Source of the DNA: Colwellia sp. 12G3
GTDB lineage: Bacteria > Pseudomonadota > Gammaproteobacteria > Enterobacterales > Alteromonadaceae
Direction of reading: 5' to 3'
Assembly (NCBI RefSeq): GCF_002836775.1
Contig: NZ_PJAQ01000043.1
Coordinates: 21,350 to 61,349 of the forward strand
Length of the DNA stretch: 40,000 nt
Shown here piece by piece: positions 1 to 40,000 of this stretch. Positions within the stretch are counted from its first letter, which is position 1. Every line of letters begins with the position of its first letter. Under the pieces are notes generated by a model, which was not told the DNA's origin, did not search any database, and worked only from the letters and a program-made list of their open reading frames with translations. A program made the translations under genes and the position numbers.

Positions 1-960
1 TTTACCAAGAATAGCCACGAAGGTTGGATGCCATACTCATTGATTATGGAAATCGCTTTGCAGCCAAATGGCTTTATTTCAGGTTACATGGGCACAACAT
101 TAAAGTACCCAGATAAAGATCTATTCTTCCGTAACCTTGATGGCTCGGGTGACTTAATAAAGCAGGTAGATTTACGCGGTAAAACTATCGTCAATAAATC
201 TGTCTTGTTAAGTACAACGATGGCTGGCGGCATGATAGTGCAAAGTTTCACTTTTGAGCTTTATGTCAAAGATGAAAGCGCAGCCGTATCACTAGAAAGT
301 CATGACCTAGCTCGGCATGAAAAGTTTTATAAAGGCACTGCGGTGTTTGGTTACTTTGGTGGTGATGCACTAACCAATCAACTCGGTATTGATAACGGCA
401 GAATTACCCATGCTTGGTATGTCGATAATGAAACACCGGCAGCTAGCATTGAGACGATTAACTTACGTGATGAGCACTTATCTTTTTATCAAGCACCAGC
501 GAATAAACCGCACTATAAATTAGCGGGCGGACAAATGAACTTTATCGACTCTGCCTCAATTGTCGAGGGTGGCGGTAGTGCAGGTGTTGCTTATGTTTAT
601 GGCGAAAGAACCATAGATCCTACCGATTGGTTCTTCCGTTATCACTTCCATCAAGACCCAGTAATGCCTGGCTCTTTAGGTGTAGAAGCGATAATCGAGT
701 TAATGCAAACTTACGCATTGAAAAATGACTTAGGTAAGTCGTTCACTAACCCACGATTTAGTGCACCAAATAGTGTGGTTAAATGGAAATATCGTGGCCA
801 AATAACGCCGTTAAACAAACAAATGTCATTAGACGTGCATATTACCGATATTGTGCATGAAGCTGGCGAAGTACGTTTGATTGGTGATGCGAATTTGTCT
901 AAAGATGGCTTACGCATATATCAAGTTAAAGATATTGTATTAAGTATCGTAGAAGCATAA
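1..960 (+). CDS. pfaC: PUFA synthase subunit PfaC, C-terminal part (FabA-like dehydratase region); 5' end is outside the window
   Basis: The frame is open from nt 1 and stops at 958-960. Contains a FabA/hot-dog type motif block, WFFRYHFHQDPVMPGSLGVEAIIE. Lies directly upstream of pfaD. Confidence 0.8.
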   Translation, partial: FTKNSHEGWMPYSLIMEIALQPNGFISGYMGTTLKYPDKDLFFRNLDGSGDLIKQVDLRGKTIVNKSVLLSTTMAGGMIVQSFTFELYVKDESAAVSLESHDLARHEKFYKGTAVFGYFGGDALTNQLGIDNGRITHAWYVDNETPAASIETINLRDEHLSFYQAPANKPHYKLAGGQMNFIDSASIVEGGGSAGVAYVYGERTIDPTDWFFRYHFHQDPVMPGSLGVEAIIELMQTYALKNDLGKSFTNPRFSAPNSVVKWKYRGQITPLNKQMSLDVHITDIVHEAGEVRLIGDANLSKDGLRIYQVKDIVLSIVEA

Positions 961-1109
961 ATAACAATTAATAAAAACTGGATACAGGACAATATGCTCC
1001 ATTCATTGTCTAACAAGTGGCATCCGTGCCACGTCCGACAAGTAACTTCGGGTATGACGTAAATAAGTCGAGAGTTTCTTAATGATGAGGAACAAACCTC
1101 TCAATCGTC

Positions 1110-1146
1110 ATTCCCGCGTTGTCTTGGCGGGAATCCATTGTTTTTT
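1110..1146 (+). terminator. Terminator-like hairpin in the pfaC-pfaD spacer
   Basis: 8-bp stem ATTCCCGC (1110-1117) / GCGGGAAT (1127-1134) with a 9-nt loop. TTGTTTTTT follows 5 nt downstream. Confidence 0.4.
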
Positions 1147-1176
1147 GAGCAAAAAAATAAAAGAACAGGAAATAAC

Positions 1177-2775
1177 ATGTCAAACATCGATTTTAATAAT
1201 GCCAGAGCCATTGATTGGGCATGGAAAGTTAACGCCAATGAAGTTAACAGTAATGATGTACAAATAAAATCAGCGTTAATGGATTTAACAAAACCAGTGT
1301 ATGTTGCTAAATCGGCGACTGGCTTAGGTGTGGTAAGCACTACCGCTGCTACAGGTGATACGGATGTATTAGCTTTCGCACAAAAACTTATGCCGCAAGA
1401 TTTAGGTGATGACGCCTACAAAAAACAGCATGGCGTCAAATATGCCTATCATGGCGGCGCTATGGCTAATGGCATAGCCTCAGTTGAATTAGTGGTCGCT
1501 TTAGGTAAAGCCGGTTTCTTATGCTCATTTGGCGCTGCGGGTTTAGTACCTGATGCGGTAGAAGATGCGATTAAACGCATTCAAGCAGCATTACCCAATG
1601 GCCCTTACGCGGTTAACTTAATTCATGCTCCAGCGGAAGAAGCTTTAGAGCGTGGCGCAGTTGAACGCTTTTTAAAGCTTGGTGTTAAAACCGTTGAAGC
1701 TTCAGCTTACTTAGGTTTAACCGAACATATTGTTTGGTACCGTTTAGCTGGTTTAAGCGAAAACAGTGATGGTAGTGTCAATATTGGTAACAAAGTTATT
1801 GCGAAAGTATCACGCACGGAAGTAGGGCGACGCTTTATGGAGCCTGCACCGCAAAAACTTATTGATAAATTACTTAGCCAAGGCAAGATAACCCCAGAGC
1901 AAGCAGAGCTATCAAAACGCGTGCCAATGGCTGATGATATTACTGCCGAAGCTGATTCTGGCGGTCATACCGATAACCGACCTTTCTTAACTTTATTGCC
2001 AACTATCATCGCGCTTCGTGATGAAGTTCAAGCGCAATATAACTTCTCTCCTGCACTACGTGTTGGCGCTGGTGGTGGTATTGGTACCCCTGAATCTGCC
2101 TTAGCTGCCTTTAATATGGGTGCTGCCTATATTGTACTTGGCTCAGTAAACCAAGCCTGTGTTGAAGCTGGCGCTTCAGAGCATACCCGTAAACTATTAG
2201 CTGATGTTGAAATGGCTGATGTGACAATGGCTCCCGCAGCCGATATGTTTGAAATGGGCGTGAAATTACAAGTCGTTAAACGTGGTTCAATGTTCGCTAT
2301 GAGAGCGAAGAAGCTTTACGAGTTGTACATTAACTATGACTCAATTGAAGCGATCCCAGCTGATGAGCGACTTAAGATAGAAAAACAAATCTTTAGGTCT
2401 AATCTTGATGACGTATGGGCAGGCACTGAAGCCTTCTTTACTGAACGTGATCCTGAAATGTTAGCGCGTGCACAATCAAGCCCTAAACGTAAAATGGCGT
2501 TAATTTTCCGTTGGTATTTAGGCTTAAGTTCGCGTTGGTCAAATACCGGTGAAAAAGGCCGTGAAATGGATTATCAAATTTGGGCAGGTCCAAGTTTAGG
2601 TGCATTTAATAGCTGGGTAAAAGGCACCTATTTAGAAGATTACACTCGCCGTTATGCCGTTGATGTTGCTTTGCATATGCTAAAAGGTGCTGCCTACTTA
2701 CAACGAGTAAACCAGTTGAAATTACAAGGTATTACGCTAACTACGTCGCTAGCAAGTTATCATAGCGAAGACTAG
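1177..2775 (+). CDS. pfaD: PfaD-family enoyl reductase of the PUFA/polyketide synthase (FabK / nitronate monooxygenase-like)
   Basis: 545-aa ORF. The likely start is ATG 1177 (MSNIDFNN...), preceded by AGGA 7 nt upstream. Typical PfaD blocks are present: YAYHGGAMANGIAS, EADSGGHTDNRP, GAGGGIGTPE. Follows pfaC. Confidence 0.9.
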   Translation: MSNIDFNNARAIDWAWKVNANEVNSNDVQIKSALMDLTKPVYVAKSATGLGVVSTTAATGDTDVLAFAQKLMPQDLGDDAYKKQHGVKYAYHGGAMANGIASVELVVALGKAGFLCSFGAAGLVPDAVEDAIKRIQAALPNGPYAVNLIHAPAEEALERGAVERFLKLGVKTVEASAYLGLTEHIVWYRLAGLSENSDGSVNIGNKVIAKVSRTEVGRRFMEPAPQKLIDKLLSQGKITPEQAELSKRVPMADDITAEADSGGHTDNRPFLTLLPTIIALRDEVQAQYNFSPALRVGAGGGIGTPESALAAFNMGAAYIVLGSVNQACVEAGASEHTRKLLADVEMADVTMAPAADMFEMGVKLQVVKRGSMFAMRAKKLYELYINYDSIEAIPADERLKIEKQIFRSNLDDVWAGTEAFFTERDPEMLARAQSSPKRKMALIFRWYLGLSSRWSNTGEKGREMDYQIWAGPSLGAFNSWVKGTYLEDYTRRYAVDVALHMLKGAAYLQRVNQLKLQGITLTTSLASYHSED

Positions 2776-2806
2776 TATTAGGAAAGTATTAGCAAAGTAT
2801 TAGGCT
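2774..2806 (+). repeat. Three tandem copies of the 11-bp unit AGTATTAGnnA, starting inside the pfaD stop codon
   Basis: agtattaggaa / agtattagcaa / agtattaggct read directly. Followed by a 7-bp-stem hairpin, TCAGACT (2811-2817) / AGTCTGA (2828-2834). Confidence 0.7.
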
Positions 2807-2859
2807 AGCTTCAGACTGATGTTAGAAAGTCTGATAATAAAAATAAATAAGGGAACACT

Positions 2860-3168
2860 ATGCCAACGTGTACTGAATTTGCAGTTTTTGAGGTTAAAAA
2901 AGCTAACTTAGCGCGTATTATCGCGTTAAGTGAATCACTATTTCTTGAAATTAATGCGGATAATAAAAACATTATTGCTCATGAAATATTAGTGAAAACC
3001 GATAATGCAGAAGAGGTCTGTTGGCATCTTACGTGGGCAAACATTGAAGCCGTAGAGGCAAGTTCATACAAATGGTCAACATACCCAAGTGCAGCAGAAA
3101 TAGAGAGTTTGGTAGGTAAAAAACTCTATTATGGCCACTTTGTTGCCGTTTTTGCAGAGAATACTTAA
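2860..3168 (+). CDS. Hypothetical 102-aa protein, possibly a small alpha+beta (ABM-like) fold
   Basis: ORF with AAGGGA upstream of its ATG. No family recognised. The 3' third overlaps an attC-like sequence, so it may not be a real gene. Confidence 0.35.
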   Translation: MPTCTEFAVFEVKKANLARIIALSESLFLEINADNKNIIAHEILVKTDNAEEVCWHLTWANIEAVEASSYKWSTYPSAAEIESLVGKKLYYGHFVAVFAENT

Positions 3169-3182
3169 ATTCATTAGTTAAG

Positions 3183-3617
3183 CTATTGAGTAACTTTTGA
3201 ATTTAAGGTGTATTTCTTTAAATAACTTGTCACGGCATTGAAAAATAGTATGCCAATAAAATCTGCTGATAAATCCATTAAGTCAAAGGTTCTATTAGGA
3301 ATAAAGTACTGACTGCATTCTTCAATGACAACAAAGATAAACACTAAAGCGGTGCCTAAAAAGAGTTCCTTAGAATACAGCTTGAACGATTTAAATTTAA
3401 AGGCAACATTGGTAGCGAGCGTTAACAGGCCAAATAAGCAGAAGTGTCCTAACTTATCACCGTAAGGAATTCTGGCGACGAACTGAAAAAACACACTACT
3501 TTGCCCCGTATTTGCTAAATAAATAACCCAAACAATAAAACAAAAGAAAACCACTGCGCACAGGGGGATAAGCGTCTTTAAAACTTGATTCATATTGTCT
3601 TTTCTCATTATTATCAT
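3183..3617 (-). CDS. VanZ-like family membrane protein
   Basis: Multi-TM ORF with VanZ-type blocks: DKLGHFCLFGLL and EC.QYFIPNRTFD..DL.AD..G. Confidence 0.65.
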   Translation of the reverse strand: MIIMRKDNMNQVLKTLIPLCAVVFFCFIVWVIYLANTGQSSVFFQFVARIPYGDKLGHFCLFGLLTLATNVAFKFKSFKLYSKELFLGTALVFIFVVIEECSQYFIPNRTFDLMDLSADFIGILFFNAVTSYLKKYTLNSKVTQ

Positions 3618-3637
3618 TTGTTTGGACCATATATATT

Positions 3638-4201
3638 TTATCTGTAATTAACACGGTACTTAAGTTGAATAAAGTCATTAGGGAAGGAAATAGACTCAGC
3701 ACGTTCTAGTTTAACGGGATGATTTAATTTTCCGAATAACGGTATGCCGTCGCCAAGTATTACAGGAGCTTTGGTTATCGTCATTTCATTAATCAGTTTT
3801 AAATTAATAAATGAGGTAATGGTTGCGCCGCCGTCTATGTAGGCATGTTTGTACCCGTTTTCAAACAGCTGATTTACAAGGGTAATAATATCACCAGAGA
3901 CCATTTCAACTTTACCTGCTAAGTTTGCCGGAGGCTCGGTCAGCGTATTACTCAGGGCATAAATCTTAATATTACGATAAGGCCATTGCTCAGCCGGTAT
4001 ATCGAAGCTAGCAATTACCTCCATGCACTTACGGCCCATAATCATACAATCTACCGAGTTGATAAATTCAGTAAATCCCATATCTGGATTTTCACTCATA
4101 TCAGCATCGGCTTTACCGCTAGTATGTAACCAATCAACACCACCATCAGGCGTCGCTATATAACCATCTGTGCTTGTTGCAATATAAACGGAACATTTCA
4201 T
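3638..4201 (-). CDS. Dihydrofolate reductase family protein (RibD C-terminal domain type)
   Basis: MKCSVYIATSTDGYIATPDGGVDWL is a typical RibD_C N-terminus. Start taken at ATG 4201, which has AGGGAAA upstream; the ORF track extends it to 4243. Lies 20 nt upstream of the VanZ-like gene, so probably co-transcribed. Confidence 0.7.
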   Translation of the reverse strand: MKCSVYIATSTDGYIATPDGGVDWLHTSGKADADMSENPDMGFTEFINSVDCMIMGRKCMEVIASFDIPAEQWPYRNIKIYALSNTLTEPPANLAGKVEMVSGDIITLVNQLFENGYKHAYIDGGATITSFINLKLINEMTITKAPVILGDGIPLFGKLNHPVKLERAESISFPNDFIQLKYRVNYR

Positions 4202-4390
4202 AGGCTTGTATTTCCCTAGCTCAATATAGCGGTTGGTTAACATGAATAAATTGATAGGTGAGTTGCAATTATTACGTTATTGTTAAGACAGTTAGCATAG
4301 CAGAAACGATCACGGCAATGATACAATAAGCCGGTATATAGCCTATTCATTGGCTAGCTATTAGCTAAATAAACTGAACTTAGGTTAACT

Positions 4391-4792
4391 ATGAAAGATT
4401 GTAATCAATGCGGAAAATGTTGCATCAAATACGGAGGAGGGGATCTTTCAGCAACAAAAGAAGAAATTGATCTGTGGGAGATATTTAACCCAGAAATTTT
4501 CAAATTCGTTAAGAATAACGAAATATGGTTCGACCCCAAATCTGGCGTAAGTCTAAAGACTTGTCCTTTTCTCTATATTGCGCCCAAAAAAGATCCGTCA
4601 GCGCCCAATATGTATACCTGCAGCATTTACTTAGACAGACCTGAAGACTGTCGTCATTACCCGAGTTTAGTTGCTGAAATGATCAGAGATGAATGTGAAA
4701 TGATTGAAGTCATTGATTTAGAAAACACGAAAAAAGCACAAGTAACGTTAGATATATTGATGAGTGATAGTCGGCCACCAAGTAATTCATAA
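4391..4792 (+). CDS. YkgJ-family cysteine-cluster protein
   Basis: Has the CNQCGKCC motif (CxxCxxCC) near the N-terminus, and C.IY.DRPE.CR.YP later. Confidence 0.7.
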   Translation: MKDCNQCGKCCIKYGGGDLSATKEEIDLWEIFNPEIFKFVKNNEIWFDPKSGVSLKTCPFLYIAPKKDPSAPNMYTCSIYLDRPEDCRHYPSLVAEMIRDECEMIEVIDLENTKKAQVTLDILMSDSRPPSNS

Positions 4793-4845
4793 GCCCGGTT
4801 TATGATGGCCACTGTATGTCATTCGTTTGAAGTTTAGCGTAGGTT

Positions 4846-5640
4846 TTATAGGGTTATTTCGCCGACCATGTAATCAATAGCATTGCCGGTCAGGATAACT
4901 CTGTCTTTATTGAGTTTACAAAAAACCATACCGCTACGCATTGATAGTTGTTGTGCTGTTAACGTTTTCTTGTTGAGTTTTTCTGCCCAATATGGCGTTA
5001 GTTCGCAGTGAGCAGACCCCGTAATAGGGTCTTCATTAACTCTTAATTTAGGGAAAAAGCACCGACTAACAAAATCTACATCAGCATCATTTGCTGGCGC
5101 AGTAACAACAACGCCCCTTAAATCAATATTCAACCACAATGAAAGTTCGGGGGTTAACTCTTTAACTACTTCTTCACTATCAAGCACAATAATATAATCA
5201 AATGCTGACAAGACTTGTAATGGTCTTACTCCCCCTAAACCGTTAATCAAGTCAGTGGGAAGATTTGAATTTAATTCAATAGGCGCTGAAGCAGGGAAGT
5301 CCATGCTGTAGCCAGAACTTGTTTGGCTGACAATCAGCTTACCACTTTTAGTTTGGAAGTTTATTTGAGCTTTACTGTAGCCTAAATGCTTATATAACAC
5401 ATGGGCGCACGCTAACGTGGCATGACCACATAAATCTACTTCTTCTAATGGGGTAAACCAACGCAACTGAATATCATTGTCGCCATAGACAAAAAATGCA
5501 GTTTCCGATAAGTTATTTTCTTCAGCTATTTTTTGAAGAATGTCATCATCAAGCCAATCATTTAATGGAATTACAGCGGCAGGGTTTCCTTCAAAAGCCT
5601 TTGAGGCAAAGGCATCAACTTGATAAATTTGTAATTTCAT
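4846..5640 (-). CDS. PhzF-family isomerase
   Basis: 264 aa. The N-terminus MKLQIYQVDAFA...FEGNPAAV and the blocks ETAF, CGHATLA and TGSAHC are typical of the PhzF/YddE family. Confidence 0.85.
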   Translation of the reverse strand: MKLQIYQVDAFASKAFEGNPAAVIPLNDWLDDDILQKIAEENNLSETAFFVYGDNDIQLRWFTPLEEVDLCGHATLACAHVLYKHLGYSKAQINFQTKSGKLIVSQTSSGYSMDFPASAPIELNSNLPTDLINGLGGVRPLQVLSAFDYIIVLDSEEVVKELTPELSLWLNIDLRGVVVTAPANDADVDFVSRCFFPKLRVNEDPITGSAHCELTPYWAEKLNKKTLTAQQLSMRSGMVFCKLNKDRVILTGNAIDYMVGEITL

Positions 5641-5755
5641 GAGTTCCCTAGAGGATAATATAAAGTAAAGTCTACTGTGCTTATGAACAGACCAATGTTA
5701 TAGGCTGAACTGAGATAAAGGTAAAATATGGCTGTGCTAATAAGGCTGTAAAAAA

Positions 5756-6115
5756 TTACTCAAAAAACACCCAGATTCTTTTACTGGAATTTGAATAGGA
5801 ATATTTTAGTTCCAATAAGTGATTTGCTAAATCTACGGCATTTACATCCGTATTTCCCCAAGAACTTTCTTGAGACCAATGTTCAGCAATGATCTTTATT
5901 TTTTCGTCATCGATTATTGATAATGTTTCAGAAAAATTAACAGACAACAACCACAGGTTATCCGTTTGAGCAGAGCTACCACTTTTAAAACATTCAAGTA
6001 GTTCACTGATATTATCTTTAGTAAAACGACCACCTCCGAGAATTGAGTCATCAGGGATGTCATCAGAACTTTTGAAAGCGTTATCATCTACTTCTGTAAA
6101 GAAGGTTACATCCAT
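5756..6115 (-). CDS. Cassette 19 ORF: acidic hypothetical protein (119 aa)
   Basis: The ORF starts 19 nt after the R' end of attC-18, which is cassette-like placement. No family recognised, and no convincing attC of its own. Confidence 0.5.
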   Translation of the reverse strand: MDVTFFTEVDDNAFKSSDDIPDDSILGGGRFTKDNISELLECFKSGSSAQTDNLWLLSVNFSETLSIIDDEKIKIIAEHWSQESSWGNTDVNAVDLANHLLELKYSYSNSSKRIWVFFE

Positions 6116-6133
6116 AATCTATTCTCTATGTAT

Positions 6134-6211
6134 TTATAATGGCCAACGAACGGGCTAAGTAATAGTAGGCTAAAATATCGAAAACCAAGCGGTTTACAAC
6201 TCCCCGATACC
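6134..6211 (-). repeat. attC-18 (degenerate)
   Basis: tataatggccaacgaacgggctaagtaatagtaggctaaaat... aligns to the left half of the family consensus. The R' core is ATTATAA instead of GTTAT.., and the right half is weak (..cgatacc). Confidence 0.55.
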
Positions 6212-6449
6212 AGAGTCAGGAATAGCCGCTAAGATTAAATTCTGCTCACCATTCGACATAGTGCCAAAATGCTGAAGTGCAAAACTAGCTTTTTTACCAC
6301 TTAACTCAATTGTAACTAATTCAATAGCCGATAAGCCAATTTAATACCATGCTTTTAATCCGCATAAGGCTCAATTGGTTTCATTTGCAAGTCAAAATTT
6401 CCTGATGTTTTTATATCTCGCCTTTATTCGATGACACTATTTAAGAAAA

Positions 6450-6553
6450 GCCTAACACTCAACTAAACTAAGCGGATAAATATAGCATGGCTGAAATGCG
6501 GGAGGTACAAGCCACACCCCACTGTAATTTTCCATTTAACGTACTTGATACTT
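6450..6553 (-). repeat. attC-17
   Basis: gcctaacac..ctaagcgg..gccaca..actgtaattttccatttaacgtacttgatac matches the family, with TAAC on the left and G(T)ATAC on the right. Confidence 0.7.
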
Positions 6554-6640
6554 ATTGATCCTTCTCCCAAACGTCTAGGCTTTAGCTGAACATTAAGGCA
6601 ACCAAGCCAAAAGGGAAAACGTCCCACTTGCCTATCATAA

Positions 6641-7330
6641 TTAAATTCTTACACCATTTACAAAACTGCAATTAGGAAAGAAAGAATAACTATCTACGGG
6701 CTTAAGCTCAATAATATTTATTTCACTTACTTTATCCGATTGAATTTTTTGTTCTATTTCAAAGTAAAACCACCAACGTTCGTTAAATGATGTTAATTCG
6801 ATATAAGGATAACTTCTTATTTTCCAACTTCCTTTGAGATGATCTGTTCGGTCGTTCGTTTTGTTGGCAAAAGACAGTTGATAAGAATTATCTTTGTTTA
6901 AAAGAAGGTTAACTACAGTATCGCAATGTAGGCTTTCGTAATCATTAGCCAGATCTTGACTAGCCACTTTATCTTTTTGTTTAACTCCTTCTGGGAGTAA
7001 AAACAAACCAACACTATCTTTGCTATACCAATGATTTCCTGACACAAGCGCTTCTACATTAGGGATAAACCAACCTATATCAGAAAGTGAATTTATTAAT
7101 ATATCTAAAGTTTTTTCACCGTTAATAAAGGGAGAATAAAGCAGAGTTGATTGGTCAATTGTTTCTGGAAAAGAGAGTGTATTAGTAATAACTGTAAAGT
7201 TAGCTTCGTCCAGCTTTGAACTGATTTTTTTTATGTCAGTATCTGATAAATAACGGGTATATAAACGTACCTCTGTAGAAGAACAAGCAACAAGAAAAAG
7301 ACTAAGTATTACCACACTCAAAAATTTCAT
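6641..7330 (-). CDS. Cassette 17 ORF: putative lipoprotein (229 aa)
   Basis: Signal peptide with lipobox LVAC|SS. AGGGA lies upstream of the ATG. Starts 23 nt after attC-16 R'. Confidence 0.6.
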   Translation of the reverse strand: MKFLSVVILSLFLVACSSTEVRLYTRYLSDTDIKKISSKLDEANFTVITNTLSFPETIDQSTLLYSPFINGEKTLDILINSLSDIGWFIPNVEALVSGNHWYSKDSVGLFLLPEGVKQKDKVASQDLANDYESLHCDTVVNLLLNKDNSYQLSFANKTNDRTDHLKGSWKIRSYPYIELTSFNERWWFYFEIEQKIQSDKVSEINIIELKPVDSYSFFPNCSFVNGVRI

Positions 7331-7352
7331 TAAATCGGATCCCTACGAATAC

Positions 7353-7423
7353 ACCTAACGCCAAAATAAGTGACAAAGAAGAAAAACCAACTGTTTTTTG
7401 TCCTTTATAATGACTTTTTATAC
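7353..7423 (-). repeat. attC-16 (short form)
   Basis: acctaacgccaaaataagtgac...ccaactgttttttgtcctttataatgactttttatac. The R'' core is degenerate (TTTATAC). Confidence 0.65.
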
Positions 7424-7449
7424 GCCAACAGCTCCTGACTTACTAATAA

Positions 7450-7755
7450 TTAAAATTTTATTTTACCCACTACAATATCTTTAAACATTACCCAATCACC
7501 CATTAAGCTGTAAATTGGATAAACAAAAGTAGCGGGTCTATTTTTTTCAAATATAAAATGCCCCAGCCAAGCGAAACCGTAACCAATAACAGGTATAAAC
7601 CAAAGCAAAGAAAAATATCTAGAGATCACAACATAAGTCATTAATAAAATAATTAAACTAGAGCCTACAAAATGAAGTCGTCGGCAGATTTTATTTTCGT
7701 GCTGGCTTAAATAAAAAGGATAAAATTCCGAAAAATTTTTATATTGATTTATCAT
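7450..7755 (-). CDS. Cassette 16 ORF: DUF962 (Mpo1/YGL010w-like) membrane protein
   Basis: FSEFYPFYLSQHENKICRRLHFVGS is a typical DUF962 N-terminus, followed by TM helices. Confidence 0.65.
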   Translation of the reverse strand: MINQYKNFSEFYPFYLSQHENKICRRLHFVGSSLIILLMTYVVISRYFSLLWFIPVIGYGFAWLGHFIFEKNRPATFVYPIYSLMGDWVMFKDIVVGKIKF

Positions 7756-7801
7756 TTAATTATCTCTAAATTTTTATCAGTTGCCTATGATTGTAAGAGG
7801 C

Positions 7802-7895
7802 ATATAACACCTCAATCAAGAACTAAAAAATGTTTACTCTACGGTTGGAAAACTAAAAATCAATCTGTTTTTAGTCCCGTTTGGTTGGCTTATTA
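7802..7895 (-). repeat. attC-15
   Basis: Left end atataac and right end cttatta, the same variant as attC-2. It overlaps the cassette 15 stop codon. The internal sequence is diverged. Confidence 0.6.
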
Positions 7896-8225
7896 TACGT
7901 CATAGTTAGCATCAACAAGTTCACCAATATTAAACTCTGAAATGATATTCTGGTCTTTCAACCAATTAGATATGCTTGATATGTCTGATTCAGTAACTGA
8001 ACCATAGCGTTCAATAGAAGAAATAAATCCTGCAAAGGAAGTCAGATCTCCACCACCGCCAATACGCAACTTTAGAGTTTCAACATAAAGAAAAAAGTCA
8101 TCCATTATTGTTGCTAATTCAGACTCATCCTTACACGTTAAATTACAATCTAACTCAACTCCCATTACAGCAAATTCATCTAAATAAAGCTTTTTTCTTA
8201 ATCGAAGAGATTTTCGAGTGTGCAT
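7893..8225 (-). CDS. Cassette 15 ORF: YggL-like (DUF469) protein
   Basis: MHTRKSLRLRKKLYLDEF matches the E. coli YggL N-terminus (..RSRRLRKKMHIDEF, recalled). Start moved to ATG 8225 (AAGGA upstream) because the track start at 8252 lies inside the attC. Confidence 0.7.
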   Translation of the reverse strand: MHTRKSLRLRKKLYLDEFAVMGVELDCNLTCKDESELATIMDDFFLYVETLKLRIGGGGDLTSFAGFISSIERYGSVTESDISSISNWLKDQNIISEFNIGELVDANYDV

Positions 8226-8237
8226 AATTTTTCCTTG

Positions 8238-8474
8238 GTATATACGCCTCAATAAGAGGCTAAAAAATGTTGGCTAAAATACTTTGCTCAGAAGCGAGTA
8301 AAATAGCATGAAGTTTGTACGTTAGTAAATATTGCTCATAATGACGCTTTATTGTATGTCCGACAAGTCACCCCTTTAGTGACAATTAATTAAATAACAA
8401 TCCAGCAAAGTGAGACAAGATCAAAGCGAAACCGAGCCAACTTTTAGCAGTACTGCTTGAAATATTGGTTATGC
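8238..8474 (-). repeat. attC-14: composite or expanded attC region (237 bp)
   Basis: Family left half at 8238-8300 (tatacgcctcaataagaggc..gttggctaaaat..gaagcga). Family right half at 8421-8474 (aagcgaaaccgagccaact..ggttatg). About 120 bp of unrelated sequence lies between them. Confidence 0.6.
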
Positions 8475-8484
8475 CGAATGTCAC

Positions 8485-9060
8485 TTATTTAGGCTTTTCC
8501 TCACGAACAAGCATTGTCATGTATTTTGTAAATCGCCGTTGTCTGGTTTCAGCTTTCTTTGCACTTGTTAAGCCATAAGCGATAACATAACGACTCGATT
8601 TATTAAGTGTTTCAAAAAACTGTTTTACTCTTGGCTGATTTTCCAACGCAGTTAAGAAATCTTCGGGCACTTTCATTTCACTTACCACGTAGGCGTTTCC
8701 CCAACGACCATCGGCTTTCGCTGCACGAACATGAACAAACCCTGATTCCTTCATCCGTTCTTCGCTTATCAAACGTTCAACATGCTCAGTGTTTCTTTTA
8801 GACCAGTTGCTTCGTACTTTTCTGGGTGTTATGCGCTGAAGATAGGCTTGGTCATCAATTGACTTTTTTACGCCATCAATCCAGCCCCAGCATAAAATTT
8901 CTATGACTACATCATTCCAAGTAACACTTTGAACCCCTGTGTTTTTCTTAAATATCTTTACCCACAACTCACTTTCAGTGGCATGATTTACCTTAAGCCA
9001 CTTGCAGAGATCTTTTGGAGTTACAAATGTCATGATTCTCAATGGATCGGGTTCAGGCAT
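8485..9060 (-). CDS. Cassette 14 ORF: YdeI/OmpD-associated family protein
   Basis: Contains W..WL..NH....LWVKI.KK, LCWGWIDG and RITPRK..S.WSKRN blocks. The start is uncertain (ATG 9060 or 9033); the track start at 9093 lies in the attC. Confidence 0.7.
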   Translation of the reverse strand: MPEPDPLRIMTFVTPKDLCKWLKVNHATESELWVKIFKKNTGVQSVTWNDVVIEILCWGWIDGVKKSIDDQAYLQRITPRKVRSNWSKRNTEHVERLISEERMKESGFVHVRAAKADGRWGNAYVVSEMKVPEDFLTALENQPRVKQFFETLNKSSRYVIAYGLTSAKKAETRQRRFTKYMTMLVREEKPK

Positions 9061-9078
9061 CGAATTAGACTTTCTTGG

Positions 9079-9180
9079 TAATAGCGCCCACATTAAGGGG
9101 ACAAAAATTGTTGGTTATAATGTGAAGCGAGCGGAACTTAACCAACTTGCTTCAAGTTCCGTTTAAATTGCTTATTAGGT
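9079..9180 (-). repeat. attC-13
   Basis: gtaatagcgcccacattaagggg..gttggttataat..gaagcgagcggaacttaaccaact..gtttaaattgcttattaggt. Both core sites are slightly degenerate. Confidence 0.6.
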
Positions 9181-9192
9181 TTCTCCTACTAC

Positions 9193-9552
9193 TCAGAATG
9201 CGCTTTTCCATTGTTCAGTATCGATAAACCAGCGCTCCTCATAGATTTTTTCATCGTCAAACTTGAATAGAACTGACAGCTGAGAAGCCGTAATCTTATC
9301 GGATTTCCATTCAACGATCGAGACAACTTCTCGTTCCCCCTCTATTTGTCTAAGTTCCGTAATTTCGAAACCAGGAGGAAGGATTAAATCAAGACCATTC
9401 AAAGCAGAGCGAAACTCCTGTCGCCCTTCCAAAATATTGACTTGGCCGGGCATAATGAATTTCATTTCTTCAACATAATCTTTAACTAAGACATCAAAGT
9501 CACCTGTGCCAACAGCTTCCCATCCACGCTGTACTATGTCAGCTAATTTCAT
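9193..9552 (-). CDS. Cassette 13 ORF: SnoaL/NTF2-like fold protein (119 aa)
   Basis: The N-terminus MKLADIVQRGWEAVGTGDFD.L..Y.. is typical of small SnoaL-like domain proteins. Confidence 0.6.
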   Translation of the reverse strand: MKLADIVQRGWEAVGTGDFDVLVKDYVEEMKFIMPGQVNILEGRQEFRSALNGLDLILPPGFEITELRQIEGEREVVSIVEWKSDKITASQLSVLFKFDDEKIYEERWFIDTEQWKSAF

Positions 9553-9623
9553 TGTATATTCTCCTAAAGTAATTGATACAAATTAACTATAGAAGGTATC
9601 CACTAATTGTGAGAGGCAGTGAA

Positions 9624-9686
9624 TCATAATACTTACATAAGCGGAACCTAACCAACTGTTTGTTTTGTTTGAAGTGCTTGTTATGT
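9624..9686 (-). repeat. attC-12 (short form, mutated R')
   Basis: tcataatacttacataagcggaacctaaccaactgtttgttttgtttgaagtgcttgttatgt. R'' is a good ACATAAC, but R' reads ATTATGA (A at the crossover G). Confidence 0.55.
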
Positions 9687-9687
9687 G

Positions 9688-9978
9688 TTATTCCACCGAA
9701 GTCAGACCAAAGCCTGATCTACAGATGATTAAGAATAAAAGCACAAATATAATACCCATAGAGAATAAAATACCCTCTAGAAATAAGCTTGCACCAAAAA
9801 CTAAAAATGTTGACCAACAGAGTGTAATAGCTAAATTACTAAGCCTAAACCGGCAATTGCAAGAGTGACAGCAAAACACGCGAGGAGATAAAGAATACCA
9901 CGGCAAATTCTTTAAATTATTACGAAGATCCTTGTCACATACCCAAGCCTTACAATTTAGGCATTTTGCAATGTTCAT
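9688..9978 (-). CDS. Cassette 12 ORF: small zinc-ribbon (CxxC..CxxC) membrane protein
   Basis: MNIAKCLNCKAW...CCHSCNC followed by 2 TM helices. Start moved to ATG 9978 (AAGGA upstream); the track start lies in attC-11. Confidence 0.5.
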   Translation of the reverse strand: MNIAKCLNCKAWVCDKDLRNNLKNLPWYSLSPRVFCCHSCNCRFRLSNLAITLCWSTFLVFGASLFLEGILFSMGIIFVLLFLIICRSGFGLTSVE

Positions 9979-9993
9979 ACAATATCCTTTTGC

Positions 9994-10089
9994 ACATAAC
10001 GCCACTAAGAGGCGAAAAGTAGTGAGTTAAAATAGCGACGAAGGAGTAAAAAAAACACTATATTTGTCCTTTTTAACCGCTTGTTAGAA
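9994..10089 (-). repeat. attC-11
   Basis: acataacgccactaagaggcg...tttgtcctttttaaccgcttgttagaa. Full family match, and R'' abuts the stop of cassette 11. Confidence 0.8.
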
Positions 10090-10584
10090 CTATTTCTTAA
10101 TTAGTTCATCATTCATGTTTTTACCCCCTAAGAAATCCTCTCTAGGAGTATAATTAATCCAATCTGTTTGCTTTATAATTTTATTCTGGGAATTAAACTC
10201 TTGATAAATTATAAACAACCACGGGCCCATCCTTTGTCCATCAAAGATAAACTCATGAAAAAAACCTTGTGTTACAACCGTATTTCCATCTTGAATTTGT
10301 TTTGTAATGGTTAAAATTTGCCCACCTGAAAGAGCCGTAAATTCGCCTTTATCCCAGGCTAAGAATTCTTTAATCTCTCTTTTTGTTTTTAAACTATTTC
10401 CATAGATAATATCTTCAAATTGGGCATTATCATCATAGAAAGACATTAAGAGATTAAAATCATTACGTTGTGAGTATACGTTAAAGTAGTCCACAACAAT
10501 TTGAGACATTTCATTGTTATTTATACTTTTAGAAGCACACCCACTAAATAGAAGAATTATTAAGGCAATTAAAATATTACGCAT
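10090..10584 (-). CDS. Cassette 11 ORF: lipoprotein with an NTF2/SnoaL-like domain
   Basis: MRNILIALIILLFSGC|AS is a lipobox. YFNVYSQRNDF..LMSFYDDNAQFED is SnoaL-like. Start at ATG 10584 is preferred over GTG 10599. Confidence 0.6.
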   Translation of the reverse strand: MRNILIALIILLFSGCASKSINNNEMSQIVVDYFNVYSQRNDFNLLMSFYDDNAQFEDIIYGNSLKTKREIKEFLAWDKGEFTALSGGQILTITKQIQDGNTVVTQGFFHEFIFDGQRMGPWLFIIYQEFNSQNKIIKQTDWINYTPREDFLGGKNMNDELIKK

Positions 10585-10605
10585 ATCTGGAGAATTCACC
10601 CATAG

Positions 10606-10699
10606 TGATAACGCCTAAATAAGAGGCTTTTTATAGTTTGCTAAAATTGTGGAGCGAAGCAGAACCTAGAAAACTGTATTTTTCCGTTCAATGTTCTTT
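10606..10699 (-). repeat. attC-10
   Basis: tgataacgcctaaataagaggc..tagtttgctaaaat..gaagcagaac..tttccgttcaatgttcttt. Confidence 0.75.
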
Positions 10700-11170
10700 T
10701 TATGTGCTTAGTGCACACTCCATTTTAATTGATTCTAGAACTACTCCATTTCGAGTAGTAAAGTTACTTTTGCTTTGTTCAACGAATCCATTTCGCAAAT
10801 AAAAATTTGCAGCATTAAGCGATGAGTCTACTTTAAGGATTTTAATGCCTGCTTTATTAGCTTTTATAAATAGAAATTCAATCATTTTTTGACCAATTCC
10901 TTTTCCTACGCAATCAGGTGAGACAAACAATGAAAGCAAAAGTTGCTTTTCTATATTTAGCTCACCAAAACAGACAACTCTATTTTCCAATACCTTGACA
11001 TATTGTACACAGCCATTATTCGCGCTTTGTACAAACCGTTCAGGATTGGCTTCTCCTACCCAGTCCAAAACTGTCTTACTATCATAATCTCTTATACAAA
11101 GAGCTTCTGCTGAAGATCTAAAAACAGAATCCATATCTGTGTAATCTGATTTGTGAGCAACTCGAATCAT
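10700..11170 (-). CDS. Cassette 10 ORF: GNAT family N-acetyltransferase
   Basis: Has the acetyl-CoA binding block V.P...GKGIGQKMIEF and NA.NFY.RNGF. Confidence 0.8.
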   Translation of the reverse strand: MIRVAHKSDYTDMDSVFRSSAEALCIRDYDSKTVLDWVGEANPERFVQSANNGCVQYVKVLENRVVCFGELNIEKQLLLSLFVSPDCVGKGIGQKMIEFLFIKANKAGIKILKVDSSLNAANFYLRNGFVEQSKSNFTTRNGVVLESIKMECALST

Positions 11171-11190
11171 AAATACAGTCCTCTAAAAGC

Positions 11191-11289
11191 ACATAACATT
11201 TTGCTAAGGAGCAAATTGTAGTTGACTAGAATAAGCGACGTAGGAGCAAAAGCCAACTGTATTTTGTCCTCATTTAACAGCGGTTAGGT
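11191..11289 (-). repeat. attC-9
   Basis: acataacattttgctaaggagc...agccaactgtattttgtcctcatttaacagcggttaggt. The stop codon of cassette 9 lies inside R''. Confidence 0.8.
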
Positions 11290-12369
11290 TTTCTCTATTA
11301 CTTTATTGTCTAAGTACTTTTCAGGAGTTAACAAGAAGGTAGAGAATAAATTTACGGCTTGTTCAAGTTGCTCTTTTATACGCTTAGGGAATACTTGCTC
11401 AATCGTATCCAACCGATCAAATTTAGAATGTAAAATAATACCCCAACGATTTTCAGTTTCTCGATCACAAGCACCTTGAGATGAGGAGTCGAAGCAATCC
11501 CAAAAAGCAGGATGATTTGTTTGAGACAATCCATCAAACCCATACAACCCATTAATTGAAAAATTAGTAGACTCTAAAAATACAATTGGTATTCCTGCAC
11601 AAGAAAAAGGGAAATGATCTGACCAAGGACCCGTTTCACCCTTTGGGTATTCCTTAGATTTAGGATGTTCAACAAATTGAATACTCTTGTTAATAGACTC
11701 TGATGTTTTAATAATAGCTTTACGTAAAATAGGCTCTCCATTGTAAATAGAATCAGACTTACCACATGGATATGGCGTTGAAAGCGCGCTGTGAACATAC
11801 ATTTTATCGCCTCCAGCAATCATATCAAAATTAATCATGCCAGCTATATTTTGCAATGCTGTTGGAGTTAACTGCTTCACATAATATTGTGAGCCTGATA
11901 TCCCTATTTCTTCTGCTCCAAATGCAATAAAACGTATATTGAAATGTCTAGATGGACTTTTAGAAATAATCTGGGCAATCTCGAGCATAGCTGCAACACC
12001 TGTCCCATTATCTATTGCTCCATATGAACCTTCGCCTTTAGAGTCGTAATGAGCACCAAGAATAATAGTCGGTAAATCATTACTTCCTAATTCAGCAATT
12101 ATATTGTTTGACTTAAAATATTGCTCTTTATTTTTAAACTCAAAAGGTTGAACCTTTACCTTAAAGCCAAGTTCTCTAAGTGTGTTAGATATAAATTTAG
12201 AAGTATTCATTTCCTCTACAGATCCTGAAGTTCTAACCCCAATGCCTTCATTAACAGAGACCAATTGCTGCAAATATGAATAAGCATCTTTTTCATTAGC
12301 AAAAACAGAGGTCGTACAGCAACACAAAAGTATTATATTTGCTATTTGAGATATTCGGTTTTGAAACAC
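11284..12369 (-). CDS. Cassette 9 ORF: M28 family zinc aminopeptidase (secreted)
   Basis: N-terminal signal peptide. M28 metal-ligand blocks are present: GAHYDS, DNGTGVAAMLE, FGAEEIG. GTG start with AAGGA upstream. Confidence 0.85.
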   Translation of the reverse strand: MFQNRISQIANIILLCCCTTSVFANEKDAYSYLQQLVSVNEGIGVRTSGSVEEMNTSKFISNTLRELGFKVKVQPFEFKNKEQYFKSNNIIAELGSNDLPTIILGAHYDSKGEGSYGAIDNGTGVAAMLEIAQIISKSPSRHFNIRFIAFGAEEIGISGSQYYVKQLTPTALQNIAGMINFDMIAGGDKMYVHSALSTPYPCGKSDSIYNGEPILRKAIIKTSESINKSIQFVEHPKSKEYPKGETGPWSDHFPFSCAGIPIVFLESTNFSINGLYGFDGLSQTNHPAFWDCFDSSSQGACDRETENRWGIILHSKFDRLDTIEQVFPKRIKEQLEQAVNLFSTFLLTPEKYLDNKVIEKT

Positions 12370-12424
12370 TTTTTTAATCCTTTTTAAAGAGTATTAACAC
12401 AATATTCGATTGATAGAGTTAGAA

Positions 12425-12469
12425 ACCTAACGCCCTGTTAGCAGTTGTCCGTTTGAAGCCTTGTTAGCT
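12425..12469 (-). repeat. attC-8 (very short, about 45 bp)
   Basis: acctaacgccctgttagcagttgtccgtttgaagccttgttagct. R' and R'' are good (GTTAGGT / AGCTAAC) but the middle is minimal. The cassette 8 stop lies inside R''. Confidence 0.5.
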
Positions 12470-13118
12470 TTGATGGCTCATAAGCATTGCCATACCTAGC
12501 CAAGAGAACCATAATATTTGGCCTAAGCCAAATATTTCTGTCAGTATTTCAGCAGGATAAATAGTGAGAATACCAACAGTACCAATAAATAGACCGAAAC
12601 AATTTAGCAATTTAGGTAATTCAATAATTTTTAAGCCTGCAACACTTAATAAAAGAACCCATAACCCTCCTACAACTTCGTTACCTCCCCCTAAACCTTC
12701 AACTATTGTATTAATAACGATCCAAAGAGTCATTGCTTGCTCTGCGTTTTTGGCAGACAAATCGATTACAGCAGCTAATCCTACATTTGCAATCATTCCA
12801 CTTGCTATGACAAGGCCAACCCAAATAATACCGAAGACCGAAGCAGTTTGTGATAAAACAGGGGCTTTGGTTTTCATTCGTTGATGGATCGCTAAAACTA
12901 ATACCGCCAAAAAAAGACCAAAGGCGACATACATAGTTAAGTTAACTATCGATAAAATCACTTGATTATTAGTTAGAAAAATAAATTTATGTGTATCATC
13001 CGCACTGACAGGGTAATCCCAAAACGCTCCAAAACGCTCCAAAAAAAACAAAAGCTGATATGTAAATAATGGCCTCAAAAAGTGCTGCAACGCCACCTAT
13101 TTTTTGTAATTTATTCAA
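12464..13118 (-). pseudogene. Cassette 8: multi-TM membrane protein (DUF4386-like) frameshifted by a 10-bp tandem duplication
   Basis: AAAACGCTCC occurs twice in tandem (13021-13040). The upstream frame TTG 13118..TGA 12996 encodes NKLQKIGGVAALFEAIIYISAFVFFGAFW. Deleting one repeat copy fuses it in frame to ..DYPVSADDTHKF.. of the 12464-13096 ORF. Confidence 0.65.
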
Positions 13119-13192
13119 GACTCTACCCTTGATTATAAAAATTTTAAGTTAACATAAAAGAATAGTTGTTAACGACTTCAATATGTAACAAA

Positions 13193-13290
13193 AGCTAACG
13201 CCCTAATAAGGGGCTTTTTTAGTTTGCTAAAATGTTGAACGAAGTGAAACCGAGCAAACTGTAAAAAGTCTCACTTGAGTAGCTTGTATG
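13193..13290 (-). repeat. attC-7
   Basis: agctaacgccctaataagggg..agtttgctaaaat..gaagtgaaaccgagcaaactgt..cttgtatg. Confidence 0.75.
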
Positions 13291-13311
13291 GATAAATTGC
13301 TGATATACCGA

Positions 13312-13557
13312 CTATAAAAAACTAAGAAGTAATAGTAAACCTATAATTCCCGAACCAAATAATAGGTATTTACCAAAGGTAGAATTATCTTCGAGAGTTT
13401 CTTGATGCTGCGCTTGTAATTGAGCCAACTGTGATTCATTTAAATCAGAGCAATGAATACATTTATCGCTTGCTTCCGGTGTATATAATTCACATCTATC
13501 ACAGCGTTTTTGTTTCGGCTGCTTAGCTTTCATTGCTAGACTCATTCCTACAGACAT
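13312..13557 (-). CDS. Cassette 7 ORF: small zinc-ribbon protein with a C-terminal TM helix
   Basis: CDRC...CIHC followed by a glutamine-rich linker and GIIGLLLLLSFL. Start moved to ATG 13557 (AAGGA upstream) because 13596 lies inside attC-6. Confidence 0.5.
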   Translation of the reverse strand: MSVGMSLAMKAKQPKQKRCDRCELYTPEASDKCIHCSDLNESQLAQLQAQHQETLEDNSTFGKYLLFGSGIIGLLLLLSFL

Positions 13558-13572
13558 TGTGAAATCCTTTAC

Positions 13573-13628
13573 ACATAACGCCTCGTTAAGAGGCAAATAA
13601 TTTGTCCTGCTTTAACGACTTGTTAGGT
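13573..13628 (-). repeat. attC-6 (short form, 56 bp)
   Basis: acataacgcctcgttaagaggcaaataatttgtcctgctttaacgacttgttaggt. CGTTAAGAGG pairs with CCTGCTTTAACG with bulged bases. Confidence 0.8.
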
Positions 13629-13645
13629 ATGCCGAATTCATATAC

Positions 13646-14089
13646 TTAACTCAATACTCTGATTTGGTTTATTGAATTTACTCTAATATGAGTTTGAAAA
13701 TAATATTTTTCAGTTCTCTTACCATTTGAAATAAACCAAATTTTCATTTGTTTGGCTTTACCAGTAACTTCGATATTTTTATTAATGAAATATGCTTCTG
13801 GCGAAGAGCCATATTTTTTTGTAAACGCTGCGATTGTTTTAGGGTGGAGTGCTACCGTAATACTTCTTCTATCTCTGTAATCTAATTCAGTGTTTAAATA
13901 GACAACTTTTCTCTCTACACCTGATGCTTTTATTGAAAATTGAAAAGTACCTCTTATACCATCTGGTGCATTTAGTTCTGTTTGTTCAATTAAACGCATC
14001 ACATCAGTTGAGGGTTGATTTGAAGTTACGTCAGACGTTGTTGTACATGCAGATAAAACTAAAATTGATAATAATATTAAATACTTCAT
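13646..14089 (-). CDS. Cassette 6 ORF: putative lipoprotein (147 aa)
   Basis: Lipobox LSAC|TT, with AAGGA upstream of the ATG. No family recognised. Confidence 0.6.
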   Translation of the reverse strand: MKYLILLSILVLSACTTTSDVTSNQPSTDVMRLIEQTELNAPDGIRGTFQFSIKASGVERKVVYLNTELDYRDRRSITVALHPKTIAAFTKKYGSSPEAYFINKNIEVTGKAKQMKIWFISNGKRTEKYYFQTHIRVNSINQIRVLS

Positions 14090-14112
14090 TGAGATGACAT
14101 CCTTGTTTGTAT

Positions 14113-14213
14113 ACCTAACGCCGCAATAAGCGGAAAATTATAGTTGGCTAAAATGTTTGAGGAACGAAAAACAGCCAACTGTAAATTTTGTCCTTTTAAA
14201 CTACTTGTTATAT
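14113..14213 (-). repeat. attC-5
   Basis: acctaacgccgcaataagcgg..agttggctaaaat..acagccaactgtaaattttgtccttttaaactacttgttatat. This is a near-consensus member. Confidence 0.85.
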
Positions 14214-14221
14214 GCACAACA

Positions 14222-14422
14222 CTAAGATTTAGCAGGTTTTATTTTTACACGTTTGAATGCAATAAATAAAACATCTACTACTGTGATCAGTATGATAATC
14301 GAACAAATAAAGTTTATTGAATCTAAATTAACGCTAGATAGATTAGGTTCAAATAAATTTGTAAATGCTAAAACAAGCATTGGAATGATAAACGATATTC
14401 CAATTATATATTTCATTTTCAT
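14222..14422 (-). CDS. Cassette 5 ORF: small two-TM membrane protein (66 aa)
   Basis: Hydrophobic ORF with GGAG upstream of the ATG. Confidence 0.45.
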   Translation of the reverse strand: MKMKYIIGISFIIPMLVLAFTNLFEPNLSSVNLDSINFICSIIILITVVDVLFIAFKRVKIKPAKS

Positions 14423-14432
14423 ATACGACTCC

Positions 14433-14500
14433 TATTACTCTCAAGTTAGAATTAGTCACCAAATCAGAGGTGCATTTTTCCGCTTGAAGAGCTTGTTATA
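14433..14500 (-). repeat. attC-4 (short, degenerate R')
   Basis: On the minus strand R'' is ATATAAC. L'' CTCT(T)CAAG pairs with L' CTTGAGAG, leaving one bulged T. R' reads GTAATAG instead of GTTATAT. Confidence 0.5.
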
Positions 14501-14503
14501 TTA

Positions 14504-14728
14504 CTATTGATACCAAACACTTACGACGACTGTTGCAGGCATCCATGAACCACCACTTTGTGATTGAGTGATATTTTTAATTTCCACATCTGGCTTTGAA
14601 GCGAGCCAAAGATTGATTTCAGCTTCTAAACCACAATCAGATGATGATGTTGAACTAGGCCAAAAACCTTGCTTAGGCTTAATGATTTTTGTGAATATTT
14701 TAACTTCCATTTTAGAAATATACTCCAT
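14504..14728 (-). CDS. Cassette 4 ORF: hypothetical 74-aa soluble protein
   Basis: ORF placed between attC-3 and attC-4. No family recognised. Confidence 0.45.
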   Translation of the reverse strand: MEYISKMEVKIFTKIIKPKQGFWPSSTSSSDCGLEAEINLWLASKPDVEIKNITQSQSGGSWMPATVVVSVWYQ

Positions 14729-14740
14729 GTTGATTTAGTA

Positions 14741-14843
14741 ATATAACGCCCAAATAATGGGCTAAGCAATGGTTGGCTAAAATTGTGTAGCGAAGCGAAA
14801 CGTAGCCAACTGTTACGTTTCCTTGTTGATTTTCTTGTTAAAT
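14741..14843 (-). repeat. attC-3
   Basis: atataacgcccaaataatgggc..ggttggctaaaat..gaagcgaaacgtagccaactgt..tttcttgttaaat. Confidence 0.85.
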
Positions 14844-14849
14844 CTCGTT

Positions 14850-15356
14850 TTATAAAGCCACTTGATATATATCTATTTCGAACCCACGAAATACAGAAGA
14901 TTTAATAAATTGAAAGCCTGTTCTGTTTACGACTTTAACAGAGCTAACATTATCCGATTCTATTAGTGCGTGTACCGCGTTAAGATTTAAGGATTTTTTA
15001 GCAAAGTCTAAAATCCCATTTGTTGATTCAACAGCATAACCTTTACCTTGTTGGTCAGTGGTAAGGCGATAGTTAATATGTATAACATCTTCAGAGTTCA
15101 AGTTGTGTTTATTAAGACCGCACACCCCAACAAACTCATCAGTAACAGAGTTAAAAATTGCCCAATGCCCATAGCCATTTAAGTCATACTGTTTTTTGCA
15201 GTTAGCTATATAATCATGGATTTGTTCTTCTGTGTGAACACCTACAGTTGAGTATTGCATTACTACAGGATCAGCTAACACTTTTGATAGGTTTTTAGCA
15301 TCCTCATTCGTAATTTGACGAATACATAACCTTTCAGTTTCAACAATAATCAACAC
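14850..15356 (-). CDS. Cassette 3 ORF: GNAT (RimJ/RimL-like) N-acetyltransferase
   Basis: Has ETERLCIRQ.T.ED (a typical RimL-type N-terminus), QGKGYA and N..S..V..R.GF blocks. Confidence 0.8.
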   Translation of the reverse strand: MLIIVETERLCIRQITNEDAKNLSKVLADPVVMQYSTVGVHTEEQIHDYIANCKKQYDLNGYGHWAIFNSVTDEFVGVCGLNKHNLNSEDVIHINYRLTTDQQGKGYAVESTNGILDFAKKSLNLNAVHALIESDNVSSVKVVNRTGFQFIKSSVFRGFEIDIYQVAL

Positions 15357-15368
15357 AAACTCCTAGAG

Positions 15369-15466
15369 ATATAACGCCCTCGTTAATGGGCAAAATATTG
15401 TTGGCTAAAATAGTTGAGGAACGAAACACAGCCAACAATATTTTGTCCTGATTTAACAGCTTATTA
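15369..15466 (-). repeat. attC-2
   Basis: atataacgccctcgttaatgggc..gttggctaaaat..acagccaacaatattttgtcctgatttaacagcttatta. Confidence 0.85.
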
Positions 15467-15471
15467 TAAGT

Positions 15472-15726
15472 TTAATTAACTACACAAGAACAAGCTATTT
15501 CGCCGTCTTGAACCCACTCTCTGTAGCCTGAACCACATTTCATTTTATAATGATTACAAGTTGCCTCGTTACCATAAGCAGTACTATTTCCAGTAACCGT
15601 TGTAGTTATAACGCCATCAATAATTTCGCCCGCAGACCAAGGTTTAATATCTAAAGCAGTACAACCAGAGAGAAAGGTAATAGAAAATACGAGTAGAATG
15701 AAATATGTTTTATTCCCAGCAACCAT
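15472..15726 (-). CDS. Cassette 2 ORF: small Cys-rich lipoprotein (84 aa)
   Basis: Lipobox LSGC|TA, with four further Cys in the C-terminal third. Confidence 0.55.
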   Translation of the reverse strand: MVAGNKTYFILLVFSITFLSGCTALDIKPWSAGEIIDGVITTTVTGNSTAYGNEATCNHYKMKCGSGYREWVQDGEIACSCVVN

Positions 15727-15750
15727 TTTAATACTCCAATACTTAGAAAC

Positions 15751-15835
15751 TTATAACGCTTTGATAAGCGGGAAAAACTTGTTGGCTAAAATTGTGAACG
15801 GAGTGAAAAAGCCAACTGTTTTTTTTCTTGTTATG
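15751..15835 (-). repeat. attC-1
   Basis: ttataacgctttgataagcggg..gttggctaaaat..aaagccaactgtttttttttcttgttatgt. Confidence 0.85.
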
Positions 15836-15839
15836 TAAT

Positions 15840-16043
15840 TTACTGCTGCGGTGTTTCTTTATTTTTGAGAGGAGCTAAAAGCATATAGAATATCCAAGCA
15901 AACCAAGACACAAAGACTACTAATAACAACCAAGCCAATTTTTCACCACCACGAGTTTTTGATGAACTTAAAATTAAAACTACGGGTAAAACCCAAACTA
16001 AGAAAAATATTATCAAGATTGAAAAAATCCCTATACCACCCAT
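15840..16043 (-). CDS. Cassette 1 ORF: small PLDc_N-type two-TM membrane protein (67 aa)
   Basis: The pattern KLAWLLLVVFVSWFAWIFYMLLAP is typical of the PLD-nuclease N-terminal (PF13396-like) small membrane proteins. GGAG lies upstream of the ATG. It is the first cassette after attI. Confidence 0.6.
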   Translation of the reverse strand: MGGIGIFSILIIFFLVWVLPVVLILSSSKTRGGEKLAWLLLVVFVSWFAWIFYMLLAPLKNKETPQQ

Positions 16044-16066
16044 ATTGCTACTCCATTTATTTAATT

Positions 16067-16090
16067 ACATAACAATTTATTATGAGGAAA
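16067..16090 (-). other. attI core (simple site) with the attI x attC junction
   Basis: + strand ACATAAC (16067-16073) has the same R-box sequence as attC-6, attC-9 and attC-11. AATTT and an imperfect inverted copy ATTATGA follow. The site lies between cassette 1 and intI. Confidence 0.55.
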
Positions 16091-16093
16091 GCC

Positions 16094-16246
16094 CCTTGTT
16101 TCTACAAGATGGGATTAATCGTCCATAATTTTATAATGTTAGGAGGTTACTCGATTGTTACTGATAGATCAATCAGTTAAAAACATTGCTCAAACTGGTA
16201 GATGTGTGAAAGGAGGGGATTTGCGCGCTTTCTTGTAGAAAGAAGG
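16094..16246. repeat. 15-bp inverted repeat pair in the attI / intI-promoter region
   Basis: CCTTGTTTCTACAAG (16094-16108) versus CTTGTAGAAAGAAGG (16232-16246) gives 14/15 complementary positions. The right copy overlaps the putative PintI -35. Confidence 0.6.
16144..16172 (-). promoter_or_regulatory. Candidate cassette promoter (Pc)
   Basis: The minus strand reads TTGATC-17 nt-TAACCT, pointing into attI and the array. This rests on the sequence pattern only. Confidence 0.25.
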
Positions 16247-16260
16247 ATTTATGTTAAGCT
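16233..16260 (+). promoter_or_regulatory. Candidate intI promoter (PintI)
   Basis: TTGTAG-16 nt-TAAGCT with an extended -10 TGn. The LexA box overlaps the -10 and start region. Confidence 0.4.
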
Positions 16261-16274
16261 GTATGTATATACAG
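16259..16274 (+). promoter_or_regulatory. LexA (SOS) box
   Basis: CTGTATGTATATACAG is a perfect CTGT-N8-ACAG match with an AT-rich core. It lies 17 nt upstream of the intI ATG. Confidence 0.8.
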
Positions 16275-16290
16275 TTGGCAAGAGGTTTTT

Positions 16291-17256
16291 ATGTCTTCGC
16301 CATTTTTACAGTCTATTGCAGAACAAATGCGTTTAAAGCGTTATGCCAAAAGAACGATAGAAAGCTATGTTTATTGGATAAAGGCGTTTATAAATTTTAA
16401 TGGTCAGCGTCACCCAATAAAGTGTCATGATGCTGAAGTAGAAAATTTTTTGTCTCATTTAACTAACAAACTCAATGTTGCACCTAGAACCCAAGGTGTG
16501 GCATTAAATGCTTTAGTATTTTTGTATCGGGGGATCTTATTAAAACCTTTAACTCTCGAACTTAATTTTAATAAATCTAAACAACAAACTAAGTTACCTG
16601 TCGTGTTAACTCAAGCAGAGATCATCGCGTTATTAGCCAAAATATCAAATAACTATAGTTTGCCTTGTAAATTAATGTACGGAAGTGGGTTGCGTTTAAT
16701 GGAGGTTGTTCGCTTAAGGGTACAAGACATTGATTTTGACTTTCATGCTATTCAGGTATGGCAAGGTAAGGGTGGTAAAAACCGGCGTGTTACGTTAGCA
16801 AAAGAGTTATGTAATTCGTTAAAATCTCAAATAGCGTTAGCGCAGTATTATTATCAACAAGACCAATACAATCCAAACTATAAAGGCGTATGGCTACCTT
16901 ATGCTTTAGCGAGAAAGCATCCTAATGCGAGCAAAGATATGCTGTGGCATTATCTTTTCCCTTCGAGTCGGTTAAGTAGAGATCCTGAAACAGGTTTTGT
17001 TCGTCGACATCATATTGATGAAACAACATTAAGAAAATCAGTGAAAATGGCTGCACTGAATGCGGACATAGCAAAAAATGTGACTTGTCATACGTTACGA
17101 CATTCATTTGCCACACATTTATTACAACGAGGTGCCGATATTAGAACCGTGCAGGAGCAGTTGGGACATACTGATATTCGTACAACGCAAATATACACTC
17201 ATGTAATTGAACATGGCGCAAACGGTGTGCGAAGTCCTTTATCTGACTTACTTTAA
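16291..17256 (+). CDS. intI: Integron integrase IntI (tyrosine recombinase), apparently intact
   Basis: 321 aa. Motifs present: YAKRTIESY, LPVVLT, GSGLRLME, RLRVQDIDF, WQGKGGKNRRVTLAKEL, CHTLRHSFATHLL, GADIRTVQEQLGHTD and TTQIYTHV (catalytic Tyr). The IntI-specific extra domain is also present (WLPYALARKHPNA...WHYLFPS...RRHH; compare IntI1 LPDALERKYPRA, recalled). Confidence 0.95.
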   Translation: MSSPFLQSIAEQMRLKRYAKRTIESYVYWIKAFINFNGQRHPIKCHDAEVENFLSHLTNKLNVAPRTQGVALNALVFLYRGILLKPLTLELNFNKSKQQTKLPVVLTQAEIIALLAKISNNYSLPCKLMYGSGLRLMEVVRLRVQDIDFDFHAIQVWQGKGGKNRRVTLAKELCNSLKSQIALAQYYYQQDQYNPNYKGVWLPYALARKHPNASKDMLWHYLFPSSRLSRDPETGFVRRHHIDETTLRKSVKMAALNADIAKNVTCHTLRHSFATHLLQRGADIRTVQEQLGHTDIRTTQIYTHVIEHGANGVRSPLSDLL

Positions 17257-17272
17257 ATACCGTTATGTAGAA

Positions 17273-17313
17273 TAAAAAAATCCGCTCAGTCTATACTCAA
17301 GAAAGTGCGGATT
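17273..17313 (-). terminator. Terminator-like hairpin downstream of the DUF885 gene (convergent with intI)
   Basis: The minus strand reads ATCCGC-21 nt loop-GCGGAT followed by TTTTTTT. The long loop lowers confidence. Confidence 0.45.
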
Positions 17314-17372
17314 ATTATGCTATGAAAACATTTAATATAAAGTGCTTAACGCTTTTATTACTTAAGTATTAA

Positions 17373-17801
17373 CTAGGCTTTCTTAGTTGTTATGTAGTCA
17401 TTAACTAAATCGGCTAAAACGTTAAGTGGTACTGGACCATTTTTTAATACTACGTCATGAAACTCACGAATATCAAACTTATCGCCTAACTGAACTTTGG
17501 CATGTTCACGTAATTCAATGATTTTGTTCATACCAATTTTGTAAGCTGTCGCTTGTGACGGCATTACCACGTGACGCTCTACCATTTTTACTGCATCAGA
17601 CATGGCATTAGGCGTATTTGTAGCGTAGTACTCTATACCTTGCTTACTAGTCCATTGTTTAGAGTGAATACCTGTATCAACCACTAAACGACATGCACGC
17701 CATAATTCCATTGCTAAGCGACCAAAGTCAGAATAGGGGTCTTGGTATAAGCCAATCTCTTTAGGGATCATCTCTGAATAGAGTCCCCAACCCTCAGTCT
17801 G
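17373..17801 (-). pseudogene. DUF885-family protein, C-terminal fragment (gene split by an insertion)
   Basis: ..TEGWGLYSEMIPKEIGLYQDPYSDFGRLAMELWRACRLVVDTGIHSKQWT.. continues the sequence that ends at ..FGGYTAHTE in the 19316-20755 fragment. The first 19 codons of the 161-aa track ORF come from the inserted DNA. Confidence 0.8.
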
Positions 17802-17970
17802 GGTCTGTATATACATACGCATAATTGATGAGGTTTTTGTAAGTGGTTCTAAGATCACTTTGTGCGCTTAGCGGAAGTTAACCATGACATTCACATTACT
17901 TCCGCTTCTTTAGCTATGAGTTGACCTTAATGGCGTCGTTGAAAAGTCTAGGTAATACTACACTGCGGAC

Positions 17971-18720
17971 TTAGAATCTTAGCCAAAAAGAAGAGATAGC
18001 TAATATAGCGAACATATATGGAACTCTGAATTCAATAAAATTTTTAAAATGGAGTACCTTGAGGTTCTTAAAATGTCTTAAAAAGTATTTCATATCAGCG
18101 CTCGTAAGTTCGTATGGAACTGTATAAAATAATGCTGACTCAGTAGCTTCATCATCCTTAAACTCTAGACCGTCCTGTCCGTTCAGTAGATTAAATATCA
18201 ATTCATTTTGATAACTTTTAGCCCCAAAAATTCTAAACTTGTGAGCAATTTTATCGCCGTCATATTCTTGAAATTGGATTCGATTAATATCAATATGATT
18301 GTTTCTTAGATATAACTTAACCTTCTCTTCAGTCCAGTAACGAATTAGTGATTCTTCATATTTTTTTTGGTTTCCTATATCAGTCATACGTAAATAATAG
18401 TCTCCATGATTTGACCAGAACAATATTAAATAAACTACTAGGCTATAAACCAGTGCAATAAATAGCGCATAACCTATAATAGCAGGATTTGATATTGTCC
18501 CACTAACAATGCCTATCCCGGAACCTGTAATTTTTATTCCCGCTAGATTATAAATAAGTGAAAATATGGATAACATAATTAAGGGCTTGCGACGCCTTTC
18601 ACCTTCTGTGTCTCCAAATTGACTAGGATTTTTAAAAAAACTACAAGCGGCTCGCTCATTATCACTAATATCTAGCAACTCCGGATTTATAATTCCTAAC
18701 ACTTCCTGACCGATACTCAT
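17971..18720 (-). CDS. Hypothetical membrane protein (249 aa) carried by the insertion
   Basis: Long ORF in AT-rich DNA. Two central-N-terminal TM helices (LIMLSIFSLIYNLAGIKI; AIIGYALFIALVYSLVVYLILFW), a soluble region of about 130 aa, and a C-terminal hydrophobic helix. No clear SD and no family recognised. Confidence 0.5.
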   Translation of the reverse strand: MSIGQEVLGIINPELLDISDNERAACSFFKNPSQFGDTEGERRRKPLIMLSIFSLIYNLAGIKITGSGIGIVSGTISNPAIIGYALFIALVYSLVVYLILFWSNHGDYYLRMTDIGNQKKYEESLIRYWTEEKVKLYLRNNHIDINRIQFQEYDGDKIAHKFRIFGAKSYQNELIFNLLNGQDGLEFKDDEATESALFYTVPYELTSADMKYFLRHFKNLKVLHFKNFIEFRVPYMFAILAISSFWLRF

Positions 18721-18960
18721 ACTATTTACTATGCCTATTACAAACTTATTGTATTGATTATAATACGTTATCTATTTTCGATTAAACATCTGAATTTTAA
18801 TCTTTCAAATACAGATAAAGAGGTAATAATTTGAATTCAATGTCTAATTTTCGCACTGGCAAGACATAAGGACTAATTATCAAAATGACTATATTCGTAT
18901 CAAAGTGATCGTTAGATGGGATGAATTTCACTCGTAAATTTAGACCGCTTTGTGGCCAGC

Positions 18961-19110
18961 CTGTGTGAAAACTATTTTTAACTTTCGTAATAGAATAATA
19001 TCAACGAAAAAAGGCGCTGTAGATTAAATTCTGTAGTACGTTTGATAACAAACCACCTGTTAATTTACGTAGCGTCGCATAAAAAAATTACGCAGGGAGT
19101 TTTCACACAT
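18961..19110. repeat. 13-bp inverted repeats bounding a 124-bp hairpin-rich AT-rich segment
   Basis: CTGTGTGAAAACT (18961-18973) versus AGTTTTCACACAT (19098-19110) gives 12/13 complementary positions. Internal stems include CCTGCGTAATTT/AAATTAACAGG, GTTTG/CAAAC and TTTCGT/ACGAAA. Confidence 0.6.
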
Positions 19111-19315
19111 AGATGGCATGAGTGATCTAATTTTCTGATCGTTATTCTCGAGCATTATGTGTAGTCAAAAGTATGTAAATTAATGTTCAGCCTTTTACGT
19201 GTACGACAAAGACAAAAACTGGGTAACGGTTTAATTGGTTGTTGGAGAGGGGGATCTTTAGTGACCTACGCGTAAGGCGAAGTCTCTGGTAAGTATTGTG
19301 TATATATTTCGAGGC

Positions 19316-20755
19316 TTAGACTTCAGTATGAGCGGTATATCCACCAAATTTACGGAACTTTGGGATGCCCGTTAATTCTTGTTGGATTGCCAATTGCATG
19401 TGATGACCAGGAATACCTTCATGGTAGGCTAATGCTGCCATTTGATAAGAAGGCATAGCTGCCATGTCATAGAGGTTGGCGTAGTAAATTCCCGGACGAG
19501 AGCCATCTGGAGCCGGGCTTTCATAAAACGCTTTTCCGGCTGATTTTTCTCTGAAACCTTCAACAGCTTTAACTTTTAATGTCGCTTTTGGCTTGGTTAA
19601 AAATAAGCTGTCTAAGCGGCCTTCCATATCATCGATAAGTGCTACGGCTTCATCTAAATAACGCTGTTTCCCTTCATCGCTAGCTGGGTAATAAAACTGT
19701 TTGTCGTTACGCATAAAATCAAAAAAGTCATTAAGATTTCCTTCAAAACCAACGGCTTTCTGGATGACAAGCATTTCATTATGGATACGTGACACTTCAC
19801 TTAAGCCAAGAGTATGAATTTGATCTGCGGTTAAATTAGTTGTGGTGGTGCGTTTTAAAGCATTATTGTAAAAGGCTTCACCGTCAGGAAACTTCCATGC
19901 ACCATCGCGGGTGTCTGCTTTTGTCTCAAGTGTTGTTAAATAAGTAATTAATTGTTCGTAACCTGGTTTCAAACTGTCGATTAGTGCTGTTTTTATATCA
20001 ATAATTAAGACCGATTTTTCTTCATCGGTAATGTTAAGTTTATCAACCTTGTGGGTGAAATCGCCAAAAATAGTACTGTTAGATGAATTATCAAAGGGGG
20101 CGCCGACCAGAATGTTTTTTGAGTCTCTAATAACGTGAGGAAAGACAAACTTAGGTGCAATAATACCTTTCATTTCACGCAGTTTAAGTTGCTCAACAAG
20201 CTGCTCTAGTAATTTTTTAGCACCGTGAACACGGGCAATATAATCTTGTGCTTCTTTTATATCACTAATAGAGTGCTGATTAATCAAAAAGGCGGGTATT
20301 TGTGAATGTGTACCAAACATTTGATTAACAGGGTAATTATGAAAACGCCATTTATAATCTTCGATACGGTTTTCGAATGTTTGCATGTATAAACTGTGGC
20401 TAATTTGAGTTTGTTCATCAAGCGTATTAACATCAATAGCTTGTATTAAAGCTAAATTATTTTTAGCGAAAGCGAGTTCTTTTTCTTCATTTTCTTGTGA
20501 AAGATCATTCCACTTGTCGTAATCTTTTTTTATGCCTAAATAGGTTTGCCATGAAGGGTCACGATCAACTTCTTGGTTAAAAATGTTATCAAACAACGCA
20601 TTGGCTTGCTCTGAAGCTGTCTTTACGCTAACCGCTGTTTCATCAGCTGTGGCTGCTATGTGTTGGTTATTTTGTGGTGCTGCTTTATCTTCTGAACAAG
20701 CGCTTAGTAAAGCCGCGGCAACAGCAACGACTAATAGGGACTTTTTAAATGACAT
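19316..20755 (-). pseudogene. DUF885-family lipoprotein, N-terminal fragment (truncated by the insertion)
   Basis: Lipobox LSAC|SE. The DUF885 signature HEGIPGHHMQ is present. It ends ..KFGGYTAHTEV* with the last codon and the stop supplied by the insertion. Confidence 0.8.
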
Positions 20756-20925
20756 ATATTTCTCATCTGATTCACATTATCCCTAGTTTGCCTTAATGTA
20801 TGTAGCTAATTCAATGAATGCTCGACAGATTGTTCTAAAATTACGACCAACAGGTTTTGTGAATCGGTAAAAAGAAGTAAACTGAGTTATATCATTAGAT
20901 CCAAGCGACCATGGAAACCCAGTAA

Positions 20926-21393
20926 ATGAAATTTACCGTTGGCTTTCGAAAAGTTAAGAATGAAGACATCGATTTTTTGTTAGAGTTGCGGAGAAAAACC
21001 ATGACTCAGCATTTGCTCGCGGCAGGTATTCGTATGACCGATGAGCAGCACTTAGTTCGAATTAAAGAACATTTTTATGAGAGCCATATAATTTTAGCGG
21101 ACCGTAAACCTATCGGCTTAGTGAAAATGGGGGTTGTTGCGCTTAATAATACGCATAAAAGCTTACATATTCGGCAGATACAAATTATGCCAAAATATCA
21201 AGGAAAAGGTATCGGTAGTAAGGTTATTAAGGTAGTAAAAAAGCGTGCTTTACAGTTATGCTTACCGATCACCCTAAATGTTTTATTGAAAAACCCCGCT
21301 AGAGGATTGTATTTGCGTCACGGATTTCAAGTGGAGAAGAAAAATCGTTTGGAATATCAATTACGTTGTCCATTAGAGGTGATTGCCGCTTAG
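20926..21393 (+). CDS. GNAT family N-acetyltransferase
   Basis: Has Q.QIMPKYQGKGIGSKVI and NPARGLYLRHGF blocks. Confidence 0.8.
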   Translation: MKFTVGFRKVKNEDIDFLLELRRKTMTQHLLAAGIRMTDEQHLVRIKEHFYESHIILADRKPIGLVKMGVVALNNTHKSLHIRQIQIMPKYQGKGIGSKVIKVVKKRALQLCLPITLNVLLKNPARGLYLRHGFQVEKKNRLEYQLRCPLEVIAA

Positions 21394-21485
21394 CTGATTA
21401 ATTTTAGCTTGTCAGCGACAATCATTATTTTCGTATTTAGTCATGCTTAACTAAATGAACTGAGTAACATCTCTAATAAATAAGC

Positions 21486-22955
21486 CTAGTAGATAAGGCC
21501 GTTACGTTTTACTTTGTTCGGGTCAATACGTGATGGCGTAATAGAACCATCAACCAATGGTGTGGTTGCTATTGCTAGCATTTTTATCACTTGTAACATT
21601 GAAGGTAAGTTCAAGCTATTAATGTCATCGGTCACTTGATGGTAATGTTGGTCTTTATCGAGTTGCGTACTACTAAAGCTATGAGCCGGTACACCTAATC
21701 TTGCTAACGTTGCATTATCTGAACGATAGAATAAGTTTTGTTTAGGGTAGGGGTCAGCATAAACTTTTAGGTTCTGTGGTGCTAATGCTTGGTTTAGTTG
21801 CTCACCTAGATTTGAACGATCCATACCCGTCATCCAAACAGTACCATCACCAAACATGGCGGGTTTACCGATCATCTCAATGTTAATCATGGCTGTTATG
21901 CTTGTTGGCTCTACATGAGTAGAAAAATGACGAGAGCCAAAACCACCAATCTCTTCGGCACTAAAAGCGGCAAACATTAATGTTCTTTCATTATTGCCCA
22001 TTTGAGCAAAGTGATTGGCTAAATTGATAATGGCTGAAACACCAGAAGCATCATCATCAGCACCATTATAAATTTCAGTTGGTGTTTGTGATTGACTATT
22101 AGACGTATCATCAATACTCGGTTTAATGCCTAAATGATCATAATGAGCTGAGTAAAGTACAACCTCGTTAGCTCTGCTTTTACCAGGTAAAATACCCACT
22201 ACATTACTTAAGGTTGTGTCTGTAACCGTGGCGTTGCCTTTGACGCTAAATGTTTTTGCTTTGCTAATGTCAGTTAACGCCATAACAATAACGCCACCTT
22301 GCTCTGTAGCATTTTTGGTAACGAGTTTAGTTAAGCCTTGAGCAAAGTAACTTTGATAGCGCTTAAAGCTTTCTTCATGTTTTGGGTGAAGTAATACTAA
22401 ATGTTGACCACCTTGGTTATTTAACTCACGCAGCGATTTACGCATGTTGTCGTCTTCACCAATCATAACCATATTTACAGGCTGATTATTTTCCTGAGCA
22501 TTACTATGCCATGAAAACTCAGTTTTTGTTGTTGCCATGGATAACAATTCACTTGAAATTGCTTGGCCATTTATTTCAACAGTAAGGGTATTAGGGGTAA
22601 TTCGTTGTACTGAATATTGCTGTTTAAAGTTGGGGGCACTCTTTGCTGTCGTAAGACCTACTTCATTAAAACGCTTAGCGATAAAGTCAGCAGCATGGCG
22701 GATATCAAGGGTAAAGTTATCACGGCCTTTAAGTTCATCACTGGCTAAGTAGCTAACATCTTCAGTAATTTGCTCTAAAGTAATGGTGTTATCAATAGTA
22801 GTAGCGGTACTTTTTTTATCATCTACAGTAGCGTTAGACGTTTCACTGTCGAGGCCTAAGTCAATATTGCTACAACTTGATAAAGATAAGCAGGCTAGCG
22901 CTAGTAGCGTAAGTGAAGTTGCCAACGCTACTGATTTTAATCGTTTTTTAGTCAT
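21486..22955 (-). CDS. M28 family peptidase lipoprotein
   Basis: Lipobox LSSC|SN. M28 blocks are present: SAHYDHLG, GADDDASGVSAIINLA, FSAEEIGGFGS. Confidence 0.85.
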   Translation of the reverse strand: MTKKRLKSVALATSLTLLALACLSLSSCSNIDLGLDSETSNATVDDKKSTATTIDNTITLEQITEDVSYLASDELKGRDNFTLDIRHAADFIAKRFNEVGLTTAKSAPNFKQQYSVQRITPNTLTVEINGQAISSELLSMATTKTEFSWHSNAQENNQPVNMVMIGEDDNMRKSLRELNNQGGQHLVLLHPKHEESFKRYQSYFAQGLTKLVTKNATEQGGVIVMALTDISKAKTFSVKGNATVTDTTLSNVVGILPGKSRANEVVLYSAHYDHLGIKPSIDDTSNSQSQTPTEIYNGADDDASGVSAIINLANHFAQMGNNERTLMFAAFSAEEIGGFGSRHFSTHVEPTSITAMINIEMIGKPAMFGDGTVWMTGMDRSNLGEQLNQALAPQNLKVYADPYPKQNLFYRSDNATLARLGVPAHSFSSTQLDKDQHYHQVTDDINSLNLPSMLQVIKMLAIATTPLVDGSITPSRIDPNKVKRNGLIY

Positions 22956-22981
22956 TTTATTTGTCCTGAAGGGAAGGCCTT

Positions 22982-23515
22982 TTACTTGAGTTTTGTTGTT
23001 TCAATTAATAATGTTTCTTCACCTGAAGTTAACCATAATTGACCATCTTGAATGCTGCACTGAAATTCCATATTACGGCTAAGTAGTTTAACCAATGCTT
23101 CACAGGTACTTGTGTCGAATTGTTCTATGCTTAGTCGCTCAAGTTTTTTCAGATTTTGTTCCGCTTGAGACCACCAAGTATTTACGCTACTACCGTAACA
23201 ATAAAGCTTTACTGCTTTTGCTTGGTTACAGGCTTTTTTGAGACGTTTTTCATCTAACTGACCCAGTTCAATCCACAGGTTTATTTCATCGCTGTAATTA
23301 ATTTGCCAAATAACCGCTTCACTTTCATCACTAACGCCTTTTCCAAACTGTAAATCTTCGTGGGCATTAAGGATGTAGGCAATGATACGTATCATCAATC
23401 GTTGCGGTGTTTCTGAAGGGTGTTGAGCAATGGTAAGTTGCAAGCTGTCGTAATAATTACGATCCATATCGGCAAGTTCGATATTGGCTTTGTATATAGT
23501 TGCTTTAAGGGCCAT
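22982..23515 (-). CDS. yaeQ: YaeQ family protein
   Basis: MALKATIYKA...DR..Y....LT.A.HPSET..R...R..A is nearly colinear with E. coli YaeQ (recalled). Confidence 0.85.
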   Translation of the reverse strand: MALKATIYKANIELADMDRNYYDSLQLTIAQHPSETPQRLMIRIIAYILNAHEDLQFGKGVSDESEAVIWQINYSDEINLWIELGQLDEKRLKKACNQAKAVKLYCYGSSVNTWWSQAEQNLKKLERLSIEQFDTSTCEALVKLLSRNMEFQCSIQDGQLWLTSGEETLLIETTKLK

Positions 23516-23738
23516 GTGGTCTTAGGAGGTGATAAATAGTGGCGGTATCATAACAGTATGTTGCTAACTTGCAAAAGCCTGTAAAGATAAAGTAATCGGG
23601 TTGTATCAAGCCGATTGTAAACAGGTGGTATTGATCAAGTGAATAACTAGGATAATGGTAATTAATTCTACTTATGGTGAGATTTAAAGCATGATAAAGT
23701 TTCGGATTATTTTATCCCTACTTTTGTAAGAGGCTCAC

Positions 23739-24860
23739 ATGACAATTCAATCTTTTTTTCCACCACAACGTACTTTGATGGGACCGGGTCCATCAGATGT
23801 TAGTCCTCGTGTTTTATCTGCCTTAGCAAGGCCAACTATAGGGCATCTAGACCCTTGTTTTGTTGCCATGATGGATGAAGTGAAAGAGTTACTGCAATAT
23901 GCATTTCAAACTAAAAACAAGTTCACTATGGCGGTCTCTGCTCCAGGGTCTGCGGGCATGGAAGCATGTTTTGTTAACTTAATCACCCCAAGTGATACCG
24001 TGGTTGTTTGTGTTAACGGTGTATTTGGTATGCGTATGATTGAAAACGTAAAACGTATTGGTGCCAAATTGGTGGCTGTTGAGGGGGAATGGGGTAGAGC
24101 GGTTGATCCCAAAACATTGGAAGCAGCACTTCAAGCAAACCCACAAGCAAACTTTGTTGCCTTTGTTCATGCGGAAACATCAACCGGGGCGTTATCAGAT
24201 GCGAAAACTTTGTGTGCTATCGCCAAGAAACACGGCTGTTTAACAATTGTTGATGCGGTAACTTCCCTTGGTGGTGTTGAACTGCGTGTTGATGAATGGC
24301 AAATTGATGCCGTATATTCGGGTAGTCAAAAGTGTTTATCTTGTGTACCTGGTTTATCACCGGTAAGTTTTAGTGATAAAGCCGCTGAGGTTATTCAAAA
24401 TCGTGGTATTGCGGTGCAAAGTTGGTTTTTGGATCAAACGCTTGTGATGGGCTATTGGTCGGGAGAAGGTAAGCGTAGTTATCATCATACTGCACCGGTT
24501 AACTCTTTATATGCCTTACATGAATCATTAGTGATGTTGCAAAATGAAGGCTTAGAAAATAGCTGGGCTCGACATAAAACCATGCACGAGAAATTAAGTG
24601 TTGGCTTACGTGATTTAGGTTTAGATTTTATTGTGCCCGAAGCTGAACGGTTACCGCAACTTAATGCCGTTTATATTCCAGAAGGTATTGATGATGCAAA
24701 AGTTAGACAGTTTTTACTTAATGAATATAACTTAGAGATTGGTGCAGGTTTAGGTGCTTTCGCAGGCAAAGCATGGCGTATAGGGTTGATGGGCTATGCC
24801 GCAAGAAACGAAAATGTCACCTTGTGCTTGGCTGCATTGAAAGAAGCTTTACAGCAGTAG
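23739..24860 (+). CDS. Class V aminotransferase (alanine-glyoxylate / serine-pyruvate aminotransferase family)
   Basis: N-terminus ..LMGPGPS.V.PRVL, with the PLP-lysine block SGSQKCL. Confidence 0.85.
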   Translation: MTIQSFFPPQRTLMGPGPSDVSPRVLSALARPTIGHLDPCFVAMMDEVKELLQYAFQTKNKFTMAVSAPGSAGMEACFVNLITPSDTVVVCVNGVFGMRMIENVKRIGAKLVAVEGEWGRAVDPKTLEAALQANPQANFVAFVHAETSTGALSDAKTLCAIAKKHGCLTIVDAVTSLGGVELRVDEWQIDAVYSGSQKCLSCVPGLSPVSFSDKAAEVIQNRGIAVQSWFLDQTLVMGYWSGEGKRSYHHTAPVNSLYALHESLVMLQNEGLENSWARHKTMHEKLSVGLRDLGLDFIVPEAERLPQLNAVYIPEGIDDAKVRQFLLNEYNLEIGAGLGAFAGKAWRIGLMGYAARNENVTLCLAALKEALQQ

Positions 24861-24895
24861 TTATTTGCTGAGTTGAAATCGTAAAAGTATAAATA

Positions 24896-24936
24896 AAAGC
24901 CCGCTATTGATGTTTATCAGTAGCGGGCTTTTTTTG
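24896..24936. terminator. Bidirectional rho-independent terminator between convergent genes
   Basis: AAAGCCCGCTA-loop-TAGCGGGCTTT (11-bp stem). It is flanked by an A-run on the left and TTTTT on the right. Confidence 0.85.
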
Positions 24937-24961
24937 CGTTATCAAAGTGTGACTCTGTGGT

Positions 24962-25381
24962 TTACCAAGTGCCACTATTTTCCATACTTAACCATGGCTC
25001 TTGTGGCGCTAGTGAACCATCTTTTTGTAATAACTCGATTGCGATACCATCAGGTGAATTAACAAAGGCCATATGACCACAGCGAGGCGGTCTGTTTATG
25101 ATAACGCCAGCGTCTTGGAGTTTTTGACAGGTGTGATAAATGTTATCAACTTCAAACGCTAAGTGACCGAAGCTGCGCCCAGCAGAGTAATCTTCAGTTG
25201 AACCCCAGTTGTGAGTGAGTTCAACTTCAGGACCACCTATTTCAGTCGCTAAGTAAACTAAGGTGAATCTTCCAGCAGGTACTTCACTACGTCGTGTTTC
25301 TATTAAGCCAAGTTTATTGATATAAAAATCTAATGATTGGGCTAAATCACGTACACGTACCATGGTATGTAAAAACTTCAT
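24962..25381 (-). CDS. gloA: Lactoylglutathione lyase (glyoxalase I, VOC family)
   Basis: MKFLHTMVRVRDL..SLDFY...LG..., ..ELTHNWG.. and GHLAF.V resemble E. coli GloA (recalled). Confidence 0.8.
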   Translation of the reverse strand: MKFLHTMVRVRDLAQSLDFYINKLGLIETRRSEVPAGRFTLVYLATEIGGPEVELTHNWGSTEDYSAGRSFGHLAFEVDNIYHTCQKLQDAGVIINRPPRCGHMAFVNSPDGIAIELLQKDGSLAPQEPWLSMENSGTW

Positions 25382-25448
25382 AAAGCTCTCTTTTTGTTAG
25401 CGTAGTTATTGGGGAATATTAAGTTTAAATTTATTAGCTTTATAAGTA

Positions 25449-27563
25449 TTAGCATTTCAGTCGACTTAGCTCCACTTCAATCTGTTCAACAATCCCTTTA
25501 GAATGAGCGCTGTTTTCTTGTAATTTACGCCCTAATTCAGCTAAGCCTGTACTACTATCGGAAACGGAGACTAATCGAATATTTATATCCTCTGCTACAT
25601 GGCTTTGCTCTTCGGCTGCAGTAGCGACCTGCTCAGTACTTTCGCTCATCACTTTGATGCTTTCCATTGTTTGTGAAAGACGCTCAAAGCTGATACTTGT
25701 TTTATCGACAGTACTTGTAATCGAGTCTTTGTTTGCAGCCAGTGTTTCAACGGCTTTATTGACATCGATTTGTAAATTTCCGATTAAATTACTGATATCT
25801 TGAGTCGATGTTTGAGTTCTAGCGGCTAAGTTCCTAACCTCGTCAGCAACAACGGCGAAACCTCGACCTTGCTCTCCTGCTCTCGCTGCCTCAATGGCAG
25901 CATTTAATGCCAGTAAGTTGGTTTGATCTGCAATGGACCGAATTGTTTCAACAATACCGGTTATATCAGAACTATGGGCAGCAACTTGTGATATTTGTTC
26001 ACTCGTTAATGCTATGTTTTTTTCAAGAAGCTGCACGTTTTGTACACTACCCTCTAAGATATCCTGAGTTTCTTGTAGAAGGGCATTGGCATGTTTTCCA
26101 CCATTGGCAGTTTCTACGGCAAGCTTTGCAACTTCACTTGAGGCAGCCGCCATCTCGGTCATTGCAGTGGCTATACTGTCTAAATTAATTTGTTGCGCTT
26201 GAGTATCACTTTCAACGTCATGAGCAATATTTTCTAATTCCCCAAACTTACTCGCTAGCTCATTGGAGAAAACTTTAGATGAGCCAATCATTTCAGCCAA
26301 CTTATTAATAAATTTATTAAAACCATTAGCCAAGAGTATTAATTCTTCATGACTTTCAACCTTTACTTTTTGAGTTAGGTCACCTTCACGGTCTGCTAAC
26401 TCTTGAATTGCAGAAGAAAGTAGTTTTATAGGCGAAGTTATCGACTTAGCAAGCCAAATAGCAAAGAATAATGCGGCTAGTAAGAACAATAGAGAAAAGA
26501 ATAGAAGCTCAGTGAGTGCATTATTATAGGACTCATTCGCTTTTTCTGTCATTTTTAAGACTGAAGCTAATGCTATTTTTTCAGGAACAGAAACAAGCAG
26601 TGTCCAAGTCACATTTGCTTCACTGATAAAGACAGGTACTTTAACATGCCAGTCAGAGTCAGAGATAATTGAGTTGTTAGAATTGCTCAATAGGGTTGAA
26701 AATTTCGGGTTTACATCACTGGCTTTTTTAGATAATTTTTCAGGGTAACTACTTGAAGCAATTAGTAAATTCTTTTGACTGAATAAACTGATGGATGCAT
26801 TACCATCAAATAATAATTTAGACTGTTCAGTGATCCACTTTTGTACGACAGGTAAATTAATATCAACACCGACCATTCCTTTAAATTGGTTTGATACAAT
26901 CACTGGCGCAGATAGTGTCGTCATTAACTCTTTACGACCAGGCTCTATTTCATACAAGTAGGGATCAAGCGCGCAAGGCTTTAGGGAATCTTTACTGCAT
27001 AAGTAAAACTCAGCGGTACGAATACCATTATCGTCTTTTGTACTAATATATTTATCTTCTGCATTGTCTGTAGGGTAAAATACGGCTTGCCCATTCTCCT
27101 TGATCCAATAGATTTCTAAGGAGCCTGTTGGCGTTGAGTGTTGTGGAAAATCAACAAAGGTACTATCAAGACCATCGTAACCGTCTGCTTCAAACTGAGC
27201 GTAAAGCGAACTGATAGTAGGCGTTGCATCTAACGTGAAACGACTTAAGCTTTTTACTACATCTCTACTGAAAGGTGTACTTGGGTAGGCTGTTTTAGAT
27301 AAGGTTTCAGCTAAAATTAGCGCGGGTGAAAAACTTTGTTTAAGTAGTTTGCTAATGCGTTCACCGGACAATTTTCCTGCGTCATTCATGGATTCAAGTA
27401 CAGAGTTTTGCAATAATTTTTTAGTCGACAATATTTGCTCATGAGATAATGATGATAAAGTACGCGCGGTTAGCACGCCAAAACCAATAGCACAGAGCAA
27501 AACAATACTAACAAATAATAAAGTAACTTTCTTTTGAATGGAGTGTCGTTTATTTAACAGCAT
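25449..27563 (-). CDS. Methyl-accepting chemotaxis protein with a periplasmic Cache-type sensor and HAMP domain
   Basis: TM1, a periplasmic domain of about 300 aa, TM2 and HAMP. The highly conserved MCP signalling hairpin is present: [36 protein letters not shown]. Confidence 0.9.
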
Positions 27564-27823
27564 GCTGAAGAGTCCTTTTTATATAGTTAAACATCTATCG
27601 GTATCTTATTAATAAATTTAAGACTTTAGCATAGACAATGAAATTATAGATATTAAAAATACTTTTAGATAACTTAACAATACCAATAGAGTTGTCACGT
27701 TTGGTAACGTTTTATTAATAACTTAGTGGGGTAAGATACAGTCTACTATATTGATGCAATATTTGCTTTTTTAGTGCTATTCCAACCCTTGATTTTTAAA
27801 ATTAATCAGCTGATTTTATCTTA

Positions 27824-28483
27824 TTAGTCTTCTTTTGAAGCGTATTCACATAAATCTTCAATGATACAAGAGCCACATTTGGGTTTCTTTGCAGTACATG
27901 TGTAACGGCCATGCAATATGAACCAATGGTGCAAGTTAAACATAAACTCTGTTTTTCGAGGTGTTAGTTTTATTATATTTGCTTCAACGTGGTCAACCGT
28001 TTTACCGGGTGCATATTTTGTTCGGTTAGCAAGTCTATATATATGGGTATCTACCGCTAAAAAATAATTACCTTCATTATCCTTTAACCAACCAAAAGCT
28101 GTGTTTAACACGACGTTAGCTGTTTTACGTCCTACACCCGGCAATGCTTCTAATGCCGCTCTATTTTCGGGTACTTCACCACCATGTAAATCAACTAACA
28201 TTTGACACGTTTTAATGGTATTCACTGCTTTGGTATTGAATAAGCCAATCGTCTTGATATATCCTTTTAATCCATCAAGTCCTAGGTTCAAAATTGCTTG
28301 CGGTGTATTGGCTACTGGATAGAGTTTATCAGTGGCTTTGTTAACACCAACATCAGTAGCTTGCGCTGATAATAAGACGGCAATGAGTAATTCAAAGGGG
28401 CTAGAGTAGTTTAGCTCAGTAACTGGATTAGGGTTTTCATCGCGAAGCCGCGTTAACATTTTTATGCGTTTTTCTTTATTCAT
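27824..28483 (-). CDS. nth: Endonuclease III
   Basis: Colinear with E. coli Nth, including the HhH-GPD block LPGVGRKTANVVLNTAFG and the C-terminal 4Fe-4S cluster CTAKKPKCGSCIIEDLC. Sits downstream of rnfE as in E. coli. Confidence 0.92.
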   Translation of the reverse strand: MNKEKRIKMLTRLRDENPNPVTELNYSSPFELLIAVLLSAQATDVGVNKATDKLYPVANTPQAILNLGLDGLKGYIKTIGLFNTKAVNTIKTCQMLVDLHGGEVPENRAALEALPGVGRKTANVVLNTAFGWLKDNEGNYFLAVDTHIYRLANRTKYAPGKTVDHVEANIIKLTPRKTEFMFNLHHWFILHGRYTCTAKKPKCGSCIIEDLCEYASKED

Positions 28484-28570
28484 GGCTCTACTCTTCTATC
28501 GCTTATCAGGTGTAAAGTGTCAGATGGAGCGGGACGTTTGCTGGCATAATTAACCATTAATTACGTTATC

Positions 28571-28615
28571 ATTAAGCCTATTATCGATAAAAATGTTATC
28601 GATAATAGGCTTAAT
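28571..28615. repeat. Perfect 20-bp-stem palindrome in the rnfE-nth spacer
   Basis: ATTAAGCCTATTATCGATAA-aaatg-TTATCGATAATAGGCTTAAT. Each arm contains the self-palindromic 10-mer TTATCGATAA. No adjacent U-tract on either strand. Confidence 0.8.
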
Positions 28616-28632
28616 AGTAGCAATATTGGCGG

Positions 28633-29427
28633 TTAAGAGTCGAAGTTAACACGTACTCTTTCAATAACTTGCTCAGTATCGACCACTTTTCTGGCTTTTA
28701 AATAGTTATCAATAGCATTTTTAAGGGCAATTAAAATACCCATCGCAATAAAGGCTCCCGGTGGTAAAATAGCTAATAAGAATTGGCTATCAAGTTGCAT
28801 TACTTCAACGCGAAGTACGCTTGCCCATTCACCAAATAATAAATTGGCACCATCAAAAAGTGTCCCTTGTCCGAGTATTTCTCTTATTGCGCCTAACAAA
28901 AGTAAGATAATGGCGAAACCAAGTCCCATCATTAATCCATCGAAGGCTGATTGTTTAACAGGGTTTTTTGATGCGTAAGCTTCAGCCCTGCCTATAATGG
29001 CGCAGTTAGTCACGATTAATGGCAGGAAAATACCTAAAGATTGATAAATACCATAAGCAAAGGCATTCATCAGCAATTGTACACAGGTTACAAAGGCGGC
29101 AATGATTAAAACAAAGATAGGTATACGAATTTCTTTAGGAACCCAATGACGGATTGCTGATACGGTAATATTCGAGCAAATAAGTACCAGCATTGTCGCT
29201 AAGCCAAGACCTAAGGCGTTAGTAACGGTTGAAGTTACGGCCAGTAAGGGGCATAAGCCAAGTAACTGTACTAAACCGGGATTGTTTTTCCATAACCCTT
29301 GTACAGCTAATTCTTTATATTCTGCCTTACGTTCAGCTTTATGGGCTGCGGCAGCTATCGCCAAATCATTAGCGTTGTCAGCAATATCAGTTTCATCACT
29401 GTTTTGTGGTGCTATTTCATTGCTCAT
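28633..29427 (-). CDS. rnfE: Rnf electron transport complex subunit E
   Basis: [23 protein letters not shown] and polytopic TM helices. It has an N-terminal extension of about 33 aa relative to E. coli RsxE (recalled). Confidence 0.9.
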
Positions 29428-30220
29428 TAGCAGCCTCGTTAATTGGGTGTGTCTTTGTAGATGCTAGTGTTGATGTAAAAGCGGTTTCGACACAAGCATT
29501 AGGGCGAGCTAATAATCTCGCTTTATTCTCAGTAAAGTAATTCAGTGTGCTTTTAACGCCTTTTACTACCGCTCGTGGTGTAATGGTTGCGCCGGTAAAT
29601 TGATCAAACATACCGTTATCTTTGCTTACCGCCCAACGACTATCATCTTCTGATAGCATTCGTTTTCCGGTAAAGCTGGTTATCCAGTCACTTTTTCTAA
29701 TTTCAATTTTGTCACCTAGACCAGGTGTTTCTTGATGCTTAAGTACTCGAACCCCGTTAACACTGCCATCAATGTTGATAGCCATAATAAAGTCTATATT
29801 ACCATTGTAACCACTTGGCGAGGTACTGGTCATAGCAACGGCAACTACTTGGCCAGACTTTCTAGCGATATAGGCTGTTTTCACTTTATTTGAGCCCAGC
29901 TCTGGTGCACTCATCATTATACAATCATTAGCAATGTCGTTGTCGTAACGACTCGGTTCAATAATGCTATGCAATGTTCTTAATAACTGCTGCTGTTCTT
30001 GAATTTTTATTCGGTCTTTAGTGAGTTCACTGACTAGGCTAACGGCCAAAGTACAAGCAATGGCAAAGAGCGCAAGAATTTTGGTGTTTTTAGAAACAGC
30101 AATAGTCAGTGGCGACTTTACCGCTTTATCTTCGCCATTGTTATTATTACTTTCACCACTAATATCGTCATTTTTTTCAATATGAATATCTTGTTCAGCG
30201 TCAATTTTATCAGACATCAC
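29417..30220 (-). CDS. rnfG: Rnf complex subunit G (FMN-binding)
   Basis: ETPGLGDKI and ..[13 protein letters not shown].. (FMN attachment Thr region). The GTGATG start overlaps the rnfD stop. Acidic N-terminal extension of about 40 aa. Confidence 0.85.
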
Positions 30221-31278
30221 TTATCCCCCTTTAGGTGACCATAGGTTCTTGGGCGAGTGTATTGATCTATTAGCGGCGCAGACATGTTACAGAGTAAAAT
30301 AGCAAAAGCGACACCATCAGGGAAACCACCTGAAGTACGGATTAAGTAAACTAGTAAGCCAGCCAGTAAGCCTACAATGATACGACCTTTATTGCTGGTA
30401 GCTCCAGTTACTGGGTCTGTTAGAATAAAAAATGCCCCTAGCATAGTCGCACCAGAAAACCAGTGGAACATAGTTGAAGCGCTACTATCTGGACTGAGGC
30501 TATAGCTAATAAAAGAGCAGATAAACAAGCTTATTAGAAAACTAATAGGTGTTTGCCAAGCAATGGCTTTTTTGGCAATGAGAAATAGACCGCCTAATAA
30601 AAATCCAGCATTTACCCACTCCCAACCTAAAGCAAAGTTATCTCCAAAAACGGGATTCTTAATACTTTCCAATACCGTTAAACCTAAGCCTGTGTTGGTT
30701 TTTAGGGTATCAAGCGGTGTTGCCATAGTAAAACCGTCAATACTGGTGCGTACTTGCTCTACTGAGTAACCCTCCACGGTAAAGCCGGTTAAAATAGTTG
30801 TTAACGTATTAGTAAAGTTTAGATCAACAGCAACTAACGTGAGTGGTGGTTGCCACAGTGTCATTTGCAAAGGGAAAGATACTAATAACACGACATACCC
30901 AGCCATTGCTGGGTTAAATGGGTTATGACCAAGACCACCATAAAGTTGCTTAACAATGACAATAGCAAACATTGTTCCAATAACTGAAATCCACCAAGGC
31001 GCTAATGCCGGTAAACAAATGCCGATTAATAAGGCGGTTAATAAAGCACTGCCATCAAATAATTCATGCGATATTGGCTTTTTACGTAGAGACAGTACCG
31101 TAAACTCACAAATAAGCGCCGTTGCCATCGCTAGGCCTATATGAATTAAATTACCCCAACCAAAAAAGTACCACTGGGCAATAACGCCGGGTAGGGTTGC
31201 GTACATCACCAAACGCATTAAGTTAGGTGTTTTTGTGTGGTTATGGTTATGTGGTGAACTTGCTATCCAAAATGCCAT
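30217..31278 (-). CDS. rnfD: Rnf complex subunit D
   Basis: Polytopic protein with an SSPH N-terminus, a DGFTMATPLD block and DPVT..T near the C-terminus. Operon position supports the call. Confidence 0.9.
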   Translation of the reverse strand: MAFWIASSPHNHNHTKTPNLMRLVMYATLPGVIAQWYFFGWGNLIHIGLAMATALICEFTVLSLRKKPISHELFDGSALLTALLIGICLPALAPWWISVIGTMFAIVIVKQLYGGLGHNPFNPAMAGYVVLLVSFPLQMTLWQPPLTLVAVDLNFTNTLTTILTGFTVEGYSVEQVRTSIDGFTMATPLDTLKTNTGLGLTVLESIKNPVFGDNFALGWEWVNAGFLLGGLFLIAKKAIAWQTPISFLISLFICSFISYSLSPDSSASTMFHWFSGATMLGAFFILTDPVTGATSNKGRIIVGLLAGLLVYLIRTSGGFPDGVAFAILLCNMSAPLIDQYTRPRTYGHLKGDK

Positions 31279-31349
31279 TATTTATGTCGACTCGTCGGGT
31301 TGTTTCGAGGATAAATTTCTATTCGAGTTTGTTTATATTCGCTCATTTT

Positions 31350-33374
31350 TTACACGCTATCTTGGTCGTTATTTGCAAAAGAAGTGGCTTCTTTTAATTT
31401 CTTTTTAGCCTTTGCTTTAGCTACAGCGGCGGCAATTTTTGCTTTTTTATCATCTGAACTTGCTATTTTTTCAGACACCATATTTTCGGGGGCTTGAACC
31501 GTATTAGAGGATTCAGCAGACTTACTGAGTTTCTTTGCTTTAGCTTTGGCAATAGCCGCAGCTATTTTGGCTTTTTTATCATCTACAGTCGGTTGTTCAG
31601 TTGGAGCTACTTTATCTGCCTCGACCTCTGACTTTGTACTAACAATACCACTGTCGAGAGAAAGTTTATTGACTGCTTCTTCTTTAAGTTTTTTCTTCGC
31701 CTTAGCTCTTGCTATAGCCGCGGATACTTGAGATTTCTGGTCATCCGCGCTATCTGTAGGTAAATCACCTTGAGGATCAGGAACATTTGTTTGGGCTTGA
31801 TCCTTTGATGCTTTTTTAGCTTTTACACGCGCTAACGCAGCAGCAACCGCTGATTTAGCGCCCGTTGCTTCAGGTGTTGCCTTATTCATGGCAGCTTTAC
31901 GCGCCGCAGCTGCTTTTTTGTGTTTTTCTTGTCGAGCAATTTTCTCTTTTTCTAAGCGTAATTTACGCGCTTCAAAACGAATTTTGGCTTTTTCTGCTTT
32001 TAAATCTAATTGTTGCTGTTCACGTATTTCAGCTTTAGCAATACGATAGTAATGCACCAGAGGAATTTGGCTTGGGCAAACATAAGCGCAGGCGCCGCAA
32101 TCAATACAATCACTTAAATTAAGTTTTTTTAATTGTGCATGATCTTTAGCTTTTGCACTCCATTGCAATTCTTGTGGCAGTAATTGACTAGGACATACAT
32201 CGCTACATTGACCACAACGAATACATTCAACTTCTTTACTTTCTTTTTCAAAAGCACTCGGCATTTCAACTTTACTGGGTACTAAAATGCAGTTACTGGT
32301 TTTAACAATAGGTACAAGCTCACTAGAGACACTAAAGCCCATCATTGGGCCACCCATAATTACCGGCTGCTTTTCATTTTCAATATTTTGCACACTACAT
32401 TGTTCAAGCAAGAAATTTATCGGCGTGCCGAGTAATGCCCAAACATTTTGTGGTTTATTTAAAGCCTGTCCTGTTACCGTAACAACACGGCGAATAAGAG
32501 GAATGTCATGTCTAACCGCTTCATTAATTGCAAAACAAGTCGCAACGTTTTGCATGACAATACCAGCATGAATAGGCAGCTGGCCTGAGGTAACCTCTTG
32601 ACCAGTTAGAATTTGAATCAGCTGCTTTTCCCCACCTGTAGGGTACTTAGTCGGTACGACACAAACTTTTATTTTCTCAATGCTAGTGGTAGCTTGTTGT
32701 AGTGCCTTAATTGCTTTAGGTTTATTATCTTCAATAGCAATTAGAATAAAAGCAGGGTTTAACAGTTTATCAAGAATTTTGATGCCATCGACAATAGCGT
32801 TACTTTGTTCCATCATTAACAAGTCATCAGCAGTGATATAAGGCTCACATTCTGCGCCGTTGATAATAAGGAAGTTAATATCGGGTTTGCTGTTTACTTT
32901 GATATGGGTTGGAAAACCTGCGCCGCCCATGCCCGCGATACCGGCATCAGCAATTTTTTCAATTATTTCATGGTTAGATAGTTGTTCTATATCGTAACAA
33001 ACGTTTCTTTTACGCCAAGCGTCTTCGCCATCAACATCGAGGAATATACATAATTGGTTTAAACCTGAAGGGTGAGCAATAACCGACATTTTAATGTCAC
33101 TGATAGTTCCACTCGTTGGTGCATGGACCGGAACAACCATAGGGTTAGTACTTAGCGTTAGGGCTTGCCCTTTTAATACATGTTCGCCGATAGTAACCAG
33201 TAAATCACCTTCACGACCAATATGCTGTTGTAGGGGGATAATTAACTGCTTTGGTAAAGCAAGCTGCTTAATAGGCTTGTTTGAAGTGAGAAACTTTTGT
33301 TCAGGGGGATGAATGCCGCCATGAAAATCCCAAAAATGGCCACGCGTGATACGCTCTATTACTGATTCCACCAT
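31350..33374 (-). CDS. rnfC: Rnf complex subunit C with a repetitive Lys/Ala-rich C-terminal tail
   Basis: GGIHP N-terminus, GAGFPTH, and two 4Fe-4S ferredoxin motifs CIRCGQCSDVCP and CIDCGACAYVCP. The C-terminal 200 aa or so are low complexity with (K)AKIAAAIAKAKAKKKL repeats. Confidence 0.9.
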   Translation of the reverse strand: MVESVIERITRGHFWDFHGGIHPPEQKFLTSNKPIKQLALPKQLIIPLQQHIGREGDLLVTIGEHVLKGQALTLSTNPMVVPVHAPTSGTISDIKMSVIAHPSGLNQLCIFLDVDGEDAWRKRNVCYDIEQLSNHEIIEKIADAGIAGMGGAGFPTHIKVNSKPDINFLIINGAECEPYITADDLLMMEQSNAIVDGIKILDKLLNPAFILIAIEDNKPKAIKALQQATTSIEKIKVCVVPTKYPTGGEKQLIQILTGQEVTSGQLPIHAGIVMQNVATCFAINEAVRHDIPLIRRVVTVTGQALNKPQNVWALLGTPINFLLEQCSVQNIENEKQPVIMGGPMMGFSVSSELVPIVKTSNCILVPSKVEMPSAFEKESKEVECIRCGQCSDVCPSQLLPQELQWSAKAKDHAQLKKLNLSDCIDCGACAYVCPSQIPLVHYYRIAKAEIREQQQLDLKAEKAKIRFEARKLRLEKEKIARQEKHKKAAAARKAAMNKATPEATGAKSAVAAALARVKAKKASKDQAQTNVPDPQGDLPTDSADDQKSQVSAAIARAKAKKKLKEEAVNKLSLDSGIVSTKSEVEADKVAPTEQPTVDDKKAKIAAAIAKAKAKKLSKSAESSNTVQAPENMVSEKIASSDDKKAKIAAAVAKAKAKKKLKEATSFANNDQDSV

Positions 33375-33380
33375 ACTCTC

Positions 33381-33950
33381 CTAATCCAGTTGTTTTACTG
33401 GAATACTGGTTAAATCCCATTGCCAATTATGAATAGTCTCTGGCAACTCACGCATTTCAATACAATCTACTGGGCAAGGTGCAACACATAAATCACACCC
33501 GGTACACTCATCTATGATAATGGTATGCATTTGCTTTGCGGCACCAATAATGGCGTCAACAGGGCAAGCCTGAATACACTTTGTACAGCCGATACAATCT
33601 TCTTCAATAACAAAGGCTACTTTGGGGCGATTACTTTGTGCGATATCACCTTTAACGTGACTTTCATCAAGTGGTTGAACTTCAACCCCCATTAAGTCAG
33701 CTATTTTTTTAATCGTGTCTTCGCCGCCTGGCGCACATTTATTGATTGCTTCACCATCGGCAACTGCTTGCGCGTAAGGTTTGCAACCGGGGTAACCACA
33801 TTGACCACATTGTGTTTGAGGAAGTAGAGCATCAAGTTGTTCGACAATTGGATCTGCATCTACTTTAAAGCGGACTGAAGCAAAACCGAGTAAAGCACCA
33901 AATATGGCAGCAATGCTGCCTAATACAAGGATGGCAAGAAGGATGTTCAT
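33381..33950 (-). CDS. rnfB: Rnf complex subunit B
   Basis: N-terminal TM helix, CGQCGYPGC, and [16 protein letters not shown] / [16 protein letters not shown]. Confidence 0.9.
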
Positions 33951-33951
33951 G

Positions 33952-34533
33952 TTAAATTTTCACCAAACCGGTAAAACCAAGGAAAGCTAATGACATTAAA
34001 CCCGCGGTAATCATTGCGATAGCAGTACCTTTAAATGGTGTTGGTACATCGGCATTTGCTAGTTTCTCACGCATGGCAGAAAACATCACTAATACTAAAG
34101 AAAAGCCTAATGCGGCACCAAAACCGTAAATAATGGATTCGAAAAAACCATGCTGTAATCTTAAATTGAGTAAGGCAACACCCAACACAGCACAATTTGT
34201 CGTGATTAGTGGTAAAAAAATGCCTAATAATCGGTAAAGGCTAGCGCTGGTTTTATGAACAACCATCTCAGTAAACTGCACAACAACAGCAATTACCAAA
34301 ATAAAACTCATCGTGGTTAGATATTCAAGGTTGAGCGGCACAAGTAGATAGGTGGTAACTAAATAGCTCAAAAGAGAGGCTAATGTCATCACGAAAACTG
34401 TGGCGAATGACATACCTATAGCGGTTTCAGTACGTGAAGAAACCCCCATGAATGGACATAGGCCAAGGAATTGTACTAAAACAAAATTGTTTACGAGTAC
34501 AGTGCCAACGAGTAGTAACAGATAGTCAGTCAT
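33952..34533 (-). CDS. rnfA: Rnf complex subunit A
   Basis: [18 protein letters not shown] and ..TNCAVLG.. are typical of RnfA. It is the first gene of the operon. Confidence 0.92.
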
Positions 34534-34670
34534 TTACTTTAAGGGTCATTAGGTAATTTATAATTATGCCGCTATTATCCGTGTTTTTAGTTTATTTAAC
34601 AACACACCAGCAGTAGGGGTATTACGCTTTTATTCGTTTTCTTTATTTTGAAATAACAAATGGGGACTCT

Positions 34671-34704
34671 GAAAAAAAGCCGAATGCGTTTAACACATTC
34701 GGCT
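34671..34704 (-). terminator. Rho-independent terminator after the GGDEF/EAL gene
   Basis: The minus strand reads AGCCGAATG-9 nt loop-CATTCGGCT followed by TTTTTTT. It lies 26 nt downstream of the stop codon. Confidence 0.8.
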
Positions 34705-34729
34705 TCTACGGTATTAACTATAAAAACAA

Positions 34730-36634
34730 TTACAGTGGAGCGGGTTTTCCAACATAATACCCCTGACAACCATCAATGAATAGTTTCTCTAACGTGTGTT
34801 TTTCTTCTTGGCTTTCAACACTTTCAGCTAATACGCTAATGCCAAGTCTATGGGCTAAATCAACCATTAAGCGTAAGAAGTATTGGTTGTTCTTATCATC
34901 ATCAATATCGCGGGTATAAGAACTATCCATTTTAATATAATCAGGTGTTAAATCCCTAAAAAATTTAAATGACGTTAAGCCAACACCAAACCGTTCTACA
35001 GTCACTCTTGAACCCACACGGTGTAACATGTCAACTAAGCGTTTAGCCGCTTTTATGTTTTGCTGCATGCCTAACTCTGATATTTCAAAGACTAATCGAG
35101 GAGAAGCTGTCGGTTCACGTAGCAATTTACGCTCTAGCCAGATCATAAAATGCTCATTATTAATACTTCGAGGGCTAATGTTAATGCCATAACTGCTTTC
35201 TAACATATTTTTGCTGGTTATTTCTTTAATCACTGTCTCGATGATGAGACGGTCTACTTCGATTATTTTATCAAGCTTTTCAGCCATAGCAATAAATGTG
35301 GCAGTTGGTAACATATCATCGTTAGCATTAAGAAAACGTGCTAATACTTCACCATACACTTTATTATTACGACCGCTTGGTTGTATAGGTTGCAATAATA
35401 AGGTAACTCTTCCAGCATCTAGGACGCTATCTATTTCATGTCGCCAATTTTGACTACCAAAGTTAGCGCTGTTATCTGTTAAAATATCAATGTCTTTTTG
35501 CGAATACCATGAATTTGTTTGTTGTGTTTGAGCGACACTTACACCCGTATCGGCTAGGGCCAAAAGCTCACCTAATGGTTTTGATTTATCAAAATAGACT
35601 AAACCAGTAAAGGCAACAGAATCTAATTCATTAACTTGCTGGTAGTCATTAAATTTAAGCGTTAAATCGCTGGCATAATTTTCAGCTACTTTCAGTTGTT
35701 CGTTAGGTAATATGGTAGCAAAGTCAGAACTGTTTAACCTAAAAAGCTTTCCTGTTGGCCTTGTTTCTAAGGCGTTTTTCATTATCTCAGCGACTTTTAT
35801 TATGTAGTTGTCGCCGGAGTTATAGCCATGTACTTGATTAATTGTTTGCAGTTCAGAGCAACGGGTAATAAGAATAACGCCAAATTTTACGGGACTGTCT
35901 TGTACAATTTGATTTTCATAAAACTGGACAAATCGATTACGGTTCTCTATGCCAGTTAAGCTATCAACATGCGCTTCAATTTCTAAAGAGGTAGTATTTT
36001 TAAATTGCTTTGTCATCATCGATTTGATTTCAGCAATACCTTCTTCTAAAGCTGGAATGTCTAGTAGTTGCTGATTGCTCTTTTCTTTTGTAATGAAATC
36101 AGCATCATTAATTTGGGCTAATTCATTACTAATTTGCTTGCTGATCACACGGAAGATAGTAAGTTGTAATTTATAATTTAGTCTTGCTGAAATAAAAACA
36201 AATAAAAGGGATAGCGCAGTAATGCCGATAAAGAATTTCGTCAAAAAGTCAATAATACCAATAAAGCTTAATTGGTATTGAACTTGTAAATTAAGTTTTC
36301 CGGCGGAAACAGTTTTACGCTTCGCTAAAAAAGAATCAAATGGATGGGTTTGATTCTTTTGATGATTAACAAATGTTTGAGAATTACTTTTAATTATTAA
36401 GGTTTGGTAATCTGTGCCGGCCGTTAAAATATCGGCTAATTTAGTAGCCATCTCTTGTACAGGCATTTCACTTTCAACAAAGTGTTGGCTAACGAGTTGA
36501 ATGGTGTTTTGTTGTGCTAGTGTTTGCTGATTCACGTATGAGCTTAATAGTACAAATGCAATGGCGCCTATAGCGATAATAAAAACTAACGCAAACAATA
36601 TATTTTTGATAAATAATTTAGAAAACTTATACAT
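34730..36634 (-). CDS. Membrane signalling protein with a degenerate GGDEF domain and an EAL domain (CsrD/LapD-like architecture)
   Basis: TM1, a domain of about 95 aa, TM2 and a HAMP-like linker. The GGDEF site reads RLNSSDFA, which is degenerate. EAL domain residues are EVLAR, N, E.SE, KMDSS, AESVES and QGYYVGKP. Confidence 0.7.
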   Translation of the reverse strand: MYKFSKLFIKNILFALVFIIAIGAIAFVLLSSYVNQQTLAQQNTIQLVSQHFVESEMPVQEMATKLADILTAGTDYQTLIIKSNSQTFVNHQKNQTHPFDSFLAKRKTVSAGKLNLQVQYQLSFIGIIDFLTKFFIGITALSLLFVFISARLNYKLQLTIFRVISKQISNELAQINDADFITKEKSNQQLLDIPALEEGIAEIKSMMTKQFKNTTSLEIEAHVDSLTGIENRNRFVQFYENQIVQDSPVKFGVILITRCSELQTINQVHGYNSGDNYIIKVAEIMKNALETRPTGKLFRLNSSDFATILPNEQLKVAENYASDLTLKFNDYQQVNELDSVAFTGLVYFDKSKPLGELLALADTGVSVAQTQQTNSWYSQKDIDILTDNSANFGSQNWRHEIDSVLDAGRVTLLLQPIQPSGRNNKVYGEVLARFLNANDDMLPTATFIAMAEKLDKIIEVDRLIIETVIKEITSKNMLESSYGINISPRSINNEHFMIWLERKLLREPTASPRLVFEISELGMQQNIKAAKRLVDMLHRVGSRVTVERFGVGLTSFKFFRDLTPDYIKMDSSYTRDIDDDKNNQYFLRLMVDLAHRLGISVLAESVESQEEKHTLEKLFIDGCQGYYVGKPAPL

Positions 36635-36858
36635 GATGAAATTAAATGCTCCGTTTAAATCCTATCAAGAAGCAAAGACATACTATTTATATCAATGCAG
36701 TTTTTGTATGAAATGATGGCTATATTAATAGCTACATTATAGAGTCAATACTAACGTATTGTAAAATATAAATTAATTTTAGCAAATATTTACTCGTGAT
36801 TTTTTGGACGAATATCGCTAAAAAGGCGATTTTTATAATCGATAATGGCTAATGCCCC

Positions 36859-36887
36859 TTGCGCTTGATGACAAGCCACTATATAAT
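36859..36887 (+). promoter_or_regulatory. Sigma-70-like promoter upstream of the rimP leader region
   Basis: TTGCGC-17 nt-TATAAT (perfect -10). It points toward the terminator at 37037-37067. Confidence 0.45.
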
Positions 36888-37036
36888 TTGCCACAATAGA
36901 ACTTAATAAGATGTCACTGAATAAACCAACTTACGCTGTGCGGTTTATATTCTTATTAATATTATTAGTAGTCTAGCTAATAATAACCAGATTAAACTTG
37001 TTATTCTTGTTTGATCTAGGGGGAAAACAGTGAAAT

Positions 37037-37067
37037 AAGCCCCTGAATTGGGGTTTTTTGTTTTTTT
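37037..37067 (+). terminator. Rho-independent terminator-like element upstream of rimP
   Basis: AAGCCCC-tgaatt-GGGGTTT stem with one G-U pair, followed by TTTTTTGTTTTTTT. Confidence 0.55.
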
Positions 37068-37201
37068 AAGCGTAGAAATCACGTGATTTAAGACGAATAC
37101 AGCAACATTTCGCTGGGCTATATGCCCTTTTTTTATATCTAAAATTTATATTGTACTGCCTTATGTATTTATCATAAGGGTAGAATAACAGGAGAACAAG
37201 A

Positions 37202-37657
37202 TTGGCTAAATTTGAGCAAAAACTAACTGATTTATTAAGACCTGCAGTTGAAGAAACTGGCAAAACTTTGCGTGGCATTGAATATCTCAGTGCGGGCAAT
37301 AACTCAGTTTTACGTTTGTTTATTGACCATGAAAATGGCATCAATGTTGACGACTGTGCAGAAGTGAGTCGTCAAGTCGGTGCACTATTAGATGTAGAAG
37401 ATCCAATTAGTAGTGAATACAGTCTAGAAGTTTCATCTCCAGGTGTTGATTGTCCATTATTTGAATTAGCACATTTTCAAGAAGTTATTGGTGAAACGGT
37501 TAATCTAAGATTATCAATGCCTTTAAATGGTCGTCGAAAGTTCAAAGGGCCATTAGTTGCCATAGAAAACGATACATTAATAGTACAAGTCGACAGCATC
37601 GATTATGAAATTGCTTACAGCAACGTAGATAAAGCGAACCTTGTCGCAAAATTTTAA
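37202..37657 (+). CDS. rimP: Ribosome maturation factor RimP
   Basis: TTG start with AGGAG upstream. EQKLT.., RL.ID.E.GINVDDCAEVS.QV.A.LDVEDPI and LEVSSPG are colinear with E. coli RimP (recalled). Confidence 0.9.
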   Translation: MAKFEQKLTDLLRPAVEETGKTLRGIEYLSAGNNSVLRLFIDHENGINVDDCAEVSRQVGALLDVEDPISSEYSLEVSSPGVDCPLFELAHFQEVIGETVNLRLSMPLNGRRKFKGPLVAIENDTLIVQVDSIDYEIAYSNVDKANLVAKF

Positions 37658-37705
37658 ACCTTGAAAATATTATAAACAGTTAACATAAATTAAAGGCTAA
37701 GTAGC

Positions 37706-39202
37706 ATGAGTAAGGAAATATTACTGGTTGTTGATGCGGTTTCTAATGAAAAAGCATTACCAAGAGAAAGCATTTTTGAGGCGATGGAAACTGCTTTAGA
37801 AACAGCTACCAAGAAAAAATATGAAGGTGACATTGAAGTACGTGTTGCTATTGACCGTATTACAGGCGAGTTTGAGACATTTCGTCGTTGGTTAATTGTT
37901 GAAGACGGCAATGAACCAATGGAAAATCCCTATGCTGAAATTGGTTTAGCAGCAGCGCAATATTCTGATCCAGAATTAAACGTAGGTGATTATTCAGAAG
38001 ATCAAATTGAGTCAGTAAAATTTGACCGTGTAACTACGCAAACTGCAAAACAAGTTATCGTTCAAAAAATACGTGAAGCTGAACGTGCTTTAGTAACTGA
38101 AGCGTACCAAGAGCACTTAGGTGAGATTGTTACCGGCGTTGTTAAAAAAGCAAGTCGTGAGAGTGTCATTGTTGATTTAGGTAATAATGCTGAAGCGGTT
38201 ATTTACCGTGATGATATGTTACCACGCGAAACATTTCGTCCGGGTGACCGTGTACGTGGTTTGTTGTATGAAATCAAACCAGAAGCACGTGGTGCACAAT
38301 TATTTTTAAGCCGTACCAAACCTGAAATGTTAATCGAGCTTTTCCGAGTTGAAGTACCTGAAATTGGCGAAGAATTACTAGAAATTAAGGGGGCCGCTCG
38401 TGATCCTGGTTCTCGAGCTAAAATTTCAGTAAAAAGTAATGACAAACGTATCGACCCTGTTGGTGCTTGTGTTGGTATGCGTGGTTCTCGTGTCCAAGCG
38501 GTATCTGGCGAGTTAGGTGGGGAACGTGTAGATATCGTTTTATACGATGACAACGTTGCTCAATATGTAATTAATGCTATGTCACCTGCCGAAGTCGCTT
38601 CAATTATTGTTGATGAAGACAAAGGCACTATGGATATTGCAGTTGAAGAAGCTAATTTAGCTATGGCAATTGGCCGTAGTGGTCAAAATATTCGTTTAGC
38701 AAGCCAGTTAACTGGTTGGGAACTGAATGTAATGACTGTTGCTGATATGAAAGAAAAGCATCAGGCAGAAAACGATAAAGTATTAAACTTGTTTATTGAT
38801 AAGTTAGATCTCGATGAAGACTTTGCAACATTACTTGCTGAAGAAGGTTTTACTTCACTAGAAGAAATTGCTTATGTTCCTGTAGCTGAAATGCTAGATA
38901 TTGAAGGTCTAACCGAAGAAATTATTGAAGCTCTTCGTGAACGTGCTAAAGAAGCGTTAACTACACAAGCTCTAGCGAGTGAAGAGACTTTAGAAGGAGC
39001 TGAACCTGCGCAAGATTTACTTGACCTTGAAGGTTTAGAGCGTCATTTAGCCTTTGTTTTAGCAAGTCGCGGTGTTCGAACACTTGAAGACTTAGCTGAA
39101 CAAGGTATCGATGAAATTAGCGATATTGAAGATTTAGATGAAACCAAAGCGGGCGAGCTAATCATGGCGGCACGTAATATTTGTTGGTTTAACGAAGAAT
39201 AA
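37706..39202 (+). CDS. nusA: Transcription termination/antitermination factor NusA
   Basis: 498 aa with [21 protein letters not shown], then S1 and KH regions ([26 protein letters not shown]) and the C-terminal acidic repeats. Confidence 0.95.
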
Positions 39203-39223
39203 TAACACCGGAGAATAATATAG

Positions 39224-40000
39224 ATGGCAGATATAACTGTAGCAGAACTTGCCAAAGAAATCGGAACACCGGTGGATCGCTTAGTAAGTCAGTTAGCTGA
39301 CTCAGGCGTGAATAAATCGGCTACCGATGCTATTACGCAAGATGAAAAAGAATCCTTATTAGGACACCTTAAAAAGCAACATGGTGATGAGTCGGAAGCA
39401 AAACCGAATAAACTCACTTTAAACCGTAAAACTAAGTCTACTCTGACCATGGGTCATGGCAGTAAAGCTAAGTCGGTTAATGTTGAAGTTCGCAAAAAAC
39501 GCACTTACGTGAAGCGTAGTGAACTAGAAGATGAAAAAATTGCTGAAGAAGCGGCGAAAGCAGCAGCTGAAGCAGCTATTTTAGTAGAAGCAGATGCAAA
39601 GGCTAAAGCCGAAGCTGCAGCGAAAGAAGCTGAAAATGAAAAAGGCGTAGCAGCAGCTAAAGCTGAAGTTGAAGCTGAACGTAAAGCTGAAGCGAAAGTT
39701 GAAGCAGCAGCTAAAGCAAAAAATGCCGCGGTAGAAAAAGCTAAAAATATTGAACAAGCCCCTGAAAAGGTAGCTGAAACAGAAGAATCGAAAAAACTTC
39801 GTTTAGCTCAAGAAAAAGAAGCGGCTGCAAAAGTTGAAGCAGAAGCGGCAGCAGCGGCAGCAGCGGCTAAAAAGCTTGCTGAAGAAAATGAAGGTCGTTG
39901 GAAAGAACAAGAAGCTGAACGTAAAGCGAAAGAAAAAGAAGTTGTACATTTAACATCTTCTGTCTATGCCCAAGAAGCGGAAGATAAAAGTGACTCTGCT
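39224..40000 (+). CDS. infB: Translation initiation factor IF-2, N-terminal part (continues beyond the window)
   Basis: ATG at 39224, and the frame stays open to nt 40000 (259 codons, translated by eye). [49 protein letters not shown] plus an Ala/Glu/Lys-rich region match IF-2. Follows nusA. Confidence 0.92.

Follow-up and report, generated by a model that had tools for sequence, protein, structure and literature searches.

The locus examined here lies in a 40,000-nucleotide stretch of DNA from Colwellia sp. 12G3 (referred to as the window) and raises the question of whether a recombinase gene and the adjacent row of small, repeat-separated genes constitute a complete chromosomal integron and, if so, whether that platform is resident and still exchanges cassettes. 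According to the favored reading, with a probability of about 0.93, the locus forms a complete chromosomal integron whose type is that of marine gammaproteobacteria and which closely resembles the Vibrio one. The term "complete," used in the initial annotation, is retained because intI, an attI junction, and an attC-bounded array are all present in the canonical layout, with intI divergent (Table 1). No description of a Colwellia integron was found in the literature that could be searched; the integrase itself is already annotated in RefSeq.

The intI ORF matches TIGR02249, the model for the "integron integrase," over its full length (464 bits versus a cut-off of 265), and the protein does not reach the XerC and XerD cut-offs. 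Residues 1-319 align with the VchIntIA structure (PDB 2A3V) without gaps (E 1.6e-125), an alignment that had been suggested as a check, and the IntI-specific insertion is therefore present; consistent with this, the Pfam Phage_integrase match spends 200 residues on 166 profile positions. The earlier description of an intact IntI with the extra integron-specific domain is thus borne out. Position transfer through the 2A3V alignment indicates that R135, K160, H267, R270, H293, and Y302 are kept, as are W157, W219, P232, H240, and H241, where the numbering of catalytic and base-binding positions is presumably that of MacDonald et al. (2006). The integrase is intact, with all catalytic positions present, and is predicted to be active. 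It falls outside classes 1-5, and its nearest relatives by tblastn are from Colwelliaceae, followed by those of Vibrio species (54-62% identity). The exact protein was located in the genome collection on a 340 kb contig.

As had been proposed, intI points away from attI, diverging from both the attI junction (G16073|TT) and the 10.4 kb minus-strand cassette array. The inferred crossover, G16073|T16072, falls in the R box, and in an alignment of 11 Colwelliaceae loci (A6) conservation ends exactly at ...ATAAC (plus strand), beyond which the first cassettes start and differ between loci. The LexA box CTGTATGTATATACAG upstream of intI is a perfect match to the consensus (Cambray et al., 2011; PMC3108266), and 48 of 74 related loci carry an exact CTGT-N8-ACAG at the corresponding place, 24-56 nt ahead of their intI. 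Because of these two observations, SOS control of intI via the predicted box is a sound prediction; the earlier label "SOS-controlled" stands in that sense but not as demonstrated control. A search of the cassette strand revealed no promoter directed into the cassettes, and the attI-intI region is no richer in promoter-like sites than shuffled sequence.

A total of 18 attC-like sites, the number of repeat copies first reported, were located in the window on the minus (cassette) strand. Their lengths of 45-105 bp, plus a composite that measures 238 bp, also agree with the earlier range. Two covariance models were used, both of which derive directly or indirectly from the window repeats. R1, built from nine window sites, yielded 13 matches at E<0.05, every one on the plus strand (7354 to 15840). 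R2, built from 150 attC sites, all of other genomes, yielded 11 sites at E<=1.2e-6 (attC01, 02, 03, 05, 06, 07, 09, 10, 11, 13, and 15) and two marginal ones (attC12 and attC16), all on the plus strand between 7354 and 15835; covariance hits were thus recovered in the interval of 6.1-15.9 kb where they had been anticipated. Outside the array, the best R2 match within the window reached only 16.3 bits (E 0.065). The remaining five sites are attC-like and degraded: attC08 is weak under R2, and attC04, the composite attC14, cand17, and cand18 were recognized by eye or alignment only.

These sites delimit 18 intervals of 309-1234 bp, followed by a terminal 19th cassette, giving about 18-19 cassettes in agreement with the approximately 19 first counted. 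The statement that the repeats separate single minus-strand ORFs applies to every interval but 6141-6462, which is non-coding. Stop codons, described as abutting or overlapping R'', overlap it in four cassettes but lie 2-40 nt ahead of it in the others, and AAGGA, described as the usual Shine-Dalgarno sequence, was found in about five cassettes, with GGAG or AGGAG in most of the remainder. No cassette attains any NCBIfam resistance cut-off, as expected from the earlier remark that classical resistance genes are missing, and Pfam likewise revealed no cassettes of the toxin-antitoxin kind.

Table 1. Features of the integron from intI to the distal end, in window positions. Bits and E values of attC sites refer to model R2 unless R1 is named.
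Feature	Coordinates	Strand	Content	attC site
intI, integron integrase	16291..17256	+	321 aa; RefSeq WP_101232877.1, Colwellia sp. 12G3	
LexA-box-like operator	16259..16274		CTGTATGTATATACAG; 17 nt upstream of intI ATG	
attI core	16067..16110	-	R box GTTATGT; conserved TAATAAAyTGTTAT and GAGG block	
Cassette 1	15757..16072	-	ORF 15840-16043 (67 aa), small membrane protein, weak Pfam match PLDc_N	attC01 (15750-15836), 42.5 bits, E 3.9e-9
Cassette 2	15375..15756	-	ORF 15472-15726 (84 aa), lipoprotein-like, no family	attC02 (15368-15469), 87.2 bits, E 1.8e-21
Cassette 3	14747..15374	-	GNAT acetyltransferase ORF 14850-15356 (168 aa), Pfam Acetyltransf_3, E 4e-29; below every resistance-family cut-off	attC03 (14740-14844), 74.9 bits
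Cassettes 4 and 5	14119..14746	-	ORFs 14504-14728 (74 aa) and 14222-14422 (66 aa)	attC04 and attC05
attC04	14429-14503	-	Between cassette 4 and 5 ORFs	Short, decayed, R' GTAAT; missed by R1 and R2; fold z-score -1.4
attC05	14112-14214	-	Closes cassettes 4/5	65.5 bits
Cassette 6	13579..14118	-	Lipoprotein ORF 13646-14089 (147 aa); gene also in arrays of loci L049 (89%), L084 (78%), L031 (66%)	attC06 (13572-13630), short, 50.6 bits, E 2e-11
Cassette 7	13199..13578	-	ORF 13312-13557 (81 aa); partial homologue in locus L047	attC07 (13192-13292), 74.8 bits
Cassette 8	12431..13198	-	Membrane-protein gene 12464-13118, frameshifted by 10-bp tandem duplication (13021-13040); 214-aa frame regained once one GGAGCGTTTT copy is deleted	attC08 (12424-12471), short, 14.3 bits only, E 0.24
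Cassette 9	11197..12430	-	M28 metallopeptidase ORF 11284-12369 (361 aa), Pfam Peptidase_M28, E 8e-33; tblastn matches are distant paralogues outside arrays	attC09 (11190-11291), 51.3 bits
Cassette 10	10612..11196	-	GNAT acetyltransferase ORF 10700-11170 (156 aa)	attC10 (10605-10707), 43.4 bits
Cassette 11	10000..10611	-	SnoaL-like lipoprotein ORF 10090-10599 (169 aa)	attC11 (9993-10092), 42.0 bits
Cassette 12	9641..9999	-	ORF 9688-10005 (start probably 9978)	attC12 (9625-9685), short, R' CTTAT, 18.9 bits, E 0.012
Cassette 13	9085..9640	-	SnoaL_2 ORF 9193-9552 (119 aa)	attC13 (9078-9182), R' GCTAT, 45.8 bits
Cassette 14	8245..9084	-	YdeI/OmdA ORF 8485-9093 (202 aa)	attC14 (8238-8475), composite, R' GTAT; missed by R1 and R2; both arms fit family consensus by alignment; unusually long loop holding ~140-nt insert (8285-8425), 78% identical to an insert within an attC of locus L039
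Cassette 15	7808..8244	-	YggL-family ORF 7893-8252 (start probably 8225), Pfam YggL_50S_bp, E 3e-24	attC15 (7801-7900), 33.5 bits, E 1.2e-6
Cassette 16	7359..7807	-	Mpo1-like/DUF962 ORF 7450-7755 (101 aa), Pfam E 4e-40	attC16 (7352-7426), short, 18.5 bits, E 0.016
Cassette 17	6463..7358	-	Orphan lipoprotein ORF 6641-7330 (229 aa); 49% homologue within L012 array	cand17 (6457-6550), divergent; R1 15.1 bits, R2 10.6 bits only; 77% identity to a locus L005 site, itself scoring 68 bits
Cassette 18	6141..6462	-	Non-coding, no ORF >=30 aa	Half attC at end (cand18)
cand18	6135-6176	-		Half attC, R'/L' arm alone, R' CATTAT
Terminal fossil cassette	5641..6140	-	ORF 5756-6115 (119 aa); resident PhzF gene (4846-5640) next	No recognizable attC after ORF

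Comparison with 80 related loci, the last of the suggested checks, revealed a shared platform with differing contents. R1 matched 303 attC sites in these loci, in genera that include Colwellia, Thalassotalea, Pseudocolwellia, Psychromonas, Endozoicomonas, and Vibrio; among the matches listed, all attC sites are on the intI strand, and they lie upstream of intI wherever coordinates were compared. Of the 18 cassette ORFs, homologues were found in other arrays only for those of cassettes 1, 6, 7, and 17, in addition to the terminal 119-aa ORF. Cassette 6 and the terminal ORF alone are shared with relatives whose flanking genes are 84-94% identical, which implies that cassettes have turned over since the lineages split. 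The terminal ORF is flanked on both sides by attCs in an Endozoicomonas locus (L036) and has a homologue in locus L051 too. The distal order of 119-aa ORF, PhzF, CxxCxxCC, and pfaD recurs in three loci (two close relatives), the ORF-PhzF arrangement and mutated R' are common to L082, L083, and L084 (84-92% nucleotide identity), and the arrays of L084 and L082, both from close relatives, cease to match the window at the DNA level at 6141 (the R' position) and 6176, respectively.

Turnover bears on the most serious alternative, namely that the layout is real but shuffling has ceased, leaving a decaying array and an integrase kept by chance or for another role. The attCs, first termed homogeneous, do form one family, but mean column identity among the nine long window sites is 69% and the R' triplet is mutated in 5 of 18 sites (attC04, 12, 13, 14, and cand18). 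With several dead attCs, the array is not as pristine as had been implied. To these losses can be added the absence of ~14 nt of the L'' arm from attC01, the interruption of attC14, the frameshifted gene of cassette 8, a terminal cassette with a dead R' frozen since before three genomes diverged, and the loss of intI in the close relative L082, which indicates that the platform can decay in this lineage. Nevertheless, cessation is considered unlikely given a full-length IntI with all catalytic and base-binding positions, the G|TT crossover triplet intact in 13 of 18 sites, a LexA box kept across the clade, and the scarcity of cassettes shared with close relatives.

That the array is instead a mobile integron or a recent island carried by a transposon or plasmid is very improbable. 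Its short length (~10 kb) and fewer than 20 attCs mean that it would not be called sedentary by size alone, the criterion of Cury et al. (2016; PMC4889954) being ">19 attC" and the array topping out at 18 attC-like sites. No transposition or conjugation genes were found within the 40 kb window, though, and its flanks include pfaC/D, rnf, nusA, and rimP; the 3' end of pfaC and pfaD, at 28-2775, correspond to the PUFA synthase cluster noted previously. The intI-DUF885 junction is repeated in 12 related loci of several genera, with the flanking GNAT gene detected in 7 of the 12, and several Colwelliaceae have the intI-DUF885-GNAT neighborhood in common. In the window, the neighboring DUF885 gene is split by a 1.5 kb orphan-gene insertion. 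The proposed assignment as a sedentary chromosomal integron falls short on size but is supported by housekeeping flanks on a 340 kb contig, intI-DUF885-GNAT synteny, and a Colwelliaceae-wide attC family, to which an IntI outside classes 1-5 and closest to Colwelliaceae and then Vibrio can be added.

The attC hairpin is supported by covariation. Among the nine long window sites, 79% of cells pair, a share that drops to 36-49% with the partner slid, and changes on both sides occur in 13 pairs; among the 150 sites of other genomes, in an alignment that is model-fitted, 94% pair and both-side changes occur in 22 of 32 pairs. The bottom strand has three unpaired positions on the 3' ('') arm and none on the 5' arm, in agreement with the extrahelical-base asymmetry of attC (PMC4792948). 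When sites were folded one at a time, as had been recommended, minimum-free-energy folds gave z-scores of -6.1 to +1.1 and were often little better than shuffles. While such folds might suit ordinary intergenic palindromes (REP- or terminator-like) lying by chance beside a Xer-like recombinase, this reading has almost no credibility given a recombinase that passes the integron model and not the XerC/XerD cut-offs, conserved repeat ends (RYYYAAC and GTTRRRY), strand-specific repeats that lie on one side of intI only and bound single ORFs, and a window-derived model that also detects Vibrio cassette-array repeats.

The complete integron favored here resembles the Vibrio cholerae superintegron in its gap-free alignment to VchIntIA, divergent intI/attI layout, LexA box just upstream of intI, single homogeneous attC family (VCR-type in V. 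cholerae), and cargo of mostly unknown function, and the window-derived model R1 detects the ~124-nt repeats of Vibrio arrays. The V. cholerae repeats also have an R'/L' end similar to that of the window sites (GCCyCTTAnnGrGGC-GTTAT). The V. cholerae superintegron comprises roughly 180 cassettes in about 126 kb, and the window array is far smaller, with ~18 cassettes in 10.4 kb; it further differs in its chromosomal site, its lack of toxin-antitoxin cassettes detectable by Pfam, its attCs of ~100 rather than ~124 nt, and the decay of several of these. With the integrons of Alteromonadales and Shewanella (SonIntIA, SamIntIA) it shares a marine gammaproteobacterial host, a chromosomal location, a small to medium array, and a taxon-specific attC family, for which an Alteromonadales model exists (Ghaly et al., 2021; PMC8352920); its IntI, however, appears nearer to Vibrio-type integrases than would be expected from an affiliation with Shewanella. 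Class 1 mobile resistance integrons share the IntI/attI/attC recombination logic, and LexA control of intI has been reported for them too (PMC3108266), but the window lacks a Tn402, sul1, or qacEdelta1 context and resistance cassettes, and has homogeneous rather than heterogeneous attCs at a fixed chromosomal site.

Following established integron biology, IntI, a tyrosine recombinase, would join the folded attC bottom strand (here the plus strand) to attI at G16073|TT, such that cassettes may be inserted beside the integrase or, where two attCs recombine, excised. LexA on the predicted box 17 nt before the start codon would repress intI, and DNA damage, by lifting this repression, would trigger the shuffling of cassettes. 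Distally the array is fossilized, and the crossover triplet is gone from about one attC in four. The locus is typical of a well-known integron class, although partly decayed, and its platform is an old one that has been passed on vertically at a single chromosomal site, with DUF885 on the intI side and PhzF and pfaD distally.

Judged from sequence, the element stands as a complete integron, in that an integrase gene, a putative attI and attC sites clustered on one strand are all present, and its reading in the initial annotation as a sedentary chromosomal integron holds overall. The intI product (321 aa) is matched over its full length by the NCBIfam model TIGR02249, 'integron integrase' (464 bits; cut-off 265), while its scores fall far under the NCBIfam cut-offs for XerC and XerD; the protein already carries the name 'integron integrase' in RefSeq (WP_101232877.1). 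The structure 2A3V is that of the Vibrio cholerae integrase, VchIntIA, solved with a folded attC. Alignment of the two integrases, a check suggested in the initial annotation, is gapless over residues 1-319 (E 1.6e-125), including residues 186-230, and because it is gapless, residue positions carry over directly from VchIntIA. In this alignment R135, K160, H267, R270, H293, and Y302 are all retained, as are W157, W219, P232, H240, and H241, which are reported to be the extrahelical-base contacts (MacDonald et al., 2006). The segment YYYQQDQYNPNYKGVWLPYALARKHPNASKDMLWHYLFPS matches the additional domain that is specific to IntI proteins (Messier and Roy, 2001, as cited in PMC4792948). Further, the 166 positions of the Pfam Phage_integrase profile are stretched over 200 residues of the protein, an excess of about 35 residues that is consistent with the presence of the IntI-specific insertion. 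The intact integrase with an extra domain that had been read from the sequence is thereby borne out.

Across 11 related loci (alignment A6), conservation on the intI-proximal side runs to ...ATAAC on the plus strand and is followed immediately by divergence, where differing first cassettes start; the attI crossover is therefore placed at G16073|T16072 of GTTATGT, which is the predicted attI core. A perfect CTGT-N8-ACAG box, CTGTATGTATATACAG, lies 17 nt ahead of the intI ATG, and an exact LexA-type box precedes intI by 24-56 nt in 48 of the 74 related loci, far above chance. Integrase genes of V. cholerae and of class 1 integrons are controlled by LexA boxes at the same place (PMC3108266). Of the earlier description of the integron as SOS-controlled, the LexA box itself stands, with its counterparts in related loci, but the control is a prediction. 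A second CTGT-N8-ACAG match, CTGTGCTTATGAACAG, is located 35 nt upstream of the start codon of the PhzF gene. This match is not conserved in the related loci L082 and L084, and when the window was shuffled 100 times, two or more matches appeared in 6 cases, such that it probably arose by chance. A consensus promoter scan of 15900-16500 yielded none on the cassette strand, and two sites on the plus strand versus 2.8 expected in shuffles. The attI-intI intergenic region is flanked by a 16-nt inverted repeat, CCTTGTTTCTACAAGA / TCTTGTAGAAAGAAGG, with arms that are 94% complementary and 121 nt apart. The repeat is kept in most Colwellia loci, and in two loci (L008 and L015) both arms are altered by non-compensating changes. 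Accessory IntI sites and regulator sites are both possibilities.

Coordinates of features in and around the integron (window positions; attC-like sites are numbered from the attI side outward)
Feature	Coordinates	Strand	Description
pfaC end	28-960		FabA-domain end
pfaD	1138-2775
PhzF gene	4846-5640	minus	at array end
Second CTGT-N8-ACAG match	5675-5690		probably chance
cand18	6135-6176		R'/L' half alone, R' CATTAT
ORF-less unit	6141-6462		322 bp, between two attC-like sites
cand17	6457-6550		low-scoring; 77% identical to a site of 68 bits in related locus L005
attC14	8238-8475		both arms present; ~140-nt loop insert; R' GTAT
attC14 loop insert	8285-8425		short terminal inverted repeats
M28 and GNAT cassettes	10700-12369	minus	cassettes 9/10
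Tandem duplication in cassette 8	13021-13040		10-bp unit, twice
attC04	14429-14503		short palindrome, R' GTAAT
attC08			45-bp minimal site
Predicted attI core	16067-16073		GTTATGT
Inverted repeat, arm 1	16094-16109		16 nt
Inverted repeat, arm 2	16231-16246		16 nt
LexA-type box	16259-16274		CTGT-N8-ACAG
intI	16291-17256	plus	321 aa
DUF885 gene	17373-20755	minus	split; convergent with intI
DUF885, C-terminal piece	17373-17858
DUF885 insert	~17805-19318		~1.5 kb
ORF in DUF885 insert	17971-18720	minus	249 aa
DUF885, N-terminal piece	19316-20755
GNAT and M28 genes outside the integron	20926-22955
AT-rich palindrome	28545-28638	both	probably terminator-like hairpin

Reading of the sequence reveals a repeat on the minus strand behind nearly every ORF, of the form ...(A/C)(C/A)TAAC-AAG-L''-GGACAAAAT-ACAGTTGGC-loop-GCCAAC-...-GCCyCTTAnnGrGGC-GTTAT..., with RYYYAAC and GTTRRRY cores at its two ends. 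Minimum-free-energy folding of single sites is a poor test of such repeats, as the long-range fold faces competition from local hairpins within the L' box, and covariation on alignments was therefore preferred. In an alignment of nine long copies (A3), with a single-hairpin structure obtained by dynamic programming, mean column identity is 69%, 79% of cells are paired (versus 36-49% with a slid partner), both partners have changed in 13 of 32 pairs, and the covariation score was matched by none of 500 shuffles. A covariance model built from these nine sites (R1) and scanned across all 40 kb with filters off recovered 13 sites at E<0.05, all on the plus strand (the cassette bottom strand) and within 7354-15840, with nothing comparable outside that interval. 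Applied to 80 loci encoding IntI relatives, R1 recovered 303 sites at E<=0.001, all on the intI strand among the matches listed and upstream of intI wherever coordinates were compared. The loci with sites included those of Colwellia, Thalassotalea, Pseudocolwellia, Litorilituus, Cognaticolwellia, Thalassomonas, Psychromonas, and Endozoicomonas; the ~124-nt repeats of Vibrio cassette arrays were also picked up, at lower scores.

A second model (R2) was built exclusively from other genomes, with their 150 best-scoring sites. In its alignment, which was fitted to the model, 94% of cells are paired, both partners have changed in 22 of 32 pairs, and there is no variation in the R box TAACG...TGTTA. 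R2 identified 11 sites in the window at E<=1.2e-6 (attC01, 02, 03, 05, 06, 07, 09, 10, 11, 13, and 15) and two marginal ones (attC12, E 0.012; attC16, E 0.016), these 13 being on a single strand and all within 7354-15835; its top off-array match had an E of 0.065. The attC covariance scan that had been proposed, carried out here with models of our own, placed the sites within the array. In the bottom strand of the family consensus (150 sites), unpaired positions are confined to the 3' ('') arm, which has three, the 5' arm having none, an asymmetry that would be expected for the extrahelical bases of attC sites, where one-arm extrahelical bases underlie strand selectivity (PMC4792948). On either strand, the top off-array matches of both models (15.7-16.8 bits) coincide with an AT-rich palindrome flanked by an endonuclease III-like gene and by the gene that opens the rnf cluster; the palindrome is probably a bidirectional terminator-like hairpin rather than an attC.

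The 18 attC copies first counted resolve into 11 to 13 that are robust by R2 and five that are decayed. These five attC-like sites (attC04, attC08, attC14, cand17, and cand18) lack model support, attC08 being matched weakly by R2 (E 0.24). Of the 18 sites, 13 retain the G|TT triplet, which is altered in attC04, attC12, attC13, attC14, and cand18; in attC01, about 14 nt of the L'' arm are missing. The loop insert of attC14 is bounded by the short terminal inverted repeats CTTTGCTC / CAGCAAAG, and a counterpart that is 78% identical resides within an attC of Colwellia sp. BRX10-3 (L039:1-170), beside an unrelated ORF. Such sites would either form a subfamily of attCs with long loops or have been invaded by a small element with a preference for attC loops.

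When split at R' positions, the array comprises 18 units of 309-1234 bp and a terminal unit. Products that could be assigned include two GNAT acetyltransferases, an M28 peptidase, two SnoaL-like proteins, and YdeI/OmdA, YggL, and Mpo1-like proteins, while for 10 of the 18 ORFs neither Pfam (at cut-off) nor NCBIfam (above cut-off) gives a match and PADLOC gives no hit, the last of these being the outcome of a search for anti-phage defence cassettes among the 10 unassigned ORFs. No resistance family came near its cut-off, the top match being AAC(6')-Ie at 19.7 bits versus 340, in agreement with the initial annotation that no cassette is a classical resistance gene. Across the whole window, scans for Rfam families and for tRNAs returned no matches. 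One unit has no ORF of at least 30 aa on either strand and is either a non-coding cassette or a remnant of one. The membrane-protein gene of cassette 8 is frameshifted by a tandem duplication (GGAGCGTTTT twice); removal of one copy gives a continuous 214-aa frame from TTG 13118, the product of which has no Pfam family, and the gene is either a pseudogene or affected by an assembly error. GNAT and M28 genes are neighbours both inside the integron and outside it. Derivation of cassettes 9/10 from the adjacent outside genes was considered and rejected since identity is just 31-33% over short motifs; the pairing is therefore coincidental at the family level.

The arrangement of intI followed by a convergent DUF885 gene is common to 12 loci of several species and genera, with a GNAT gene beyond in 7 of the 12. 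At the distal end, three loci from two close relatives (L082, L083, and L084) have, like the window, the order cassettes, attC, 119-aa ORF, PhzF, CxxCxxCC, pfaD, pfaC; the PhzF proteins of L082 and L083 are identical to each other and 94% identical to that of the window, and that of L084 is 88% identical. Nucleotide homology from the distal flank reaches 6176 in L082 and exactly 6141, the R' position, in L084, beyond which the arrays differ. The 119-aa ORF, with a homologue also in locus L051, is bracketed by attC sites in the Endozoicomonas locus L036, and is therefore a true cassette, frozen in the window; the mutated R' beside it is common to three genomes. Only cassettes 1, 6, 7, and 17 and the terminal 119-aa ORF have homologues in other arrays, and the matches to the M28 cassette are distant paralogues outside arrays. 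The comparison of arrays among relatives that had been called for thus revealed cassette content that differs even among close relatives, the pattern of a platform that is inherited vertically, its proximal array changing fast and its distal end being fossilised. These differences and the break of homology at R' would be indirect signs of cassette excision and insertion by the integrase. In L082 (a TARA Colwellia scaffold; region 2700-3200), the attI region and a LexA box (ACTGTGTATAAATACAGT) are kept, along with ~7 kb of array with the same distal end, but intI is missing directly behind the operator and a radical-SAM gene comes next in its place. The same scaffold carries a PhzF paralogue (7956-9509, 43% identical) as a bona fide cassette between attC sites, and the window PhzF gene, at the array end and on the cassette strand, might therefore be an ancient fixed cassette. 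More distant PhzF orthologues (L085) occur in unrelated contexts.

The PUFA synthase cluster described earlier as a neighbour is indeed nearby, with the pfaC end and pfaD at 28-2775, 2.9 kb off the array end. Features of sedentary integrons in the general usage of the term are present, namely chromosomal housekeeping flanks, homogeneous attCs (69%), and cargo that is mostly unassigned; the contig bearing the integrase gene is 339,961 bp long, and G+C in the window is 31-43%. The integrase, PhzF, and the M28 and 229-aa cassette proteins each have an identical counterpart among the Colwellia sp. 12G3 proteins of that contig. Cury et al. (2016) apply the criteria of >19 attC sites and presence in 100% of a species' genomes (PMC4889954). 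The array falls short of the first, with at most 18 attC-like sites, 13 of them backed by a covariance model. As to the second, the species is represented by one genome, the intI-DUF885 junction recurs in the 12 loci, and intI is absent from one close relative. Synteny supports a sedentary element despite an array below '>19 attC'.

Downstream of intI, the DUF885 gene is split, in this genome only, by an insert that sits 0.55 kb past the intI 3' end; the gene is unbroken in the 12 related loci. The insert carries an orphan ORF and a 600-nt non-coding leader; out of 5.8 billion proteins, a single one is homologous to the ORF product, and its gene lies in a non-integron context. One end of the insert, GCGTATGTATATACAG, agrees with the intI LexA box over 14 nt, and an imperfect 10-nt repeat, CATACTGAAG / CAGACTGAGG, lies at its junctions. 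An ectopic cassette was rejected: neither R1 nor R2 matches the insert, the fold of its 3' end gives z = -0.48, there is no Rfam hit, only a 15-nt motif is held in common with attC12 and attC13, and the homologue is again in a non-integron context. It is very improbable that the insert represents an off-array, attC-less gene capture in which either the integrase or the SOS response has a part; if it did, it would constitute a non-canonical route for gene acquisition by the neighbourhood of an integron.

No description of Colwellia integrons was found in the searchable literature. Taxon-specific attC families, with one for Alteromonadales among them (PMC8352920), and LexA control of integrases (PMC3108266) are established already, and the understanding of integron mechanism is unchanged by the finding. 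It can serve as an entry in a catalogue and supply cassettes for functional screening. The finding provides a dissected example of a chromosomal integron for the Colwelliaceae, cold-adapted marine bacteria, in which a single attC family and a single chromosomal site extend across several genera, the LexA box is retained clade-wide, and more than half of the cassettes code for proteins without a known family.

Follow-up and report, generated by a model that had tools for sequence, protein, structure and literature searches.

Recombinase-less islands with imperfect direct repeats can recombine at short segments of identity without RecA or a known site-specific recombinase (PMC3191183, PMC5426353). 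The microcin H47 island of E. coli, described in the same reports, contains neither integrase nor excisionase, is flanked by imperfect direct repeats and recombines within short identity segments to give hybrid sites, with an enzyme that is host-supplied or unknown; the island is 13 kb long, its repeats are extensive, and both excision and integration have been shown experimentally. Transposase-less units whose terminal inverted repeats are unique (Furuta et al. 2010, PMC2853133) and the mobile insertion cassettes (MICs; MIC231; qnrD, qnrS2; PMC3913671, PMC2600179) carry a single passenger gene or a few of them, lack a transposase, end in inverted repeats that are absent elsewhere in the genome, and are defined by comparison with an empty site. 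Their inverted repeats are clear (26/26, 60/65, or IS-derived) and their 8-bp target duplications are perfect. Insertions with long target duplication (Nobusato 2000; Furuta 2010, PMC2853133) also lack mobility genes and have direct repeats that align with the empty site, the duplication being longer than 30 bp and a true copy of the target. Integron cassettes at secondary or attG sites (10.1101/2022.09.11.507474) are single-gene units that disrupt a chromosomal gene near an active-looking integron, with GTT at the target.

The insert described here lies in a window of 40,000 nucleotides from Colwellia sp. 12G3, to which all coordinates refer. It shares with the H47 island the missing integrase and excisionase, the imperfect flanking repeats and the hybrid sites, but it is 1.5 kb long, has a repeat of ~10–30 nt with 5 perfect bases, interrupts a coding sequence and is known from sequence alone. 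It resembles the transposase-less units and MICs in its passenger gene, its lack of a transposase, the absence of its ends elsewhere in the genome and its definition by an empty site, whereas its inverted repeat is marginal (p ~0.03) and its 10-bp repeat is imperfect and hybrid. Insertions with long target duplication have the same lack of mobility genes and the same alignment of direct repeats with the empty site, but here one of the two copies is a foreign look-alike. Like cassettes at attG sites, the insert is a single-gene unit that disrupts a chromosomal gene close to an active-looking integron, with GTT at the target, but it has no attC, its junction is not at G|TT, and its leader is long with nested repeats. 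The earlier note on this DNA had called the insert a cassette of an undescribed type, a label that is unwarranted given that transposase-less cargo units (PMC2853133) and recombinase-less islets (PMC3191183) have already been described.

The interrupted DUF885 gene and its junctions

The DUF885 lipoprotein gene lies on the minus strand and is interrupted after ..GGYTAHTE, and before GWGLYSE.., by 1529 bp (17792–19320). Its native 5' part (19321–20755, minus strand) comprises 478 codons with the lipobox LLSAC and the HEGIPGHH motif, and its native 3' part (17373–17791, minus strand) runs from GWGLYSE to the stop codon. The N-terminal ORF as called (19316–20755, minus strand) takes its stop codon (..TE-V*) from the insert and matches positions 1–401 of Pfam DUF885 (PF05960, E 1.3e-111), and the called C-terminal ORF (17373–17858, minus strand), whose start falls within the insert, matches positions 384–532 (PF05960, E 1.5e-61). 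It had been proposed earlier that the insert supplies both a stop codon upstream and a new start downstream, and this agrees with what is seen: possible GTG and ATG starts for the 3' fragment are supplied by the insert, with no Shine-Dalgarno sequence evident before them on direct reading. A relative of the DUF885 protein is found in the PDB as entry 3o0y, 'lipoprotein'.

In 11 congeneric genomes the gene is uninterrupted, reading ..FRKFGGYTAHTEGWGLYSEMIPKE.., and stands in the same neighbourhood, M28 peptidase-GNAT-DUF885-intI. All 11 orthologous sites are empty at exactly the interrupted codon, both flanks map onto the same 19–22 bp of the empty site, and the gene of this strain, freed of the insert, would read ..CATACTGAAGGTTGGGG.. 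there. DNA identity to the intact orthologues is 76–83% for the 5' part and 82–90% for the 3' part. The view of the earlier note that a DUF885 gene has been split by an insertion of ~1.5 kb is borne out, coordinates included: the orthologues are single ORFs rather than naturally two, and the two fragments abut perfectly. Because the HEGIPGHH motif and the C-terminal quarter of the protein now lie on different sides of the insertion, DUF885 is inactivated. Unique changes at otherwise invariant sites number 3/263 and 0/100 in the two fragments, within the range of the intact orthologues. Since the fragments show no decay or relaxed evolution the insertion is recent, and, there being no excess of substitutions in them, the two mismatches of the junction repeat predate the insertion rather than reflect decay.

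The 10-mers at the two junctions, CATACTGAAG (19330–19321) and CAGACTGAGG (17801–17792), are identical at 8/10 positions, a match seen at a frequency of 7e-4 among random pairs of 10-mers drawn from the window. In a gapped alignment the similarity reaches ~33 nt, more weakly there, with a score met by 23/5000 shuffles (p 0.005); perfect identity between the copies is limited to the 5 nt ACTGA. The left copy (19321–19330, minus strand) is native and consists of the codons H-T-E plus the G of Gly, the same codons being present in 11/11 orthologues as part of the common TAHTE. The right copy (..YIQTQTE) is foreign; it merely resembles the target and arrived with the insert, whose right end ..AATTATGCGTATGTATATACAGACCCAGACTGAGG (17792–17830, minus strand) includes it. 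The repeat is thus non-random and hybrid, the left copy being native and the right one foreign but target-like. Of the imperfect 10-bp target duplication described previously, the repeat itself is real, but the reading as a target duplication is not supported, and the repeat is not a decayed one. One of the 11 orthologues has the native codon GAG instead of GAA, and a perfect target duplication of 2–5 bp is possible only if the native allele had GAG.

The insert and its ends

The foreign DNA (17792–19320, minus strand) is present in a single copy, contains no recombinase gene and is absent from the 11 orthologous sites. As reported earlier, 1519 bp lie between the repeats, or 1529 bp counting the insert-borne copy. 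The GC content of the insert is 34.1%, compared with 37.9% for the genome, 38–40% for the flanking gene parts and 34.6% for the cassette array; the insert is therefore AT-richer than its flanks, though modestly rather than markedly so. Its content is likewise as first described, namely one 249-aa ORF and a 600-bp leader. A Pfam search of the ORFs and all leader frames revealed neither a recombinase nor a remnant of one, and no leader frame has a match. Positions 13000–22000 gave no match to a structured RNA family (group I/II intron, retron etc.) in Rfam at E up to 1, and therefore no group II intron or similar element is present. The left end TCTAAGCCTCGAAATATATACACAAT (19285–19320, minus strand) and the right end are weakly and imperfectly inverted copies of each other (GTCTrrGyCT..TATATACA); this inverted repeat requires a 4-nt indel and is marginal, its local alignment score of 22 being met by 170/5000 shuffles (p ~0.03). 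This confirms the weak terminal similarity noticed before, with TATATACA shared by both ends at 19306–19299 and 17813–17806. The integron integrase gene intI (16291–17256, plus strand; TIGR02249, 464 bits against a cut-off of 265) is convergent with DUF885, lies outside the insert and occupies the same position in the congeners; 536 bp separate its stop codon from the insert, in line with the 0.5 kb given previously.

Neither the ends nor the body of the insert has a second copy in its own genome. No copy of the insert or its ends was found in 400 genomes of the family, in 54 congeners at the protein level, in plasmids or in phages, and no exact 20-mers in metagenome and viral contigs. These searches revealed no partner element either. 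The insertion is real and a one-off event; the mobility and the autonomous partner in relatives that the earlier note had envisaged for a non-autonomous cassette have no support in these searches. On present evidence, this is an ordinary one-off insertion and nothing shows a new kind of mobile element.

Several other resemblances were considered and set aside. Where the ends are joined, AGAC(T)-GA/TGAG-(A)GTCT is palindromic, but comparable palindromes arise in 5% of joints made at random. The right end also resembles the LexA-box/RBS region of intI, a likeness attributed to chance, the 14-nt identity between 17806–19 and 16261–74 having a score met by 98/3000 shuffles and 62/675 other windows. 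The 10-mer GATCACTTTG, found inverted within the insert on either side of the ORF, and an inverted match of 16 nt between the insert and the DUF885 3' part both occur at the expected chance frequency, and comparison by eye with dif/Xer-like, Tn5/IS4-like and IS200/IS605-like ends gave no convincing match. As regards IS200/IS605-type PATE features, only AT palindromes (TGTATATACA) and no G+C-rich subterminal hairpins are found near the insert ends. The genome's only Y1 gene is a RAYT flanked by its own GTAG-REPs, and the REP core GACTGAAGTC next to it resembles the left junction at chance level; REP copies number only ~4 in the genome, and the REP-core 10-mer occurs 7 times against 9.6 expected.

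Origin of the insertion

The best reading, to which we assign a probability of about 45%, is that a circular DNA acquired horizontally entered the chromosome by one Campbell-type crossover where a short stretch of the two is similar, helped by an enzyme in trans or by none. We infer a circular intermediate and one crossover from the structure of the junctions alone; the foreign origin is likewise inferred. Circular or circularised DNA of ~1.53 kb from a relative of the same family would have recombined once inside DUF885, bringing an orphan membrane-protein gene together with its own upstream region full of family-typical small repeats. The crossover would have fallen in a short patch where the incoming ..TATATACAGACCCAGACTGAGG resembles ..ATATACCGCTCATACTGAAG of the gene, ACTGA alone being identical, and a single reciprocal exchange there would set the whole circle between two hybrid copies of the patch, native on the left and foreign on the right, which is the structure observed. 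The joined ends of the proposed circle would read ..CAGACTGA[A/G]GTCTAAGCC... As the insert encodes no enzyme for it, the recombination may have been RecA-independent and short-homology (illegitimate), or may have been carried out by a host or helper recombinase or transposase in trans. A foreign, family-related origin is favoured by the MITE nested in the leader, which is 91–93% identical to copies in other species and genera compared with 80% to the host's single other copy, and by Thalassotalea as the source of the only close homologue of the cargo. Against the crossover reading, no circular form, donor locus or second event was found among the data searched, and five perfect bases make for scant homology. 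That the ends form a weak inverted repeat is unexpected for random foreign DNA and points to an IS-derived element, and the proximity of an integron that produces cassette circles, 0.5 kb away, is left without explanation.

The main rival, which we consider unlikely, is a mobile insertion cassette, that is, a transposase-less IS-derived element with imperfect terminal inverted repeats that was moved by a transposase in trans into a target resembling its right end, with a duplication of 2–5 bp (GA to ACTGA). IS30 and IS911 insert beside sequences resembling their own ends, which counts in favour of such an element. The inverted repeat of the ends, the perfect repetition of ACTGA and the passenger gene unrelated to transposition, with no transposase and no other coding frame, are all in keeping with it, but the inverted repeat needs its indel and is marginally above chance, and the 10-bp repeat is imperfect despite the recent date of the event. 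A perfect 5-bp duplication would moreover require the native GAG. Units that are unique, lack a transposase and have inverted repeats and short duplications are known (PMC2853133), as are MICs (PMC3913671), but there is no second copy of this one, no IS with matching ends occurs in the genome or in the 400 relatives, and the few transposase genes of the genome show no link to the insert ends.

It is improbable that the insert is an integron cassette placed by the neighbouring IntI at a genomic GWT site (attG) outside the array, its attC having since been lost or being too atypical. The intact IntI 0.5 kb away, the GTT in the target exactly at the junction (GAAG|GTTGGGG) and the size, single orphan membrane-protein gene and 34% GC of the insert, all like those of the resident cassettes, would fit such an origin, and IntI-driven attG insertion followed by attC loss has been proposed (10.1101/2022.09.11.507474). 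Loss of attC, however, conflicts with the recency of the event. A model (R1) built from the 12 resident attC sites, which is sequence-only and represents the local attC type rather than a generic structural model, gives 43–83 bits for the array sites, but the best hit in the insert scores 7.4 bits (E 0.17) and lies within the MITE. The left junction reads GAAG|TCTAAGCC (GAAG|TCTAAG) and not GAAGG|TTRRRY; the native GAAGG is one G shorter there and is followed by TC rather than TT, so that the cut is not at G|TT. A 600-bp leader with the MITE and another repeat module, together with a 179-bp tail, is also unlike a compact cassette.

The hybrid, imperfect attL/attR-like repeats are typical of integrase-mediated integration, and the insert could be what is left of a larger integrase-bearing island that entered at an attB in DUF885 and then lost the integrase and most of its length by internal deletion. 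This has a low probability, as both ends would have to survive the deletion of all else within a short time, the insert holds no integrase fragment, and the DUF885 site is not a recurrent attB because 0/11 orthologous sites are occupied. There is a slim chance that single-gene cassettes without an enzyme form a family of which this insert is the first example to be seen. The abutted ends of such cassettes would form a short imperfect palindrome, and their insertion into targets mimicking the right end would fall to an enzyme of the host, perhaps connected with the neighbouring integron or with a recombinase that has escaped recognition; if true, this would be a cassette system parallel to integrons, without attC. 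An assembly artefact, or an old tolerated split with the two halves still working together, is very improbable: the assembly is a draft of 68 contigs and neither fragment shows further damage, but the insert sits well within a 340-kb contig and is bordered by unique sequence on either side, the HEGIPGHH motif is parted from the conserved C-terminal domain, and the possible starts of the 3' fragment lack a ribosome-binding site.

The locus is a clean, datable case in which a small recombinase-less islet disabled a conserved gene located directly beside a chromosomal integron, and it is through cases of this kind that the entry of orphan genes into genomes in the absence of dedicated mobility genes can be studied. 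It also carries the warning that imperfect junction repeats are not always footprints of transposition, the 'target duplication' here being foreign sequence that looks like the target. Should further copies bounded by these ends come to light, they would offer a tractable model for trans-mobilised single-gene cassettes.

Cargo gene and small repeats

The cargo gene (17971–18720, minus strand) encodes a predicted membrane protein of 249 aa without a match in Pfam, NCBIfam, PADLOC or the PDB. Two hydrophobic helices of the protein, around FSLIYNxAGIKITGSGIGIVSGTIS, are conserved, and its C-terminal helix is hydrophobic as well; the AF2 model, made from a 2-sequence alignment, is poor (pLDDT 50.6). 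A single homologue with 56% identity was found among 5.8e9 proteins, in Thalassotalea, where it lies in an unrelated context, and the family is tiny, with 13 clusters among 1.84e9 representatives. A search for the donor locus in plasmids, phages, 400 family genomes, and genome and metagenome contigs, by protein profile and end 20-mers, returned only the Thalassotalea ORF.

The 600-bp leader is pieced together from small repeats that are widespread in the bacterial family, whereas the leftmost 195 nt of the insert (19125–19320) are unique. A promoter-like site TTGATA-16-GATAAT (18876–18903, minus strand) upstream of the cargo ORF is a 10/12 consensus match only, and the promoter scan overall gave no more sites than in its shuffles. 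A conserved non-coding module of 62 nt, CCACAAAGCGGTCTAAATTTACGA..CTAACGATCACTTTGATACGAA (18894–18956, minus strand), has copies of 77–94% identity in many genera and also stands alone in other genomes. On the other side of the cargo gene, a hairpin GAAGCGGAAGT..ACTTCCGCT followed by a conserved 27-nt motif AACTTCCGCTAAGCGCACAAAGTGATC (17853–17908, minus strand) is a further small repeat common across the family; the motif recurs in the genome as two 27/27–28 copies, both accompanied by a hairpin of their own, and has copies of 91–100% in other genera. The nested MITE-like repeat (18951–19121, minus strand) has the inverted ends TGTGTGAAAAC / GTTTTCACACA, which in other copies reach TGCCACAGGCTGTGTGAAAAC / ..GGCTGGCCACA in an alignment of 13 copies. 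MITE copies with 80–93% identity are found in 25 of the 59 family genera sampled, with no Rfam match. This family-wide MITE and the rare 249-aa membrane-protein family are minor by-products of the analysis.

The interrupted DUF885 gene and its junctions

In a DNA search of 40 relatives, an uninterrupted DUF885 gene was found in at least 11 congeners, and in each of these both halves of the Colwellia sp. 12G3 gene map to one ORF with a 19–22 bp overlap at the empty site, so that the split is specific to the Colwellia sp. 12G3 genome and the fragments abut exactly. This bears out the earlier note, which had described a lipoprotein gene split by an insertion; the orthologues are not naturally two ORFs. 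All intact orthologues read ..FRKFGGYTAHTEGWGLYSEMIPKE.. across the site, and the gene order M28 peptidase, GNAT, DUF885, intI is kept among congeners. The 5' ORF (19316–20755, minus strand) covers Pfam DUF885 positions 1–401 and the 3' ORF (17373–17858, minus strand) positions 384–532, with the HEGIPGHH motif parted from the conserved C-terminal quarter. The stop codon directly after codon 478 is supplied by the insert, and on direct reading no ribosome-binding site is visible before the possible starts of the 3' fragment. As judged from the sequence, DUF885 has most likely been inactivated.

Along the minus strand, the left junction passes from ..GGATATACCGCTCATACTGAAG into TCTAAGCCTCG.. and the right junction from ..TGTATATACAGACCCAGACTGAGG into GTTGGGGACTC.. 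The left 10-mer of the junction repeat (19330–19321, minus strand) corresponds to H-T-E codons that are native to the gene and shared by all orthologues; that on the right (17801–17792, minus strand) encodes ..QTE and is non-native, which places the foreign DNA at 17792–19320 (1529 bp). The two are identical at 8 of 10 positions, as are random pairs of 10-mers from the window at a frequency of 7e-4, and by gapped alignment the resemblance extends over about 33 nt with a score matched in 23 of 5000 shuffles, perfect identity being confined to ACTGA.

The earlier note had taken this repeat for an imperfect target duplication. Decay of a perfect duplication is excluded, as two changes in 10 bp contrast with undamaged gene parts: at DUF885 sites invariant in all other orthologues, unique changes in Colwellia sp. 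12G3 number 3 of 263 in the 5' part and 0 of 100 in the 3' part. Intact genes counted in the same way range over 0–9 and 0–4, respectively, and since both counts fall within these ranges, either the insertion is recent or the halves are still under selection. The right 10-mer is a trait of the incoming DNA, target-like already before insertion.

Content of the insert

At 34.1% GC, the insert resembles the cassette array (34.6%), the genome being at 37.9% and the flanking gene parts at 38–40%. As first described, it holds one 249-aa ORF and a 600-bp leader, in which neither a coding remnant nor an Rfam match was found. The product of this cargo gene (17971–18720, minus strand) has conserved hydrophobic helices, no match in Pfam, NCBIfam, PADLOC or PDB, and an unreliable AlphaFold model (pLDDT 50.6). 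It is missing from all 54 congeners searched, and among 5.8 billion proteins it has one homologue (56% identity), in Thalassotalea sp. G2M2-11, where the context is unrelated and the ORF alone is shared with the insert. HMMER, run over all 1.84 billion representatives, gave a family of 13 clusters, defined at 50% identity and alignable over the whole length. In this tiny family a membrane segment, FSLIYNxAGIxITGSxIGIISGTISxP, is nearly invariant, and the motif FIEYRLP is found at the C-terminal end; just downstream of the Thalassotalea gene (locus L018, 8001–8729) lies a dus gene.

The non-coding leader and tail are a patchwork of three small repeats. The first, a MITE-like element in the leader (18951–19121, minus strand), is about 170–185 bp long; its inverted ends, in the extended form seen in other copies, measure about 21 nt and read TGCCACAGGCTGTGTGAAAAC / GTTTTCACACAGGCTGGCCACA. 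Sampling of 59 genera of the family detected it in 25, with identities of up to 93% and 1–5 copies per genome (for example at comparison loci L019–L029 and L002). Its interior is unusually conserved (85–93% between genera) and, given this conservation, the element is possibly a structured RNA; it has no Rfam match. The insert's element is 91–93% identical to copies in other species versus 80% to the host's single other copy, which fits import from a related organism. The second is a 62-nt conserved module (18894–18956, minus strand; CCACAAAGCGGTCTAAATTTACGA..CTAACGATCACTTTGATACGAA; loci L031–L036 and L041) found alone or beside the MITE in many genera; because conservation runs on downstream of it in several genomes, it may belong, as the 5' part, to a longer element or RNA. 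The third, downstream of the cargo ORF (17853–17908, minus strand), comprises a variable hairpin and an invariant 27-nt motif, AACTTCCGCT(T/A)AGCGCACAAAGTGATC, with three copies in Colwellia sp. 12G3 (the others at G000:C11:182700–182727 and G000:C68:166639–166666, contigs of its own genome) and copies 91–100% identical in other genera. Conservation stops exactly at GATC, resembling an element terminus.

Route of insertion

The insertion is real, recombinase-less and recent; it is a singular event, of a kind already known in general terms. Because one copy of the junction repeat is native and the other foreign, and the two share a short perfect core, we favor Campbell-type integration, in which a single reciprocal crossover would have joined a circular molecule to the chromosome. 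The exchange could have been catalyzed by a trans-acting enzyme or have proceeded by RecA-independent short-homology recombination, and the data fit either. A precedent for the latter is the microcin H47 island of E. coli, whose excision and integration take place inside imperfect repeats, at short stretches of identity, and involve no known recombinase (PMC3191183, PMC5426353).

The chief competing reading is a cassette that lacks a transposase but has inverted repeats, as in mobile insertion cassettes (PMC3913671) and units seen around restriction-modification genes (PMC2853133). The ends of the insert do form a weak inverted repeat (GTCTAAGCCT-CGAAA-TATATACA versus GTCTGGGTCT-G-TATATACA), marginal in that its score is equalled by 170 of 5000 shuffles; however, the junction repeat is imperfect and the insert is single-copy. 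Searches of its own genome, of 400 family genomes, and of plasmids and phages gave no further copy of the insert or its ends, nor were exact 20-mers of the ends found in metagenome or viral contigs. No partner was found either, and none of the few transposase-type genes of the genome (one Y1, four DDE_Tnp_1, one rve and three resolvase-type) is linked to the ends. Of the mobile cassette of an undescribed type proposed in the earlier note, the recombinase-less insertion into a conserved gene stands, whereas its mobility is unsupported and a new class undemonstrated. Joining the ends would create a small palindrome, but palindromes of this sort arise at 5% of random joints and this one is non-significant. 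Outside the window, a 161-aa REP-associated Y1 transposase (G000:C52:86600–87900) is flanked by two GTAG-type REP hairpins, GTAGAGGCGACTTCAGTCGCC and GTAGGGGC(T/G)AATTTATTCGCC, of about four copies each, a population that looks very small.

Joining of a linear fragment at two independent breakpoints would give no reason for a repeat that is native at one junction and foreign at the other. That the insert is an integron cassette is quite improbable: intI (16291–17256, plus strand; TIGR02249 match, 464 bits) is convergent and 536 bp past the insert, in line with the 0.5 kb first estimated, GTT is present at the target and genomic GWT sites can receive cassettes via IntI (10.1101/2022.09.11.507474), but the left junction reads GAAG/TCT.. 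instead of GAAGG/TT.., a leader this long and rich in repeats is atypical of cassettes, and a sequence model from 12 resident attC sites scores the array of intI (leftwards from about 16290) at 43–83 bits and the insert at 7.4 bits (E 0.17), inside the MITE. The same model gives a weak lone match at 37169–37245 (minus strand; 12.1 bits, E 0.006), 20 kb from the array, which may represent a stray site of attC type or have arisen by chance.
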